DNA from: a virus | Taxonomy: Duplodnaviria > Heunggongvirae > Uroviricota > Caudoviricetes | IMG/VR virus record: IMGVR_UViG_3300021979_000001 | Coordinates: 2,948 to 66,947 of that record | Strand: one strand, 5' to 3' | Length of the DNA: 64,000 nt | In this document: positions 1-64,000 of the stretch, one piece after another | How positions within the stretch are numbered: the stretch's first letter is position 1 | Layout of the letters: each line of letters starts with the position of its first letter | Position numbers and translations under genes: made by a program | Notes under the pieces: model-generated | Databases searched by the model: none | What the model saw: only the letters and a program-made list of their open reading frames with translations | What the model was told of the DNA's origin: nothing

Positions 1-47
1 ATAATATAAATTATAAATTGCAATCATAATTGGTAACAGTTTGTTCG

Positions 48-308
48 TTAATTATAATAACCATCCCCTTCCCCAAAACCATAACCGTGCCCATCCCCAA
101 TACCAGTGCCAATACCAGTGCCAATACCAATATCAATAATAAAACCATGACCATGACCATGACCAAAACCATAACCATGACCATCACTATGACCATCACT
201 ATGCCCATTCCCATGCCCCGAATCATCCGAAAAACCATGACCAAACCCATATGTCTCGTTATTGGTTATTAATGGTATTGAATAATATAAATTATAAGTT
301 GCAACCAT
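48..308 (-). CDS. Gly-X repeat small protein, subfamily A
   Basis: N-term MVATYNLYYSIPLITNNETYGFG; core with HG/DG/YG dipeptides and a (GIGT)3 block; AAAGG 9 nt upstream of ATG. Confidence 0.6.
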   Translation of the reverse strand: MVATYNLYYSIPLITNNETYGFGHGFSDDSGHGNGHSDGHSDGHGYGFGHGHGHGFIIDIGIGTGIGTGIGDGHGYGFGEGDGYYN

Positions 309-328
309 AATTGGTAACCTTTTGTTCG

Positions 329-547
329 TTAATTATAATAACCATCTTCATCTACATGACCAGACCCAAAACTAGAGCCAAGACCATATCCATGACCATA
401 ACCATCGCCAGGACCATCACCATTCCCCGAGCCATGACCAGACCCAAAACTAGAGCCATAATCATTACCAAAACCACGACCAAACCCATATGTCTCGTTA
501 TTGGTTATTAATGGTATTGAATAATATAAATTATAAGTTGCGACCAT
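329..547 (-). CDS. Gly-X repeat small protein, subfamily A
   Basis: start moved to ATG at 545-547 (MVATYNLYYSIPLITNNETYGFG); the track ORF extends upstream through the alternative frame of the neighbouring copy. Confidence 0.55.
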   Translation of the reverse strand: MVATYNLYYSIPLITNNETYGFGRGFGNDYGSSFGSGHGSGNGDGPGDGYGHGYGLGSSFGSGHVDEDGYYN

Positions 548-575
548 AATTGGTAACCTTTTGTCCTTTTGTCCT

Positions 576-809
576 TTAATCATAACCGTGTCCATAGCCA
601 TGACCATTTCCATTCCCAATCCCATTCCCACTCCCAAGCCCATACCCAAAACCATAACCATCGCTATCCCCATAGCCTTCGCCATAACCATTCCCATGAT
701 TTGAGCCATAACCAGAACCAGAACCAGACACCGTTCCACAATCATACCCATATGTCTCGTCATTGGTTATTAATGGCATCAAATAATATAAATTATATAT
801 TGTAACCAT
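576..809 (-). CDS. Gly-X repeat small protein, subfamily A
   Basis: N-term MVTIYNLYYLMPLITNDETYGYD; GYG/NG/SG core. Confidence 0.6.
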   Translation of the reverse strand: MVTIYNLYYLMPLITNDETYGYDCGTVSGSGSGYGSNHGNGYGEGYGDSDGYGFGYGLGSGNGIGNGNGHGYGHGYD

Positions 810-829
810 AACGGGTAACCTTTCTTTCT

Positions 830-1010
830 TTAACCATAGCCATCCCCATAATCAAACCCACGATCATACTCATGACACGACCTGGCCCGTCCCAAAACTA
901 GAGCCATATTCATTACCATGACCCGAACCATAACCATCATTAGGTGACGCATATTTAATATAATTTAATTTTATTTTATTTTATTTTATTTTATGTATAT
1001 ATTCATGATA
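830..1010 (-). pseudogene. decayed array member (subfamily B-like), coordinates approximate
   Basis: minus strand reads ATG AAT ATA TAC ATA AAA TAA (MNIYIK-stop) followed by an (AAAAT)n tract; the Gly-X-like tail remains downstream. Confidence 0.4.
965..996. repeat. (ATTTT)n microsatellite inside decayed array copy
   Basis: ttttattttattttattttatt visible at 966-995. Confidence 0.8.
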
Positions 1011-1087
1011 TGTTGTTCGAGTAAAACCAGAATCACTTATATTATAACTCAACTATTACATTATTGGGTAAAATCGTCTCCATCGAT

Positions 1088-1315
1088 TTAACCAAAACCA
1101 TGACCATAACCAAAACCATTTCCGTAACCGTCACCAACCCCATCACCATAACCATCCCCATAACCATAACCGTCACCATCTCCCTGACTATCCCCATAAC
1201 TATTGCCATAACCAAAACCATAACCTTCGCCATCACCATCGCCAGGACCATCACCATACTCGTCGTCATTGGTTATTAATGGTATCGAATAATATAAATT
1301 ATAAATTGTAACCAT
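1088..1315 (-). CDS. Gly-X repeat small protein, subfamily A
   Basis: N-term MVTIYNLYYSIPLITNDDEYGDG. Confidence 0.6.
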   Translation of the reverse strand: MVTIYNLYYSIPLITNDDEYGDGPGDGDGEGYGFGYGNSYGDSQGDGDGYGYGDGYGDGVGDGYGNGFGYGHGFG

Positions 1316-1335
1316 AACTGGTAACCTTTTGTTCT

Positions 1336-1566
1336 TTAATAATAACCATCCTCTGATCCACCCCCAAGCCCATCTCCATCACTATCCCCATCCCCATACC
1401 CATAGCCATCTCCATCCCCATAACCATGACCATCGCCATCCCCATAACCATAACCATCCCCAGACCCATAACCCAACACCGTTCCACAATCATGCCCATG
1501 CGTCTCGTCATTGGTTATTAATGGTATCGACGAATATAAAATATAAATTATAACCATAACTGGCAA
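1336..1566 (-). CDS. Gly-X repeat small protein, subfamily A
   Basis: N-term MPVMVIIYILYSSIPLITNDETHGHD; core of (GYGDGD)n. Confidence 0.55.
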   Translation of the reverse strand: MPVMVIIYILYSSIPLITNDETHGHDCGTVLGYGSGDGYGYGDGDGHGYGDGDGYGYGDGDSDGDGLGGGSEDGYY

Positions 1567-1577
1567 TCGTTTATCCT

Positions 1578-1847
1578 TTAATCATAACCCGCGCCATTCC
1601 CATGACCATTACCAATACCATGCCCACCGCCATAGCCACCACGCCCATTCCCTAAACCATGCCCATCACTATCCCCATAGCCAAACCCATTCCCATAATA
1701 TGAGACATAACCAGAACCAAAACCATTTCCAGAACCAGAACCATCACCATTCCCAATACCATCACCATTCCCCAAGCCATCACTATCATCATCGCCATCA
1801 TTGTATGAACTGGAATTGATATAATTTAATTTTATGGATATATTCAT
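1578..1847 (-). CDS. Gly-X repeat small protein, subfamily B
   Basis: N-term MNISIKLNYINSSSYNDGDDDSDG. Confidence 0.6.
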   Translation of the reverse strand: MNISIKLNYINSSSYNDGDDDSDGLGNGDGIGNGDGSGSGNGFGSGYVSYYGNGFGYGDSDGHGLGNGRGGYGGGHGIGNGHGNGAGYD

Positions 1848-1878
1848 AATTCACGCACCTGGTGAAAAATAAGTTGAA

Positions 1879-2190
<312 letters not shown>

Positions 2191-2220
2191 TAGATGTCGC
2201 TCCGGTAAAAATAAGTTAAA

Positions 2221-2442
2221 TCATTTATAACCATAACCATAACCATCGCCAGAACCATCTCCATTCCTCTCCCCAGAACCATCACCATGACCATCACCAT
2301 AACCAATACCAGAACCATTCCCATAGCCATGACTATAACCAGTCCCATGCACCGAACCATCCGCAAAACCATGACCAAACCCATATGTCTCGTCATTGGT
2401 TATTAATGGTATCGAATAATATAAAATATAAATTGTAACCAT
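2221..2442 (-). CDS. Gly-X repeat small protein, subfamily A
   Basis: start moved to MVTIYILYYSIPLITNDETYGFG. Confidence 0.55.
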   Translation of the reverse strand: MVTIYILYYSIPLITNDETYGFGHGFADGSVHGTGYSHGYGNGSGIGYGDGHGDGSGERNGDGSGDGYGYGYK

Positions 2443-2469
2443 AACTGATAATCTTTCTTTTTTAATCAT

Positions 2470-2650
2470 AACAATCCCAGCCCCAAAACCATGACCGGAA
2501 CTATCATTATAAACAATACCGGAACCAGAATCATAATCATAATCATAATCACAACCAGAGCCATCATAGCGTGACCAGGATTTGATATAATTTAATTTTA
2601 TTTTATAGAGATAATCAGGATATGTTGCTCCGGTAAAAACTGAATAAATT
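2470..2650 (-). pseudogene. decayed array member (B-like remnant), coordinates approximate
   Basis: Gly-X-like sequence and the 'ttgatataatttaattttat' leader remnant are present but the start codon is lost (ataatc instead of atattcat); no ORF in the Gly frame. Confidence 0.35.
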
Positions 2651-2675
2651 ATATTATAATTTAATTATTGCTTTA

Positions 2676-2903
2676 TTAGTAAAACTCCGATCCAGAACCA
2701 TGGCCCTTTCCATATTTCTTACCATATCCAGAACCAGAACCATAATCATACCCACACCCTTCACCATCGGCAGAACCATCGCGATTGCCATCCCCAGTGC
2801 CATACTCATTCCCATTGCCATGTCCATAGCTATATCCATATCCATGAACGGTGTCATGATCAGATATATTGATGTAAAATGACTGGGTTATGGATGATTT
2901 CAT
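2676..2903 (-). CDS. Gly-X repeat small protein, subfamily E
   Basis: likely start MKSSITQSFYINISDHDTVHGYG; the track ORF reads in frame through the spacer up to 2960, where the next copy's stop lies. Confidence 0.5.
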   Translation of the reverse strand: MKSSITQSFYINISDHDTVHGYGYSYGHGNGNEYGTGDGNRDGSADGEGCGYDYGSGSGYGKKYGKGHGSGSEFY

Positions 2904-2959
2904 GAATGGGTCATACCTGTAAAATGAATTATTCATAATGTAATCCAATTGTTGCATCA

Positions 2960-3163
2960 TTAGCTATGATCACGGCCATAACCATGCCCATCCCCATAAC
3001 CATCACCATCAACATGACCACTCGCATAGCCACGACCATAACCAGAATCAAGACCATCACCATAACCGAAATCACGACCAGAACCAGAACCATTCCCATA
3101 GCCATATGTCTCGTGATTGGTTATTAATGGTATCACATAATATAACTCATATATTGTAACCAT
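2960..3163 (-). CDS. Gly-X repeat small protein, subfamily A
   Basis: N-term MVTIYELYYVIPLITNHETYGYG. Confidence 0.6.
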   Translation of the reverse strand: MVTIYELYYVIPLITNHETYGYGNGSGSGRDFGYGDGLDSGYGRGYASGHVDGDGYGDGHGYGRDHS

Positions 3164-3183
3164 AACGGATGATCTTTCTTTTT

Positions 3184-3417
3184 TTAATTATAGTCCGCGC
3201 CATTCTCATGACCATCACCGCAACCATCACCATAAATATGACCATAACCATGACCATAACCATATCCATGACCATCACCATGACCGAAACCACGACCAGA
3301 ACCAGAACCATTCCCATAGCCATATGTCTCGTGATTGGTTATTAATGGTATCACATAATATAACTCATATATTGTAACCATACCTGTAACCATACCTGTA
3401 ACCATACCTGTAACCAT
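3184..3417 (-). CDS. Gly-X repeat small protein, subfamily A, with tandemly repeated start region
   Basis: N-term (MVTG)x3 then MVTIYELYYVIPLITNHETYG; a 12-nt unit repeated 4 times creates alternative in-frame ATGs. Confidence 0.55.
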   Translation of the reverse strand: MVTGMVTGMVTGMVTIYELYYVIPLITNHETYGYGNGSGSGRGFGHGDGHGYGYGHGYGHIYGDGCGDGHENGADYN

Positions 3418-3420
3418 ACC
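3371..3420. repeat. 12-nt tandem repeat (accatacctgta)x4 at the 5' end of an array gene
   Basis: taccatacctgtaaccatacctgtaaccatacctgtaaccatacc. Confidence 0.8.
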
Positions 3421-3437
3421 TGGTAACCTTTTGTTCG

Positions 3438-3641
3438 TTAATCATAACCCGCGCCATAGCCATGACCATTTCCATTCCCAAGCCCATTACCACTCCCAAG
3501 CCCTTTTCCAAAACAATAACCATCACTATCCCCATAGCCATCCCCATGACCATTCCCATGATTTGAACCATTCCCATAGCCATATGTCTCGTGATTGGTT
3601 ATTAATTGTATCGAATAATATAATTTATAAATTGTAACCAT
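3438..3641 (-). CDS. Gly-X repeat small protein, subfamily A
   Basis: N-term MVTIYKLYYSIQLITNHETYGYG. Confidence 0.6.
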   Translation of the reverse strand: MVTIYKLYYSIQLITNHETYGYGNGSNHGNGHGDGYGDSDGYCFGKGLGSGNGLGNGNGHGYGAGYD

Positions 3642-3661
3642 AACTGGTAACCTTTTGTTTT

Positions 3662-3754
3662 TTAATCATAATCCGCGCCATGACCATTTCCATGGCCTGA
3701 ATTCTCATAGATTGCCCAGGATTTGATATAATTTAATTTTATGGATATATTCAT
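3662..3754 (-). CDS. truncated mini-member (30 aa), subfamily B
   Basis: my translation: MNISIKLNYIKSWAIYENSGHGNGHGADYD-stop; intact ATG and stop but a very short core. Confidence 0.3.
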   Translation of the reverse strand: MNISIKLNYIKSWAIYENSGHGNGHGADYD

Positions 3755-3810
3755 AATTCACGCACCGGTAAAAACTGAATCACTTATATTATAATTCAAT
3801 TATTGATTGA

Positions 3811-4068
3811 TTAGTAAAACTCCGATCCAGAACCATGACCCTTTCCATATTTCTTACCATATCCAGAACCAAAACCATGTCCATAACCACAACCCTTGTC
3901 GGAACCGGAACCATTGCCATCATCGTATCCATCCCCAAAACCAGAACCAAAACCATCGCCATGACCATAACCATTTCCAGAACCATAACTGGAACCATAA
4001 CCAGAACCATCAAGTCCATTTCCTGGAAGATCGGATTTGTGATAATGTAACGTTATGGATATATTCAT
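3811..4068 (-). CDS. Gly-X repeat small protein, subfamily B
   Basis: likely start MNISITLHYHKSDLPGNG (ATG at 4066-4068); the track extends upstream in frame. Confidence 0.55.
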   Translation of the reverse strand: MNISITLHYHKSDLPGNGLDGSGYGSSYGSGNGYGHGDGFGSGFGDGYDDGNGSGSDKGCGYGHGFGSGYGKKYGKGHGSGSEFY

Positions 4069-4127
4069 GGTATGCCACCCCCGGTAAAACAAAGTATTCA
4101 TATTATAATTCACGTATTGCATCATTA

Positions 4128-4280
4128 TTAAAAACCATGACCCTTGTCAGAACTATAACCACAGCCATTATAATATATGCCATCACCATAATCAGAACCC
4201 CTTCCCATTCCCGAACCATAATTAGAATCATGTTCGGTCAGATCAGGATTTAGTTGACTTAATTTTATGGATGTATTCAT
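4128..4280 (-). CDS. Gly-X repeat small protein, subfamily B (short)
   Basis: likely start MNTSIKLSQLNPDLTEHDSNYG. Confidence 0.5.
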   Translation of the reverse strand: MNTSIKLSQLNPDLTEHDSNYGSGMGRGSDYGDGIYYNGCGYSSDKGHGF

Positions 4281-4336
4281 AATTATTATCACACCAGATA
4301 AAAAATAAATCACTATACTATAATTCAATTATTACA

Positions 4337-4564
4337 TCATTTGCTATGGCTCGAACCATGACCATCCCCATCCCCATACCCAGCACCAGCACCAGCACCA
4401 TCGTCATGACCACTACCATTGCCATAACCATCACCATCCCCAGAACCATAACCAAAACCATAACCATTACCATAATGATAAGCAGAACTATAAGCAGAAC
4501 CATCACCATAAACATTATAGGTTTGATCAGGTTCTTGGAAATAGGTTTCAATTGATGTATTCAT
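4337..4564 (-). CDS. Gly-X repeat small protein, subfamily C
   Basis: N-term MNTSIETYFQEPDQTYNVYG; TATAAATA lies 26 nt upstream on the coding strand. Confidence 0.6.
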   Translation of the reverse strand: MNTSIETYFQEPDQTYNVYGDGSAYSSAYHYGNGYGFGYGSGDGDGYGNGSGHDDGAGAGAGYGDGDGHGSSHSK

Positions 4565-4603
4565 AAGTAGCACACCAGGTAAAAACGAATTATTTATATT
4601 ATA
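4565..4603 (-). promoter_or_regulatory. conserved array spacer with TATAATATAAATA element (contains T4 late-promoter-like TATAAATA)
   Basis: minus strand reads tgctataatataaataattcgtttttacctggtgtgctactt then ATG. Confidence 0.4.
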
Positions 4604-4606
4604 GCA

Positions 4607-4882
4607 TCATTTGCTATGGCTCGCACCATTACCAAAACCATAACATGCTCCATGACCACTACCATGACCACGACCATTGCCATAACCATGACCATTGCCA
4701 TAACCATAACCATGACCATAACCATCCCCACAACCAGAGCCATCCCTAGACCCATCCCCGTCGTCATCCCCATCCCCATCGCTATAACCCTCCCCATCGC
4801 CAGGACCAGAGCCATGACCAAAACCATAAATATTATCGGGTTGATCAGGTTCTTGGAAATAGGTTTCAATCGATGTATTCAT
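4607..4882 (-). CDS. Gly-X repeat small protein, subfamily C
   Basis: N-term MNTSIETYFQEPDQPDNIYGFG. Confidence 0.6.
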   Translation of the reverse strand: MNTSIETYFQEPDQPDNIYGFGHGSGPGDGEGYSDGDGDDDGDGSRDGSGCGDGYGHGYGYGNGHGYGNGRGHGSGHGACYGFGNGASHSK

Positions 4883-4924
4883 AAGTAGCACACCAGGTAA
4901 AAACGAATTATTTATATTATAGCA
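4883..4924 (-). promoter_or_regulatory. conserved array spacer with TATAATATAAATA element
   Basis: identical to the 4565-4603 spacer. Confidence 0.4.
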
Positions 4925-5182
4925 TCATTTGCTATGGCTCGCACCATTACCATCACCATCCCCATCACCATTCCCTCTACCATACTCAATACCAAAACCA
5001 GTCCCAAAACCATGACCATTGCCATAACCATCACCATAACCATCCCCATTACCAGCCCCATCACCATAACCATAACCATAACCATAACCCTCCCCATCGC
5101 CATGACCAGAACCATGTCCATAACCATAAATATTATCGGGTTGATCAGGTTCTTGGAAATATGTTTCAATTGATGTATTCAT
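4925..5182 (-). CDS. Gly-X repeat small protein, subfamily C
   Basis: N-term MNTSIETYFQEPDQPDNIYGYG. Confidence 0.6.
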   Translation of the reverse strand: MNTSIETYFQEPDQPDNIYGYGHGSGHGDGEGYGYGYGYGDGAGNGDGYGDGYGNGHGFGTGFGIEYGRGNGDGDGDGNGASHSK

Positions 5183-5234
5183 AGTAGCACACCAGGTAAA
5201 AATGAATTATTTGTATTATAATTCAAGTATTGCA

Positions 5235-5519
5235 TCATTTTCTAATACCACGATTGCTGCCATATCTTCTGCCATATCCAAACGTATTACTAACCCTAAA
5301 CCCATTACCATTGCCATAACCATCACCAAAACCATGACCATAACCATCTCCCTCCCCATCCCCATCGCCAGAACCATCGGCAGAACCATCGCGATTGCCA
5401 TCCCCATAGCCATCCCCAGAACCATCCCCAGAACCATCCCCAGAACCATCACCATACATAAAATCATCGTTCGTTAGATGGGAATTAACGCAATAATACA
5501 ATTCAATCGAAATATTCAT
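5235..5519 (-). CDS. Gly-X repeat small protein, subfamily D
   Basis: N-term MNISIELYYCVNSHLTNDDFMYG; core of (GDGSGD)n. Confidence 0.6.
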   Translation of the reverse strand: MNISIELYYCVNSHLTNDDFMYGDGSGDGSGDGSGDGYGDGNRDGSADGSGDGDGEGDGYGHGFGDGYGNGNGFRVSNTFGYGRRYGSNRGIRK

Positions 5520-5622
5520 AATTAGCACACCGAGTAAAAATAAGTTAAATCATTTCCAACCACTACCACGACCATGACTAGTAGCCAGAGTTAGAGTCAA
5601 ATCCATATCCATATCCATATCA

Positions 5623-5844
5623 CTATCCATCCCCATCCCCAAACCCATGCGCGGAACCATCCCTATAATCATACCCATAATCATACCCATAATCATACCC
5701 ATACCCAAAACCATACCCATACCCCTCACCATCGGCAGAACCATCGCGATTGCCATCCCCAGAGCCATAGTCATAGTCGTATCCATGATAGGTTTCAGGA
5801 ACATATATATTGATGTAAAACGACTGGTTTATGTATGGTTTCAT
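5623..5844 (-). CDS. Gly-X repeat small protein, subfamily E
   Basis: N-term MKPYINQSFYINIYVPETYHGYDYDYG. Confidence 0.6.
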   Translation of the reverse strand: MKPYINQSFYINIYVPETYHGYDYDYGSGDGNRDGSADGEGYGYGFGYGYDYGYDYGYDYRDGSAHGFGDGDG

Positions 5845-5898
5845 TAATAGGTTACACCTGTAAAAAATAAATCACTATACTATAATTAATTTATTGCA

Positions 5899-6147
5899 TC
5901 ATTTGTTATGGCTCTCACCATTACCAAATCCATAACATGTTCCATTCCCACTACCACGACCACGACCATTGCTATAACCATTACCATTGCCATAGCCATC
6001 ACCAAAACCATGACCATAATCATCTCCCTCCCCATCCCCATCGCCAGAACCATCCCCATCGCCAGGACCAGAGTCATGACCATACATAAAATCATCGTTC
6101 GTTAGATGGGAATTAACACAATAATACAATTCAATCGAAGTATTCAT
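5899..6147 (-). CDS. Gly-X repeat small protein, subfamily D
   Basis: N-term MNTSIELYYCVNSHLTNDDFMYG. Confidence 0.6.
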   Translation of the reverse strand: MNTSIELYYCVNSHLTNDDFMYGHDSGPGDGDGSGDGDGEGDDYGHGFGDGYGNGNGYSNGRGRGSGNGTCYGFGNGESHNK

Positions 6148-6177
6148 AATTCGCACACCGGGTAAAAATAAGTTAAA

Positions 6178-6417
6178 TTATCCACACCCATGACCACGAC
6201 CATGACTAGAGCCAGAGTCAGAGCCAAATCCAGAGCCATAGCTATGTCCAACACCAAATCCAAAACCAAACCCACCATGATAGTCAGAACCAGACCCATC
6301 CCCGGAACCATCCCCATCCCCATAACCATGACCATTCCCAGAGCCATATTCGTATCCATGATAGGTTTCAGGAGCATATATATTGATGTAAAATGACTGG
6401 TTTATGTATGGTTTCAT
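6178..6417 (-). CDS. Gly-X repeat small protein, subfamily E
   Basis: N-term MKPYINQSFYINIYAPETYHGYEYG. Confidence 0.6.
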   Translation of the reverse strand: MKPYINQSFYINIYAPETYHGYEYGSGNGHGYGDGDGSGDGSGSDYHGGFGFGFGVGHSYGSGFGSDSGSSHGRGHGCG

Positions 6418-6471
6418 TAATAGGTCACATCTGTAAAAAATAAATCACTATACTATAATTCAATTATTGCA

Positions 6472-6780
6472 TCATTTGCTAATACCACGATTGCTGCCAT
6501 ATCCAAAACCTGCTCCATTACCACTACCATGACCACGGCCATTATCATAACCACGGCCATTACCATAACCATGACCAGAACCAATCCCATTACCATCTCC
6601 ATTGCCACCACCATAACCATGCGCAGAACCATCACCATAATCATACCCATACCCCGAACCATCGGCAGAACCATCGCGATTGCCATCCCCAGAGCCATCC
6701 CCAGAACCATCACCATACATAAAATCATCGTTCGTTAGATGGGAATTAACGCAATAATACGGTTCAATCGAAGTATTCAT
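6472..6780 (-). CDS. Gly-X repeat small protein, subfamily D
   Basis: N-term MNTSIEPYYCVNSHLTNDDFMYG. Confidence 0.6.
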   Translation of the reverse strand: MNTSIEPYYCVNSHLTNDDFMYGDGSGDGSGDGNRDGSADGSGYGYDYGDGSAHGYGGGNGDGNGIGSGHGYGNGRGYDNGRGHGSGNGAGFGYGSNRGISK

Positions 6781-6810
6781 AATTAGCATACCGGGTAAAA
6801 ATAAGTTAAA

Positions 6811-7074
6811 TTATTCACACCCATGACCACGACCATAACCATAACCATAACTATCCTCAAACCCATTCCCATTCCCAAGCCCTCTCCCAAAACCATGACC
6901 TTCACCATTCCCCGAACCATACCCATTCCCAGAACCATCGCCATCGCCACCACTATGACCATCACCAGACCCATCCCCATAACCATGACCATCCCCAGAG
7001 CCATAGTCGTATCCATGATAGGTTTCAGGAATATATATATTGATGTAAAACGATTGGTTTATGTATGGTTTCAT
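6811..7074 (-). CDS. Gly-X repeat small protein, subfamily E
   Basis: N-term MKPYINQSFYINIYIPETYHGYDYG. Confidence 0.6.
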   Translation of the reverse strand: MKPYINQSFYINIYIPETYHGYDYGSGDGHGYGDGSGDGHSGGDGDGSGNGYGSGNGEGHGFGRGLGNGNGFEDSYGYGYGRGHGCE

Positions 7075-7127
7075 TAATAGGTTACACCTGTAAAAAATAA
7101 ATCACTTACTATAATTAATTTATTGCA

Positions 7128-7382
7128 TCATTTGTTATGGCTCGCACCATTACCAAATCCATAACATGCTCCATTACCACTACCACGACCACGACCATTG
7201 CTATAACCATCACCATCACCATCGCCATCACCAAACCCATGACCATAACCATCCCCAGAGCCATCCCCATCGCCAAAACCATCACCATACCCGTCATCAT
7301 CACCATAACCATGACCTGATGTATAATAGATTTCATGATCAGATGGATTGATACCAAAATACTGACTTATGTATGGTTTCAT
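7128..7382 (-). CDS. Gly-X repeat small protein, subfamily E variant
   Basis: N-term MKPYISQYFGINPSDHEIYYTSGHGYG; near-identical to the copy at 7437..7691. Confidence 0.6.
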   Translation of the reverse strand: MKPYISQYFGINPSDHEIYYTSGHGYGDDDGYGDGFGDGDGSGDGYGHGFGDGDGDGDGYSNGRGRGSGNGACYGFGNGASHNK

Positions 7383-7436
7383 TAATAGGTCACACATGTA
7401 AAAAATAAATCACTATACTATAATTCATTTATTGCA

Positions 7437-7691
7437 TCATTTGTTATGGCTCTCACCATTACCAAATCCATAACATGCTCCATTACCACTACCATGACTA
7501 CCACCAGAAACATAACCATAACCATGACCATAACCATCCCCACAACCAGAGCCATCCCTATCCCCATCCCCAAAACCATACCCATAACCATCACCATACC
7601 CGTCATCATCACCATAACCATGACCTGATGTATAATAGATTTCATGATCAGATGGATTGATACCAAAATACTGACTTATGTATGGTTTCAT
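7437..7691 (-). CDS. Gly-X repeat small protein, subfamily E variant
   Basis: N-term MKPYISQYFGINPSDHEIYYTSGHGYG. Confidence 0.6.
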   Translation of the reverse strand: MKPYISQYFGINPSDHEIYYTSGHGYGDDDGYGDGYGYGFGDGDRDGSGCGDGYGHGYGYVSGGSHGSGNGACYGFGNGESHNK

Positions 7692-7763
7692 TAATAGGTC
7701 ACTCATGTAAAAAATAAATCACTCATAATATTATTCAATTGTTGCGTTATTAATGAAAAATCA

Positions 7764-7883
7764 TCAATGACCCTTTCTATCCGCATCACCATAACCATTG
7801 CCATAGTTTGAGTCAAAACCAGAAACATTTTCAGATATATCATGATCATGGTAGTGGTAATACAATTCAATCGATATGTTCAT
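7764..7883 (-). CDS. truncated mini-member (39 aa), subfamily D-like
   Basis: my translation: MNISIELYYHYHDHDISENVSGFDSNYGNGYGDADRKGH-stop. Confidence 0.3.
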   Translation of the reverse strand: MNISIELYYHYHDHDISENVSGFDSNYGNGYGDADRKGH

Positions 7884-7943
7884 AATAGGCCACTGCCAAT
7901 AATATAATAAAATAAACCATTACTATTTCAATTGGTGGAACCA

Positions 7944-8144
7944 CTAACCTTCGCGACCATGACCTCTGCCTCGGCCCCTTCCAGTTTCATAACCAGGCCC
8001 ATCCCCGGAGCCAAGACCATACTCAAATCCAAGCCAGTTACCATCACCATCGCCATAACCATTGCCCTGCTCGCCACCACTCACGAAATCCACGTTCGTT
8101 AGATGGGAATTAACGCAATAATACAATTCAATTGATGTATTCAT
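7944..8144 (-). CDS. Gly-X repeat small protein, subfamily D
   Basis: N-term MNTSIELYYCVNSHLTNVDFVSGGEQG. Confidence 0.55.
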   Translation of the reverse strand: MNTSIELYYCVNSHLTNVDFVSGGEQGNGYGDGDGNWLGFEYGLGSGDGPGYETGRGRGRGHGREG

Positions 8145-8201
8145 AATTAACACACCAGGTAAAAAACAAAGTATTCATCTTATAATTCAATTATTGCCTC
8201 A

Positions 8202-8459
8202 TTAACCATACCCGGAGCCATTTACATACCCATCCCCATATCCCTCGCCAATCCCAAATCCACCCCCCGCACCATCCCCTTCCAAATAGCCGTTTCCATA
8301 ACCGTAACCATAGCCATCGTCATACCTAATAATACCTGAACCATTACCAGAACCATCACCATAACCAGCCTCATAACCATACGTAAAACCGAAACCGGAA
8401 TCATAATCATATTTGTGACAATCTGTTTCGTGATAATTTAATTTTATAGATGAACTCAT
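8202..8459 (-). CDS. Gly-X repeat small protein (B-like, divergent)
   Basis: likely start MSSSIKLNYHETDCHKYDYDSGFG. Confidence 0.5.
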   Translation of the reverse strand: MSSSIKLNYHETDCHKYDYDSGFGFTYGYEAGYGDGSGNGSGIIRYDDGYGYGYGNGYLEGDGAGGGFGIGEGYGDGYVNGSGYG

Positions 8460-8520
8460 GATAGGACATACATGCAAAAATAAACCATTACTAATTCAAT
8501 TGTTGTGCTATTAACTACGA

Positions 8521-8763
8521 TCATGCACCCCCCTGACTATATCCATCGCCATACCCATAACCAAAAACTTTACCATCATTATCCCCATACCCATTACCAT
8601 AGCCAGAGCCATCCGCATCATCATCATCATCATTGGTAATATACCAAGCATTATTAATATTATATCCCGAACCATGACCATAACCAAAACCATCCCCTTC
8701 TATATAACCAGTTTTATTATTTTCAGATTCGATATAAAAAGATTGTTTTATCGATACTGGCAT
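8521..8763 (-). CDS. Gly-X repeat small protein (E-like, divergent)
   Basis: likely start MPVSIKQSFYIESENNKTGYIEGDG; internal DDDDD run. Confidence 0.5.
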   Translation of the reverse strand: MPVSIKQSFYIESENNKTGYIEGDGFGYGHGSGYNINNAWYITNDDDDDADGSGYGNGYGDNDGKVFGYGYGDGYSQGGA

Positions 8764-8813
8764 GCTAAATCCCATCAAGTAATAAAAAAGGTGTTACGTA
8801 ACTACGATTATAT

Positions 8814-8918
8814 TTAAAACACTGCGCCATCGCCATTACCATGACCATCACCGAGTGCATAATCGGGTTTATGATAATCTGTATTAATGTAAAACAACTG
8901 GTTTATGTATATGGTCAT
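8814..8918 (-). CDS. truncated mini-member (34 aa), subfamily E-like
   Basis: my translation: MTIYINQLFYINTDYHKPDYALGDGHGNGDGAVF-stop. Confidence 0.3.
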   Translation of the reverse strand: MTIYINQLFYINTDYHKPDYALGDGHGNGDGAVF

Positions 8919-8957
8919 GAATAGGCCACACCTGTGAAAATCAAACCACTAATATTA

Positions 8958-9248
8958 TTATGCACTTAAACCTTCCCCATAAATATTGCTATAACTATTG
9001 CCATTCCAGTTACCGGAACCATCGCCATAACCATCCCCATAACTATTGCAATTCCTGTTACCGTGACCATCTCCCTCACCATAACCATAACCATTCCCAA
9101 AATCATCTCCATCACTCTCCCCAGAGTCATCCCCATAACCGGAACAATAACCATTCACATATCCATAACCAAGACCATGACCATGACCATGATCGGTTTC
9201 ATGATCATCTGCATGTATGCAAAAATACTGATTTATGTATGGGGTCAT
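8958..9248 (-). CDS. Gly-X repeat small protein, subfamily E
   Basis: N-term MTPYINQYFCIHADDHETDHGHGHG. Confidence 0.6.
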   Translation of the reverse strand: MTPYINQYFCIHADDHETDHGHGHGLGYGYVNGYCSGYGDDSGESDGDDFGNGYGYGEGDGHGNRNCNSYGDGYGDGSGNWNGNSYSNIYGEGLSA

Positions 9249-9299
9249 AATTGGTCACACCTATAAAAATAAACACTAAACGTTTTTTTGATGGTATCA

Positions 9300-9575
9300 T
9301 TAGTTATAATTACAGCCATCACTATCTCCATAACCAAAACCATAACCAAAACCATCACCATCACCATAACCATAACCATGACTAACACCAGAGCCAGAGC
9401 CATCCCCATCCCCATCTCCCTGCCCATCGCCATCGCCATCGCCCTGTCCATTACCATAACCATGACCAAAACCATTCCCATTCCCATAACCATGACCCGA
9501 GCCATTACCATGACCGGAACCGGTTTCATGATCATCTGCATGTATGCAAAAATACTGATTTATGGGTAGATTCAT
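9300..9575 (-). CDS. Gly-X repeat small protein, subfamily E
   Basis: N-term MNLPINQYFCIHADDHETGSGHGNG; core of (GDGDGQ)n. Confidence 0.6.
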   Translation of the reverse strand: MNLPINQYFCIHADDHETGSGHGNGSGHGYGNGNGFGHGYGNGQGDGDGDGQGDGDGDGSGSGVSHGYGYGDGDGFGYGFGYGDSDGCNYN

Positions 9576-9627
9576 GATCGGTCACACCTGTAAAAATAAA
9601 CACTAAACTTTTTTTTGATGGGTATCA

Positions 9628-9882
9628 TTAGTTATAATTACAGCCATCACCATCTCCATAACCAAAACCATCACCATAACCACCGCCATGACTAACGCCA
9701 GAGCCAGAGCCATCACCATCTTCATAACCAAAACCATAACCAAAACCATCACCATAACTATAACCATGATCCCCATCACCAAAACCATTCCCATAACCAT
9801 GACCCGAGCCATTACCATGACCGGAACCGGTTTCATGATCATCTGCATGTATGCAAAAATACTGATTTATGGGTAGATTCAT
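9628..9882 (-). CDS. Gly-X repeat small protein, subfamily E
   Basis: same leader as the copy at 9300..9575. Confidence 0.6.
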   Translation of the reverse strand: MNLPINQYFCIHADDHETGSGHGNGSGHGYGNGFGDGDHGYSYGDGFGYGFGYEDGDGSGSGVSHGGGYGDGFGYGDGDGCNYN

Positions 9883-9937
9883 GATCGGTCACGCCTGTAA
9901 AACGAATTATTAATATTGTAATTCAAGTGTTGCATCA

Positions 9938-10153
9938 TTAGTTATAATTACAGCCATAGCCAGCACCATTGCCATTGCCATTGCCATTGCCGTAACCGTC
10001 GCCAGCCCCATCGCCATGACTAACACCAGAGCCAGAGCCATCACCATCCCCATCTCCCTGCCCATCGCCATCACCCGAGCCATTACCATGACCGGAACCG
10101 GTTTCATGATCATCTGCATGTATGCAAAAATACTGATTTATGGGTAGATTCAT
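9938..10153 (-). CDS. Gly-X repeat small protein, subfamily E
   Basis: same leader as the copy at 9300..9575; shorter core. Confidence 0.6.
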   Translation of the reverse strand: MNLPINQYFCIHADDHETGSGHGNGSGDGDGQGDGDGDGSGSGVSHGDGAGDGYGNGNGNGNGAGYGCNYN

Positions 10154-10202
10154 GATCGGTCACACCTGTAAAAATAAACCACTAAAATTTTTATTTACTG
10201 TA

Positions 10203-10457
10203 TCATTGGTTATGATCGCGACCATCCCCTTCCCCAAAACCATCCCCATCTCCATTCCCCAAGCCATTGCTTCGACCATAACCATCACCATGACCAGAAC
10301 CAGCATTAATCCCATAACCAGACCCACACCCGGAGCCATAACCCTCCCCGTAACCATAGCCATACGCATTACCATGACCATGACCATAACCGAAACCATA
10401 CTCGGTTTTATGATAATTTGTATTAATGCAAAACATTTGGTTTATATATGTGGTCAT
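10203..10457 (-). CDS. Gly-X repeat small protein, subfamily E
   Basis: likely start MTTYINQMFCINTNYHKTEYGFG; the track extends upstream in frame. Confidence 0.5.
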   Translation of the reverse strand: MTTYINQMFCINTNYHKTEYGFGYGHGHGNAYGYGYGEGYGSGCGSGYGINAGSGHGDGYGRSNGLGNGDGDGFGEGDGRDHNQ

Positions 10458-10513
10458 GAATAGGTCACGCCTGTAAAACGAATTATTAATATTATAATTC
10501 AAGTGTTGCATCA

Positions 10514-10771
10514 TTAGTTATAATTACAGCCATAGCCAGCACCATTGCCATTGCCATTGCCGTAACCGTCGCCATCCCCATAGCCATTGCCAAAACCATA
10601 ACCATCCCCATAATCATACCCATAACCGGAGCCACTGCCAAATCCATAACCATCCCCATCATTATCCCCATAACCGGAGCCATTACCATGACCATACTCA
10701 TTATCATGACCATACGTGTTTTCATGATAATATGTATTGATGTAAAATGACTGGGTTATGGGTGGGTTCAT
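10514..10771 (-). CDS. Gly-X repeat small protein, subfamily E
   Basis: N-term MNPPITQSFYINTYYHENTYGHD. Confidence 0.6.
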   Translation of the reverse strand: MNPPITQSFYINTYYHENTYGHDNEYGHGNGSGYGDNDGDGYGFGSGSGYGYDYGDGYGFGNGYGDGDGYGNGNGNGAGYGCNYN

Positions 10772-10819
10772 GATCGGTCACGCCTGTAGAAATAAACCAC
10801 TAAATTTTTATTGACTGTA

Positions 10820-11086
10820 TCATTGGCTATGATCGCGACCATTCCCATAACCATTCCCAGAGCCATAATTATTTCCATTCCCAGAGCAAGAGCCATACCC
10901 AGAGCCATAATTATTCCCGTAACCATTACCATGCCCCGTAGCATAACCGAAACCATCGCTCGAACCATCTCCAAAACCATCCCCAGTGCCATACTCATTC
11001 CCATTGCCATGTCCATAGCCATATCCATGAACGGTGTCATGATCAGATGTATTGATGTAAAATGACTGGGTTATGGATGATTTCAT
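10820..11086 (-). CDS. Gly-X repeat small protein, subfamily E
   Basis: likely start MKSSITQSFYINTSDHDTVHGYG; paralog of the copy at 2676..2903. Confidence 0.5.
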   Translation of the reverse strand: MKSSITQSFYINTSDHDTVHGYGYGHGNGNEYGTGDGFGDGSSDGFGYATGHGNGYGNNYGSGYGSCSGNGNNYGSGNGYGNGRDHSQ

Positions 11087-11142
11087 GAATGGGTCACACC
11101 TGTAAAATGAATTATTCATAATGTAATCCAATTGTTGCATCA

Positions 11143-11388
11143 TTAGCTATGATCACGGCCATAACCATGACCACTCTCATAGCCATAACCATCAACATGA
11201 CCACTCGCATAGCCACGACCATAACCAGAATCAAGACCATCACCATGACCATAACCACGACCAGAGCCAAGACCAGAGCCACGACCAGAGCCAAGACCAG
11301 AGCCAAGACCATAACCATTACCATGACCGGAACCGGTTTTATGTGTATCGGCATTGATGTAAAACGACTGGTCTATAGATTGATTCAT
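11143..11388 (-). CDS. Gly-X repeat small protein, subfamily E
   Basis: N-term MNQSIDQSFYINADTHKTGSGHG; core of (GLGSGRGS)n. Confidence 0.6.
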   Translation of the reverse strand: MNQSIDQSFYINADTHKTGSGHGNGYGLGSGLGSGRGSGLGSGRGYGHGDGLDSGYGRGYASGHVDGYGYESGHGYGRDHS

Positions 11389-11446
11389 GAAACGGTCTTA
11401 CCTGTAAAAATGAAATCACTTATATTGTAATTCAATTGTTGCATTA

Positions 11447-11698
11447 TTAGCTATTATCATGACCATTCCCATTGCCATAACCATCCCCCGCACTATCCCC
11501 ATAGCTGCCGCCATAACCATAACCACGACCATTACCATAACCATAGCCGCCGCCATAACCATAACCATGATCGGTGCCAACACCATAACCAGAACCATAG
11601 CCATGCTCATTGCCATGACCATAATCAACGCCGGGTCCATTATCGATTTCATGATCATGTGTGTTGATGTAAAACGACTGGTGTATGGATTGGTTCAT
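11447..11698 (-). CDS. Gly-X repeat small protein, subfamily E
   Basis: N-term MNQSIHQSFYINTHDHEIDNGPG; near-identical leader and flanks to the copy at 11757..12026. Confidence 0.6.
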   Translation of the reverse strand: MNQSIHQSFYINTHDHEIDNGPGVDYGHGNEHGYGSGYGVGTDHGYGYGGGYGYGNGRGYGYGGSYGDSAGDGYGNGNGHDNS

Positions 11699-11756
11699 GA
11701 AACGGTCTTACCTGTAAAAATGAAATCACTTATATTGTAATTCAATTGTTGCATTA

Positions 11757-12026
11757 TTAGCTATTATCATGACCATTCCCATTCCCATTCCCATTGCCAT
11801 CCCCATCCCCCGCCCCCGCACTATCCCCATAGCCGCCGCCATAACCATAACAATGCGCGTCCCCAAATCCAGAGCCAAGACCATAACCATAACCATGATT
11901 GGTGCCAACACCATAACCAGAACCATAGCCATGCTCATTGCCATGACCATAATCAACGCCGGGTCCATTATCGATTTCATGATCATGTGTGTTGATGTAA
12001 AACGACTGGTGTATGGATTGGTTCAT
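11757..12026 (-). CDS. Gly-X repeat small protein, subfamily E
   Basis: N-term MNQSIHQSFYINTHDHEIDNGPG. Confidence 0.6.
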   Translation of the reverse strand: MNQSIHQSFYINTHDHEIDNGPGVDYGHGNEHGYGSGYGVGTNHGYGYGLGSGFGDAHCYGYGGGYGDSAGAGDGDGNGNGNGNGHDNS

Positions 12027-12089
12027 GAAACGGTCTTACCTGTAAAAACGAAACCACTTATGTCGTAATTCAATTGTTGCATTATTAGC

Positions 12090-12190
12090 TATTATCATGA
12101 CCATTCCCATTGCCATGCCCATTACAATAACCAAAACAATATTCATTGTCATTTTGGTTTAGATTAGTATTGATGTAAAAAATGTTGGAT
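12090..12190 (-). pseudogene. array member remnant (N-terminus lost), coordinates approximate
   Basis: a short Gly-X stretch (NDNEYCFGYCNGHGNGNGHDNS-stop) preceded by in-frame stops; the conserved spacer is still present. Confidence 0.3.
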
Positions 12191-12270
12191 TATGGTGTGT
12201 TCACAGTAATTCGTTCAATCATGTATAAAATAACTAAATTATGCCTATTATAACTTAAATTGTTGCATCA

Positions 12271-12513
12271 TTAACCATACCCCGATCCATTACTATGATC
12301 TGTCAGATAACCATCACCATCACCAAACGCGGAACCATCACCACTTCCATCGCCATGGCCGTAACCATGACCACGTGCAGACCCAAACCGATCACCTAGA
12401 CTATACTTTTTATCATCATTATACTCATTGCCAGCACCATAACCAAAACCATAACCAGAAAACTTTTCGGATTGATCATATTGGGTATAATTTAATTTTA
12501 TGGATGTATTCAT
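12271..12513 (-). CDS. Gly-X repeat small protein, subfamily B
   Basis: N-term MNTSIKLNYTQYDQSEKFSGYG. Confidence 0.6.
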   Translation of the reverse strand: MNTSIKLNYTQYDQSEKFSGYGFGYGAGNEYNDDKKYSLGDRFGSARGHGYGHGDGSGDGSAFGDGDGYLTDHSNGSGYG

Positions 12514-12616
12514 GATATGTTCTAGTAAATAATGAACGAAAAAATTAATTTACATTTCAATGTCAGTATTATCCATCACCATCACATATTCATGACCTGG
12601 CCTGTTTGTTGTATCA

Positions 12617-12907
12617 TTAATTATGATCACTGCCATTCCCATTACCATAACCAAAACCATGACCATTCCCAAGCCCTCTCCCAAAACCATGACCTTCACC
12701 ATTCCCCGAACCATACCCATTCCCAATACCATCGCCATCGCCATCACTATGACCATCACCAGACCCATCGCCAAAACCATAACCATTACTATCGCCATAA
12801 CCCAAAACGCCCCTAATACCACCACCATGCTTAGATGTTAATCTTTTGTAATATACATGTTTGGAAAGATCAGATGTATGGTAATTTAATTTTATGGATA
12901 GTTTCAT
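12617..12907 (-). CDS. Gly-X repeat small protein, subfamily B
   Basis: N-term MKLSIKLNYHTSDLSKHVYY. Confidence 0.6.
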   Translation of the reverse strand: MKLSIKLNYHTSDLSKHVYYKRLTSKHGGGIRGVLGYGDSNGYGFGDGSGDGHSDGDGDGIGNGYGSGNGEGHGFGRGLGNGHGFGYGNGNGSDHN

Positions 12908-12969
12908 GATAGGACCATCCCTGGTAATAAAAAATCACTAATATTTCAATTGGCAGTATCAATTAATCA

Positions 12970-13185
12970 TTAACTACAGTCATGCCCTGGACTCTCACCA
13001 TAACCATAACCATTCCCAACACCATTGCCATCCCCATCACCATAACCAGAACCGAAACCGTCCCCCTCATTATAACCATTCCCATTACCAGAACCGAAAC
13101 CATCGCCATTAGCAAAAATAGAACCATAAAGATTTCTCTTTAGGTCCGCATTGTATAAATAAAACAAATTAATTGGTGTATTCAT
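12970..13185 (-). CDS. Gly-X repeat small protein (divergent)
   Basis: N-term MNTPINLFYLYNADLKRNLYG. Confidence 0.55.
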   Translation of the reverse strand: MNTPINLFYLYNADLKRNLYGSIFANGDGFGSGNGNGYNEGDGFGSGYGDGDGNGVGNGYGYGESPGHDCS

Positions 13186-13243
13186 GATCTGCTTCCTAGG
13201 TAATAAAATTGCTCATTCATGTTATACTTCAATTAATGCATCA

Positions 13244-13465
13244 TTAGTCAAAAAAACTAACGGAACCATTCCCATAGCCATAACTAGAACCATTGTCCAA
13301 ACCCTCGTTATAATCTTTTCCAGAACTATAACCATTTCCATAATCATAACCAAACCCGGCCCCATAGCCAAAACACCTGTAACTGGTATCTGCACCGGAA
13401 CCGAAACCAGAATCATTTATGGATAGATCAGACTCTTGATGATTTAATTTTACGAATATAGTCAT
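13244..13465 (-). CDS. Gly-X repeat small protein (divergent)
   Basis: N-term MTIFVKLNHQESDLSINDSGFG. Confidence 0.55.
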   Translation of the reverse strand: MTIFVKLNHQESDLSINDSGFGSGADTSYRCFGYGAGFGYDYGNGYSSGKDYNEGLDNGSSYGYGNGSVSFFD

Positions 13466-13517
13466 TATATGCCATATAAGGTAATAAGTTTAATAAATCA
13501 TATTATAATTGGTTGCA

Positions 13518-13745
13518 TCAATCACCATGACCCTTACCATCTCCAAAACCATACCCGAAACTATAACCAAACACCGAACCAATACCCTCGCCAACACCAA
13601 TACGGAAATCATTACCATCCCCATTCCCATAACCAAAACCATAACTTTCCCCAGTATAATAACCCGAACTCGGTTCATTACCCAACCACCCATCGGGTGT
13701 TAGGTCGGTGTTATAACAATAATACATTTTTATTGGCGTATTCAT
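13518..13745 (-). CDS. Gly-X repeat small protein (divergent)
   Basis: likely start MNTPIKMYYCYNTDLTPDGW. Confidence 0.5.
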   Translation of the reverse strand: MNTPIKMYYCYNTDLTPDGWLGNEPSSGYYTGESYGFGYGNGDGNDFRIGVGEGIGSVFGYSFGYGFGDGKGHGD

Positions 13746-13812
13746 AATTATTTTACCGAGTGACAAAAATAAGTTAACTAAATTGCATTACAACTTAGTG
13801 GTATCATTAATA

Positions 13813-14043
13813 TTACGTATCCCCATAATCATAACCAAATCCAGAACCCTTACCATAACCATTTCCCTGCTCGCCACCATACCCCGCACCAACCCCAGAA
13901 CCGTAACTATCTCCATTATTATAACCAGCACTGGCCCCCATCCCATAACTCAAACCATTACCAAAACCCAAACCAGACCCATCCCAGGAGACATCTTTTT
14001 TTAGATAGGGTTCGTGATAACACCAGTCGATAGCGGTATTCAT
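13813..14043 (-). CDS. Gly-X repeat small protein (divergent)
   Basis: likely start MNTAIDWCYHEPYLKKDVSWDG. Confidence 0.5.
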   Translation of the reverse strand: MNTAIDWCYHEPYLKKDVSWDGSGLGFGNGLSYGMGASAGYNNGDSYGSGVGAGYGGEQGNGYGKGSGFGYDYGDT

Positions 14044-14096
14044 AATTATCATCTCGGTAAAAAATGAAAGTTCAAATCACATATATTTCAATTATT

Positions 14097-14290
14097 CGGA
14101 ATTACACCCCAGAGTGCCATACCTAAACCCAAAACCAAAACCATATTCATTCTCACCACCATATCCCTGACCGGAACACGAGCCATAACTATGACCATGA
14201 CTATGACCGGAACTATCGGTATGATCCGGTTCATCACCTGTTTCATTAGTGTGGTCATCGACAAAACAATAACATGTTTATATTCATGTT
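14097..14290 (-). pseudogene. frameshifted array member, coordinates approximate
   Basis: a leader-like ATG AAT ATA AAC ATG.. is out of frame with the downstream Gly-X core (..GHSHGHSYGSCSGQGYGGENEYGFGFGF..); no intact ORF. Confidence 0.35.
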
Positions 14291-14313
14291 ATAATAAGAG
14301 CCATTTGAATAAT

Positions 14314-14550
14314 TTACGATATACGTCCATGACCATGACCATTGCCCGCCCCAAAACCATAATTATAACCATGCTCATTACCGGCGCTATCCCCAGCACC
14401 ATCCCCCATGCCATAACCTGCATGATACTCATTCCCATGACCCAACCCCGGACTATGATCATCCCCATAATCATCCCCGGCACCGGAACCAGAATTATCA
14501 GTTTTTAGATCGGGGTTATCGCAGTAATGAAACATAATCGATGGTTTCAT
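14314..14550 (-). CDS. Gly-X repeat small protein (divergent)
   Basis: likely start MKPSIMFHYCDNPDLKTDNSGSG. Confidence 0.5.
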   Translation of the reverse strand: MKPSIMFHYCDNPDLKTDNSGSGAGDDYGDDHSPGLGHGNEYHAGYGMGDGAGDSAGNEHGYNYGFGAGNGHGHGRIS

Positions 14551-14581
14551 AATTGTTTCACCAAGTAAAAAATAAGTTAAA

Positions 14582-14824
14582 TTATTCACCATCTACGTTG
14601 CCATGACCATTGCCCGTCCCAAAACCATAACTATAACCATACCCATCATCCACACCATACCAGGCACCATCACCATTGCCATAACCCACGTCATATTGAT
14701 TCCCATAACCTTTCCCCGGACTATAATCATCCCCAGGATCATACCCGGCACATGAACCAGAGCCAGAACCATCGGTTATTGGATCGGGTTCATAGCAATA
14801 ATTAAATGCAATCGGTAGATTCAT
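14582..14824 (-). CDS. Gly-X repeat small protein (divergent)
   Basis: N-term MNLPIAFNYCYEPDPITDGSGSG. Confidence 0.55.
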   Translation of the reverse strand: MNLPIAFNYCYEPDPITDGSGSGSCAGYDPGDDYSPGKGYGNQYDVGYGNGDGAWYGVDDGYGYSYGFGTGNGHGNVDGE

Positions 14825-14877
14825 AATTGGTTCACCAATGAGAAAAAATAAGTTAAATCATTCACATTATATTTCAA

Positions 14878-15183
14878 TTATTCATAATTACGCCCAGTGC
14901 CATGCCCATCCCCATACCCAAAACCATCACCATCACTAGACACATAACCATCACCATCAACATAACCAATACCATTGCCAGCCCCATCACCATCACCATC
15001 AACATAACCAATACCATTGCCAGCCCCATCACCCATGCCATAACCTTCGTCATAATCATTCCCATAACCCTGCCCCGGATTATGATAATCCCCAGAATCA
15101 TAACCGGCACCGGAAACGGAACCATCACCATCACTTACTAGATCGGGGTTATTGCAATAATTAAATGTAATTGATGGTTTCAT
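14878..15183 (-). CDS. Gly-X repeat small protein (divergent) with internal 15-aa duplication
   Basis: N-term MKPSITFNYCNNPDLVSDGDG; GDGAGNGIGYVDGDG occurs twice. Confidence 0.55.
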   Translation of the reverse strand: MKPSITFNYCNNPDLVSDGDGSVSGAGYDSGDYHNPGQGYGNDYDEGYGMGDGAGNGIGYVDGDGDGAGNGIGYVDGDGYVSSDGDGFGYGDGHGTGRNYE

Positions 15184-15243
15184 AATTATTTCACTAAATG
15201 GTTAAACCACGTCAAATCGCACAGTTAGATTACAGGTATTGCA

Positions 15244-15444
15244 TCATTCACCCCTATTCCCATCACCACGACCATAACCCTCACCAGAAACAAAACCTTT
15301 ACCTGAACCATTCCCAAATCCATACACATTACCATAAGATATACCAAAACCATCCTCGGTGCCATGATCAGAGCCATGACCAAAACCATAAACATTGTTG
15401 GGTATATCATGGTTTTGGAAATATGATTCAATCGATATATTCAT
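15244..15444 (-). CDS. Gly-X repeat small protein (C-like)
   Basis: likely start MNISIESYFQNHDIPNNVYGFG. Confidence 0.5.
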   Translation of the reverse strand: MNISIESYFQNHDIPNNVYGFGHGSDHGTEDGFGISYGNVYGFGNGSGKGFVSGEGYGRGDGNRGE

Positions 15445-15512
15445 AATTAAATCATTCATTTATTACATCATCAACTGTTACCAGGTCCATTGTCATACCC
15501 GCTTATCGGCAT

Positions 15513-15770
15513 CTATTCAGGTTCACCACTTGATCCATCCCAGTTTCCACGACTCGAACCATTACCAAATCCAAAAGCCGAACAATAACCATTTTTGTGA
15601 ATAAAAATATGTTCATACGTTTTGCCATCACCATAACCATAACCATAACCAGAACCATATCCATAACCATTACCAAATCCAAAAACCGAACCATTATCTG
15701 AAACAATTTCCGAAACAATTTCATTTGGGCTGCTATCATCGCAATATAATAAATTTATCAGTTCATACAT
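15513..15770 (-). CDS. Gly-X repeat small protein (divergent)
   Basis: N-term MYELINLLYCDDSSPNEIVSEIVSDNGSVFGFG. Confidence 0.5.
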   Translation of the reverse strand: MYELINLLYCDDSSPNEIVSEIVSDNGSVFGFGNGYGYGSGYGYGYGDGKTYEHIFIHKNGYCSAFGFGNGSSRGNWDGSSGEPE

Positions 15771-15779
15771 AATTAATAC

Positions 15780-15890
15780 TGACCATCCATCGAACCCTCA
15801 CCAAACCCATGACCATATCCATAAATGTCACCAACATCATCACATTCGCCGCCCCATTTGTATGACAGTAGTTCGTTAGGACGTCATAAT
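15780..15890 (-). pseudogene. array member remnant without start codon, coordinates approximate
   Basis: Gly-X frame ..YKWGGECDDVGDIYGYGHGFGEGSMDGQY-stop with no in-frame ATG. Confidence 0.3.
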
Positions 15891-15989
15891 TAAAATAATA
15901 AAACCCGATTAATATATTAATGATACGGACACCCCAAGTGATAAAAAATGATTTAAATCACTACAACTATAATTCAACTGTTAAGTTCG

Positions 15990-16238
15990 TTAATCCGATC
16001 CATGACCGAAACCAGCACCATATCCAGTCCCAAAACCATCCCCATCACTAGAGCCATGACCATGACCATGACCATCTTTATAGTCTTGACCAGACCCGAC
16101 ACCATTGCCATCCCCATCACCTAGACCATAACCTTTGCCATCCCCTTTACCATAGCCTTCACCATCGCCATCATCATAACTGATTTCCTTTTGATCGGCG
16201 GTATTTATGTAAAAAGATAGGATTACGTATGTGTTCAT
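15990..16238 (-). CDS. Gly-X repeat small protein (divergent)
   Basis: N-term MNTYVILSFYINTADQKEISYDDGDG. Confidence 0.55.
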   Translation of the reverse strand: MNTYVILSFYINTADQKEISYDDGDGEGYGKGDGKGYGLGDGDGNGVGSGQDYKDGHGHGHGSSDGDGFGTGYGAGFGHGSD

Positions 16239-16290
16239 AATATGTCACTCCAAACACAACAATAATAATTCAAAATACACATATTATATT

Positions 16291-16530
16291 TCAATAAGCA
16301 CCGTCACCATAACCATGCCCCCAATGCCCAGTCATATTTGTATCCCCAATATCAAACCCATTCCCATTCCCATTCCCTTTTCCAAAACCAAAACCATAAC
16401 CATCACTATCCCCATTATGATGGACATAACTAAGACTATAACCTTTCCAATTGTCATACCCATCATACCCATCACTATCATCATATTCACAGATATGGAC
16501 ATAATAATACAATATTATGTTAATGTGCAT
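16291..16530 (-). CDS. Gly-X repeat small protein (divergent)
   Basis: likely start MHINIILYYYVHICEYDDSDGYDGYD. Confidence 0.45.
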   Translation of the reverse strand: MHINIILYYYVHICEYDDSDGYDGYDNWKGYSLSYVHHNGDSDGYGFGFGKGNGNGNGFDIGDTNMTGHWGHGYGDGAY

Positions 16531-16578
16531 TACGAGTTCCCACATGTAAATAACATAATCAAACAGTTAATATAATAT

Positions 16579-16839
16579 CTATTTCATGGTCATATAAAAA
16601 TGATCTGTTTCATTACCATCATTGGCACCAGCCCCATGTCCAACACCGTTACTATCACCTAAATCATCACCCGAAGCAGAATCATCCCCCATACCAGAAT
16701 TATTTGTATGTCCAGAACCACTTCCTCTACCATATCCAAACACATGTCCTTTTTTATGTCCATGCGCAAACCCACGACCATAGTGATACCAATTACTATA
16801 TACATCGACACAATAAATTACTTTTATGGGCAATTTCAT
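16579..16839 (-). CDS. Gly-X repeat small protein (divergent)
   Basis: likely start MKLPIKVIYCVDVYSNWYHYGRG. Confidence 0.5.
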   Translation of the reverse strand: MKLPIKVIYCVDVYSNWYHYGRGFAHGHKKGHVFGYGRGSGSGHTNNSGMGDDSASGDDLGDSNGVGHGAGANDGNETDHFYMTMK

Positions 16840-16901
16840 TATTAACATCCAATCAATTAAATAGATAAACCGTAATAATTATAATTATTTCTTACACTAA
16901 T

Positions 16902-17180
16902 TCACCATGATTTTCTGACCCATTTATGCGAGCCGTAACCAATATTATAACTTGACCCATATCCATTTCCCTGTCCATCAGCATAACCATAACCATGCCC
17001 TGCCCCTGAAAGATAACTAACCCCTAACGTTGGGCTTGTATCCCCAACATATGCAGAGCCATCCCCCTGCCCGTCACCTTTAACAGAACCATCCTCATAC
17101 TCCGAACCAGTTCTAGTCCCGGAAAAGTTGTTATAAAGATCGGCATTTCGGTAAAAACACGATTTTATGGTGGGTTTCAT
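16902..17180 (-). CDS. Gly-X repeat small protein (divergent)
   Basis: likely start MKPTIKSCFYRNADLYNNFSG. Confidence 0.5.
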   Translation of the reverse strand: MKPTIKSCFYRNADLYNNFSGTRTGSEYEDGSVKGDGQGDGSAYVGDTSPTLGVSYLSGAGHGYGYADGQGNGYGSSYNIGYGSHKWVRKSW

Positions 17181-17238
17181 ACTTATCACACTTGCAAAAA
17201 GTTGGATTAGTCATAAAATAAACACAATGGTGGCTGCA

Positions 17239-17484
17239 TTACCCGAAACTATCACCGAAATAAAAACCGTAAGCGTGACCACATCCAAGACCCTCACAAT
17301 TACCAGATTTAGCATTTAATCCATAATCCTGACCATGACCGTAAACGGCCCAATATCGAATTACGTAACTTATTTCATAATGAGAACCACTTCCCTGCCC
17401 CTCGCCATAACCACCCCCATTACGAATTAAAGAACCATTACCCGAACGTTTTATGTAATATAAATCTATTGGTATATTTGCCAT
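17239..17484 (-). CDS. Gly-X repeat small protein (divergent)
   Basis: N-term MANIPIDLYYIKRSGNGSLIRNGGGYG. Confidence 0.45.
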   Translation of the reverse strand: MANIPIDLYYIKRSGNGSLIRNGGGYGEGQGSGSHYEISYVIRYWAVYGHGQDYGLNAKSGNCEGLGCGHAYGFYFGDSFG

Positions 17485-17533
17485 TTGACTTCGCCAAGTA
17501 AAAATGGATATATGGAGATAATCATTTCATTGT

Positions 17534-17728
17534 TCACTCTGCCATAGCACCATGCCCATAGCCATAACCACCATCAAACACGTTCCCATACCCATTACTA
17601 TCCCCATCCTCATACCCATCGCTAGAGTCAGACCCGTATCCATACCCGGTTCCATCACTATTGCCATATCGATAGCTATTATTATGTTGATCAACTGTGT
17701 AATATAGTAGTGTTATAGGTAGTTTCAT
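17534..17728 (-). CDS. Gly-X repeat small protein (divergent)
   Basis: N-term MKLPITLLYYTVDQHNNSYRYG. Confidence 0.55.
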   Translation of the reverse strand: MKLPITLLYYTVDQHNNSYRYGNSDGTGYGYGSDSSDGYEDGDSNGYGNVFDGGYGYGHGAMAE

Positions 17729-17826
17729 TGTTTTATTACCAAGTTGGGTTCAACCGAAATAATACTGGTAAGTATATCAATCATACTCATATATCATTTA
17801 ATAATATAAGGGATAATGTAGTTTGG

Positions 17827-18213
17827 TTAGTCCTGTCCTAACGCATCTGACGAAAACGGATGTGAATTATCCATATGCTGACTGCATAACCATTCAATTC
17901 CAGTAATGGAGTAAACACCATTAACTGCGGGCGCGCCGCAATAATGACATTTTTTGTGTGCCATTTCGGACGTTCCGTCGTGTTTAGCACGTTTTTTACT
18001 GAACTTGGACTTTGTAAAATGCCCCGCTTTCATCTGGGTAACGGATTTACCCATTGCTCGGTAATTTGCCCCATTAATTCCTGTTGTTTTGGTTTGGTGT
18101 TTTGCTTTACACCCTTTACAACAATACTGCGCCCATCCTCGATTGCGATCTGCAATTCTTGCTTCAAAATCAGTTTTACACCATAAGCAAGAAAATGTTC
18201 CAGTGGCCGCCAT
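17827..18213 (-). CDS. Cys-rich putative zinc-ribbon protein
   Basis: several CxxC pairs (CLWC, CCKGCK, CHYCG); locally GC-richer; interrupts the array before its last member. Confidence 0.4.
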   Translation of the reverse strand: MAATGTFSCLWCKTDFEARIADRNRGWAQYCCKGCKAKHQTKTTGINGANYRAMGKSVTQMKAGHFTKSKFSKKRAKHDGTSEMAHKKCHYCGAPAVNGVYSITGIEWLCSQHMDNSHPFSSDALGQD

Positions 18214-18348
18214 AGGTCAAATCTCCATAATGGGGGGTAAAAATCATAAACAATTGTAGTATTTTTGGTTATATAAAGCAAAGATTAAAATTATTGTTTT
18301 TTGATGATTGGAATGGCATATAACACGGTGTCATCAATAACTTATTTC

Positions 18349-18594
18349 TCAATCAACCAAGTTTGCAATACCAAAACCATAACCGTTACTATCGCCTTCG
18401 GTATTACCTGGACCATCCCCATAACCTTCCCCATTACTTACACTATTACTAAATCCAAAACCATGCCCTGAACCATTACCAAAACTACGACCACAACCAC
18501 CCCCGTATTCTGATATAGCAATATCACCTACGGAATCATCATCACCTGGATAAAAATCGACGATATGATATGATAGTATGACAGTTTTCATCAT
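18349..18594 (-). CDS. Gly-X repeat small protein (outlying, divergent member)
   Basis: N-term MMKTVILSYHIVDFYPGDDDSVGD followed by a GxG-rich core. Confidence 0.5.
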   Translation of the reverse strand: MMKTVILSYHIVDFYPGDDDSVGDIAISEYGGGCGRSFGNGSGHGFGFSNSVSNGEGYGDGPGNTEGDSNGYGFGIANLVD

Positions 18595-18661
18595 TTTTTT
18601 TTCGTTAATAACGACCTGGCGTTGACCTGATAGTAAAGATTACATCGTTTTTAAGGGCCTA

Positions 18662-19147
18662 TTACCGATTATTTGAGGTATACGTCATGGTTTTCAAATT
18701 CAATGTAAATTTATTTCCAGTGTGTTGACTGAATTTTAGGTTGAATTTTTGCAATTGACTAAATTCACGCATGAAAGCATATGCATCTTTCCGGCGATGA
18801 AATCCAATTGAATGATCGATGGAACTATTGATATTTAACGGGTTGTCGGTGGACCATCCTGGATTATATGTTTTTTTATCACTAAACCATCGAAGTTGTT
18901 CATATACTGGTTCAACATTTTCTAATAACCAGAAGAAAACGTTAGTGTTTAAAAACGTATATTTTCCATTTAACGTTGAATCAACCGTAAATATTCTATC
19001 AAAATCGATAGATCGGGTATATTTATTTGGTTGATCGGTGGATTTTGTGTCGTCCCAGTATGGAATTGATATAAGATAATTAACATCAAATAGTTCGTTT
19101 CCCCAAATGTCATTCATTAACGAATAATACCCGTGATATAAATTCAT
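18662..19147 (-). CDS. hypothetical protein (161 aa)
   Basis: intact ORF, no recognisable motif. Confidence 0.4.
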   Translation of the reverse strand: MNLYHGYYSLMNDIWGNELFDVNYLISIPYWDDTKSTDQPNKYTRSIDFDRIFTVDSTLNGKYTFLNTNVFFWLLENVEPVYEQLRWFSDKKTYNPGWSTDNPLNINSSIDHSIGFHRRKDAYAFMREFSQLQKFNLKFSQHTGNKFTLNLKTMTYTSNNR

Positions 19148-19268
19148 TTTTATTTCCTAATTTGGTATAAAAAAACAGCACCGTCCTAACGAACAGTGCT
19201 GCTAGAACAATCTGATGATTGTTGATATAAATTCCGGTCACTCTAACCGCAACAATGCGGATCGAACC

Positions 19269-19664
19269 TTACGAGGATTGTGCGTGTGGTGTCATGTCCA
19301 GCAAGCTGGCAATTGCCACATCGGTGCAAATGGTCAAAGAGTATTCTTCGACGATCACCTTATACGGTGCCGGATGTGAGATTTTGCTGTCATTTGATGT
19401 GCCATATAGTGCCACGCCTTCATACCACGAGGCTTCTTGCACACTTGGCTTGAAATACCACAGCCGTTGTGCATTCTTTATCACAACACCGGTATGATCG
19501 GCGGAGACAACCAGACCGAAATTCAATCCTTCATTTCGGGTGCGAACAAGGCAGTATTTGCCAATTGCAAAATCGGTGACTGGACTGCCGGTAGTTACGT
19601 TGTTCTGCTTGATATAATCAGGAACATCGGTGTTTGGTCCGGCGGCGGCAACTGCTGTTGACAT
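19269..19664 (-). CDS. hypothetical protein (131 aa)
   Basis: intact ORF. Confidence 0.35.
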   Translation of the reverse strand: MSTAVAAAGPNTDVPDYIKQNNVTTGSPVTDFAIGKYCLVRTRNEGLNFGLVVSADHTGVVIKNAQRLWYFKPSVQEASWYEGVALYGTSNDSKISHPAPYKVIVEEYSLTICTDVAIASLLDMTPHAQSS

Positions 19665-19976
19665 GCGTATAAATTCCTAATGAAATGTCTGTTAGTGCCT
19701 GTTCGGGCAAACTGCTATACAGACCGACCAAAAAGTAAGGAAATATGGTTATGCTACACAGTAATACATCATCGTGGTGGTGATATATAACGTGACAAAT
19801 ACACTGACATTACCATTTTCCGGTGGTTAGAGGCGTTATTTGCCTCCGATGGGTCTCACCTTATTCTCGTTCATTTTTGCCGTCAACATAATTTTTTGAA
19901 GAAATCGCAATTTTACAAAAAAAAATCGGTATCCATATATTTCCCCCCGTGTTCGTGGATTATTCCGTATCGAAAA

Positions 19977-20882
19977 ATGATAAATAAAAATATGCAAGTT
20001 TCAGATTTTATGTCACAACAAGACCTTACCGAAATATTCACGCCCAACATCCGCAAAACCGCTGCGGGTGCGTTGGTTGGTGCCGGTCTGGCAGCATCGT
20101 CAATGATTGGGCTTGGGTATGGTCTATCAAATACAACGGACACCACAACAATCAATGAACCACTACCAATACCCAGGGGCAAACCCGAAATTAAATCAAC
20201 ACCAACCCCCAAAATCTCCTCACAGGCGCAGTCTAGCAATATTCCAGCACCTCGCATGCGACCATCTACCAAAGACCTCTCACCGGTTGAATTAAAGGCC
20301 CAGTTCATTGATAAAATGGTGCCTATGATTAAATCAGTGAACGATGGTATCGATGAAGTTAGAAATAAAGTTGAAGAAATTTCACATAAAAAGGTAAAAA
20401 ACAAATCTGATCTTGCATACATCAGTAAGTTGATGTCAGAATATAATGTTACCGATGGCGATATAACAACGTTGATTGCCAGGTTACAACCGATTCCGGT
20501 TAGCCTAGCATTGGCACAAAGTGCAGTAGAAAGCGGTTGGGGAACATCGCGATTATCACAAGATGGTAATGTTATGTTTGGTCAAAAGAAATGGACGGAT
20601 GACGAAAATACCATCAAGGCATCAGAAGATGGCACAAAATATGCGGCATTTGGTGATCCGAAAGATAGTATTGAAGCATATGCCAGAAATCTCAATTCGC
20701 ATCCCGCATATAAGCATTTACGTGCTGCCCGCTGGTGGCTTAAAACAGAAAAGGGTCGCAATGCAACAGGATTAGACCTTGCACCACACTTGACCAAGTA
20801 TTCCACAAAAGGCGATGAATACACTAAACAAATTGCCCGTGTTATTAGACAGAATGATTTAACCAAATGGGATAATTCGTGA
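19977..20882 (+). CDS. peptidoglycan hydrolase, glucosaminidase (FlgJ/Bax-type) domain with N-terminal TM anchor
   Basis: LALAQSAVESGWGTSRL matches the glucosaminidase signature; hydrophobic AAGALVGAGLAASSMIGLGYGL segment; start chosen at ATG 19977 (track starts at 19896). Confidence 0.6.
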   Translation: MINKNMQVSDFMSQQDLTEIFTPNIRKTAAGALVGAGLAASSMIGLGYGLSNTTDTTTINEPLPIPRGKPEIKSTPTPKISSQAQSSNIPAPRMRPSTKDLSPVELKAQFIDKMVPMIKSVNDGIDEVRNKVEEISHKKVKNKSDLAYISKLMSEYNVTDGDITTLIARLQPIPVSLALAQSAVESGWGTSRLSQDGNVMFGQKKWTDDENTIKASEDGTKYAAFGDPKDSIEAYARNLNSHPAYKHLRAARWWLKTEKGRNATGLDLAPHLTKYSTKGDEYTKQIARVIRQNDLTKWDNS

Positions 20883-21577
20883 CCAATATTGCGGTAATCA
20901 GTATGCCACGAACCGGATCATCTATCATTATGGTATTGCTAACTGGCGATAGGGTGAATCTTGGTGAAATAACCAATAAAGATCGTCTTACCCAACATTA
21001 CATTGGATGTAATAATACCAATATCAAAATACCGTTGACGGTAGATGATGTTTTTACTACGTTAAATCAACGACATATCAGTTATATTGCAAAATTTCAT
21101 TTATTACAAAACATCGAGTATGGATTTGATACAAAATTATTTGATGTTCGGGTATTTACGCATAGATTGGATGTTGTTCAATCATGTCTGTCCTTAATGA
21201 TAGCCAGAAAAACGGGTATATATTCATCTACTGATAAGCTATCGGTATTGCCATTTGCAGTTGACATTAAAAAGTTTACTACCGAACTTAATGCACGAAT
21301 GCAGTTTCTACGTCATTTCGTTGATACCAATCTTGATGATATTGATTTTGTTATATCATATGAAAATGATTTGTCTGAATTAAAGCAATATTTTGGTTAT
21401 AGCGATGGTCCAGGACAACTTGTGGAAAATTACCCGGATAAAAATGAAATTATCACAAACTATAACGAATTGATTAATATTGCCGCCCCGTATTCGGGCG
21501 AAATAGACGAAATCAATGATATTATCATGGAAAAGAAAAAGGCCACCTTATTAAATGACCTTTTATCGATAATATGA
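20879..21577 (+). CDS. Stf0-like sulfotransferase (putative)
   Basis: VISMPRTGSSII resembles the 5'-PSB loop (PRSGSTLL) and RLDVVQSCLSLMIARKTG the 3'-PB region; GTG start overlaps the upstream stop (alternative ATG at 20903). Confidence 0.45.
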   Translation: MTNIAVISMPRTGSSIIMVLLTGDRVNLGEITNKDRLTQHYIGCNNTNIKIPLTVDDVFTTLNQRHISYIAKFHLLQNIEYGFDTKLFDVRVFTHRLDVVQSCLSLMIARKTGIYSSTDKLSVLPFAVDIKKFTTELNARMQFLRHFVDTNLDDIDFVISYENDLSELKQYFGYSDGPGQLVENYPDKNEIITNYNELINIAAPYSGEIDEINDIIMEKKKATLLNDLLSII

Positions 21578-21578
21578 C

Positions 21579-22667
21579 TTACTTGAACTGATCACCAAAC
21601 GGATCAAAATCTTTTCCGCATGTTTTGGCACATACTTTTAATTTACCTGCGGCACAACTTGGTTTTGACCATGTGCTTTCGATGTAATTGAACATTGGCC
21701 CGGCTAAAATCTTTTCAACTGAAACCATGATACCATTGATTGCATCTTTGCCACCAACATGCTCGATTATTTTCCAAAGAGGCGATGATTTTGGTTCCAA
21801 ATACCATACATAAAGCTGGTTGGCGGTCCAACAGCATGGAAATACCAAACCTTCTGCCGATATATATATTGACCCTTCGGTATCAGTTTTGCAGGTGATC
21901 GGGGTATTATCCAAATAATTTTGCAAGCTACCATGCTTCGCAATTAATGATTGTTCCTGTTGCAAAGCATTGTTTTGGTATTGCGGATCAATTGGTTTTT
22001 CCAGGACGTGTTTTACGGTCCCATCCTTACCCATAACATCTTGCGAATCTTTGCCTTTTAGTTGGTTATTTGAGAAGAACCGCCCGGTTTTTTTAACCTG
22101 GAAGTGAATAAAACCCATTTCTGCGGCAAGGGTGCGGGCATCGTCCACCTGGTGTTCATTGTGTTTGAAAACAATATAATCCCAAATTGCGCGGCCACCA
22201 GATTGAATAAATGATTCCACATTACGCATAATAACATCGAACCGGCATCCTTGACGATACAGATGATTTGTATCATCAAGACCATCAATACCAAACCGAA
22301 CACTGTCACCTTTTTTTGATAACAGTTTACCGAGTTCTCCCCACCATTCGGGATTTTTCGCGCTACCATTGGTATTCATACCAAGGGTAATATTTGGGTT
22401 CATTTCTCGGAAATATTTCATTACGTCCAAGGTATCTTGGGCTGCAATTGGGTCGCCAAAATTACCACACATGTAAATTCGATTAAGACTTAGTAAAAAT
22501 TCCTTTGTGAAGATTTTTTTACAATCATCTAACGTCAATTCGGTAATCGGCAGGGATGGGTTTACCCATGTTCCAAGGACATTTCGTCCACATTGCGGGC
22601 ATGATGCATTGCATCTGGATGTGATTTCCAAATGCACAGTTTTAATACGAGAATATTCAAATGCCAT
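21579..22667 (-). CDS. radical SAM protein with C-terminal Cys-rich (SPASM/twitch-like) region
   Basis: CNASCPQC (CxxxCxxC) near the N-terminus; C-terminal PCCW...CAAGKLKVCAKTC; paralog of the gene at 50881..51966. Confidence 0.65.
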   Translation of the reverse strand: MAFEYSRIKTVHLEITSRCNASCPQCGRNVLGTWVNPSLPITELTLDDCKKIFTKEFLLSLNRIYMCGNFGDPIAAQDTLDVMKYFREMNPNITLGMNTNGSAKNPEWWGELGKLLSKKGDSVRFGIDGLDDTNHLYRQGCRFDVIMRNVESFIQSGGRAIWDYIVFKHNEHQVDDARTLAAEMGFIHFQVKKTGRFFSNNQLKGKDSQDVMGKDGTVKHVLEKPIDPQYQNNALQQEQSLIAKHGSLQNYLDNTPITCKTDTEGSIYISAEGLVFPCCWTANQLYVWYLEPKSSPLWKIIEHVGGKDAINGIMVSVEKILAGPMFNYIESTWSKPSCAAGKLKVCAKTCGKDFDPFGDQFK

Positions 22668-22672
22668 GATTT

Positions 22673-22939
22673 TTAATCCCAGGTAAGATAAAACAGAATT
22701 GCGCTATCTATATCATTAAAAAGCCAAAATTGCGGATTGAATTGCTTCGTTATTATATTATTGTCATTGCACCATTTTGTAATTTCATTTTGCACCAAGT
22801 ATGCTTTATCAAAGTCGATTTTAACAACCGTGTTAAATGAAACGTTGCGTAGTATATCACACAAATGGTCATTCACAATATTACCCCCGATAGGACCGTA
22901 AGTATGTGAAAAGTGATCAATCGACATTATTTTATTCAT
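22673..22939 (-). CDS. hypothetical protein (88 aa)
   Basis: intact ORF, overlaps the downstream gene by 4 nt. Confidence 0.4.
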   Translation of the reverse strand: MNKIMSIDHFSHTYGPIGGNIVNDHLCDILRNVSFNTVVKIDFDKAYLVQNEITKWCNDNNIITKQFNPQFWLFNDIDSAILFYLTWD

Positions 22940-23637
22940 TTTATACCAATCATCATAAAACGGGTATAATTGGCGGTGCTAATATATTTGTCTCCTTCGA
23001 ACATAACATTTGTCATTGGGGCCATTGCTTTAAACTCGCCAATACTGTTCACACAATTGATGTGATCGCGTCCACCAAATAGGTTATTTGATTGGATAAC
23101 GCATAGCGTTCCAGACGGAATCATGTTCCACCAGGTAGCAACATCAATATGTTCGCATGATGTATTAACGATCACATCGGGACGTTCATGTAATGTTACA
23201 ACAGACCCATCAGATCGTTTCGTATCATATTTATGTCCCGTATAATCAATATTGAACATATCACCGGTTGATGCCTTGAACCGCCATCCATTTACAACAT
23301 ATGGTATTTTATTTACCGCTTCTGCAATAACGGCGCATTCGGGATCGATGTCAAAACTTCGAATAACTCCTATATCAAGATTTGATCTGAACAGCATTGC
23401 GGGTAGTGTTCCCAGCCATCCCCCCAGAATGAACATAGTGGTCATTTTGGGATTGATTTTTGTTAGTTCCGCAACCAGCCATTTTTTTGATTGGAGTTGC
23501 CCCCATGACAATGCATCGTCCCAATACGCATCTGGATATTGGGATATAGCTTTGCGTAAATTAGATAAAAACTGGTCATCTGTGATATATTCCAGCTTAT
23601 GTAAAATATCATGCGATTGTATCATAAACGTGGTCAC
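22936..23637 (-). CDS. hypothetical protein, possible methyltransferase-like fold
   Basis: ILGGWLGTLP glycine-rich motif; otherwise unassigned. Confidence 0.4.
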   Translation of the reverse strand: MTTFMIQSHDILHKLEYITDDQFLSNLRKAISQYPDAYWDDALSWGQLQSKKWLVAELTKINPKMTTMFILGGWLGTLPAMLFRSNLDIGVIRSFDIDPECAVIAEAVNKIPYVVNGWRFKASTGDMFNIDYTGHKYDTKRSDGSVVTLHERPDVIVNTSCEHIDVATWWNMIPSGTLCVIQSNNLFGGRDHINCVNSIGEFKAMAPMTNVMFEGDKYISTANYTRFMMIGIK

Positions 23638-24349
23638 TCTTTTTAAATTGTTCAGTTAGCCAGTTCCAATCATTGATTTTCGCCAACTCGGGTTGATTAT
23701 CGCAATATTTGATACCATATTGTTCGCCCGCTTTTGCACCAGCTATTGAGAACTGACCATATTCACGATCAGTGCCCATCGTTTTCCACGTGGATAATCG
23801 TTGTTCGGTTTCAAAATCCTTTTGGTTTTTTATCGTTTTGCTTGACAACTTAACACATTCACGAAATGCGCTTTTCCAGGTCTCAAATGGTGATGTATTA
23901 TATCGTGTTTCAGAAACCAGTTCATTAACTATATGATATGATGTGGTTACAGATGTCGTCATGTCAATACTAGTGGTATCCACATCTATCAAATGTCTGG
24001 TAGAAAATAGCTTGATTGCACCATATCCATAAACCAAATCATTGACTGCATTTTTACACCGATACACATGGACTCCATTTGGGTCTGGTTCAAATGATGG
24101 GATAAATTCAAATTTATCATAGACCCAATTATCTGCATCAACGGTGAAGAAAAAATCAGTAGTTGATTGCTGCGCACATGCCATATGGGCGGCATGAATG
24201 CCGGTCACACCATGAACACGATCTGCCCATGGTGCAACATCTAACAATCTTGCATAATTCTGTTCGCTATTTGGTTCATTGTAACTTAAAAAGAATATGT
24301 CATACATTGATAAAAATCTTCGTTTTTGTTTATACGTGTCATACGTCAT
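23609..24349 (-). CDS. member 1 of a 3-paralog family (FFLSYNEP...HGVTGIH...C...VDADN), function unknown
   Basis: MYDIFFLSYNEP, HGVTGIHAAHMACAQ and TVDADN motifs shared with the genes at 24568..25470 and 25467..26123. Confidence 0.55.
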   Translation of the reverse strand: MTYDTYKQKRRFLSMYDIFFLSYNEPNSEQNYARLLDVAPWADRVHGVTGIHAAHMACAQQSTTDFFFTVDADNWVYDKFEFIPSFEPDPNGVHVYRCKNAVNDLVYGYGAIKLFSTRHLIDVDTTSIDMTTSVTTSYHIVNELVSETRYNTSPFETWKSAFRECVKLSSKTIKNQKDFETEQRLSTWKTMGTDREYGQFSIAGAKAGEQYGIKYCDNQPELAKINDWNWLTEQFKKSDHVYDTIA

Positions 24350-24578
24350 CCCAAGTCACCAGTTCAATATATTGTGCTGGGCCAACCTCACTGGGCAATC
24401 CCCCATATTCATTAACGTAATGACGTATGATCGCTTTGTAAAATCCTTGGCTATCATGATGTGCTTCACGTGTGAAGACGTATAATTCATTATTGCCATA
24501 TTTGTAATGGGCCATCGCAAGACTAGACTCGGTTTGTAACTTCAATAAATCCATGGCATCAAACATATTATAATACAA
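24339..24578 (-). CDS. hypothetical small protein (79 aa)
   Basis: fills the gap between two paralog genes with 4-nt overlaps. Confidence 0.3.
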   Translation of the reverse strand: MYYNMFDAMDLLKLQTESSLAMAHYKYGNNELYVFTREAHHDSQGFYKAIIRHYVNEYGGLPSEVGPAQYIELVTWDDV

Positions 24579-25470
24579 CCTTATCCATATTAGGGAACAT
24601 CAAACCTGATCGAACCGGGTTAATGTATGTCATCTTTACCCACCGACTAGCATCAGGTCCAAGCATTGGTAAATGAAGTCCCAAATGATGTTCTAATAGT
24701 TTGCCATATTTTTCTGCATTCGTCCAGGCACACTCATTTTTATGGGTAATCCATTCTGAATCAAACCAGTCGTAATTATTGATATTAGATATGGATTTAT
24801 GTAATACCCAAGTATCATAAAGACCTAATCTTGCACCATATATTGCCTCTCGACCATGCGTCACATCACTACCAACACACAACCACATCATTAACCGGGA
24901 AAGATTTGATTTGGCAATACGATCAATATCCCACTTGTTATCATCGGGTTTGATGCCATTAGGTAAACTCAATTTTACGCCTTCTCGATACCCCGCACGA
25001 AAGGCTTGATATGCCGATTGGTTACACATTACTGTTGACCCCAATTGATCAATTTGCATATAACGCAATGACCAACAAAAATCAGTTGTGTCGCGACCAA
25101 CGGTTGCATTTTCATGTGTTTTCATATTGACAATATTAACCGGCCAGCATTTGATTCCACCGTTCCCATATGCCAACCCATTGATGATATTTGTTGCTTT
25201 AAACGAATAAACCACATCTTCTAAATTAGTATCATCAAATTCATATTCGAAAATATTTGGATTGATTTCGTTGTCACCATCAATTGTTACAAATCTGGGC
25301 GTTTTGCTCAATCGTGCCGCCCGTTTATGGGCTTTATCAAAACCTTTAACCCCATGAATTCGATGAACCTGCGGGAAATAACCTTCAATTTTCTCATAAA
25401 AGGAATCTGCATATGGTTCATCGTAACTAATGTAAAAAATATCCAGGTCAGATAATCGATAGGTTGTCAT
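24568..25470 (-). CDS. member 2 of the 3-paralog family, with a long C-terminal extension
   Basis: LDIFYISYDEP, HGVKGFDKAH and TIDGDNE motifs. Confidence 0.55.
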   Translation of the reverse strand: MTTYRLSDLDIFYISYDEPYADSFYEKIEGYFPQVHRIHGVKGFDKAHKRAARLSKTPRFVTIDGDNEINPNIFEYEFDDTNLEDVVYSFKATNIINGLAYGNGGIKCWPVNIVNMKTHENATVGRDTTDFCWSLRYMQIDQLGSTVMCNQSAYQAFRAGYREGVKLSLPNGIKPDDNKWDIDRIAKSNLSRLMMWLCVGSDVTHGREAIYGARLGLYDTWVLHKSISNINNYDWFDSEWITHKNECAWTNAEKYGKLLEHHLGLHLPMLGPDASRWVKMTYINPVRSGLMFPNMDKVVL

Positions 25471-26123
25471 TTTATATCCTCAAATTTTAATTTTAGCCAA
25501 GCAAAGTCGTTGATTTTTTTCAACGCGGTTATGTTGTGTTTATTGCGTAATCCATACTGTTCTCCGGCAACTGCGCCTTTGACTACCATATTCGCCCCAT
25601 ACCCGGTTCCAGGATGTTTCCATTGTTCAAGGCGATTAGCATTTTCATAATCATCGGAAACTGCAAGTTTTACGCATTCACGAAATGCTGCTCGCCAACA
25701 ATCGAAATCTGATGAATTATAATGTGTGATTGACTTGACTTCGGGGATAATTTTTAGTTCAAAAGAAGTGGTCATGTCTAATGGTTGATCTGACATATTA
25801 AGAACAATTTCTTTTGGAAATAGTTTTATACCACCCCAGCCATATTCTAACCCGTTAACTGGGTTTCGTGCATACCAAAGATGCACATATTTGCGATCCC
25901 ATGCGGAAAGTTTGATGGTGAAATCAAAATCAATAATTTCTGAATCCGCATCAATAACAAAAAAATTTCTGGTTTTGGATAGCTTGGCGCACTCATAATG
26001 TGCATTATGAATTCCGGTTATTCCAGACACATGCGACGAATGCGGTGCATGTCGAACAAGTTTTTTCCAATGTTGTTGTGCCATTGGTTCATTATAACTT
26101 AAGAAAAAAACGTCATACATCAT
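25467..26123 (-). CDS. member 3 of the 3-paralog family
   Basis: MYDVFFLSYNEP, SGITGIHNAHYECAK and VIDADSE motifs. Confidence 0.55.
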   Translation of the reverse strand: MMYDVFFLSYNEPMAQQHWKKLVRHAPHSSHVSGITGIHNAHYECAKLSKTRNFFVIDADSEIIDFDFTIKLSAWDRKYVHLWYARNPVNGLEYGWGGIKLFPKEIVLNMSDQPLDMTTSFELKIIPEVKSITHYNSSDFDCWRAAFRECVKLAVSDDYENANRLEQWKHPGTGYGANMVVKGAVAGEQYGLRNKHNITALKKINDFAWLKLKFEDIK

Positions 26124-26297
26124 TTAACTTTCGGCTTTATTCCAATGACCATTATAATACCGAAATCGATAGTCAAAATCCATATATTTAAAAAAACTCA
26201 CAAAATGCTATTTTTATGTTGACGAAATTTTTTTAGCGTTTAATATACACGTTATCGACAGGGGAAACGGTTTCCCTTAAAAAAAATTCTTTGATGA

Positions 26298-26870
26298 ATG
26301 GAAAAACAAATGTCTAATGCAAATCTTTTTGGTTCTAAACCCAGTGATCGCGTTGCTGTGTTTTTCGACGGGGCGAACCTGTTTGCCAGCACTCGGGCCT
26401 TGGACGTTCACTTGGATTATTCCAAGCTGACCGAAGCCCTGGGCACGGGATGCAACATGATGCGGATGTATTACTACACCGCCCTGCCGGATGGTGATGC
26501 TCAATGCGCGGTTCGTCCGCTTGTGGATTGGCTCGACTATAACGGCTATACCATGGTCACGAAGCCAACCAAGGAATTCACCGACTCCGCAACTGGTTTG
26601 CGGAAAATCAAAGGTAACATGGACATCGAAATTGCAATTGATGTGATGGAAATGGCACCGCACCTTGACCATGTGATCCTGTTTTCCGGTGATGGCGATT
26701 TCCGGCGTCTGGTTGAGGCGGTTCAACGCAAAGGGGTGCGCGTTACTGTTGTATCGACCGTCAAATCGAACCCATCGATGATTGCGGATGAACTTCGTCG
26801 CCAGGCCGACAAATTCGTCGAACTTGCGGACATCATGTCGTATGTCGTGCGGGATGTGCGGGAGAAATAA
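26298..26870 (+). CDS. NYN/LabA-like domain protein (putative RNA nuclease)
   Basis: VAVFFDGANL ... IDVMEMAPHLDHVILFSGDGDFRRLVEAVQRKGVRVTVV is typical of the LabA/NYN fold; clearly GC-richer than the flanks. Confidence 0.65.
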   Translation: MEKQMSNANLFGSKPSDRVAVFFDGANLFASTRALDVHLDYSKLTEALGTGCNMMRMYYYTALPDGDAQCAVRPLVDWLDYNGYTMVTKPTKEFTDSATGLRKIKGNMDIEIAIDVMEMAPHLDHVILFSGDGDFRRLVEAVQRKGVRVTVVSTVKSNPSMIADELRRQADKFVELADIMSYVVRDVREK

Positions 26871-26906
26871 TTCCATCATACCAGCACGGTTAGTTATTAA
26901 TCAAAA

Positions 26907-26935
26907 AAGCGGTCCTTTATGGGCCGCTTTTTTTG
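26907..26935 (+). terminator. rho-independent terminator after the NYN gene
   Basis: gcggtcc-tttat-gggccgc hairpin (one G-U pair) followed by a run of 7 T. Confidence 0.5.
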
Positions 26936-27033
26936 TAAATAAACTCAATTACCATTGGGTTATAATTACGCGATGGATTGCTGATTTAAAAATAGACTTT
27001 TAAAGTAATCATCAAGTATTATAACTCAAATTA

Positions 27034-27771
27034 TTGAGTTATTTTGTTATGAATACTTTATCGATAAATGAACTAAGAAATGATTTAAAAGAATCAACAA
27101 ATAATATGTCCTGGACCGTAAGTAATATTATCACCGATGATGGTCTTTTACTACCACCAACGTCCGATTCTAAAGAAATATCGAAGTTATTAGAGCGACA
27201 AGCGGAAATACATTTGAGCAAGATTGCGGATAAGTATGGGTATGTTTTTGAAACAAGTAGTAGACAAAATACATACCCGGACGGAACATTAACAAAATAT
27301 GATGCTGGCAGAATACTCCATAGAATAGCAATAGATGCAAAAAGCACGTTTGAAAAACCATCCATGAATTTGACACTTGGTAGCTACACATCATTTTTAT
27401 TGAACGACAATAAAAGCATTACATATCCATATTCGACATATGATGACCATTGGGTTATGATTTTTACATATCGTCGAACAGAGGATGGTTCTTATGATTC
27501 AGTCAGATGGTATTTAACTGAAAAAGCCCGCATCACCGGGTTGGTGGCGGGTAGCGGCAACACAAAAAATATAGGGAGTGTTCGTTTCAGAAAAGTAGAT
27601 GATTTAACATCAATTAATGGGCCATTTGCCCGTTTCAAAAACATGAAAGGGGCTTCTGATCACTATTGGCGCAACTATGATCGTTTGCGCAAAGAAATCA
27701 AAAGCCCTGGCGATTTGATAATGCACCCGGAATTTGTTCAATTCACAAATCTGGAACGTAGTAATTGTTGA
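27034..27771 (+). CDS. hypothetical protein (245 aa)
   Basis: intact ORF. Confidence 0.4.
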   Translation: MSYFVMNTLSINELRNDLKESTNNMSWTVSNIITDDGLLLPPTSDSKEISKLLERQAEIHLSKIADKYGYVFETSSRQNTYPDGTLTKYDAGRILHRIAIDAKSTFEKPSMNLTLGSYTSFLLNDNKSITYPYSTYDDHWVMIFTYRRTEDGSYDSVRWYLTEKARITGLVAGSGNTKNIGSVRFRKVDDLTSINGPFARFKNMKGASDHYWRNYDRLRKEIKSPGDLIMHPEFVQFTNLERSNC

Positions 27772-28828
27772 TTTTGTGTTGTAAAGCTGGAATTTTTGAT
27801 GATATTCCTTCGGTGGAAAGAATAATCAATCGATCTGCGGTCACGTAACTTTCGCACTTTGCATTGGTAAATGTCCCTAATTCGTTCCCATATCCGATTA
27901 GGATACCGCAATTAAGATTTAAAATATTGTTTGCGGTTTGTTTCCAGTCAATAACCGTGCGGTTAATGGCAACAGAGATCACACTATCTCCTTTGGCCGT
28001 GAATAAATCTTCTATGATTTCTTCGGTTCCAGGCGCGACCATCGCCCGAACCGCCATTGCTGGATAACTGCGCATGGGACGAATAACCGATGTTGCACCG
28101 GCAGCAATGATACGTTTTCGATTATGATCTGATACGCATTCAGCGATGATGGGAACGGATGGGTTTTGTTCACGAACGTGGTATACCGTGGAGAACGTGA
28201 TTGAGTCATCATCATTGCTGCCACTAGGTGCGATAACAAAGATCGCACGGCATTTGGTCAAACCGACTTGTTCGGACATGCCAGGACTGTTGATGTTTCC
28301 ATGATTGAAAATTGTTCGATTGTCAAAATCGCACAGGTTGGTCGTCCATTGGTCAGTGAGGATATTAATTGCGATTTTATTATATTCTGGAATATCACGA
28401 ATTTCCCGGATGAATTCCTGAAAATATTTTACCGCATTTGGTCCATTCGGTGACCCGATAACTAAAATGTGATCGTTCAATTTCCAGTTCCATTTCCCGG
28501 TTTTTATTGCATTTGATCGAAATTCGCGCATATCTTGATAAATGTCAATCATTCTAGCAAAAATTGCCAATGCTGGAATAAACAATACCATAACGCTTAT
28601 TATTCGACCGATAGGGGTTGATGCGGACAAATCCCCATATCCAATTGTAGTGATACTGGTTGAAGCCAACCATAACGCATCACCGATGGTCATATTTTCA
28701 TATATGACCATCGTTGGAACAAATATCCCGATACATAGTAATAAAATTGCACCTAATTCAAAGAACTCGCGTTTTGTCGTCTTGTTTCGAATTAGTTGAC
28801 GATTGCGCCAAAAAAACAAAAAGTGCAT
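27743..28828 (-). CDS. two-TM potassium channel with C-terminal RCK/TrkA-N-like domain
   Basis: TTIGYGD selectivity filter flanked by two hydrophobic helices; ILVIGSPNGPNAV Rossmann-like motif after the pore. Confidence 0.7.
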   Translation of the reverse strand: MHFLFFWRNRQLIRNKTTKREFFELGAILLLCIGIFVPTMVIYENMTIGDALWLASTSITTIGYGDLSASTPIGRIISVMVLFIPALAIFARMIDIYQDMREFRSNAIKTGKWNWKLNDHILVIGSPNGPNAVKYFQEFIREIRDIPEYNKIAINILTDQWTTNLCDFDNRTIFNHGNINSPGMSEQVGLTKCRAIFVIAPSGSNDDDSITFSTVYHVREQNPSVPIIAECVSDHNRKRIIAAGATSVIRPMRSYPAMAVRAMVAPGTEEIIEDLFTAKGDSVISVAINRTVIDWKQTANNILNLNCGILIGYGNELGTFTNAKCESYVTADRLIILSTEGISSKIPALQHKINNYYVPDL

Positions 28829-28855
28829 ATCATTCTCAATCGGGGTAAATGATGA

Positions 28856-29215
28856 TCACGCGGTTTTGGTAGCTTTGTCCTTTGCGGACTGCTCTTTCCG
28901 ATGACGGTTCATGATCAAATGATCTGCCAACATACGGGCCTGGGTCCGTTCTTCCATCATGGTGCGAGCAAGCGATGATACCCGCTTCAAATCTCGCTGT
29001 GACAGAACTACATGTGCAATCATGTCATTCCGGGCACATGTCGCAATACAGTTTTTAAGCCACCGACTTTTTTCTGAAATTTGACGATATTTTAACCGCC
29101 AAATAACAATAAAATCATGGTATGATTTTTTATCGGTAATGATCGTTTTGATGTTAAAATCAACAACATTGATTTCGGGTTCGTTTACTTTAATCTGTTG
29201 CTGCATTTTCGTCAC
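28856..29215 (-). CDS. hypothetical protein (119 aa)
   Basis: intact ORF. Confidence 0.35.
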   Translation of the reverse strand: MTKMQQQIKVNEPEINVVDFNIKTIITDKKSYHDFIVIWRLKYRQISEKSRWLKNCIATCARNDMIAHVVLSQRDLKRVSSLARTMMEERTQARMLADHLIMNRHRKEQSAKDKATKTA

Positions 29216-29684
29216 CTTCTTGGCTAAGTTTGATGATTTCTTTTAGACGCCGTTCAACTTCGGAGTGTATCATCACGTTGATTTTATGCGGAAGTTTCGT
29301 TTCTACTGTTTTTGTTACGACATCCATTAATTGTTGCTCAAAGTCACACAACAACGCTGCAACTTTAAATTGCACCGACGCAATTAAATCATGGTCTGTG
29401 ATGAATGTTTCACATGCGGTTTCGATTGTGCGTTGCAATCGAGTCATAAATTGTGAATTTGCAGGTATGGATACACTGCTATGGTCTGCCAATATATCAC
29501 CAAAATGAGATTCAAATATATTTTTGGCAATACTTTCCACGCGGGGCTTTAATTGACTATCCGTCAATATTGACATGTGCTGCGACACCGCAGTCTTAAT
29601 TACTTTTTCGGTGATTGCAATCTCACAATCTGGGTTTTGTTCCAGAATTTGTTGCAATTGATCCGATCCTAAATAAATTTTCAT
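29190..29684 (-). CDS. hypothetical protein
   Basis: intact ORF; start chosen at MKIYLGSD. Confidence 0.35.
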   Translation of the reverse strand: MKIYLGSDQLQQILEQNPDCEIAITEKVIKTAVSQHMSILTDSQLKPRVESIAKNIFESHFGDILADHSSVSIPANSQFMTRLQRTIETACETFITDHDLIASVQFKVAALLCDFEQQLMDVVTKTVETKLPHKINVMIHSEVERRLKEIIKLSQEGDENAATD

Positions 29685-29784
29685 AACAACAATCACCAAC
29701 TATATTACATAAGATATAAAAACAATAGCACGATATTTTATCATACACAAGCATGAATATTATCGTGCTATTGTTTTTATTTAA

Positions 29785-30141
29785 TTATTTCACGATTTGG
29801 TAATCGATGGTATTAGCCTCGGCAAGACTAATCCAAAAACGTTGTTTGATGATATGTTCCAATGGGGATGACATAACTCGGAATGTCACGGAATCATATT
29901 TTGGTAGATTATTCCGAATATAGATTCGATCAATCGTCAACGCGGTTTCTTGTGGTATAACCACATTCATGAAGGACGGGGTTTTCCTGTTTTCATAATA
30001 ATCATCCAGGATGTCCTCATATTTTGTTCCTGCAATTTTCGCGGAAAATTTCGCATTTCGGCTATCGACAAAATTAATTGAGCATGATAGCGGTTTAAGT
30101 AATAGTAACGTTGTGCGCAAAGGTGGGATGAATAGTTTCAT
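29785..30141 (-). CDS. hypothetical protein
   Basis: intact ORF; start uncertain. Confidence 0.3.
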   Translation of the reverse strand: MKLFIPPLRTTLLLLKPLSCSINFVDSRNAKFSAKIAGTKYEDILDDYYENRKTPSFMNVVIPQETALTIDRIYIRNNLPKYDSVTFRVMSSPLEHIIKQRFWISLAEANTIDYQIVK

Positions 30142-30586
30142 ATGCCATCTCCATTGGTTTAAACAAGGATACACCAATCATCAACGATAATAGTGTAATA
30201 ATCGCCAAAATAAGGAATACAACAAAAATCAGACTGGAATTATCCCCGTGTGTTGCAAAATTTTCTTTCATAAACCCAAGGGAATACATAATAACTTCAT
30301 ATAAGAAGAACAGGCATAGCGCCCCAATAGCATATCGAACTGCCTGCAAAATCATCGGAGATAATGCGAGATTAACAATCAATATCCACTGAATTGCGGA
30401 ACCTAGTTGTGAGTCAATCATGTTCTCTATTGGAATATTCTGTTCTTTTGCTACATCAGTTAAAATTTGATTTATCTGATTAGACAATGTATCCGCATGT
30501 GCGATATTTGTTATTGCAAAAACACAAGCGGCAATTAGCAGAACCGACCCTATCGTATTTTTGAATGTCATTTCACTTACGCCCAA
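30095..30586 (-). CDS. membrane protein (several TM helices)
   Basis: hydrophobic segments LLIAACVFAITNIA, ALCLFFLYEVIMYSLGF and IFVVFLILAIITLLSLMIGV. Confidence 0.4.
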   Translation of the reverse strand: MGVSEMTFKNTIGSVLLIAACVFAITNIAHADTLSNQINQILTDVAKEQNIPIENMIDSQLGSAIQWILIVNLALSPMILQAVRYAIGALCLFFLYEVIMYSLGFMKENFATHGDNSSLIFVVFLILAIITLLSLMIGVSLFKPMEMAYETIHPTFAHNVTIT

Positions 30587-31209
30587 TACATAGCTGAAAT
30601 AGGGCGCAATTCATTTACACCTTCATCAGTCATCAATCCAATCTTTGTCATCCACCAACGAATGGCACCTGGAACGGCGGGTAACGTATTTGCTAAAAAG
30701 TCAGGGTCATTATAATCAAATATGACCGGTTTGTAATTTTTATCCGTTCGTGAAAGATTATAATAGGAAAACCCATGATCATGAACCCGACAAAACGAGT
30801 TGAAGTTATCATATTGTTTTGTGGTATTATCATATACCAGCATAGTATAATCTAGATCATTCGCATATCTAGTCCATTCTTTTTTTTCATTAGGATCGCT
30901 ATAAAATAAAATGTAGTCATCCCCAAAGACGTTCGATTCATCGCAAATGTAGTGAAATAAATCATCTCCGCTTTGTATTGTTCCTTTAAAGAAAATATGT
31001 TGATTATGTTGTTTCCTTATTTTTAAATGTTCTTCTTTGGTTATTTTGAACTCATGTTTGTAATATTTTATTTTGTTACAGACTTCGGAATGTAAATCAT
31101 AATAGTCGCTGTCTGATGCTACACAATCAGGAAAATTCAAATCCGCCAATCCCTTGAACTTAGTTACAGGCATTCCCCATCCTTGCACCACATGTAATCT
31201 ACTGCCCAT
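30577..31209 (-). CDS. hypothetical protein (210 aa)
   Basis: intact ORF. Confidence 0.4.
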   Translation of the reverse strand: MGSRLHVVQGWGMPVTKFKGLADLNFPDCVASDSDYYDLHSEVCNKIKYYKHEFKITKEEHLKIRKQHNQHIFFKGTIQSGDDLFHYICDESNVFGDDYILFYSDPNEKKEWTRYANDLDYTMLVYDNTTKQYDNFNSFCRVHDHGFSYYNLSRTDKNYKPVIFDYNDPDFLANTLPAVPGAIRWWMTKIGLMTDEGVNELRPISAMYWA

Positions 31210-31289
31210 GATACTACTCCGTTATATATTGCTATAAAAACACCCACCACATACATTATAATATGGTGGATGTTTAATTCCAATGATTT

Positions 31290-32687
31290 TTATTCGCCGG
31301 TGAATGGTTTCGACGAGTGACGGGTTGTCAGCTTATCGAGTGCCCCAAGGCTGGTTACAATGTCCAACGACGTTGGTGCCGCAACGGATGAACCACCACC
31401 ATAATAAATATCCGGCATCGACACTGTAATGTCTTTTAGATTTGGATAAATAATTTGGGCGGTATCGCGTGCCAATTCTGCCATATAAATATCTTTGGCA
31501 TCTTGTAACGCCTTGTATTTGGCACGGGCAACGTCGGCTTCGGCCAGGCCAGTTTCACGAATAGATTCTGCCTTGAATTTTGCGGCCTGGGCCGTCGCAT
31601 TTTGAATATCTTTATCCGCAACTGCCATTTCAAGTTCCTTCTGTTTTTTCAGAAGGGCAATTTGCTTTTCCTTGTTTTGTCGAACTTTTTCCAGTTCCGC
31701 AGTTTGCCGTTCCACTTCCACCTGCTGAACAGCCCGGATAATAGCCAATTCTTTTTCTTTTTGTGCTTTTTGCACATCCCGCGCCTTCTCAATTTCCATA
31801 TTGAGAGCGATGGTTTTTGCTTCGGTGCGAGCGGTATCTTGTTCCTGCAACGAAGTGATACGTTTTGCGACCAACAGCTTTTTATCCCGCAGCAACGTTG
31901 TCAACTGGGGATCGGGTTCGGGACGACCGATAGTAACCTGCCGAACTGAAATCCCATACAGTTCAAGCGGGTTTGAAATCCGCAATTCGGCCCCGGCAGC
32001 ATTTGTGGTGATCACGTTTTTCCAAACTAGTTGGTTTCGGCTTTCCAACTTGTTTGCATCGGAATTCTCCGAATTAACGGCAGCAAAGTCGGTTTGCTGG
32101 ACTTCAACTTGTTTCCGTGTGGTTTGATACAAACCATAGGTTAACTGATTTTCAAGTTTTACCTTGAAATCGTTTAGGCCCCCTTGGAAAAATTCTTCCC
32201 CGGTATATTGCGTCCCTGTGACCACCGTGACGTTCTTGGCATTTTTAACCATCAAAGAATCAATGAGGTTGTCTTTGCCACGAAACTCCGAATGCATCAG
32301 AAGAATTTTCTGAACATCAGATGACAATTTAAACCGGAAGGTGGCCGGAATATCTGCAATATAAGTATCAGCAAATTGCACTGATACTGGGTCAAGCTGC
32401 CGCGTTGACGACGCTTCTTCACTGGCATCTTGATTGCCGAATGATATGACCACTGCTTGTGGATATTCGTAGATGGTAGTAAAGAATGGGATTTTAGCAT
32501 GAACCCCAGGCTCGGTATATACGATCAACCGGCCCAAAAGGGTATCTTGCAGGACATAAGTGATGCCTGCTGCGGTGGTGAAAAATGATGAAAACCCGAT
32601 GATTAAGGCAAAAATGGCAAAAATGCCGCCAATAATCCACCGTTTGATAGATTGTAAAATCATGTCATGTTCTTCTGTTTGGTCCAT
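31290..32687 (-). CDS. SPFH/band-7 (flotillin-like) membrane protein
   Basis: N-terminal TM, SPFH-like domain, then a long Ala/Lys/Glu/Gln-rich coiled coil (KAQKEKELAIIRAVQQVEVERQTAELEKVRQNKEKQIALLKKQKELE). Confidence 0.55.
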   Translation of the reverse strand: MDQTEEHDMILQSIKRWIIGGIFAIFALIIGFSSFFTTAAGITYVLQDTLLGRLIVYTEPGVHAKIPFFTTIYEYPQAVVISFGNQDASEEASSTRQLDPVSVQFADTYIADIPATFRFKLSSDVQKILLMHSEFRGKDNLIDSLMVKNAKNVTVVTGTQYTGEEFFQGGLNDFKVKLENQLTYGLYQTTRKQVEVQQTDFAAVNSENSDANKLESRNQLVWKNVITTNAAGAELRISNPLELYGISVRQVTIGRPEPDPQLTTLLRDKKLLVAKRITSLQEQDTARTEAKTIALNMEIEKARDVQKAQKEKELAIIRAVQQVEVERQTAELEKVRQNKEKQIALLKKQKELEMAVADKDIQNATAQAAKFKAESIRETGLAEADVARAKYKALQDAKDIYMAELARDTAQIIYPNLKDITVSMPDIYYGGGSSVAAPTSLDIVTSLGALDKLTTRHSSKPFTGE

Positions 32688-32765
32688 CGCTCGATCTTCC
32701 TTATTTAATTATAAAAATCATGTCTGCTTGCGTATATCAAGTAACATACTAACTGTAAACAAAAA

Positions 32766-33560
32766 TTATCGTTCGTCATTAATAATTTTTGTCGCTTGAT
32801 TTTTCAAGGTGGTTCCGTCTTCGGCCAAGTTACCAAGTTTCTCGGTAGAACACGGATTGGTCAGGATATTCAGCAAACTGCCAGCACCGGCCCAGTTAAC
32901 CAGATCACTAACTGCACCATTGATGTAGTTTGAAATTTTATTGGTTATATCATTTATTTTATTGGAAATTTCAGATAGCGCATCCCCAATTGATTGTCCG
33001 AGTTCTGAAATAACTTCGGAAAATTTATTTGCAACGGTTGCCAGCATAGCTACGATTGCGGCCAGACCTTGCGCAACTGCATTTGCAACCTGTTCCAAAA
33101 TATTTTCAATAAATTCGCCGATATGCGCCAGGGTTGATGTGATTTTACTGGCAATATCATTTAAATCATCTAAAAACTCATTAAATGCCGAACATGGATC
33201 AAAACCACTTGTCGTTGCCGATTTCACCGAAGCATGGCTATTCATAATCGATAAATTCTTTGGTAATTCTGAAAAAACATTTACTTGTTGCATTTCCGCC
33301 GCATTAATAGATGATTGTATATTGGACACATCTAATTCAACCCCTTCGGCAATTGCAATATCTTCTGGTGTTGCTAATGGATCATTTTTAACCGCACTGA
33401 TCGCATCAGTAAGGCCACCACCTGTGGTGGGCAGCAATCTGTTAAAACTATATGTTAACGATTTCATTTGGTTTACGGGTGAAAATGCGGTTCCTGATTG
33501 AATATCAGAAAATACCCCAGCAATATCGGTTGTTGTTGGAACAAAATCGACAATACTCAT
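32766..33560 (-). CDS. hypothetical protein (264 aa), possibly virion-associated
   Basis: helical Ala/Ile/Asn-rich repeats; adjacent to the PAAR gene. Confidence 0.35.
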   Translation of the reverse strand: MSIVDFVPTTTDIAGVFSDIQSGTAFSPVNQMKSLTYSFNRLLPTTGGGLTDAISAVKNDPLATPEDIAIAEGVELDVSNIQSSINAAEMQQVNVFSELPKNLSIMNSHASVKSATTSGFDPCSAFNEFLDDLNDIASKITSTLAHIGEFIENILEQVANAVAQGLAAIVAMLATVANKFSEVISELGQSIGDALSEISNKINDITNKISNYINGAVSDLVNWAGAGSLLNILTNPCSTEKLGNLAEDGTTLKNQATKIINDER

Positions 33561-33570
33561 AAAAAATCCT

Positions 33571-33840
33571 TTAACTACGATTTACGTTTGGTGATCCCGT
33601 TAAAATTACCGCACCACATGCACAAACTGCCGCCACGTGGGCTGTTTCTTGTCCTTCGACACTTACATTGGGATGCACCGCAATAATTTGATTAATGCCG
33701 TGATAGGGAATCGGACATGAGACCAGATCACCGACACGGGCAGTTGAAATACCATTTGTGGTATGTTTGACCGCGCCGGTGATAATGGTTGCGCCATGGT
33801 CGCTGGTATCCCCTATGCGTGATACCGAAAACCCTGCCAT
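33571..33840 (-). CDS. PAAR-repeat protein (T4 gp5.4-like spike tip)
   Basis: MAGFSVSRIGDTSDHGATIITGAVKHTTNGISTARVGDLVSCPIPYHG...AVCACGAVILTGSPNV has the PAAR pattern; start chosen at an internal ATG of the track ORF. Confidence 0.6.
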   Translation of the reverse strand: MAGFSVSRIGDTSDHGATIITGAVKHTTNGISTARVGDLVSCPIPYHGINQIIAVHPNVSVEGQETAHVAAVCACGAVILTGSPNVNRS

Positions 33841-33844
33841 TTTT

Positions 33845-34150
33845 TTATGCCAGGCGCAGACTTGATGTCTGCTCCGAATAAAAATGGGACATATTGGTAT
33901 TTGCCTGCACTGGCATAATTGCAATACCTGTTTTGTTAATTTCAATAGATGATGATGGGTCACATCCCACAAGAACAGGCTCTAACTGAATGCTTTGCTG
34001 GTTATCGATGATGACGCGAACGAGCGAAAACGGTTTCTGCAATGTAATGGAATCAGTCGAGGTTTTTAATAACCGCCCAATGATTTCTTCACCAGAAGTC
34101 AGTTTTGCGATTACTGTTGAATTTATTTCGGGTTTCTTTTCGATAAGCAT
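33845..34150 (-). CDS. hypothetical protein (101 aa)
   Basis: intact ORF. Confidence 0.35.
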   Translation of the reverse strand: MLIEKKPEINSTVIAKLTSGEEIIGRLLKTSTDSITLQKPFSLVRVIIDNQQSIQLEPVLVGCDPSSSIEINKTGIAIMPVQANTNMSHFYSEQTSSLRLA

Positions 34151-34440
34151 GGGTTGTCCTTAAAATTTGATTGAACCCCGACTATATCCCATCAATAGAG
34201 AAAGAACCAAAATTTATTTTGGTTGTTGATAATAAAATCGCAACACACGCCCGTTGAGAACCAAAACTTTCTTTTTTATCAGAACCTTCACATCGCGGTT
34301 TTGATTGCCACCATAGTTGTTTACATTACAAAACCCCAAGCCAACCAGACGCATAATCGCCCCACGTCGATACTTGCCAACACTGGTATGAACTATCTTA
34401 AATAAGTTATGGGGTTCATCAGGGTATGATTTGCACATCG

Positions 34441-34878
34441 CTATAACACCAACCGCGCCATAACGGATTCAGGCTTGCTTTCAAACCAAATACGATAATA
34501 CGTCCGGTTCGTTTTGTGTTGCGCGACTTCTTTACATAAAAATTTATACTGACATAGATTGTGCAATTTAGTGTTTAATTCATTCATCGTATATGTATCG
34601 TGGTTTTCATTAATCGTTACCGAATGACACAACCAACGTGGTTTTATGTAGTTTTTATTGATCACCGCAAAGATCATAGAACATAACAAATATCCGGTGA
34701 AATAACCTACCGTCATTACAAACCAGATTATATCAATATAATCTAAAAACCATACGATTCCAGTCATTCCTGCAAAAAGACCAATACTGATTACACTCAA
34801 TTCAGGAATAATCCGCTGGATTTTAATTACATCTATAATCAAAACATAACTCCTTATTGCGCCATTGATAAAAATCAA
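34441..34878 (-). CDS. membrane protein, tandem paralog family member 1 of 5
   Basis: N-terminal TM helices; C-terminal region shares the W-L-x-H/Y motif with the neighbouring paralogs. Confidence 0.4.
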   Translation of the reverse strand: MIFINGAIRSYVLIIDVIKIQRIIPELSVISIGLFAGMTGIVWFLDYIDIIWFVMTVGYFTGYLLCSMIFAVINKNYIKPRWLCHSVTINENHDTYTMNELNTKLHNLCQYKFLCKEVAQHKTNRTYYRIWFESKPESVMARLVL

Positions 34879-35371
34879 TGGGTTGTGGTAATTGATGATC
34901 GCATATTAGCGAACATAGTAAAGCATCCTCGTATTTCATAAAAATCACATTAATGTGTTTATAATACAGCATAATTATCTCACGGGTATTACTGTCTATT
35001 TCGCATATGTGTTCCCAGCGTGCCATAACTCGATATTTAGATGAATATTCTAGTTGACAAATTCTAGAAATCAATTGATGTGTTTCATTATAATTAACGT
35101 TGCCAATATTAATCAAATATGCAGTGCGTGGTAACCAATGTTTATGGTATTTTGTATTATGAACTTTGCGTAAAATCAATATTTGCACATAGAATAATGA
35201 ACACAAGGAAATGAATAATATTAATGCCCCGGTTGATATATCCGGGCTTTCTGGTAAAATTGAAATTGACAAATATACACATGCAACCACGCCATATATT
35301 ATATACATGGCGGCGAAAAATAACCCACTACGATTTGGGAAATATATTTCTTGAAACTGTTGTATCGTCAT
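34823..35371 (-). CDS. membrane protein, tandem paralog family member 2 of 5
   Basis: TIQQFQEIYFP N-terminus, TM helices, HWLPRTAYLIN motif. Confidence 0.45.
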   Translation of the reverse strand: MTIQQFQEIYFPNRSGLFFAAMYIIYGVVACVYLSISILPESPDISTGALILFISLCSLFYVQILILRKVHNTKYHKHWLPRTAYLINIGNVNYNETHQLISRICQLEYSSKYRVMARWEHICEIDSNTREIIMLYYKHINVIFMKYEDALLCSLICDHQLPQPIDFYQWRNKELCFDYRCN

Positions 35372-35373
35372 TA

Positions 35374-35946
35374 TTATGCAGTCATATCCAGTATAGTTAA
35401 ATGCCGTTGGTTATGTTTAATTTTACGTATATCCCCATTCCACGTCAATGCGCATAATGTCGCGTCATTAATCGACGCAAAAAGAACGATGCTTTTACCA
35501 TCTAATGTCGTCAACACCGAATGCATAAAATGACTTCGATAGCAATAATTCATCGTTGAATTGGCAGCAAGCCAATCTTGACCTTCGGGTGTCAATATTG
35601 GCAATTCCGATATTACCGCATATATGTTCCAGGGCATCCATTGTCGGTATGATAACTGGGTATCCTCCATGGCACTACGGATGGTGATAAACGTAAATGC
35701 GAACACCACGAACCAAACAATACCAGCAAAAATGTTGCTTAATAATATCACTATGTCAATTGTTGCCATACTGATTGCAAACGTGGCGAAATACACGTTG
35801 GGAATCAAAATCTGTAGCCATATAATCAGGGTAGATTTCATGTTTATGTTTTCCACAAATGGTATTTTGCTGGGTTTTAGGGTTTTGGGTGGGGGGATCA
35901 AAAACTGGTTATATTGTTCGATGCCGGATGTATTTTGCGTTCCCAT
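35374..35946 (-). CDS. membrane protein, tandem paralog family member 3 of 5
   Basis: EQYNQFLIPP N-terminus, TM helices, QWMPWNIYAV motif, INDATLCAL. Confidence 0.45.
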   Translation of the reverse strand: MGTQNTSGIEQYNQFLIPPPKTLKPSKIPFVENINMKSTLIIWLQILIPNVYFATFAISMATIDIVILLSNIFAGIVWFVVFAFTFITIRSAMEDTQLSYRQWMPWNIYAVISELPILTPEGQDWLAANSTMNYCYRSHFMHSVLTTLDGKSIVLFASINDATLCALTWNGDIRKIKHNQRHLTILDMTA

Positions 35947-36443
35947 TCAAACTCGAAACCAATTATAACGATGTTTTTGCGTTTTTTATATGTTGCTATT
36001 TGGCCGAATCTTAACGCAAATATGGTAGCATCATTATGGTTTGCAAACTGAACATGAAAATCTTCCCCATTAGCCATCCCTAATTTATAGTTATCAAGGC
36101 ATTCGGCATCACACCATTCATTAATTTCTTTTCTTAATAGATGATTTGGCAAATTAAACACTGCCTCGTAAACGTAATGAGGCAACCAGTTCTTTAACTT
36201 GGTTGATTTGTGTTCAACATTGATCAAAACCCAGATATATGAAAAAATAACGATCAATAGTGAAATGATATTAATCACCAATGAAATCAAGATTGATTTA
36301 TCATTGATGTTGTTATTGTTTTTAAACAACAGATTGCATATTAGTAGACAGTCACCTACCATCAAAAAATAATACAAATATGAAAATTTATTGAATGGAA
36401 AAAATGCCTGGAACCATTGTTTCGTTGTCATGATATTTTTCAC
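35898..36443 (-). CDS. membrane protein, tandem paralog family member 4 of 5
   Basis: TKQWFQAFFP N-terminus, TM helices, NWLPHYVYEAV motif, HNDATIFAL. Confidence 0.45.
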   Translation of the reverse strand: MKNIMTTKQWFQAFFPFNKFSYLYYFLMVGDCLLICNLLFKNNNNINDKSILISLVINIISLLIVIFSYIWVLINVEHKSTKLKNWLPHYVYEAVFNLPNHLLRKEINEWCDAECLDNYKLGMANGEDFHVQFANHNDATIFALRFGQIATYKKRKNIVIIGFEFEWERKIHPASNNITSF

Positions 36444-36470
36444 TCCGATGAAATTATTACGGGGGTTATA

Positions 36471-36965
36471 TCAACTAAACTGGTATATAATATTATAGTC
36501 AACAATATCTTTTCGCGTAACGGTTTCCATATGGTCGCCGAACGCAGAAGCATATCGGGTAGCATCGTTTGAACTACCAATCATAAAATGCACCTCATAC
36601 CAGTAATCGGAGTCAAAATCATTTAAACTGTTTTTAATCATATTAGCGGTAAACGTTCCATTGCAGAATTCTTCGCACCATTCGAAACGTTGGATCAATG
36701 TGCCATAAATCGTGTCACGGTCACCCCGCAATATCACTTTGAACACATAGAACCGGTGCGGGAGCCAGTGCATCATGCTCTTTCCAAAATTGTCATATTT
36801 TCGGGTTTGGTAGGAAAGAAAGAACATGATTGGCATGAACAACCATACTAAGGTTGTGGTAACGGAGATAATATATCCACCGGCACAAAACAATAAAAGA
36901 TCGGTTACTACCACATTCATTGTTGGGTATGATAACGATAACATTTCACGTAATTTCATGTCCAA
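36471..36965 (-). CDS. membrane protein, tandem paralog family member 5 of 5
   Basis: TM helices, HWLPHRFYVF motif, SNDATRYAS. Confidence 0.45.
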   Translation of the reverse strand: MDMKLREMLSLSYPTMNVVVTDLLLFCAGGYIISVTTTLVWLFMPIMFFLSYQTRKYDNFGKSMMHWLPHRFYVFKVILRGDRDTIYGTLIQRFEWCEEFCNGTFTANMIKNSLNDFDSDYWYEVHFMIGSSNDATRYASAFGDHMETVTRKDIVDYNIIYQFS

Positions 36966-37163
36966 CCCCCAAGTGTATTAAGATACGTGTTATATCACAT
37001 ATCACAGTTTTTTTGATAATTATAGAGAAAAAACCGTTATTCTGAAAAAAATCGACAACGATAATGATAAATAAATATAAGAACAGTGCCCAAGTGGCAC
37101 ATTTTCCGAGAAATCGGAAAGAAGATAAATAAACATACACACCCACTATGTGAGGAAAAAAAT
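36966..37163. promoter_or_regulatory. divergent intergenic region (strand switch) with short palindrome gtgcc-caagt-ggcac
   Basis: minus-strand genes to the left, plus-strand genes to the right; AT-rich with an inverted repeat at ~37092-37106. Confidence 0.35.
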
Positions 37164-37520
37164 ATGGTAGAAAAAGTTAACGGGCACTTTGTCCCAGGTG
37201 AAACACTGTCCAGCGACAATGAATTTTTCGAAATTCGCACTTCGGTTAATATTCTGGTGCATTCCGGTTCGACTGGTAGTGATACAACACAGAAAGCACT
37301 TGATAAACTCGTTGAAGTGATTTCGCTTCGTGGTCAGCCAGTTATTGCTGGTTCCCCTTATCTTGATAGCGAAGACAGCAAATATGTGTTTAAGTTTACA
37401 ACTGAACATGCTGGTTCGTGGGATGCGACACCGACATTGCTTGAAAGCATTGTTGAACATGCTGGTTCACACGGCTTTGCTGCAAACAACACAACTGTTT
37501 CATCTTCTGACCTGATCTAA
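37164..37520 (+). CDS. hypothetical protein
   Basis: start at MVEKVNGHF (ATG 37164), preceded by GAGGAAAAAAAT. Confidence 0.4.
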   Translation: MVEKVNGHFVPGETLSSDNEFFEIRTSVNILVHSGSTGSDTTQKALDKLVEVISLRGQPVIAGSPYLDSEDSKYVFKFTTEHAGSWDATPTLLESIVEHAGSHGFAANNTTVSSSDLI

Positions 37521-37554
37521 TATTATCTGTTTCAGTGTCAATAAACTAAGTTTA

Positions 37555-37589
37555 AAGTGGTCCGACATAATAGTTGGACCACTTTTTTG
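37555..37589 (+). terminator. rho-independent terminator
   Basis: aagtggtcc-(12 nt loop)-ggaccactt followed by a T run. Confidence 0.6.
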
Positions 37590-37786
37590 TATTTGCATAA
37601 ATAATTAATATTGGTAAACGAGGACAACCATAATGGAATTAGCCGAATTGTTTTTTGAATCCGCATCTAGTCAAAAGACGGTCTGGAAAAAACGTGGTGA
37701 AACTTTAACCAAATCAGTAAAAAAACAGGATAGTGATACTATTGATATTACATCATATGTGAAATTTGATTTACAGGATAACAATA

Positions 37787-38713
37787 ATGAGTAAAGATTA
37801 TACAAAAGATGAAAATTTTATTAAAACGTTATCAAATATTGTAAATGGCGATGCCGATAAAATTCAAGATGTATTGTCTAAAATGTCAGTTAATAGTCTT
37901 ATGGAACTGATTGATTCAGTGATAGTTAATGATCCAAAATCGGCGCGAGAACTATATCTTGATGCCACAAACAATCTTAAAACCGAAAGTATTAATGTTA
38001 TGCGTAGCAAAAAGCCGATTACTCAAAATAACTCACACAAAAAAACGTCAAAACGTAGCATGAATGAAAGTATTTTAGGCATGTCTAGCATGCCAAATCT
38101 TGATCGTTTGCGCAAATTGTCCGGTATGCGTGAAAGTGATTATGAAACTGATTTAGATGGTGACGTTGGTAATGATTTCGATAGTGACACTATTGATGCC
38201 ACTCCGATCCCAATGTCGGATAATAAACCATCTTTGCCGCCTGTTGATGATTATGAAAATACTGATTTTGATGATATGTTCCCGGTTGAAGAACCAAGTG
38301 CATTTGTGGATACCAGCAATGTCATTAGCGACGTTGAACAACTGATGGATCAACTTGAACAGAAAATTACATCAATTCCAGTTGGTGATTATAAAGCGGT
38401 CGTATCTAGATTGCGAGACATTCTTAATACTGCGGTTAATGTTGGTCGTGATAATCTTGTCGAAAATCGTAAATCACTCAAAGATGCCATGCACGAAAAT
38501 GATGACTCAATGTCAATTGGTAAAACGCGAACGGACGCGGTTAAATCTCTCCAAACGCGCATGGGTGATAAACCAGGTGATCGCCAGAAGGCAGAAAAAG
38601 CATTTGATAAACTGCGCAAAGATGGTGGTATAAGCATGAAAAATGGTGAATTTTCCATGAAAACCATGGGCGATGATGAATTTGACGCAGAAACATATAT
38701 TAACGATAAATAA
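37787..38713 (+). CDS. acidic low-complexity protein
   Basis: start MSKDYTKD preceded by AGGA; Asp/Glu-rich central region (DYETDLDGDVGNDFDSDTIDATPIPMSDN). Confidence 0.45.
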   Translation: MSKDYTKDENFIKTLSNIVNGDADKIQDVLSKMSVNSLMELIDSVIVNDPKSARELYLDATNNLKTESINVMRSKKPITQNNSHKKTSKRSMNESILGMSSMPNLDRLRKLSGMRESDYETDLDGDVGNDFDSDTIDATPIPMSDNKPSLPPVDDYENTDFDDMFPVEEPSAFVDTSNVISDVEQLMDQLEQKITSIPVGDYKAVVSRLRDILNTAVNVGRDNLVENRKSLKDAMHENDDSMSIGKTRTDAVKSLQTRMGDKPGDRQKAEKAFDKLRKDGGISMKNGEFSMKTMGDDEFDAETYINDK

Positions 38714-38744
38714 ATAAATAAAAAGAATACAATCGAATAAACTT

Positions 38745-38777
38745 AGTGGTGGCCGTTTTGGTCACCACTTTTTTTTG
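38745..38777 (+). terminator. rho-independent terminator
   Basis: agtggtggcc-gtttt-ggtcaccact followed by 8 T. Confidence 0.6.
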
Positions 38778-38860
38778 TTCTAATATGATTTCATTGATGA
38801 TTTAACCGGCAACTAATCCTGTTGCCCATCTGAATTACTGGGGGACAGACAATAAGTGAC

Positions 38861-39154
38861 TTACCCCGTATAAACACGTTCGCCCGTCTTAAAGTTGGTG
38901 TAGAATGGTTTCGTATTGTCGGCAATCAAGGATTTAACCTGATCCGCACAAAAATCACCAATTGGACGATTTGCAACTGACACCTTACGTAACCCTACCG
39001 CGAACACATCTATAATTGTGCCATCACTAAGGATTTCTACGTTATAACAACGTTCCTTGGATACATGCCCCATCTCACTATAAACCACCGCAAAACCACC
39101 AGTGGCATAAAATTTCGGGCGATATTCGGTGACGATGATATTTGGCGTCTTCAT
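38861..39154 (-). CDS. hypothetical protein
   Basis: start MKTPNIIVTEY with AAAGGG 6 nt upstream; the track ORF extends further to 39226. Confidence 0.4.
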   Translation of the reverse strand: MKTPNIIVTEYRPKFYATGGFAVVYSEMGHVSKERCYNVEILSDGTIIDVFAVGLRKVSVANRPIGDFCADQVKSLIADNTKPFYTNFKTGERVYTG

Positions 39155-39405
39155 AATGTTACCCTTTCGTAAATCAGCATTTGTAATATACACCCACAAT
39201 ATAAAATAGTCAACCAAAATATACATAAAAATATATAAACTAACAAAACATAACGCTAAAATAAAAGGTCAAGTAAACATATACACCCTGGTCGCGTATA
39301 TAACTGATATGTGGGGATCAACCATAAAGATATTGCTTTTTATGTGCGGTATGATGGATGATTGTCATTCGATCATAAATAAGTAAACCGTGTAATATTG
39401 GTATT

Positions 39406-39636
39406 ATGACAATGAGATATTTTGAAATCGCTAGTGGTATACGCATTGCGGTATCTAAAGATGAACAAAATTTAATCGATATGGCGTCGAATGGCCCAGT
39501 TCGGGAAGATGATCTTGATGCGCATCAAGTGGAATTGGCACATCGCCTTACATCCCGCGATATTTTGGTTCGTGATGAAACGGACAATGCAACGACATTT
39601 AAACTCAATTCAATGGATGACGTTTGGAGATTTTGA
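39406..39636 (+). CDS. hypothetical small protein (76 aa)
   Basis: intact ORF. Confidence 0.35.
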   Translation: MTMRYFEIASGIRIAVSKDEQNLIDMASNGPVREDDLDAHQVELAHRLTSRDILVRDETDNATTFKLNSMDDVWRF

Positions 39637-39637
39637 C

Positions 39638-40240
39638 ATGAACGACAATGAAATGGAACGATTCTTGCGGATCATCAATGGGGATATGTCGGTAAATACA
39701 TCCGAGGCAAAACCCACCAACCCCATTGGTGAAAATGATCCCGCATATATGCGTAATGATATGGTGCGTCTCATGTCTGGTCTTCGCGATGGTGTCCAGG
39801 AATTAAAGCAAGACGCGAAAACGGATCGCACCTTGCGCGAAGCCATCATCACGAAGCAAACAGATGCCGGTGTAAAAATTGGCGAATATGAAATCATTGT
39901 GCATGATGACGATGGACAAAAAAGTTTTGATGTCATGGAAAATGACACGTATTCGCTTATTGCGGCAGAAATGTCATTGTATGAAAGTGCCCATGCGATT
40001 GTTCGATTATTGAATTCTGGATTTTCAAAAAACTCGTCCAAAATAAACGAAATTGTATCACTTGATGAACAATATGGCCGGGGCCTGGCAGATGCCGTTA
40101 TTTGTCGGCATCGAGCAAAAAAGTTAAATGAAACCGGCCAATATGACCGAGCGGAAATTATGGAAATCCGATATGACTCCGCCAAAGTCCGGGCTTTAAC
40201 TGCACAAAATACTTTAGCACGATTAATCGAACGCATGTAA
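39638..40240 (+). CDS. hypothetical protein
   Basis: start at MNDNEMERF, directly after the upstream gene's stop. Confidence 0.4.
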   Translation: MNDNEMERFLRIINGDMSVNTSEAKPTNPIGENDPAYMRNDMVRLMSGLRDGVQELKQDAKTDRTLREAIITKQTDAGVKIGEYEIIVHDDDGQKSFDVMENDTYSLIAAEMSLYESAHAIVRLLNSGFSKNSSKINEIVSLDEQYGRGLADAVICRHRAKKLNETGQYDRAEIMEIRYDSAKVRALTAQNTLARLIERM

Positions 40241-40296
40241 ACACATTTTTTTTCACATCAGTAAAGTAGTTGTATAAATATAGTTAACTAAAACTG

Positions 40297-40575
40297 ATGG
40301 GGCTTGAAATGACACATGCACTGGATATGCTGAATAAGCTACTAGAAACACGTTTTGACATCTGCATTGATTATGATGTAGACGAGTTTTATTTACGTGA
40401 AATGCGGAATCATTATCAAGACAAACGCGAAAAATTGCTATACGAAATTGGCGAACCCGCAATTCTTGATGAAGATTACGCTAAAGCATCTATTGTCGTT
40501 GAAGCCATTAGAGTATACTTACGTGAAATTGCACCGACACGTCGAAACAAAAGACGTTCTCGTAAAAGGAAATAA
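40297..40575 (+). CDS. hypothetical small basic protein (92 aa)
   Basis: intact ORF with an Arg/Lys-rich C-terminal tail. Confidence 0.35.
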   Translation: MGLEMTHALDMLNKLLETRFDICIDYDVDEFYLREMRNHYQDKREKLLYEIGEPAILDEDYAKASIVVEAIRVYLREIAPTRRNKRRSRKRK

Positions 40576-40576
40576 T

Positions 40577-41503
40577 ATGTCTAAAAAAATCAAAGAAAGT
40601 GTTCGCTTCTTGATCGAAAGCGATCTTGATAGAGCCGAAGTTGTATTGGCCGCACAAGCGATGACCGATAAATTGCAAGATATGGCCGAAGACTTGGCGA
40701 AGATTGAAGCCAATGATTTGATGCCGATTCTGGACCCAATAAAGGAACAGTTCGGACCAGATGTTGCAACACGGTTCAATGATATTTCAACACAAAAACT
40801 GCGTGATGTAATTGAAATTCTTAAATCAGCAAAAGATTCCATATCAACGGAAATCATGCGAATGGAAGGGTCTATTGATGGCGATCCATTAAATGACATG
40901 AGTTTTGATGATACTGATACTGACAATACCGACAATACCGACAATATGACCGATATGGATGATACTGAAACCGGTGAGTTACCCGACGTTGATGATACCA
41001 GCGGAGAACCGGCACTAGATGGTGAACAGTCTGATGACATCAATGATCTTTTAAATGACATCAATGATGAATTGGATGACAATAATAATTCAGCAGGGCG
41101 GGCAAGAAAAGAAAGCATCGCATCTGGTGCAAACGCATTAATGGAATCAAAAAATCCAGATCGTTTGATTTACAATACCTTTTGCAAAAATATCGGAAAA
41201 GGGCGTTCAACTATTCAGATTATTGAAAGTGTTTCGCGTTATTTTGGTATTGATTCACGAGATGTTGTGCAAATTGTCAAAGAAGAAACAGAAAACAAAA
41301 AAAATGAAGATGGTAGCAACAAACAAAAATTAACATATGAAGATTGGATTTCCCAAGTAAATAAAATTGCAAAGACCAGATATGGGGTTGTCCCAGAAAA
41401 AGGTGAATACGGAATTTCAATGCTAAAATCGTATAATCATTTGATGTCGCCAACAGAATATGTTGACTGGTGGAATAATTTCGAAGACCTTGACCAACTT
41501 TGA
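40577..41503 (+). CDS. highly acidic protein with DTDTDNTDNTDN repeats
   Basis: start MSKKIKESV (ATG 40577); central block DDTDTDNTDNTDNMTDMDDTETGELPDVDDTSGEPALDGEQSDDINDLLNDINDELDDNNN. Confidence 0.45.
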   Translation: MSKKIKESVRFLIESDLDRAEVVLAAQAMTDKLQDMAEDLAKIEANDLMPILDPIKEQFGPDVATRFNDISTQKLRDVIEILKSAKDSISTEIMRMEGSIDGDPLNDMSFDDTDTDNTDNTDNMTDMDDTETGELPDVDDTSGEPALDGEQSDDINDLLNDINDELDDNNNSAGRARKESIASGANALMESKNPDRLIYNTFCKNIGKGRSTIQIIESVSRYFGIDSRDVVQIVKEETENKKNEDGSNKQKLTYEDWISQVNKIAKTRYGVVPEKGEYGISMLKSYNHLMSPTEYVDWWNNFEDLDQL

Positions 41504-41512
41504 TTTTGGGAA

Positions 41513-41537
41513 ATGGGTGGGTTAACAACCCACCCAT
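41513..41537 (+). terminator. terminator-like perfect hairpin (11-bp stem) without a strong U-tract
   Basis: atgggtgggtt-aac-aacccacccat. Confidence 0.35.
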
Positions 41538-41547
41538 TATTAATAAT

Positions 41548-41922
41548 ATGAAGTTAACCGATTTATTTGAAGATGATACTCACGATGTGACTGAAAATAT
41601 TATGAATGACCTAATGGATATTTTAACGCCATTGGTTGCACATGATATACCATACATCACAATACAACAGATCATTGATAAAATTGATGATTTAGATAGT
41701 GGCGTTGTCGTTGATCGCAATTTAGTCATGACACTGCTTGATCCTAATTATATCAAACTGATTAAAAAAATAGAAGGGGACAAAATTTATTTGACAACCC
41801 CGATGCCTGCGGCCCGATCTGTATCTGACAAGGATAAGGACAAGGAAACAAAAAAAATGAAGAAAACCGCAAAATCACAGGCGCAAAAATCAATAAAAAA
41901 CAGCGGTCCAGGTAAGCTATAA
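41548..41922 (+). CDS. hypothetical protein with Lys-rich C-terminus
   Basis: start MKLTDLFEDD, downstream of the hairpin. Confidence 0.4.
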   Translation: MKLTDLFEDDTHDVTENIMNDLMDILTPLVAHDIPYITIQQIIDKIDDLDSGVVVDRNLVMTLLDPNYIKLIKKIEGDKIYLTTPMPAARSVSDKDKDKETKKMKKTAKSQAQKSIKNSGPGKL

Positions 41923-42016
41923 TTTTTTCGTGCAAACACACAGTTTAATTTAGGTCTACGTCACCCCCCTATGTTAAATTAATATGGTAAACAAAAATTA
42001 ATTGTGTGGATTGCTC

Positions 42017-42700
42017 ATGTTTCTTAATTATAAGTTTAACTACCCATCTTTGCAAAGAGTTACCCACGCCAGCGGCGAACGGTATTATGTATGTCCATTG
42101 ACCGGTAGTCCATTGACCTCGGTTACAACCATCCTGTCAGCTACCGACGAAAATAAAGAGGCACTTGCTAACTGGCGAAAATTTGTTGGTGATGCAAAAG
42201 CAGATCGGGTCATCACCGAAGCCAGGAATAAGGGTAGTTTGATGCACGAAGACCTTGAACTGTTCGTGCAAGGGAAGCCAAGATCAACCGGCACAAACCT
42301 GATTCACAAAATGGCACGCAATATGGCAAACGGCATCATCAATGATTGTCTTTGTGATGTTGATGAAGTATGGGGATTAGAAGTCCCGTTATATTATCCA
42401 CAACTATATGCAGGGACAACCGATTTGGTTGGTGTTTATAAAGGCAAAGACGCCATTATGGATTACAAAACAACCAAGAAAATGAAGACAAAAAGCCAAA
42501 TCACTAATTATTTTTGCCAGGGTGTGGCTTATGCTATTGCACACAATCTTCATTTTGAAACGAATATATCAACTGTTGCTATCTTCATGGTTGATTCCAA
42601 TAACTTCGCAACAACATTCGAGATTACTGGTAGTGAGTTTGAACATTATGCAGAAATTTTTCTTAAAAAGCTAAATCAGTTTGGTGTTCTGGTAGACTAA
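42017..42700 (+). CDS. PD-(D/E)xK family nuclease (Cas4/RecB-like fold), putative
   Basis: GTTDLVGVYKGKDAIMDYKTTKK fits the D...(D/E)xK signature; start uncertain (track starts at 42002). Confidence 0.4.
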   Translation: MFLNYKFNYPSLQRVTHASGERYYVCPLTGSPLTSVTTILSATDENKEALANWRKFVGDAKADRVITEARNKGSLMHEDLELFVQGKPRSTGTNLIHKMARNMANGIINDCLCDVDEVWGLEVPLYYPQLYAGTTDLVGVYKGKDAIMDYKTTKKMKTKSQITNYFCQGVAYAIAHNLHFETNISTVAIFMVDSNNFATTFEITGSEFEHYAEIFLKKLNQFGVLVD

Positions 42701-42732
42701 ATAAACAGTAACAATAACAATCGGTTGATCAT

Positions 42733-43434
42733 ATGGCAGAAATAATCATTAGTAAAATTCAGTTGAGGAAAGGATCAGAGTTAGATTTACCTGGTGCCCC
42801 GACTAATATCGATCCAATTGAATTTTCAGATGGCCTTGATGTGGCAGAACTCGCCTTCACGTCAGATAGTGGGAGATTGTTCATTGGGCATGATCCCGAA
42901 CAAGGACAACCTAATTTTGAACGCAATGTTTTTCCTTATCAAAACATTGAAGTATTGACGGAAAACAGTCAACAAACCTTACAAAATATGGTCAATGTGT
43001 TTAATCGCAAAACAACACAGGATTCATTTTATGTCACCGATTTAAGTATTAGTTCTGATCCAGAAAATGGATATATTAATGTTGCATATAATGGTGCCAT
43101 CACGATTTTTGAGGATGCAGATCGGGTATCTGTTATGATAGAATATTTTATCACTACGATGTCTGGCCTACCATTCCGTCATGGTAAATTATCAATCATG
43201 CATGATGGTTCAACCAATGAACCACAAATTCACGATGATTATAATGATTTTCGATCAATGGATGGTGATATTGATGATGGTGTTTTATATGCAGATGAAA
43301 TTTATGGTCATTCCTTTAGATTTCGATCACAATATGATACCAATAGTTCAACGCCGTATGTTACTTTTGAATACCTGAATAATTCGGGCGAACCTCTCAA
43401 AATGGCATATCGTATAACTCATGTAATTTTATAA
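42733..43434 (+). CDS. hypothetical protein with a tail-fibre-like N-terminal motif
   Basis: ISKIQLRKGSELDLPGAP...GLDVAELAFTSDSGRLFIG resembles the conserved N-terminal domain of many phage fibre/spike proteins. Confidence 0.3.
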   Translation: MAEIIISKIQLRKGSELDLPGAPTNIDPIEFSDGLDVAELAFTSDSGRLFIGHDPEQGQPNFERNVFPYQNIEVLTENSQQTLQNMVNVFNRKTTQDSFYVTDLSISSDPENGYINVAYNGAITIFEDADRVSVMIEYFITTMSGLPFRHGKLSIMHDGSTNEPQIHDDYNDFRSMDGDIDDGVLYADEIYGHSFRFRSQYDTNSSTPYVTFEYLNNSGEPLKMAYRITHVIL

Positions 43435-43456
43435 CTCTTTAGTCTATAGGTGTTCT

Positions 43457-43900
43457 ATGAATCCCTTTTTACTCTCGTCCGCTGCACGCCTGGCGGACTG
43501 GAAACAATTTCGTATTGCCTTATCAAATTTCCCAGAAAATGAACAGCTTGAAAAAGTTGCTGCATATTGGTCTGATGCCCCTTTACTGGTGATAGCATGT
43601 GACCCTGAAACACCCGAAAATTGGTTGACGCCATGGGAAATGATTTCCCAAAATGAATGGTGTCGCAAATCGATTGCAATTGGAATGGAATTCACTTTGC
43701 GCCTTGCTGGGTGGGATTCTAGCCGTATGCAATTGAAAATGATACGAGATTACGAAGTATCCGATTTCTTACTTGTTTTAGAAATTGACGGTAAAGTATG
43801 GTTAAACTATAATTACGGCAACGTGTCGCAAATACCATCATCACATTTTGATGAAGTTACAAAAATTCAGTTTGAAAAGAGAAAATATGTGAAATTGTAA
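43457..43900 (+). CDS. hypothetical protein (147 aa)
   Basis: intact ORF. Confidence 0.4.
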   Translation: MNPFLLSSAARLADWKQFRIALSNFPENEQLEKVAAYWSDAPLLVIACDPETPENWLTPWEMISQNEWCRKSIAIGMEFTLRLAGWDSSRMQLKMIRDYEVSDFLLVLEIDGKVWLNYNYGNVSQIPSSHFDEVTKIQFEKRKYVKL

Positions 43901-43933
43901 AGCTAAATAACTGTCCCAAATAATAGAAATAGA

Positions 43934-45673
43934 ATGGTAATTAAGGATATATCTATGCAAGTTAAGAAACGAAATGGTTCAATGGAGCCAGTAAATCTCG
44001 ATAAAATTGTTAAATCCATTGAAGCGGTAGCAACGGGCCTGGACGGGGTTGATGTTTTCCGAATCGCGCAGAAAACCGTTGGTGGACTAGTTCATGGTGT
44101 TACCACACGTGAACTCGATATGTTTTCAATTCGAAACGCGGCTGGGTTGATTATCGAAGACCCCGTATATTCCAAAGTCGCGGCCAGAATCATGCATAAC
44201 GTCATTTCCAAAGAAGTATCAGGACAAGATATTCAATCTTTTTCACAATCAATCAGTCTTGGTTACGAAATGGGGTTGATTGATGAACAAACATATAATC
44301 TGGTTATGAATAATAAACGCAAGTTAAATGCGTCTATTAAAACCGAACGTAGTGATTTATTTGAATTTCACGGAATCATCACTGTTTATGATAGATACCT
44401 GTTGAAGCATCGTGATTTGATGGCTGGCTCTGGGACGGATCGTCGTCGGGCAGTAATTGAAACCCCGCAATATTTCTTCATGCGTGTCGCTTGTGGTTTG
44501 GCGAATGATGCGAAAGAAGCAGTTGAACTGTATAATCTGGTATCATCGCTTGAATATATGACATCAACACCGACATTGTTTAATTCCGGGACATCACATA
44601 CGCAAATGTCGTCCTGCTATCTGCTTGATAGCCCGAACGATGATTTGCAGGATATTTATAAACGATATTCGGATATTGCCTCCCTATCAAAATTTGCGGG
44701 TGGCATTGGTGTGTCTGCTAGTCGCATTCGGTCTAAAGGTTCCCCCATTAAGGGCACAAACGGTCGTTCAAACGGTATCATTCCATGGTTACACACCCTG
44801 TCTGGATCAGTTGGGGCAGTCAACCAGGGCGGCAAGCGCAAAGGTGCTGCATGTGTTTATCTTGAACCACACCATGCTGATGTAATGCAGTTTTTGGAAT
44901 TGCGTGACCAGACGGGTGAAAAAGAACGTCGTGCCTATAACCTTAACATTGCAAATTGGGTATCTGATTTGTTTATGTCACGCGTCAAGAATGATGAAAT
45001 TTGGTCATTGTTTGATCCGGCTGATGTTCCAGAACTGGTTGATCTTTATGGTGATGAATATACCAAACGGTATCTTGAACTTGAAGAACAGGGAAAATTT
45101 GTTGAACAGATTAGCGCACGAAAAATTTATGCGCGAATGATGCGCACCCTGGCAGAAACCGGTAATGGTTGGATGTGCTTTAAAGATACATCCAATAATC
45201 GCGGGAATCAGGTGGGCGAGGGACGCTCGATCAAGCTGTCAAACCTTTGTTTTGCCCCAGATACCATCATTCATGCAAAACTGGGTGATAAGGTAATGGA
45301 CATTGAAATCAAGGCATTAAGTGATTATTTCAGCGTTGGTATTCCGGTTCAGGTTTGGTCGTTCAACGAAGAAACACACGAAATGGAATGGAAAAATGTG
45401 GTGAATGCCGGATTGACCAATCCTGATGCGGAATTGATGGAAATCGAAACACCATCCGGTAAAATAATTCGTTGCACGGAAGATCACCCCATGCTGACTG
45501 AACGCGGGTGGGTTAATGCTGGCGATCTAACCGAAGACGACTCTCTTGTTGAAGTTGATACCACGCAAGAAGTGCATAAATTCGAACATTGGAATAAAGA
45601 TAAACACATGGTAACCGAAATTATCATGGATCATCTTTATTCCAAAAATAAAAAAACCAGCGTCATTATGTAA
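43934..45673 (+). CDS. nrdA: class I ribonucleotide reductase alpha subunit, N-terminal fragment, ending in a split-intein N half (IntN)
   Basis: ATP-cone/NrdA-like sequence up to ..IKLSNL, then CFAPDTIIHAKLGD...GKIIRCTEDHPMLTERGWVNAGDL (Hint N-blocks, DnaE IntN-like), then a stop. Confidence 0.75.
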   Translation: MVIKDISMQVKKRNGSMEPVNLDKIVKSIEAVATGLDGVDVFRIAQKTVGGLVHGVTTRELDMFSIRNAAGLIIEDPVYSKVAARIMHNVISKEVSGQDIQSFSQSISLGYEMGLIDEQTYNLVMNNKRKLNASIKTERSDLFEFHGIITVYDRYLLKHRDLMAGSGTDRRRAVIETPQYFFMRVACGLANDAKEAVELYNLVSSLEYMTSTPTLFNSGTSHTQMSSCYLLDSPNDDLQDIYKRYSDIASLSKFAGGIGVSASRIRSKGSPIKGTNGRSNGIIPWLHTLSGSVGAVNQGGKRKGAACVYLEPHHADVMQFLELRDQTGEKERRAYNLNIANWVSDLFMSRVKNDEIWSLFDPADVPELVDLYGDEYTKRYLELEEQGKFVEQISARKIYARMMRTLAETGNGWMCFKDTSNNRGNQVGEGRSIKLSNLCFAPDTIIHAKLGDKVMDIEIKALSDYFSVGIPVQVWSFNEETHEMEWKNVVNAGLTNPDAELMEIETPSGKIIRCTEDHPMLTERGWVNAGDLTEDDSLVEVDTTQEVHKFEHWNKDKHMVTEIIMDHLYSKNKKTSVIM

Positions 45674-45817
45674 GTATTGTGGTAAAAATCCGGTAGGTCG
45701 TAATAAAACATCATATCGAAAATGTTGCGACCTGCCGGAATTTAAATGAAATATACAACTATGAAGTTAAATGTGCAAATGATGTTTCATTTGAACATAT
45801 ATGAAAGGCTAAAATAA

Positions 45818-47092
45818 ATGGCATTAAAAATTCGTCGCACCGGAGAAAGAAGTCCGGTATATGATTTGCATGTTGCAGATAATCACACGTTCGTAGCGGA
45901 TGGTCATATTGTCCATAATTGCACCGAAATTTTAGAAGTCACATCATCTGGTGACAAGTTAAAAATGAGTCGTGAACAGATTGCGGCCTTAACCAAAGAT
46001 GACATGATTAAGGACAATATCCGTGTTGTTGGCTTTGACCATAAGACTGATCAATTTGAAGTCATTAAGGGAATGGAAACTGCGGTTTGTAATCTTGGCT
46101 CGATTAACCTGTCTCGTGGTTATGTCAAGGCTGGCAAACTCGACAAAGTAAAGTTGCGAAAGAATGTTGCAATTGCGGTTAAATATCTTGATCGCGTTAT
46201 TGATCGTAATTTTTATCCAATCCCGGAAGCAGAATCATCGAATGATCGGTGGCGTCCAATTGGACTTGGATTGATGGGTCTGGCGGATTTCTTCTTTCAG
46301 ATTGGATTACCATTTGGCAGTGATGAAGCAATTAAATTGTCTGGTGAGATTCAGGAAGAAATTTATTATCAGGCATTGGTGACATCTAACGAATTGGCAA
46401 AAGAACATGGCCCACATCGTGATTTCGATTTAACACGGGCGGCCAAAGGAGAATTACAATTCGATTTGGCGGGCGTAGAAGTGGCCGACAAAGAGCGTTG
46501 GGATGATCTTAAGGCATCCATCATGGAACACGGCTTACGCAACTCCTTGGTCATTGCAATCGCTCCCACGGCCACTATTAGTCATATCGTTGGGGCCGAA
46601 GAATGCATTGAACCAATCAAGTTTAATTTGATGAAACGCGAAACCTTGTCCGGTGAATTTATTTCGATCAATAAGTATTTGGTTCGTGATCTGAAAAAAC
46701 TTGGGCTATGGGATGAACGCATGCGATCATTGCTAACACGAGAAAATGGTTCGGTCCAAAACTTGCCGGTTCCTGATGAAATCAAAGAACTCTATAAAAC
46801 AGTTTGGGAAATATCACAGAAAGACATCATCGCCCATGCTGTTGCTCGTGGTGCCTTTATTGATCAAAGCCAGTCTCTCAATCTGTTCCTGGACTTGACC
46901 AAACATGCACCGGATAAGCGCATCGGTGTTGTATCAAAACTTTATATGCATGCATGGGAAATGGGTTGCAAAACAACTTATTATTTGCGCACACGATCAG
47001 GAAGTCAGATTGAAAAGGTGACGATTAACAGTCAGTCATCTGCCCCTGCGGCGGCACCGGAAAATCCAGATATTTGTGAAAGCTGCACCTAA
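45818..47092 (+). CDS. nrdA: split-intein C half (IntC, 35 aa) fused to the RNR alpha C-terminal fragment
   Basis: MALKIRRTGERSPVYDLHVADNHTFVADGHIVHN followed by CTEI..; own RBS GAAAGG 9 nt upstream of the ATG; NrdA C-terminal region with the C-terminal Cys pair. Confidence 0.75.
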   Translation: MALKIRRTGERSPVYDLHVADNHTFVADGHIVHNCTEILEVTSSGDKLKMSREQIAALTKDDMIKDNIRVVGFDHKTDQFEVIKGMETAVCNLGSINLSRGYVKAGKLDKVKLRKNVAIAVKYLDRVIDRNFYPIPEAESSNDRWRPIGLGLMGLADFFFQIGLPFGSDEAIKLSGEIQEEIYYQALVTSNELAKEHGPHRDFDLTRAAKGELQFDLAGVEVADKERWDDLKASIMEHGLRNSLVIAIAPTATISHIVGAEECIEPIKFNLMKRETLSGEFISINKYLVRDLKKLGLWDERMRSLLTRENGSVQNLPVPDEIKELYKTVWEISQKDIIAHAVARGAFIDQSQSLNLFLDLTKHAPDKRIGVVSKLYMHAWEMGCKTTYYLRTRSGSQIEKVTINSQSSAPAAAPENPDICESCT

Positions 47093-47102
47093 TCACGAAA
47101 AA

Positions 47103-47134
47103 GGTGGTCGCCATTGTGCGACCACCTTTGTTTT
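47103..47134 (+). terminator. rho-independent terminator after nrdA
   Basis: perfect 9-bp stem ggtggtcgc/gcgaccacc with a 6-nt loop, followed by tttgtttt. Confidence 0.7.
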
Positions 47135-47147
47135 ATTGGAAAAAAGA

Positions 47148-47768
47148 ATGAATGATTTCACCGAATTTGATGAAAATTATGTAAATAATTTATCACAGCC
47201 GAAACCAGCATTATTTCATATTTTAGGTAAGTATGATACGTATCAAGAATATCGTATTAAAGCAAACGACTATAAATATATCAATATCGAAGCCCCATAT
47301 CGGCAGTATTTTGACAATTTGAACCAATTAAACCATTATTGGAAATTCAGTGGTTCCGAAGATATATCATATCAGCGATCTATTATATTAGTTGGAGAAA
47401 ATCAATTATTTGAGTCATTCATGGACATTTGTGCCGAGTTTGAAATTAGATATTTGGTTATTCTTCAACAAACTATATGTGGGACTACGTTCACATGCCT
47501 TGATGAAGATTTTCAAATCATAAATCCAAAAAACACAATATTGCTCAATCAATTAATAACTGCGCATAACTCATGGTTATTTGCGTATTCTATGAGTTGT
47601 AATTTCATTCATCGGTTATATTTTGCAGGCATATTTGACATAGTTTCGAGAGAAAAAATATACCAGGCATTGCCACATGATCAGACCATTGAATGTGATG
47701 ATATATGCGAAAACATGAAACAAAAACGATATTCTGAAATTCTACAACCATGGTTTACCACAGTATAA
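47148..47768 (+). CDS. hypothetical protein
   Basis: start MNDFTEFDENYV, downstream of the terminator; the track ORF starts inside the terminator. Confidence 0.4.
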   Translation: MNDFTEFDENYVNNLSQPKPALFHILGKYDTYQEYRIKANDYKYINIEAPYRQYFDNLNQLNHYWKFSGSEDISYQRSIILVGENQLFESFMDICAEFEIRYLVILQQTICGTTFTCLDEDFQIINPKNTILLNQLITAHNSWLFAYSMSCNFIHRLYFAGIFDIVSREKIYQALPHDQTIECDDICENMKQKRYSEILQPWFTTV

Positions 47769-47805
47769 ATGATAAATAAATGAAATATATTGGATTATTT
47801 ATACT

Positions 47806-49500
47806 ATGTCAGATATTAGAAAATTTATTAATATTGTAAGCGGAAAACCGATTTTATCGGAAAGTAAAGCATCTTTACTACTCACTGAATCATCGGTTTA
47901 TAGCACTATGCTTAATCCGTTATTGTCATATATTGAAAAAAATCCCGATAACGTAAATACGACAGCCGATGCGATTAAGAGAACATTCAATACTGAATTG
48001 AAATGGGCCAAAACATATCTTAAGAAAAATGATCGTGTTATTTGGTTTATGCGACTCGTTCGATATGTTATTGCACAAAAATCATTCCCAGCAGATGTTG
48101 CATCGGCATTTAGTAGTTCCGATGACAAAATACCACTTCAATTAAATAACATTAAAACAAACCTAGTTCACTATTATGGTTTAAATATTAATCAAATCAA
48201 TACGTATCCATTAAGTAAAGAAAGCCCACAAGAATTATTTGGTATCTTTGCAGACTTTGAAGAAGAATGGAAAGAAATGGCTGATCGTTTTATTCCATTT
48301 GATGCTATTACAGATATAAAAATATTATTTGATGCTGGCGATGGTTATTACTGGGTTGATCTTAATCGGGCATCATGTCGTTTAGAAGCCGATTCTATGG
48401 GTCATTGTGGTAATACCGGGGGAAATTATTCTGATCGAATTTACAGTTTGCGTAAAATCCATAATTTTAATGGAGAAAAGTTTTGGGAACCATTCTTAAC
48501 ATTCATTGTGGATGATAAGGGATTTCTTGGTGAAATGAAAGGCCGGGGTAACGACAAACCAGCGGACCGGTATCATCCATATATTATTAAATTACTTGAA
48601 AAGCCTTATATTAAAGGAATCAAGGGTGGTGGATATTTGCCACAAAATAATTTTTCGTTAGATGATTTAACTGAATCCGAAACTGAACGTCTGTATGCAG
48701 TCAAACCAACCCTGGCACCATTTGATATACAATACGAACGTAATGGAATGACACCAGAATTGGCAAAGTTAATCAGCTATAAATTTGATAACGAAATTGA
48801 ATGGTCCGAAGATTACCAATATATAATTTTATACTCATATAATGATATTGCTGATTTAATCGAAAATGTTGGAAATTCAACCGCGAAATACATTATGAAT
48901 GTCATTGACGGTGATGAAATCGTTGAATATTTAGCAGGTGATGATGAAATAAAAACTTTTGTTGACGACTTACCGAATATTGTCATTTCGCAAATAAAGG
49001 AACACACCTTTAATGAATATCCTGAAACATGTCAAGATGAATATAATTGCGATGAAGCCGATGATTTATCAGTATCAGAATGTGTTGAAATTTTATCAAA
49101 TGAAATGGATGACATGTATCACGCCATTAGATCAGCGGTTGAAATGGGTCATCGATATGGCACAGAAAATGAAATGATGGATAATTTGAAAAAGGCTGTT
49201 TTAAATCCAACAATTGAAATGTATGATGATATTGATTTTAGGATTATACTTGATACTGATCAATTTTGGGATAACCCTTGTTATATCGCTGCTCCTATAG
49301 AAAATATATTCACCGAAATGAAAAATGATCCAGATATAATTGATGAACTAATCAACAATACCCACGATGATGAAATACTCAAAGTTAATGTTTCGGAGCC
49401 TCATTATGGATATAATGAGTATGATTTGGATGCCGCGATTGCGGAATTCTATGAGGTGTCGGACATTTCTGATCCAGCACTTGAAAAAAATGCGGCATAA
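47806..49500 (+). CDS. hypothetical protein (564 aa)
   Basis: long intact ORF with an acidic C-terminus. Confidence 0.5.
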   Translation: MSDIRKFINIVSGKPILSESKASLLLTESSVYSTMLNPLLSYIEKNPDNVNTTADAIKRTFNTELKWAKTYLKKNDRVIWFMRLVRYVIAQKSFPADVASAFSSSDDKIPLQLNNIKTNLVHYYGLNINQINTYPLSKESPQELFGIFADFEEEWKEMADRFIPFDAITDIKILFDAGDGYYWVDLNRASCRLEADSMGHCGNTGGNYSDRIYSLRKIHNFNGEKFWEPFLTFIVDDKGFLGEMKGRGNDKPADRYHPYIIKLLEKPYIKGIKGGGYLPQNNFSLDDLTESETERLYAVKPTLAPFDIQYERNGMTPELAKLISYKFDNEIEWSEDYQYIILYSYNDIADLIENVGNSTAKYIMNVIDGDEIVEYLAGDDEIKTFVDDLPNIVISQIKEHTFNEYPETCQDEYNCDEADDLSVSECVEILSNEMDDMYHAIRSAVEMGHRYGTENEMMDNLKKAVLNPTIEMYDDIDFRIILDTDQFWDNPCYIAAPIENIFTEMKNDPDIIDELINNTHDDEILKVNVSEPHYGYNEYDLDAAIAEFYEVSDISDPALEKNAA

Positions 49501-50180
49501 TGGATCGTATAAAGCTAAGTAGTAAAGCAAAGAAATATTATGGGTATCAGCGGTGCAAATCACGTCCGCTGACCCATGATGAAACAGAAACATTTGCTTA
49601 TGATTTCCACAAGGGGATTTACGATCAAATCGCCAAGTATATCCCAAATGGTGGTGCCATGATGGATTTCGGATGTGGAATCGGCATTATTAATATTTTT
49701 TGTGCGAAATCATTTGCAACGCTTTATCTCGTTGATGGAACGGTTGATACGGCATCTCTTGATAACACATTTTATGGGTTTCATGGTGCGGGATATGATT
49801 TACACGATGATTACGACCCGGTTCCTGATCGAAAAGTCAATGTTTTCAGTAATTATTGTTTTTATAATGATTTAACTGTTAGTAAAGATACTATTGCACC
49901 ATATCTACCAAACACCAATATTATATGCATGACCCCAGATAATTTGAATATGCCCGATTACAGCCTTGATTTGGTGCAAAGTCATATGTCATGGGGATGG
50001 CATTACCCATTTGACCAATATCGGTCTGCTATCACAAATAAAATCAAACCTGGTGGGACGTTGATTATTGATATTCGTGATAACACATTGCAACCCGGAG
50101 ATTTACAGGATTTTCGTGTGATCGACAAATTGGCTAACCGTGAACAAAACAGCCGAAAGTATATTTTAGAAAAATGTTAA
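49500..50180 (+). CDS. class I SAM-dependent methyltransferase (putative)
   Basis: MMDFGCGIGIINIF resembles motif I (xxDxGxGxG), followed by an acidic motif II-like LYLVDG. Confidence 0.5.
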   Translation: MDRIKLSSKAKKYYGYQRCKSRPLTHDETETFAYDFHKGIYDQIAKYIPNGGAMMDFGCGIGIINIFCAKSFATLYLVDGTVDTASLDNTFYGFHGAGYDLHDDYDPVPDRKVNVFSNYCFYNDLTVSKDTIAPYLPNTNIICMTPDNLNMPDYSLDLVQSHMSWGWHYPFDQYRSAITNKIKPGGTLIIDIRDNTLQPGDLQDFRVIDKLANREQNSRKYILEKC

Positions 50181-50860
50181 TCCTTGAACAAATCATGATG
50201 GCGGTTCGTAACGCAACTGTTTTTATTGATCCATTTCCACATATGGTTATTGATAACTTGGTAACATATGAAACATATAAACAATTGTTACCGTTATATC
50301 CGATGCATAAAGACTATGTATCTGCAAAAGAAATGCTGGGGGGAGAAGAAACAATTTGGCGTGATTATATCGCCGCGTTAAATACAGTTGAGTTTCATCA
50401 ATTATGTTTGCAGAAATTTGGATCACATATTGTTTTAACTCGTGATAACACTGGTTTGCGAAAAGTTGATGACAAAACACCTTATGTAACTGAAAGCTAT
50501 ACCATTATTCGTTATCCGAGTGAAGAATGGGTATTAAAGCCGCATATTGATAGTGAATATGCCAGGATTAGTTCTGTTCATATGTTTAAAGATTTTTCGG
50601 ATACTGGAACCGGTGGAGAATACTGCACATTGGTAAGAAATTCAGATGCGTTACGTGTTGTGTCTGATAACAATGTTATTGATTATGCGGAACCAGATGG
50701 TTTTACCATCGCAAAAAAGGTTCCGTATTCACCAAATGCGGCGGTAATCATGTTTAAAACATCAACACAGTGGCACGGGATAATGCCGAGTTCATATGCC
50801 AAACGTCGAACAGTTAATTTCAGTCTAGAAACACAAAACTCGGGTATTCGTAAAAAATAG
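50174..50860 (+). CDS. 2OG-Fe(II) oxygenase-like protein (putative)
   Basis: possible HxD...H iron-binding triad (KPHIDSEY ... QWHGIMP) in a double-stranded beta-helix-sized protein. Confidence 0.35.
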   Translation: MLILEQIMMAVRNATVFIDPFPHMVIDNLVTYETYKQLLPLYPMHKDYVSAKEMLGGEETIWRDYIAALNTVEFHQLCLQKFGSHIVLTRDNTGLRKVDDKTPYVTESYTIIRYPSEEWVLKPHIDSEYARISSVHMFKDFSDTGTGGEYCTLVRNSDALRVVSDNNVIDYAEPDGFTIAKKVPYSPNAAVIMFKTSTQWHGIMPSSYAKRRTVNFSLETQNSGIRKK

Positions 50861-50882
50861 CCCGACAATCCGGGCTATTTTT
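50858..50882. terminator. bidirectional terminator between convergent genes
   Basis: A tract, tagcccg-acaatc-cgggcta, T tract. Confidence 0.55.
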
Positions 50883-51966
50883 ACATTTCGCGATGTAACG
50901 TTATTTTATGTTGTCCAAGAGGACGTTTTGCTTTTGCCGTTTTCCCACACGTTGTCGCGCATTTAACCATTTTTCCACATTTCCCGGTGCCAAATGATTG
51001 AGAAAAGCTAGACACAATATGTTTGGTATAAAAATCATGTGCCAGGACATCACTAACTGAATGAATATCTAGCCTGTTCCAATCGGGATCATCCGCAAAC
51101 ATAATGTGATCGATTTGTCGCCAAGTATGGCTTGTTTTGTTGAACTCGGTGTTACGGATAAAACAGCACGGCCATAATCTCGATTCGAAATCAATGAAAT
51201 ACATTCCTTCTGACCCGAAATAGCAATCTATCGGTTCGTCTTCAATATCTCGATTGGCGTCAAACATAGTTCTAATAGGACTCGAACTGGAATTATTATT
51301 GCCTTGATGATTTTTCATCTTAATCGCCGCAATATCATCATACGTCCAGTTATTTTGGGAAATCGTGCTGCGATCATTTCGTGCAACAAATCGCCAAAAC
51401 CCCATATCCTTGCTTTTTTGGCAAGCATCATCAATTTGATGATTATTCCATGGGAACACCAAAAATTGCCAAGTGGCCTTTCCCCCGGCATCGATGAATG
51501 ATTTGGCATTCTCCATAATAGCATCGAACCGGGTATTTTGGCGATACATGTGGTTGGTGTCAGACAGACCATCTATTGAAAACTTAATTTCGTGTTTATG
51601 GAACCGGGACAAAATGGATGCGGTTTCGGTCCAATATTCGGGAAGTCTGATAGCGCCATTGGTGTGTATAACAATATGATCAATGTTGGATTGCATGCTG
51701 GCAATACCCAGCAATTCGTTGAATTGTGGATGCATGAACGGTTCGTCTATCGAACCACAAAATTCTAGCTTTGATATGGATGCAAAACCCGGATCGGCTA
51801 ACAATTTCCGAAACGTGTCTGGTTTGATCATCGTCTTATCAGGAATAGTAGACCGTTTTTGATTGAAGTTGTGTGGGTCAGTTCGGTTGCATCCAGGACA
51901 TAACGCATTACACATACTGCTAATTTCTAGCTGCAATGTGGTTGGGTCTAATAGGTAGTGTTGCAC
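50881..51966 (-). CDS. radical SAM protein with C-terminal Cys-rich region (paralog of the gene at 21579..22667)
   Basis: CNALCPGC near the N-terminus; IDGLSDTNHMYRQNTRFDAIMENAKSFIDAGGKATWQFLVF aligns with IDGLDDTNHLYRQGCRFDVIMRNVESFIQSGGRAIWDYIVF of the paralog; C-terminal PCCF...CGKMVKCATTCGK. Confidence 0.65.
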   Translation of the reverse strand: MQHYLLDPTTLQLEISSMCNALCPGCNRTDPHNFNQKRSTIPDKTMIKPDTFRKLLADPGFASISKLEFCGSIDEPFMHPQFNELLGIASMQSNIDHIVIHTNGAIRLPEYWTETASILSRFHKHEIKFSIDGLSDTNHMYRQNTRFDAIMENAKSFIDAGGKATWQFLVFPWNNHQIDDACQKSKDMGFWRFVARNDRSTISQNNWTYDDIAAIKMKNHQGNNNSSSSPIRTMFDANRDIEDEPIDCYFGSEGMYFIDFESRLWPCCFIRNTEFNKTSHTWRQIDHIMFADDPDWNRLDIHSVSDVLAHDFYTKHIVSSFSQSFGTGKCGKMVKCATTCGKTAKAKRPLGQHKITLHREM

Positions 51967-52128
51967 GTATTCAGCACCTTTGTTTTTTAGATCATACCAT
52001 ATGTCCGACGTAAATCGGTATATATCTTTTTATGAATTTGGTTAACGAAAATATTGCATTGCGACAGGGTATTGTGGCATATTTAGCCCTATCAAATGGA
52101 AACACACCAAATATAGTTTAAGGGAACA

Positions 52129-52590
52129 ATGATAAACGATAAAAATAATAAAACATTCGGTATCTATTCCAAAGTAGTTTATACCGATGCAGATAATCAA
52201 CGCATTGCTGATTATATTAAAAAGCACAATTTTCCCAATCCGGTTGCGACCAATGATATACATACAACATTGGTTTACTCTCGCAAACCGTTTCAGTGGA
52301 AACCAAATCTTGGCAATAGTGATAACACACCAATTGCCACCGCTTCAACATACCAGCTTGAAGTTTTTGAATCGGATACTGGAAATTATTTAGTTGCTCT
52401 TGTTCATAGTGAATACTTGGTAAAACGCTGGGTAGAAGCTATTGATAATGGGGCAACTTGGGACTATCCCGAATATCGCCCACATATTACGCTTGCAACG
52501 GATATTGGCGATTTTGATATTTCGGATATTCCTGATCCGGTGTTTGATCTGCAAATCGTAAAAGAAGTTGTAGAACAACTAAAAGACTAA
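52129..52590 (+). CDS. 2H phosphoesterase family protein (Acb1/LigT-like cyclic-nucleotide phosphodiesterase)
   Basis: two H-x-T-x motifs (DIHTTLVYS and RPHITLATD) in a 153-aa protein. Confidence 0.5.
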   Translation: MINDKNNKTFGIYSKVVYTDADNQRIADYIKKHNFPNPVATNDIHTTLVYSRKPFQWKPNLGNSDNTPIATASTYQLEVFESDTGNYLVALVHSEYLVKRWVEAIDNGATWDYPEYRPHITLATDIGDFDISDIPDPVFDLQIVKEVVEQLKD

Positions 52591-52613
52591 CCTAATTTTT
52601 TGGAGAATTTTTT

Positions 52614-53624
52614 ATGTCATTATTAGACCCTGGCTTCGACCTTACCCTGCGACCAATGAAATACCCGAAATTTTTTGATGCATTTCGTGATGCACAGAAT
52701 AATAACTGGTCCGTTCAGGAAATTTCATTTGCAACGGATTTCACCGACCTTCAAGAAAAACTTACCCCTGCTGAACGGCATGTAGTTTCCCGGTTGGTTG
52801 CATTTTTTGCTACTGGCGATAATATCGTTGCAAACAACGCCGCATTGACCTTGTATCGCCATGTCAATTCACCCGAAGCCAGATTATATTATTCCCGGCA
52901 GATTTTCGAAGAATCGTTGCATGTCGAATTTTACCTTACCCTATTGGACAATTATATCCCCGATCCCGAAGAACGGGCGGAAATGTTCCGGGCAATTGAA
53001 ACCATCCCATCTGTTAAGAAAAAAGCAGATTTTGCAATGAAATGGATGGATCAAATGGATTCAATTGATCGGTTGGAAACAAATGATCAAAAAAAGACAT
53101 TTTTGATGAATTTGTTGGCATTTGCCACCTGCATTGAAGGACTATTTTTCTTTGCGGCATTTGCGTATGTATATTATCTTCGAGATCGTGGTTTGTTACA
53201 TGGCTTGGCATCGGGGACCAACTGGGTGTTTCGCGATGAATCATGGCATATGCGATTTGCATTCGATGTTATTGACGTAGTTCGCAAAGAAAACCCGGAA
53301 TTGTGGGATGACGATCTTGAAACCCGCATTTATGAAATGCTGGATGAAGCAATCGATTGTGAAATGCAATTTGCCGACGATGTTTTGACCATGGGTGTGA
53401 TTGGCCTTTCAAAAGATGATATGCGCGAATATCTGCAATATACTGCCGATAATCATTTGCGTCGTTTGAACATGAAACCATGCTATGACTCTAAATGTCC
53501 ATTTGATTTCATGCTAAAACAAGACGTGCAAGCATTAACCAGCTTTTTCGAACGCACAGTATCAGAATATTCTGTAGGTATTGGCGGAAATGTTGATTTT
53601 GATGATGATGACGTTGATTTTTAA
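52614..53624 (+). CDS. nrdB: class I ribonucleotide reductase beta subunit
   Basis: ferritin-like di-iron motifs (EESLHVEFY, EGLFFFAAFAY, DESWHMRF) and an acidic C-terminal tail. Confidence 0.8.
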   Translation: MSLLDPGFDLTLRPMKYPKFFDAFRDAQNNNWSVQEISFATDFTDLQEKLTPAERHVVSRLVAFFATGDNIVANNAALTLYRHVNSPEARLYYSRQIFEESLHVEFYLTLLDNYIPDPEERAEMFRAIETIPSVKKKADFAMKWMDQMDSIDRLETNDQKKTFLMNLLAFATCIEGLFFFAAFAYVYYLRDRGLLHGLASGTNWVFRDESWHMRFAFDVIDVVRKENPELWDDDLETRIYEMLDEAIDCEMQFADDVLTMGVIGLSKDDMREYLQYTADNHLRRLNMKPCYDSKCPFDFMLKQDVQALTSFFERTVSEYSVGIGGNVDFDDDDVDF

Positions 53625-53638
53625 CTGATGTTTTTTAT

Positions 53639-53670
53639 AGGGGGCAAAAATACTTGCCCCCTAATTTCTT
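53639..53670 (+). terminator. rho-independent terminator after nrdB
   Basis: agggggcaa-aaatac-ttgccccct then a T-rich run. Confidence 0.5.
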
Positions 53671-53708
53671 TTATAAATAATCTCGGAAACAATTTTTCGG
53701 GATTGATT

Positions 53709-54212
53709 ATGACTAATGAGTCACACAGTAAATGGGAACTGGCGTATAAATACGGCAATCGAAGTTGGTTCAATACTAATACCGAAGAATTTATCAAGAT
53801 CACCGGTGCGGGTAACAATCATGCGTTAATGGTTTTTAATAACCCAGAACTGTTCGATGTTTCAGTCGAAGATATAGCACATCTCACGAAGGTCCGTGAT
53901 CGTGATCCATATATAATGTCATTGGTGTGTAATATGGGATGGATCAGAATTGCGGGCCAGGATCGGAATAATCCACAACGTTATATGATCTTTGAAGGCA
54001 ACAATATGGATGATATACATCTTATTGTGCGTCGTTTTTACTCTGATATGGCCCGCAGTTTAGAAAATGTCACGGTTAAAATCAGAACGGGAATCAACAG
54101 TGGGATGGAATATCCGTTCCGTGGTGTTTCTTCGGTCACCGATTTTGTGCGAAATAAAACATTACCAGAACCAAAATCACTGGATTCAAGTGGTAGTTTC
54201 AAAATCAAGTGA
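53709..54212 (+). CDS. hypothetical protein
   Basis: start MTNESHSKWE downstream of the terminator; the track ORF starts inside the terminator. Confidence 0.4.
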   Translation: MTNESHSKWELAYKYGNRSWFNTNTEEFIKITGAGNNHALMVFNNPELFDVSVEDIAHLTKVRDRDPYIMSLVCNMGWIRIAGQDRNNPQRYMIFEGNNMDDIHLIVRRFYSDMARSLENVTVKIRTGINSGMEYPFRGVSSVTDFVRNKTLPEPKSLDSSGSFKIK

Positions 54213-54229
54213 TTATCACACGCGGTATT

Positions 54230-54523
54230 TTAATACAAAATGTTGGTGTCCCATAAACGACCTGGTTCCCCGGCATTTAAACCGAGTGCCCGAAGATCGC
54301 TCCGCTGAACAAACAATCGCATACCCGGTTTATAATGATATTGCCAATCATCTGTTACTCGCCACGGGTCTAGCCCGAACTCGTCTCCACCCACATATAT
54401 GTAGATGATGCAGTTAATCAGATGTTGTTCAGCAAATTCTGGTGTTACTTCCTGCCGATGTAACGTATCCGCTACATATTGCGCACGATTATCGCTGGGT
54501 GCATGATATTCATGTTGAATCAA
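54230..54523 (-). CDS. hypothetical protein (97 aa)
   Basis: intact ORF. Confidence 0.3.
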   Translation of the reverse strand: MIQHEYHAPSDNRAQYVADTLHRQEVTPEFAEQHLINCIIYIYVGGDEFGLDPWRVTDDWQYHYKPGMRLFVQRSDLRALGLNAGEPGRLWDTNILY

Positions 54524-54829
54524 ATTTGCCTCCTATGCGTTCATTACTTGTATCATTGATTTCATTTTTCGCAATAAAAAAATAGCTGTTTTAATCCTCG
54601 TTAAATGCCCCCACAACGTCGTTGATTATTTTAGCTACCGCCCATGCTAAAATACTATAGATACTCTGTGTGTGCCAAAAATACCCCACTACGTTGATGT
54701 TTTATTCTGCTGATGCGTTGTGAACAATAACATATTATATTTGAAATACAGTATACATCAATTTTAACGTTTGACTTTCTTTTATAGTATGGATATTTTA
54801 TTACCATATCTATACAAATGAGGAAAGAA

Positions 54830-55234
54830 ATGTCTGATAACAGAATAAGCATTGGGTATGCGGCAGAAATTACAACACATATTGGAAATTGTCGCACTAT
54901 CGAATGGGAAGAATGGGAAGAAAAGCTGTCTGAATACGGGCTTTCCATCAACTATGATGGGACCATAGTATATTCTGTCCTTTTATGTGAAATTTTATAT
55001 GAGTTTAACGCGGAATTTAATGTCGGGACGCCAGAACAACGTCAACAGTTTATCGATGATGTTGCAAAAACAGGGTTAAAAATTACCCAGGATACAGCAT
55101 GTTCGTATGTTTCATGCTGGTATGATGGAACTGATCCCTATATGTCAGATTTATCATTGGATACTTTTCGTGAAAAGAAACAATGCCCATTCATATGTAA
55201 TGGGTTAGCTACAATATCGGAGACAAACAAATGA
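54830..55234 (+). CDS. hypothetical protein
   Basis: start MSDNRISIGY preceded by GAGGAAAG. Confidence 0.4.
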   Translation: MSDNRISIGYAAEITTHIGNCRTIEWEEWEEKLSEYGLSINYDGTIVYSVLLCEILYEFNAEFNVGTPEQRQQFIDDVAKTGLKITQDTACSYVSCWYDGTDPYMSDLSLDTFREKKQCPFICNGLATISETNK

Positions 55235-55677
55235 CAATTCTTGATCGAATCAAGACTGAATCTCTTGCTGCGAGGAAAAGCGGCGATAAAGTTAAAGCAA
55301 AAATATTGGTTACCCTTATTGGGGAAGCCAACACGAAAGAAAAGAACCTTCAACCGGCACGTGCAATTTCTGATGCCGAAGTGGTTGCCTTGATCAATAC
55401 CATGATCAAAAATAACGACATCACGATTGATGCACTATCCAGCCATGATAACAATGAAAAGGCCATCGACGACCTTGCGACATTAAACCGTGAAAAGGAA
55501 ATTTTGGATTCGTTCCGTCCCAAACAAATGACGGATGACGAATTGGGTAAGGCCATTTACCAATACACCCAGACGGGTGCTGCTGACATGAAATCAATCA
55601 TGGAACGGTTGAAAGCCGATTTTCCCGGTTGTTATGATGGGAAATCTGCTGCACGTATCGCAAAATCCCTCGTGTAA
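55231..55677 (+). CDS. GatB/YqeY domain protein
   Basis: LDRIKTESLAARKSGDKVKAKILVTLIGE...SDAEVVALINTMIKNNDITIDAL...MTDDELGKAIYQYTQ...ADMKSIMERLKADFPGCYDGKSAARIAKSLV follows the YqeY pattern. Confidence 0.6.
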   Translation: MTILDRIKTESLAARKSGDKVKAKILVTLIGEANTKEKNLQPARAISDAEVVALINTMIKNNDITIDALSSHDNNEKAIDDLATLNREKEILDSFRPKQMTDDELGKAIYQYTQTGAADMKSIMERLKADFPGCYDGKSAARIAKSLV

Positions 55678-55731
55678 AGAGACCCCCTCTTTACACAAAC
55701 TTGCCCCGGTTTTAAACAACCGGGGTTTTTT
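55672..55731. terminator. two tandem hairpins (10-bp and 8-bp perfect stems), the second with a T tract; bidirectional terminator region
   Basis: gtgtaaagag-acccc-ctctttacac and ccccggtt-ttaaac-aaccgggg-tttttt. Confidence 0.6.
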
Positions 55732-55915
55732 ATGTCTTATATAATCGCGTTTGATAGTGGTCCTGCTCTGCCATACGAAGCATCACATCTTGAATGTCGT
55801 CCTCGTTATTATATGTGATTTCTACCCCATCATCATATATCGCATCAATATGAGTGATAATATCGTGTATGTTCGTATGTTGATTGATGTTTGTAATAAC
55901 CCCGTCTCTAATCAT
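55730..55915 (-). CDS. hypothetical small protein (61 aa)
   Basis: intact ORF ending at the terminator. Confidence 0.3.
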   Translation of the reverse strand: MIRDGVITNINQHTNIHDIITHIDAIYDDGVEITYNNEDDIQDVMLRMAEQDHYQTRLYKT

Positions 55916-56089
55916 TGAAAATCCTTGTGTTTATGCATTTGGGTCGTGGTTCTTATAGGGTATTTAGACAATGAAAATCCGATTTTATATAAAAAATGTG
56001 CATTTTTATTAAAAAAGTGATTGACGTTATCCAAATAACTGCTAATCTTCATTTTATCGGAACAAAGGAACGTAGAAAGGACTAAAGAA

Positions 56090-56875
56090 GTGAACCGTCC
56101 AACCAAGACATTTATGGCTTTTATGATGGTGGCAACACTGTCCGCGTGTGCCGATGTCAATAAAGTTGATCGGGGAGATTTTGGTTCTTTTGAACGTTCG
56201 CTGAACCATAAAAGTTATGGTTATCAATTGATTGATGATCCGACTGGTTCAGCACCAACTGCACAAGTAGAGCGGTTTGAAGTTCGCGATGGTGATTGTG
56301 CGAATGATTTCACGTGGAGTGATTGCGCAACCCATCGCGAACGGTCCGAGGTTAAACAACCGCCGAAAATGCGGCGGTTATCCGAAGGAACACACCAGTG
56401 GTATAGCTGGTATATATACGTCCCGAAAGGGACACCTTCGATCAATCCGGGAAATAACTGCATGGCGCAGTTTCACAACTCGGGTTCAAATGAAACAGCG
56501 TTTATGTTTCAACATGGTTTAGGTGGGTATTACTTCGACAACCATTTATTCCGCGATGCCAACTATGTTGTTTTGGTCCCAAAAGGTCAATTCGATGGAA
56601 AATGGCATCATATTGAAGTCGAAGTTTTTTGGTCGCGAAACGGCCAGAAAGGTTTTGTTAATGTGTGGGCCAATGGCGACCAAAAAGTCGCGTGGAAGGG
56701 GGTAACCCTTCGGGCTGGGGATGCATACTTTAAGTATGGTATTTATCGGTCGCACCTTGATCGCTTTGACAAGGTGTATCCCGGTAAAAAACATCCAACA
56801 CAAATTGCCATGTATGCCGGGGTGCGTGCCGGTGAAACGCGGGCTGATGTTCAAATACCCGCTTCCAACTTCTGA
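56090..56875 (+). CDS. secreted lipoprotein with PL7-like (alginate lyase-type) motifs
   Basis: lipobox LSAC; RSEVKQ, AQFHNSG (QxH) and YFKYGIY match the PL7 R(S/T)EL, QIH and YFKAGVY signatures; GC-rich. Confidence 0.5.
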   Translation: MNRPTKTFMAFMMVATLSACADVNKVDRGDFGSFERSLNHKSYGYQLIDDPTGSAPTAQVERFEVRDGDCANDFTWSDCATHRERSEVKQPPKMRRLSEGTHQWYSWYIYVPKGTPSINPGNNCMAQFHNSGSNETAFMFQHGLGGYYFDNHLFRDANYVVLVPKGQFDGKWHHIEVEVFWSRNGQKGFVNVWANGDQKVAWKGVTLRAGDAYFKYGIYRSHLDRFDKVYPGKKHPTQIAMYAGVRAGETRADVQIPASNF

Positions 56876-56887
56876 AAGGACGTTCTT

Positions 56888-57343
56888 ATGAACGAAGATT
56901 CCAACAACATTATTACCGTAACAAACAACATCGTGACCGCCTACCTTGCGAACAACAGCATCGACTACGCTGACCTGCCTGACTTTATCATCAACGTGTC
57001 AAACGCGGTCCGGGGCGTTGAAGAAAGCGCGTCGGTCTCTGGCAACATTACCATCAACGACACCCCGGCCCCGGCCCCAACTGAAAAGCCGAAACCTGCG
57101 GTTTCAATCAAGAAATCCATTGGCGACGATTTCATCATCTGTCTGGAAGACGGGAAGAAATTGAAAATGCTGAAACGCCACCTTCGGACCACCTACAACA
57201 TGACCCCGGACGAATACCGGGCCAAATGGGGCCTGCCCGCAGATTACCCGATGGTTTGCCCGAACTACGCCCAACAGCGCTCCGAACTGGCCCGCCAAAA
57301 TGGCCTTGGTCGCAAAGCTGGCTCCAAAAAGGCGGACGCCTAA
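56888..57343 (+). CDS. Ros/MucR family transcriptional regulator with degenerate zinc-binding site
   Basis: [57 protein letters not shown] versus the Ros/MucR core [45 protein letters not shown]; GC-rich. Confidence 0.7.
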   Translation: [151 protein letters not shown]

Positions 57344-58641
57344 CGCCGGATAACAATCGGCTTATTGGATGCCTTCTTCTTTTTTTCACCTCGATCTGAT
57401 GGGGCGTAAATCCCATAATCCCCATCAGGATCGAACCCAGACCCAAAGGAGCCGGTTAATGGCTTCGAAACACTCGCAATATTCGCCGCAGCGGTCGCCC
57501 CCGCTGTGGCGTTTTCTTTTATAGACCCAGAACCATCATTGATTAAACCAAATAATTTTTTTATGGCATTCGCATTTTCACTGCTACTATATGCAATAAC
57601 ATTAGAAATTGACAGTTTGGTTTTTGCCATTAAAATACGCAATTCACGCATTTGTTTGTCAGATGGTTTATCAATAATATTCCATTCAACTTTCATCGCC
57701 ACATCCTGGATGAAATACCTCAATTCTCGATCAGATTTTCCCAAATATTCCAAATCACGTTTAATAATAGTCCCATACGTATTCCATGATGGTAAAATAG
57801 TTGACGTGATACCATTTTTATATGCATTAAACATGCGGTTTATTTTAGTTATATATTCATTACGGTTTAGTGTAGGGTCCGACGACAATATAACTAAGTT
57901 TGCAAATTTGTTAATATATGATAATATTTCTTTTCCGCGTCTTTCATATTCAGCATTCCCCAATGCTCGAAATTCAACAACGCCATTTTCTCGCATGTTA
58001 ATTGATGTTAATGTCGGAATTGTGTTAATAACGTCTTCACCAAATTTTCTCATATCTTTAATTACAGCATTAACCCCACGTTCACCTGAAAATACGTCAT
58101 CTTTTGGTGAAAATTCTAATGATCTGTTCAGCCTTGGTAAAAGTTGGTCCACATACTGGTTTCCAACCCGGTCAAATTGTTTAAGGGTATATGTTTCATC
58201 ATAAAACAAAGCCATTTTCAGCAAGTCATAATCTGATTTTGATTTTCCCCTGATCGCAATATTAACGTGTAATCCAGTGGTATAATTGGTTATCCACTTG
58301 GCCGATTGAATAAGATCAAACACTTTTTGCATCGTCGAAAGACCATCATTAAACGAAAAGGGTGGAGAAACAATTTCGACGCCATGTTCATCATTCCCCA
58401 TAACCGATATATCTGGTTCAATCATCCAAACATTAGTTGGTTTATTTTTAACCTTATTATTATTAATAACGATTTTATCAGATGTGATTGTTTTTAGTTT
58501 TTTTGCAACATCATTAAATGCATCCGCCATCGTTAGACCATTTACCAAAATCTCAAACTCAAAACCAATAGTCAATAAATCCGATGATATGTAATCCGCC
58601 TTGTTTATTTTAAGTTCGGTGATAATATCATGATACCGCAT
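57340..58641 (-). CDS. hypothetical protein (433 aa), possibly amidoligase-like
   Basis: N-terminal TIGFEFEI motif reminiscent of the GxExE of putative amidoligases; weak. Confidence 0.3.
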   Translation of the reverse strand: MRYHDIITELKINKADYISSDLLTIGFEFEILVNGLTMADAFNDVAKKLKTITSDKIVINNNKVKNKPTNVWMIEPDISVMGNDEHGVEIVSPPFSFNDGLSTMQKVFDLIQSAKWITNYTTGLHVNIAIRGKSKSDYDLLKMALFYDETYTLKQFDRVGNQYVDQLLPRLNRSLEFSPKDDVFSGERGVNAVIKDMRKFGEDVINTIPTLTSINMRENGVVEFRALGNAEYERRGKEILSYINKFANLVILSSDPTLNRNEYITKINRMFNAYKNGITSTILPSWNTYGTIIKRDLEYLGKSDRELRYFIQDVAMKVEWNIIDKPSDKQMRELRILMAKTKLSISNVIAYSSSENANAIKKLFGLINDGSGSIKENATAGATAAANIASVSKPLTGSFGSGFDPDGDYGIYAPSDRGEKKKKASNKPIVIRR

Positions 58642-59388
58642 TCATTTATTCTTTCGGTTGGATATTGCATATGATGCTGCTGCCCCAGCGGCAACTGCGG
58701 CAAGTCCAGACAAAAAACTGGTTTTCAATTTGCTGTTTTTCTTTAGCATAGGTTCCTGGCATCCTTCGCCAGTTTCAGGATTGCACACATCATCCAGTTC
58801 AAGGTCATGTTGTCTTGCAATACGGTTCAGATATGGCAATAATTCAGACCTTGGCGCACGAACACGCAATAACTGCAACAATCGGGTCATGGCTAATTGC
58901 CGGTCAGTTTTCCCCAAATCAGGCCAATCCATCACCAATCTACGAATAGCCCGAAATGATCCGTTCTTAATTTTAAAGGTATAGTCCATTCGGGTGAATA
59001 ATCGTTTGGTAACATCGGACCTGGATTGGTTTAGTGATCCTGCCCGCATCCATCGATACAGATTGTCATAATCAATCACAATGTTATCGCGATATTTGTT
59101 ACTTTCTGCTTCATGTTTAAGCACCACATCCGGGGCATATATTGAATGCAAAATGGAATATAGATCGGTTCCATTAACCCGCCATCTATCAAAATTATCG
59201 AATTGTATTGTTTTTCTAAGATATGGACGTGCCCAGCTTTCCGTTTCATCTTCTGCCAATAAAATACGAATGGCACAAACATAAAGATACAATAATTCCA
59301 CCATATCTTCGGCTGATTTTCTCGTCAACGCGTTTTTTGACGGAAATAAATTGCTTTCTGATAAATTTCCAATAAAATCATATGTCAT
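58642..59388 (-). CDS. hypothetical protein with C-terminal TM segment
   Basis: C-terminal LSGLAAVAAGAAASYAI. Confidence 0.4.
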   Translation of the reverse strand: MTYDFIGNLSESNLFPSKNALTRKSAEDMVELLYLYVCAIRILLAEDETESWARPYLRKTIQFDNFDRWRVNGTDLYSILHSIYAPDVVLKHEAESNKYRDNIVIDYDNLYRWMRAGSLNQSRSDVTKRLFTRMDYTFKIKNGSFRAIRRLVMDWPDLGKTDRQLAMTRLLQLLRVRAPRSELLPYLNRIARQHDLELDDVCNPETGEGCQEPMLKKNSKLKTSFLSGLAAVAAGAAASYAISNRKNK

Positions 59389-59411
59389 TATGTTGTGCCA
59401 TCAATAAATTA

Positions 59412-60575
59412 TTATTTCATATTCGCGATAATTGCTGCCAGGACTTTTGATAATCTACCCGAACCAAGTTCACTAATTCGTTTTGAAAAATCTTCCAGAT
59501 TTCCATTGGTTTCATTATATATCTGATTGATTTCATCCCGATACCGGTCAACCCCCAATGATCGTAATGTTTTATCCAGTTTTGATCTATCAATTGTCGA
59601 GCGACTAATACCCGATGCGTAATCATGGCGTTTTAATTTTTCAGATTTTTTAAAGTTTGGTTCTTCTCGGCCATAACTATTACGTCCTGCATTATTGCCA
59701 TTATCAGGAGAATCATTATAATCGTCTTCATTATCATAATTATTTTCCTGGCGGTTCATCAAGATTGTTCGGGCCAGGGCGATCCAAATATTTTCCAATT
59801 CAGAATCAGATAATGGCCTATTTTCGTAAAGCATATTAAATGTTTCTGTGATCGTATCCTTACCCCGAATATTATTCTCAACCAGATACGTTGCGATATT
59901 GATTGCCATTTTTGCTTCTTTAATAGTCATTCTGGACAATTCTGGAATTTTATTAAGGACAACAGGGTTCTTTTTTAATGCTTTCAAAAATGTAATAACA
60001 CGTGCTTTCTCATTACCACCATAATCATTTGCATGATTAATGAGTTCTTTTACAGCACTAAACACTTGTCCTTTATTAACATTATCTGATTTAATTGAGG
60101 ATACGATAGATTTCATCACATCCGTTTGATATTTATTAACGGTTTGGCTGACTTTACTTTGTGGCAATTTTGGATCAGAGACCTTTGCTTGCGGTGTTTT
60201 TTGTCCACGGTTATCCATTGCTGCCTGGGAATTATCAGTAGTAGTGCCTTGGGAATTATCTGATGATGCTGATTGATTATTGTCTTTAGATGTTGCAGAC
60301 ATATCAGATGTGCGTTGTGGATTAATGTTGTATTTTTTTAAAAATTGTGCAACTGAATTTTGATCTTGTTGTAGACCCTGTGCGCCAATAAATTTATTAT
60401 ATTCTTGACTTAGTTTACCGGCCATTTTACGAATCTCTAACCGACCGTCTGCTTTTTTGCTTCCTAATGCACCCAGGGCGGCATCACGGGTAATCGCCCC
60501 GGCACGACCAAGACGCGTTTTAAGCATGTCACCCAACCCGGCTTCAAGAATGATCTTTTCCATTTCTGGCGTCAT
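59412..60575 (-). CDS. hypothetical protein (387 aa)
   Basis: intact ORF with a low-complexity Ser/Gln/Asn-rich middle. Confidence 0.45.
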   Translation of the reverse strand: MTPEMEKIILEAGLGDMLKTRLGRAGAITRDAALGALGSKKADGRLEIRKMAGKLSQEYNKFIGAQGLQQDQNSVAQFLKKYNINPQRTSDMSATSKDNNQSASSDNSQGTTTDNSQAAMDNRGQKTPQAKVSDPKLPQSKVSQTVNKYQTDVMKSIVSSIKSDNVNKGQVFSAVKELINHANDYGGNEKARVITFLKALKKNPVVLNKIPELSRMTIKEAKMAINIATYLVENNIRGKDTITETFNMLYENRPLSDSELENIWIALARTILMNRQENNYDNEDDYNDSPDNGNNAGRNSYGREEPNFKKSEKLKRHDYASGISRSTIDRSKLDKTLRSLGVDRYRDEINQIYNETNGNLEDFSKRISELGSGRLSKVLAAIIANMK

Positions 60576-60576
60576 A

Positions 60577-60843
60577 TTAATTATCCTCTTTGTTTCTTTT
60601 TGTTTCTTGTATTTTTTTTAATTTACGACCAAATTTATCAGCATCATTGCTTTTGATCGCATGAAACAACCGACGGGTTAAATCTACCGATTCTTCTTCG
60701 GTATAACTTTCTTCGATCAGACGCACCAAATTTGCGACACTGCCAATTACTTGACTAGCACGACTTTCAATGAACAAATCACGGTCCCGTATAGGTGCAT
60801 AATCAGTTAATTCGGATAATATGCTTTTGAATTTTTTATCCAT
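60577..60843 (-). CDS. hypothetical small protein (88 aa)
   Basis: intact ORF, tightly packed. Confidence 0.35.
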   Translation of the reverse strand: MDKKFKSILSELTDYAPIRDRDLFIESRASQVIGSVANLVRLIEESYTEEESVDLTRRLFHAIKSNDADKFGRKLKKIQETKRNKEDN

Positions 60844-60844
60844 G

Positions 60845-61144
60845 TTATTCGCGGCCCCGTTTATGACGTTCTATAATTGTTTCTATCATTCCGGCAGCAA
60901 GTGACATCCCAGATTCAACACCAAAGGCGTAATCTCCTTCACTATTTTCATAGTGGGACTTCAATCGAAACACCAAATCGTCAAGATCAATAATAATTTT
61001 TTCAAATGCATCATCACTTTGTTCAATGTCTTCACAAATGTCATCGTCAATATATTCTTCACCAAACACGATATTATTATATCCTTCATTAAGTTTTATG
61101 ATTTCCGACATGTAATCTGATAAATTATCCACTACGCGCACCAA
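60845..61144 (-). CDS. hypothetical small acidic protein (99 aa)
   Basis: intact ORF. Confidence 0.35.
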   Translation of the reverse strand: MVRVVDNLSDYMSEIIKLNEGYNNIVFGEEYIDDDICEDIEQSDDAFEKIIIDLDDLVFRLKSHYENSEGDYAFGVESGMSLAAGMIETIIERHKRGRE

Positions 61145-61251
61145 TTAATTTCCACTATTTATTTAGTATTTTCAAATTGATGCTACGATAACTTTTATGT
61201 TTCCCAAAAAGCAAGTGCCAGATAATTATTAATTACCTGGCACCAGTTTCA

Positions 61252-62637
61252 TTATTTATTATTTGATCGATTGATCAATGCCATAATACTGTCTCTGGGT
61301 GAATTGATCTGCGGTGATGCAACTGCATTAGTAGTTGTCGTGTTACTTTTTTGTAGTGATGAAGTAGGTGTAGTGGATTTTCCACTAAAGCTATTAAGCA
61401 TGGTATCGGGATCATCTGTTATCCGCATCGAATTAACATCATATGCCAGACGTATTTTTTGACCAACCGCAGCGGCAGAACGGGTTTTAAGAAACTGCAA
61501 TTCATATTTTCCAGTTTCGCGCATGGCAGTCGTGGTATAAATACCAAACACGTTATCAGCGGTGTTAATTTTTGAGATGCCGCCCGCAATATGTGAATGG
61601 TCAAATTCCTGCGCTTCAACCGAATTACGGTTCAACTGCGATGCTGTTGCACACAAAACATCATATTCACCAACCAGCGCCCGCAATTCTTCTGATACAT
61701 ATTTGTCTTTAACAAACAAGTCAGATGGATTGATTTTATTACTATTCGGGTGAAGCAAATCAAGATAGTCAACAACAATCGCATCCGGGCGAAACCCCAT
61801 TTCGATTTCAAATTGTTTTAGATATGCCCGCAAATCATTTGCATTGGTCCCTGCTTCTGGGAGTTTTTTAATAAAAATTTTACCATATTTTGCCGCAGTG
61901 GTTTTAATTTGAATCGATGCTTGGTTAATGTTACCCATCACTTGCTTAGTTGACGTGTTTGTTACCATCGCATCCATACGTATAGATACAAGCGTTTCAG
62001 CAAGTTCCAGGGTGAAATAAACAACTGTTTTTCCCTGGGTCGCCCAGTTTAGCGCAATGTTTTGTAAGAATAGTGATTTCCCGGAACCAGAACCCCCCGC
62101 AAAAACGTTTAATGCACCTTTAGTGAAACCACCATACAGCTTATCATCAAGCGCCTGCCATCCGGTTGATACAAAATTGGATTTATCACGTAGCGTTTCC
62201 AATCGTCCTTGTGGATCATCAAAGTAATCGGTGCCAAGATCAGTCGTAATGCTAATCGTCATTGCATCTTTAATGCGTCTTTCTACTTCGGACCCTTGGC
62301 CCGCCCGCAATAAATCAACACCATCAAGGATGATGTTTTCTAGGGCACGATACCGACAAAATTGTTCAATTGTATCCAGATACCATTGTGAATGCTGTTC
62401 AGAAACAACACTCGCATTTGTCAGAACTACATTAGTAGTTGCAGCAACCTGTTCCACCGTAGGAAGGGAGCGATATTTCTCACTGAACCCAAGAATGTAT
62501 TTAACTGCGGGGCGCAATCTGTCATCAAAGTATTCAGGTTGAATTATATTTTGACTCATAGTAAAGGCAGCAGAATCAGACAACATATATCCAATGAGAA
62601 GACGCTGAACGTCTTCTCCGTATTCTTTTAAATCCAT
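61252..62637 (-). CDS. DnaB-family replicative helicase (T4 gp41-like)
   Basis: Walker A FAGGSGSGKSLFLQN and a RecA-like core with DnaB architecture; adjacent to the primase as in the T4 41-61 pair. Confidence 0.75.
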   Translation of the reverse strand: MDLKEYGEDVQRLLIGYMLSDSAAFTMSQNIIQPEYFDDRLRPAVKYILGFSEKYRSLPTVEQVAATTNVVLTNASVVSEQHSQWYLDTIEQFCRYRALENIILDGVDLLRAGQGSEVERRIKDAMTISITTDLGTDYFDDPQGRLETLRDKSNFVSTGWQALDDKLYGGFTKGALNVFAGGSGSGKSLFLQNIALNWATQGKTVVYFTLELAETLVSIRMDAMVTNTSTKQVMGNINQASIQIKTTAAKYGKIFIKKLPEAGTNANDLRAYLKQFEIEMGFRPDAIVVDYLDLLHPNSNKINPSDLFVKDKYVSEELRALVGEYDVLCATASQLNRNSVEAQEFDHSHIAGGISKINTADNVFGIYTTTAMRETGKYELQFLKTRSAAAVGQKIRLAYDVNSMRITDDPDTMLNSFSGKSTTPTSSLQKSNTTTTNAVASPQINSPRDSIMALINRSNNK

Positions 62638-62659
62638 TTTTATAAATTCCTAAAAATAA

Positions 62660-63721
62660 TTAAATTAATGCTTTTTGTTTTACTTTAATCATTGCTTCAT
62701 TATTAGTTGCAGTTTCAATAATTGACCGCAACGTATAGATACGCCCATATCGTTTTACTGCATCATCCACATCTTTTACATCAGAATCCCACCAACCCGT
62801 GCTACGAAGCCGGGGGAATGATACCATCCATTTATATTGTAATGCGGTATCAATCATGCGCTGTCCTTGGGTATCGCGATCAGATACCAAAATTGGAATT
62901 TTACCAGATTGATTGATCCAGGCAGCTTGTTTTTCATTCAGTTTTGCACCAAGAGTAGATATACCATCTATCGCGATGGCATCAAAAATACCTTCCACAA
63001 TAATGACATATTTTCTTGATGCGGTTAAAACCCGACTATTAAACAAAATATCCGAAGGAATATTAGACCAGTATTTGGGACGAATTTTTTCATCACATGA
63101 TCGGGCAGACCAACCAACCAGCATACCTTCATGGTATATCGGAATTATTATACGACGGTTCATCTTGTGTTTTTGATCCGGGGACCAAAAATAGGTAGAC
63201 CCATTTAGAACCGTATCCCCACGATTGATTAAATATTCTGCAACCGCAAGAAAATCTGGATCAGAACAACCAGTCGTGGCGAGTTTTTCTATACTTTTTG
63301 CTTTTGGTGGCAATGATACCCTCTTGAATGAGGGTGTGAAATCAACATTGAAATGGCTCTGCACCTCGACTGAACTGCGTTCAATCATTCTCCGAACCGT
63401 TAGCATATGATGTGATAATCGTTTTACTTCCAATGATGAAATGCCAATTTCAACCATAAAATCCCGTAGATTTCGCGAAATTGTTTCACCTGGAACCCAG
63501 GACGTTTTGAACCCGCAATTGAAGCAATAAATACCAACACCACGAAAGTTTTTCTTGATACCACATCTCATTCTGGTATCACAACTTTCGCCACGGGAAA
63601 CACACATAGGGCAATTAATGTTCACAAAACTAGTCCCGGAACGCTTTCGTTTCCCAGGAATAGCAGCAACAATCGCTGCCCAAAGAAGATCATCCCCGGA
63701 TAATTGATCAATATATGACAT
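62660..63721 (-). CDS. DNA primase (T4 gp61-like: zinc ribbon + TOPRIM)
   Basis: CPMC...C..C / CFNCGF zinc-binding motifs; TOPRIM IIVEGIFDAIAIDG..VSDRD; start chosen at ATG 63721 with GAAGG 9 nt upstream (track uses a TTG at 63760). Confidence 0.7.
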   Translation of the reverse strand: MSYIDQLSGDDLLWAAIVAAIPGKRKRSGTSFVNINCPMCVSRGESCDTRMRCGIKKNFRGVGIYCFNCGFKTSWVPGETISRNLRDFMVEIGISSLEVKRLSHHMLTVRRMIERSSVEVQSHFNVDFTPSFKRVSLPPKAKSIEKLATTGCSDPDFLAVAEYLINRGDTVLNGSTYFWSPDQKHKMNRRIIIPIYHEGMLVGWSARSCDEKIRPKYWSNIPSDILFNSRVLTASRKYVIIVEGIFDAIAIDGISTLGAKLNEKQAAWINQSGKIPILVSDRDTQGQRMIDTALQYKWMVSFPRLRSTGWWDSDVKDVDDAVKRYGRIYTLRSIIETATNNEAMIKVKQKALI

Positions 63722-64000
63722 TAAAAACCTTCGGTCTTGATTATGACTAATAATACCCAATCCGATAGATTAAAGTCAATTTTTAAAAAGAATCTTTGTT
63801 ACTGTCCCTGATGCCGCAACATAAACAAATCTCACCCACCGCAATTGAGCGGTGAACGTTTTTGAAATGGTATCAACTTGATTGTAGACAACAAAAGTTT
63901 CAATTGGAAACCACTCAATATCAGTTGTTGATGGTTGATCTTCTATCGATCCTTCGATAATTACACTACCAGTGAAATCATCAAAATAAAATGCAACCGT

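What the first reader, a model, noticed from the sequence alone, without database searches (positions are those of the whole stretch)
56888..57343. Phage-borne Ros/MucR homolog with degenerate zinc site in a GC-rich island: possible anti-silencing factor and alphaproteobacterial host indicator
The C-terminal 60 aa align almost residue by residue with the Ros/MucR DNA-binding domain. However, the second Cys is Asp (CLED) and the second His is absent (HLRTTYN). Zinc-lacking MucR homologs (Ml proteins of Mesorhizobium) are known to still fold and bind DNA. MucR is the H-NS-like xenogeneic silencer of AT-rich DNA in alphaproteobacteria. An AT-rich phage carrying a variant MucR could compete with or poison host silencing of its own genome. 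The gene and the upstream lyase are much GC-richer than the phage, which indicates recent capture from a host.
Basis: partly seen in the sequence, partly recalled or inferred. Interest (0 to 1): 0.65.

Follow-up and report, generated by a model that had tools for sequence, protein, structure and literature searches.

The report
Jumbo-phage copy of bacterial silencer MucR
An AT-rich giant phage carries a recently captured, full-length copy of MucR, the protein alphaproteobacteria use to silence AT-rich foreign DNA, but its "degenerate" zinc site is the normal state in its bacterial relatives, so this is a solid, fairly ordinary case of a phage borrowing a host chromatin protein.

Summary
ORF 56888-57343 (+) encodes a full-length 151-aa Ros/MucR protein (Pfam E 2.5e-46; 60% identical to Ros87 over 80 aa). 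Its site reads Cys85, Asp88, His98, Thr102-Tyr103.

It sits in the most GC-rich 624 bp of the phage part of the window: GC 0.538 against 0.384, GC3 0.69 against 0.36.

The interpretation needs correcting:
- **Zinc site.** Cys-Asp-His-x-Tyr is the majority state of the 116 nearest homologs, including the chromosomal MucR of Thalassospira. A published Cys-Asp-His-Lys-Tyr MucR binds zinc. The known zinc-free Ml5 lacks the first Cys, which is kept here.
- **Lyase.** The upstream lyase is not an island at synonymous sites (GC3 0.435).
- **Donor.** The nearest relatives are only 50-61% identical, all alphaproteobacterial apart from a few MAG contigs under other names, and the tree is unresolved.
- **Precedent.** Phage-borne MucR genes are already annotated and reviewed. 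IMG/VR holds at least 128 matching stretches, three on 517-578 kb contigs.

An alphaproteobacterial host is supported. The backbone genes are closest to Agrobacterium phage Atu_ph07 and Sinorhizobium phage Phosso.

The protein keeps the oligomerisation triad and the DNA-binding domain, so it is probably a working MucR paralog. Whether it silences or counter-silences is untested. This is a new member of a known kind, of modest interest.

The parts
55703..55736 (+). Terminator-like hairpin plus T-run after the yqeY-like gene. It marks the upstream end of the lyase-MucR transcription unit.
   Evidence: 9-pair stem with 6 GC pairs, followed by TTTTTATGTC.
55916..56089 (+). Very AT-rich intergenic region (GC 0.24-0.33), the presumed promoter region of the lyase-MucR unit. 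It holds a weak sigma-70-like candidate: TTGACG (56021-56026), a 16-nt spacer, then TAATCT (56043-56048).
   Evidence: Sequence read and 100-bp GC values. The candidate falls below the threshold of the scan, so it is an inference only.
56090..56875 (+). Polysaccharide lyase (PF14099), 261 aa, with a lipoprotein-type signal peptide (MNRPTKTFMAFMMVATLSAC). It lies 12 nt upstream of mucR and is probably co-transcribed with it.
   Evidence: E 1e-21; for the translation; for the nearest named homologs (Thalassospira lyases, 44-48% identical); (GC3 0.435, only z 0.9).
56888..57343 (+). Full-length Ros/MucR-family gene, 151 aa. It has an N-terminal two-helix oligomerisation domain (aa 3-49, triad Leu30/Phe33/Ile34), a disordered linker (aa 50-70) with a 13-aa insertion, and a C-terminal Ros-type DNA-binding domain (aa 71-141) with Cys85/Asp88/His98/Thr102-Tyr103.
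   Evidence: RBS AGGA lies upstream of the ATG.
57484..57521 (+). Strong intrinsic-terminator-like hairpin (11 pairs, 9 GC) plus TTTTCTTTTA, about 140 nt after the mucR stop. The GC-rich tract ends exactly here.
   Evidence: GC steps from 0.51-0.56 to 0.30-0.35 at about 57510.
57340..57513 (-). The last 58 codons of the convergent amidoligase-like ORF (57340-58641) lie inside the GC-rich tract, antisense to the mucR 3' region and terminator. This is probably an ORF extension into the captured DNA.
   Evidence: the tail has GC1/2/3 of 0.53/0.55/0.50 (flat), against 0.40/0.32/0.28 for the body. The hairpin translates as ATAGATAAA. This is an inference; no homolog is available to show the ancestral C-terminus.

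Best explanation
**What it is (shown).** The gene encodes a canonical full-length MucR-family (H-NS-like) nucleoid-associated protein. It has the two-helix N-terminal oligomerisation domain with its hydrophobic triad, a flexible linker, and a highly conserved Ros-type DNA-binding domain. Its metal site (Cys-Asp-His-x-Tyr) is the ordinary state of its closest cellular relatives.

**Where it sits (shown).** It is a roughly 0.6-kb compositional island: the gene plus its own 3' region and terminator. The codon usage is that of a moderately GC-rich alphaproteobacterium. The island lies inside an AT-rich (39% GC), roughly 457-kb jumbo phage whose backbone is related to Agrobacterium phage Atu_ph07 and Sinorhizobium phage Phosso. 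It is placed directly behind a lipoprotein polysaccharide lyase.

**How it most likely works (inferred).**
- The gene was captured fairly recently from an alphaproteobacterial chromosome or mobile element.
- The protein probably still binds zinc, oligomerises and binds AT-rich DNA with T-A steps.
- During infection it would therefore load onto the same DNA as the host's MucR: the phage's own AT-rich genome and the host MucR regulon (surface polysaccharide, motility and similar).
- That would change how much of this DNA is silenced.

**Direction of the effect (not resolved).** I rate the roles roughly as follows:
- Extra silencer, 'stealth' or timing function, or host take-over: about 0.35.
- Competitor or counter-silencer: about 0.25-0.3.
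- Regulator specific to exopolysaccharide genes, linked to the lyase: about 0.15.
For: **Family and architecture**
- establish family membership.
- AlphaFold2 predicts helices 3-22 and 27-49, a disordered stretch 50-70, and a DNA-binding domain 74-137.
- 27 invariant columns are all kept.
- The triad Leu36/Leu39/Ile40 of Brucella MucR (PMC6250670) corresponds to Leu30/Phe33/Ile34 here.

**The site is family-typical**
-.
- PMC12948726, PMC11662661 and PMC13297338 (a zinc-binding Cys-Asp-His-Lys-Tyr MucR2).

**Island and codon usage**
- GC3 is 0.69-0.71 in both halves of the gene, and AAC outnumbers AAT 13 to 1.
- the terminator sits at the 3' boundary.

**Alphaproteobacterial source or host**
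- the relatives are Thalassospira, Paramagnetospirillum, Azospirillum and Sphingomonadales.
- the lyase's closest named homologs are from Thalassospira.
- the helicase (52% identical), the amidoligase-like protein and a virion protein all hit Atu_ph07 or Phosso best among cultured phages.
- Atu_ph07 is 490 kb with 37.1% GC (PMC6102473).

**It is a phage**
- replicative helicase, primase, virion protein and anti-CBASS Acb1.

**The gene is useful to phages**
- at least 128 MucR-encoding stretches in IMG/VR, with contigs of 517 kb (two copies), 543 kb and 578 kb.
- In AT-rich contigs the gene ranges from fully ameliorated (GC3 0.32 against 0.34) to a sharp island (0.83 against 0.48). This indicates both repeated capture and long retention.
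Against: - No experiment of any kind exists for this protein. Zinc binding, oligomerisation, DNA binding and expression timing are all inferred.
- No close relative of the phage was found, so the insertion could not be shown against an empty site.
- The nearest MucR is only about 60% identical and the tree is unresolved (bootstrap 2.5-14%). 'Recent' rests on composition alone.
- The N-terminal domain is the most divergent of the 116 sequences in the alignment (mean identity 0.33 against 0.485). It also carries Phe at the Leu39 position (2/116) and a longer linker, so normal ring assembly is not assured.
- No sigma-70-type promoter passed the scan upstream of the lyase.
Confidence: 0.6

Rival explanations
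1. Counter-silencer or competitor. The phage MucR would occupy MucR sites on the phage genome but fail to form bridging rings, or would form mixed defective oligomers with host MucR. Either way the AT-rich phage genome would be relieved of xenogeneic silencing. The analogies are Ler against H-NS, and S. meliloti MucR2/3, which bind MucR1 sites without bridging.
For: - The DNA-binding domain is conserved while the N-terminal domain is the most divergent of 116 homologs.
- Phe replaces the Leu39-equivalent residue (2/116).
- The linker carries a unique 13-aa insertion.
- There is precedent for mobile-element-borne MucR paralogs that bind DNA but do not bridge (PMC13297338).
- A 39%-GC genome in a likely 55-65%-GC host is an obvious MucR target (PMC9410896, PMC8857273).
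Against:
- The protein is full length, and the invariant Ile of the triad is retained (Ile34; 115/116).
- The single Thr substitution that accompanies loss of ring formation in MucR2/3 is not present here.
- Divergence of the N-terminal domain may simply reflect an unsampled donor.
- There are no functional data.
Confidence: 0.27
2. Surface-polysaccharide module. MucR here would act as a conventional regulator, paired with the exported lyase, to shut down or redirect host exopolysaccharide synthesis while the lyase degrades it. The benefit could be progeny release or superinfection control.
For: - A 12-nt spacing with an RBS, and no terminator between lyase and mucR.
- The lyase has a lipoprotein signal peptide, so it acts on the cell envelope rather than in the virion.
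- MucR, Ros and Ml proteins regulate exo genes and bind the exoY promoter (PMC5693944, PMC9779718).
Against: - The two genes differ strongly in GC3 (0.435 against 0.69), so they were probably acquired separately.
- No lyase lies within 5-10 kb of mucR in any of 80 cellular or 27 viral loci.
- In Thalassospira both genes lie among chromosomal housekeeping genes, with no lyase within 10 kb of mucR and no mucR within 10 kb of the lyase.
- The other MucR-bearing phage loci lack the lyase.
Confidence: 0.15
3. Neutral passenger or assembly artefact. The GC-rich segment would be a recently picked-up, functionless fragment or a chimeric join.
For: - A sharp compositional island.
- The neighbouring ORF runs into it.
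- No close phage relatives are available to show conservation.
Against: - The same junctions appear on four contigs shown (five read) from different pipelines and two sequencing runs.
- The ORF is intact, all 27 family-invariant residues are kept, and it has an RBS and a terminator.
- Other AT-rich phages keep MucR long enough for full amelioration.
Confidence: 0.07

Closest known systems
Chromosomal MucR of Rhodospirillales-type alphaproteobacteria (e.g. Thalassospira, Paramagnetospirillum; Pfam PF05443)
   Same: Same length class and two-domain architecture, with an identical metal-site pattern Cys-Asp-His-Thr-Tyr. The C-terminal domain is 79% identical on average, up to 86%, and shows 79% nucleotide identity over 228 nt with a Thalassospira gene.
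   Different: Overall identity is only 55-61%. The N-terminal domain is the most divergent of 116. There is a 13-aa linker insertion, and Ala124 is replaced by Cys. The gene sits in a jumbo phage behind a lyase, not among chromosomal housekeeping genes.
Brucella abortus MucR / Agrobacterium Ros (the experimentally characterised H-NS-like members)
   Same: A Ros-type DNA-binding domain 60% identical to Ros87, the oligomerisation triad, and the first three zinc ligands of Brucella MucR (Cys80, Asp83, His93) (PMC6250670; PMC11662661).
   Different: The fourth ligand, His97 of Brucella MucR (His96/97 of Ros), is Thr102 here. Only the neighbouring Tyr is kept.
Sinorhizobium meliloti MucR2/MucR3 (plasmid-borne paralogs, PMC13297338)
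   Same: They are carried on a mobile element. They have Cys-Asp-His with no fourth His and a conserved Tyr, a site shown to bind zinc. They bind MucR1 target DNA, which makes them a plausible functional model for a modulator.
   Different: They have Lys rather than Thr before the Tyr. They also carry a Thr substitution in the N-terminal hydrophobic core that goes with loss of ring assembly, and that substitution is absent here. They are not phage-borne.
Mesorhizobium loti Ml4/Ml5
   Same: Same family, with a variant metal site; they fold and bind DNA (PMC9779718, PMC5693944).
   Different: Ml5 lacks the first Cys (it has Ser) (PMC11662661), whereas the window protein keeps Cys85. The analogy does not hold at the defining residue.
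Phage- and plasmid-borne homologs of xenogeneic silencers: phage MucRs (Erythrobacter phage vB_EliS_R6L, Mesorhizobium phage Cp1R7A-A1, Citromicrobium phage RXM), plasmid H-NS-like Sfh/Pmr, phage H-NS
   Same: A full-length copy of the host lineage's silencer carried by a mobile element. Phage MucRs are already annotated and were noted in a review as agents of lateral transfer (PMC5463345; PMC7710501).
   Different: Those cultured phages are 65-131 kb. Here the carrier is an AT-rich phage of about 457 kb, and the gene is a sharp GC3 island. No function has been tested for any phage MucR in the papers I found.

Membership tests
Ros/MucR family (PF05443) | Full-length match to the family profile above the curated cutoff | tested here: met
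   157.1 bits against a cutoff of 25.4, E 2.5e-46, profile positions 2-123 of 123.
Ros/MucR family (PF05443) | C-terminal Ros-type DNA-binding domain homologous to the solved Ros87 structure | tested here: met
   E 2.4e-29 to 2jsp_A with 80 ungapped columns; 48/80 identical. The AlphaFold2 model folds residues 74-137 with pLDDT 67-84. The Foldseek search against PDB was uninformative.
Ros/MucR family (PF05443) | N-terminal two-helix oligomerisation domain with the hydrophobic triad (Leu36/Leu39/Ile40 in Brucella MucR) | tested here: met
   Helices 3-22 and 27-49 with pLDDT 77-89. The triad is Leu30/Phe33/Ile34; Phe is rare at the middle position (2/116).
Ros/MucR family (PF05443) | Higher-order oligomers and bridging of AT-rich DNA | not testable with these tools
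   Requires light scattering or cryo-EM, EMSA and bridging assays.
Classical zinc-binding Ros/MucR (Cys2His2 or CysAspHis2) | Four ligands: Cys, Cys/Asp, His, His | tested here: not met
   Cys85, Asp88 and His98 are present. Both positions of the fourth His are Thr102 and Tyr103.
Cys-Asp-His-(Tyr) zinc-binding variant (S. meliloti MucR2/3 type) | Cys, Asp and His retained, no fourth His, and a conserved Tyr at the Ros His97 position | tested here: met
   The pattern is C-D-H-T-Y. Tyr103 is invariant in 116/116 homologs. MucR2 has Lys before the Tyr, whereas Thr is found here (PMC13297338). Zinc binding itself was not tested.
Zinc-free Ml5-type members | First coordinating Cys replaced (Ser in Ml5) | tested here: not met
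   Cys85 is retained (116/116 in homologs). The Ml5 feature is taken from PMC11662661.
Truncated dominant-negative anti-silencers (H-NST-like logic) | Oligomerisation domain only, with the DNA-binding domain missing | tested here: not met
   Both domains are present and conserved.
Horizontally acquired gene (compositional island) | Synonymous-site composition and codon usage deviating from the resident genome, with defined boundaries | tested here: met
   GC3 0.691 against 0.361 ± 0.078. None of 872 windows reaches the island's GC. The 3' boundary is at the terminator 57484-57511. An empty-site comparison was not possible.
Atu_ph07/Phosso-like jumbo phages of alphaproteobacteria | Backbone genes closest to these phages; genome above 400 kb; low GC | tested here: inconclusive
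   The helicase is 52% identical to Phosso and Atu_ph07. The amidoligase-like protein and a virion protein also hit them best. The contig is 457 kb and GC is 0.39. Identities are low and there is no local synteny.

The most novel reading that the evidence does not exclude
AT-rich jumbo phages of alphaproteobacteria may repeatedly capture the host's own xenogeneic silencer. This copy has an intact DNA-binding domain, an unusually divergent oligomerisation domain and a lengthened linker. It may work as a non-bridging competitor that keeps a 457-kb AT-rich genome transcribable in a MucR-armed host. That would be the first phage-encoded anti-MucR (counter-silencing) factor. The evidence here does not exclude this reading, but it does not favour it over a plain extra silencer.
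Probability: 0.2. Interest if true: 0.65.

Novelty: new member of a known kind. Interest (0 to 1): 0.33.

Why it matters
MucR was only recently recognised as the H-NS-like silencer of AT-rich foreign DNA in alphaproteobacteria. How phages cope with it is unstudied in the papers I found.

A 39%-GC, roughly 457-kb phage in a probably 55-65%-GC host is an extreme target for such silencing. A phage-borne MucR is therefore a natural handle on that question.

The practical value here has three parts:
1. It gives a reliable host clue for an uncultured giant phage.
2. It provides a clean example, with defined boundaries, of a single-gene capture.
3. It shows that MucR genes recur in AT-rich and very large viral contigs, in every stage from fresh island to fully ameliorated. 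That argues the gene is useful to phages.

The zinc-site "degeneracy" that made the finding look special is not special.

Tried and rejected
1. **Empty-site test for the insertion.** The amidoligase-like and lyase proteins have no relatives in IMG/VR. The protein database holds only seven distant amidoligase homologs. Atu_ph07 shows no synteny around its amidoligase homolog. The test was not possible.
2. **Donor phylogeny.** I built a neighbour-joining tree of 107 MucR sequences with 200 bootstraps. The window protein falls next to a Rhodospirillales-type clade, but with 2.5-14% support, so the placement is unresolved.
3. **Lyase-MucR cassette in a donor.** No lyase homolog lies within 5-10 kb of mucR in 80 cellular or 27 viral loci. 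The closest lyase (52% identical) sits in a mobile region without mucR. In the Thalassospira loci examined, neither gene lies within 10 kb of the other.
4. **Fold search.** Foldseek of the AlphaFold2 model against PDB gave no hit at E ≤ 0.001, not even 2jsp. This is probably because of the flexible two-domain model. I treated the result as uninformative.
5. **NCBIfam.** It has no model that matches any of the three proteins.
6. **Sample origin.** No paper mentions the run, sample or JGI identifiers.
7. **Cys124 as a replacement fourth zinc ligand.** Two other homologs in the 116-sequence alignment also have this Cys, as does one AT-rich phage MucR (L110), and no model coordinates were available to measure distances. 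I did not pursue it.
8. **Assembly chimera.** Rejected, because identical junctions occur on independently assembled contigs.
Full report

Yes. ORF 56888-57343 (+) encodes 151 aa. It matches Pfam ROS_MUCR end to end: profile positions 2-123 of 123, 157 bits against a cutoff of 25.4, E 2.5e-46.

Residues 65-144 align without gaps to the solved Ros87 domain (2jsp_A, E 2.4e-29), with 48 of 80 residues identical. In that alignment the Ros ligands Cys79, Cys82 and His92, plus the alternative fourth ligands His96/His97, correspond to Cys85, Asp88, His98 and Thr102/Tyr103.

The identical protein (P0001) is recorded on a 457,165-bp contig. The same gene order was recovered on four contigs shown (five read) from JGI, ENA and two Logan assemblies. 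This is not an assembly chimera.

**2. The compositional island**

The window outside the first 17.6 kb has GC 0.387.

- *The tract.* 56888-57511 has GC 0.538. None of 872 other 624-bp windows reaches it (mean 0.384, sd 0.033, max 0.503).
- *The gene.* Among 60 called genes, mucR has the highest GC3: 0.691 against 0.361 ± 0.078, z 4.2. GC3 is equally high in both halves of the gene (0.71 and 0.68). Codon choice is that of a GC-richer organism: AAC 13 to AAT 1, no ATA, TTA or AGA.
- *The 3' boundary.* It is sharp and coincides with a strong terminator-like hairpin on the + strand at 57484-57511, followed by TTTTCTTTTA. The captured piece seems to be the gene plus its own 3' region and terminator.
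- *The neighbouring ORF.* That 3' region lies inside the convergent amidoligase-like ORF (57340-58641, −). Its last 58 codons have a flat GC1/2/3 of 0.53/0.55/0.50, against 0.40/0.32/0.28 for the body. The hairpin itself reads ATAGATAAA. I infer that this ORF now runs on into foreign DNA.
The lyase and mucR therefore probably arrived separately.

**3. What carries it**

The window looks like a phage:

- A DnaB-like helicase, a primase, ribonucleotide reductase and a virion structural protein.
- An anti-CBASS Acb1 gene.

Among cultured phages the backbone genes point the same way:

- The helicase is closest to Sinorhizobium phage Phosso (469 kb) and Agrobacterium phage Atu_ph07 (490 kb), at 52% identity.
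- The virion protein hits these same two phages best. The amidoligase-like protein is matched only by Ralstonia phage RsoM2USA (best) and Atu_ph07.
- Atu_ph07 has 37.1% GC (PMC6102473), and its Agrobacterium host is much GC-richer (about 59% from my own knowledge). An AT-rich giant phage on a GC-rich alphaproteobacterium therefore has precedent.
- Neither Atu_ph07 nor Phosso has a MucR hit, so the gene is not a lineage trait.

**4. Who are its relatives?**

All 8000 scored database hits are PF05443 proteins.

- The best cellular hits are 50-61% identical. They are Thalassospira, Paramagnetospirillum/Magnetospirillum, Azospirillum and Sphingomonadales, that is alphaproteobacteria, plus a few MAG contigs carrying non-alphaproteobacterial names.
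- A neighbour-joining tree places the phage protein beside a Rhodospirillales-type clade, but with 2.5-14% bootstrap support. The donor clade is unresolved.
- The Thr102 state is shared with Thalassospira, Paramagnetospirillum, Thalassobaculum and some Azospirillum. It is not seen in the Sphingomonadales sampled, which mostly have His.
- The lyase's best named homologs are also from Thalassospira, at 44-48%.
- In Thalassospira the MucR gene lies among chromosomal housekeeping genes (rpiB, glyA, nrdR, rib operon), and no lyase lies within 10 kb of it.
- No lyase lies near mucR in any of 107 fetched loci.

The host indication stands. The donor cannot be named.

**5. The 'degenerate zinc site'**

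This is the main correction.

*Frequencies among relatives:*

| Position | State | Frequency |
|---|---|---|
| 85 | Cys | 116/116 nearest homologs |
| 88 | Asp | 116/116 nearest homologs |
| 98 | His | 115/116 |
| 102 | Thr | 83/116 (His in only 11) |
| 103 | Tyr | 116/116 |

All 111 scored MucR hits in the fetched loci (four are the window's own gene; 107 are relatives) also have Cys…Asp.

*What the literature says:*

- Most Ros homologs carry Asp at ligand 2, and the fourth His is not always conserved (PMC12948726).
- Brucella MucR binds zinc through Cys80, Asp83, His93 and His97, next to Tyr98 (PMC11662661).
- The zinc-free Ml5 has Ser in place of the first Cys (PMC11662661). The window protein keeps that Cys.
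- S. meliloti MucR2 has Cys-Asp-His, no fourth His, and Lys-Tyr at the last two positions. NMR of its single His shows that it binds zinc, and Tyr is proposed as the fourth ligand (PMC13297338).

The phage protein's site is therefore the wild-type state of its nearest cellular relatives. It is more likely zinc-binding than zinc-free. I put zinc-free at about 0.25. It gives no reason to expect a 'poison' variant.

**6. What is unusual about the protein**

- The DNA-binding domain is close to the family consensus. Mean identity to the 115 homologs is 0.79, rank 26 of 116.
- The N-terminal domain is the most divergent of all 116: 0.33 against 0.485 among the others.
- The linker has a unique 13-aa insertion.
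- Leu, Leu and Ile of the oligomerisation triad (Leu36/Leu39/Ile40 in Brucella, PMC6250670) are Leu30, Phe33 and Ile34 here. Phe occurs in only 2 of 116 sequences, counting the window protein itself.
- The nearly invariant Ala124 is Cys here. Two other homologs in that alignment share this, as does one AT-rich phage MucR (L110).
- AlphaFold2 predicts the expected architecture: two N-terminal helices (3-22 and 27-49, pLDDT 77-89), a disordered stretch 50-70, and a folded domain 74-137.

These features are compatible with normal assembly or with altered partner specificity. Sequence alone cannot decide.

**7. Context and likely mechanism**

- mucR starts 12 nt after the lyase stop, behind an AGGA.
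- The pair is bracketed by terminator-like hairpins at 55703-55726 and 57484-57511.
- The pair is preceded by a 24-33% GC intergenic region.
- The lyase (PF14099) begins with MNRPTKTFMAFMMVATLSAC, a lipoprotein-type signal. It is therefore an envelope enzyme made in the infected cell, not a virion depolymerase.

My best reading is as follows. This is a working MucR paralog, made during infection, that binds the same AT-rich, T-A-step DNA as the host silencer: the phage genome and the host MucR regulon. It changes how much of that DNA is silenced.

Whether it adds silencing, competes with host MucR, or specifically controls polysaccharide genes together with the lyase cannot be decided here. 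An extra-silencer role would resemble the plasmid-borne H-NS-like proteins. A competitor role would resemble Ler, or MucR2/3, which bind but do not bridge. Rough weights are 0.35, 0.27 and 0.15, with the rest for 'other or none'.

**8. How new is it?**

Not very.

- GenBank phages of Mesorhizobium, Erythrobacter and Citromicrobium already carry annotated MucR genes (PMC5463345).
- A 2020 review lists phage MucRs and proposes phage-mediated transfer (PMC7710501).
- A profile-guided scan of IMG/VR found at least 128 MucR-encoding stretches. These include contigs of 517 kb (two copies), 543 kb and 578 kb.
- Of ten MucR-bearing contigs with flanks below 50% GC, nine have a GC-richer mucR.
- By GC3 these genes range from fully ameliorated (0.32 against 0.34) to sharp islands (0.78 against 0.41; 0.83 against 0.48).

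That spread implies both repeated capture and long retention by AT-rich phages. This is the most interesting by-product of the work. I did not see it described in the papers I searched.

**9. Verdict**

Host indication and recent capture of mucR hold. The degenerate or zinc-less site and the co-captured lyase do not. The anti-silencing idea is untested.
- This is a new member of a known kind.
- Interest is about 0.33.

Noticed in passing
window 48-18594, minus strand: There is a head-to-tail array of at least 47 small ORFs of 66-107 aa. The pooled composition of the five units counted is about 35% Gly, followed by Tyr, Asp, Ser, His and Asn, arranged as (G-[YHDSNF])n cores. Each ORF has one of several conserved ~20-aa N-terminal leaders, for example MVTIYNLYYSIPLITNDETYG, MNTSIETYFQEPDQPDNIYG, MKPYINQSFYINIY.PETYHG or MNLPINQYFCIHADDHETGSG. 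Units spaced about 240-310 bp share an AT-rich upstream motif. The region has no ORF of 150 aa or more and an extreme GC skew of -0.4 to -0.5. The three ORFs tested have no Pfam match. An 18-kb paralogous family of Gly-rich mini-proteins in a phage is very unusual and deserves its own study.
   Followed up: partly
window 57340-57513, minus strand: The C-terminal 58 codons of the amidoligase-like ORF are encoded antisense to the mucR 3' region and terminator. Their codon-position GC is flat. They are probably an accidental ORF extension into captured DNA, and the two genes overlap by 4 nt at their stops.
   Followed up: partly
L088 / L126 (IMGVR_UViG_3300024239_000011, 543 kb), locus L088 9881-10378: A second, unrelated huge viral contig (GC about 0.47) carries its own single-gene MucR island: GC 0.66 over 400 bp, GC3 0.83 against 0.48. 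It has the same CLED…HLRTTYN site. Its N-terminal motif is KIAEVT, with Thr at the Ile40-equivalent position. That is the kind of change reported to accompany loss of ring assembly in S. meliloti MucR2/3.
   Followed up: partly
L145 and L195 (IMGVR_UViG_3300034072_000758, 517 kb); L188 (IMGVR_UViG_3300046660_000488, 578 kb): Two more viral contigs above 500 kb encode MucR homologs. One carries two copies more than 200 kb apart, with different degrees of GC3 excess (0.78 against 0.41, and 0.63 against 0.54).
   Followed up: partly
P0002-P0005 (metagenomic proteins of 230-250 aa): The four best non-self hits are MucR proteins with a second, C-terminal, shortened Ros-like domain (…CLEDGKVVKDLGRHARK…YGLPANYPMT). 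This tandem-DNA-binding-domain architecture was not mentioned in the MucR papers I read.
   Followed up: no
window 52129-52590 (+): An anti-CBASS Acb1 gene (PF23474, E 3.2e-35) lies between a radical-SAM gene and the small subunit of ribonucleotide reductase. It is a counter-defence gene in the same neighbourhood.
   Followed up: partly
window 43934-47092 (+): The large subunit of ribonucleotide reductase appears split over two ORFs (579 and 424 aa). There is a faint intein-splicing signal and a match to an intein-like segment of helicases or head proteins, so an intein or a split gene is likely.
   Followed up: no
window 26277-26879 (-) and 19269-19664 (-): These genes have the next-highest GC3 in the window: 0.567 (z 2.6; no Pfam match) and 0.49 (DUF6948). 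They are possibly further foreign genes.
   Followed up: partly
L110 / L172 (IMGVR_UViG_2929058669_000001, 41 kb, GC 0.37): The MucR of another AT-rich phage contig shares the rare Ala-to-Cys change in the PMV[A/C]P motif with the window protein. Its gene is nearly ameliorated (GC3 0.40 against 0.34).
   Followed up: no
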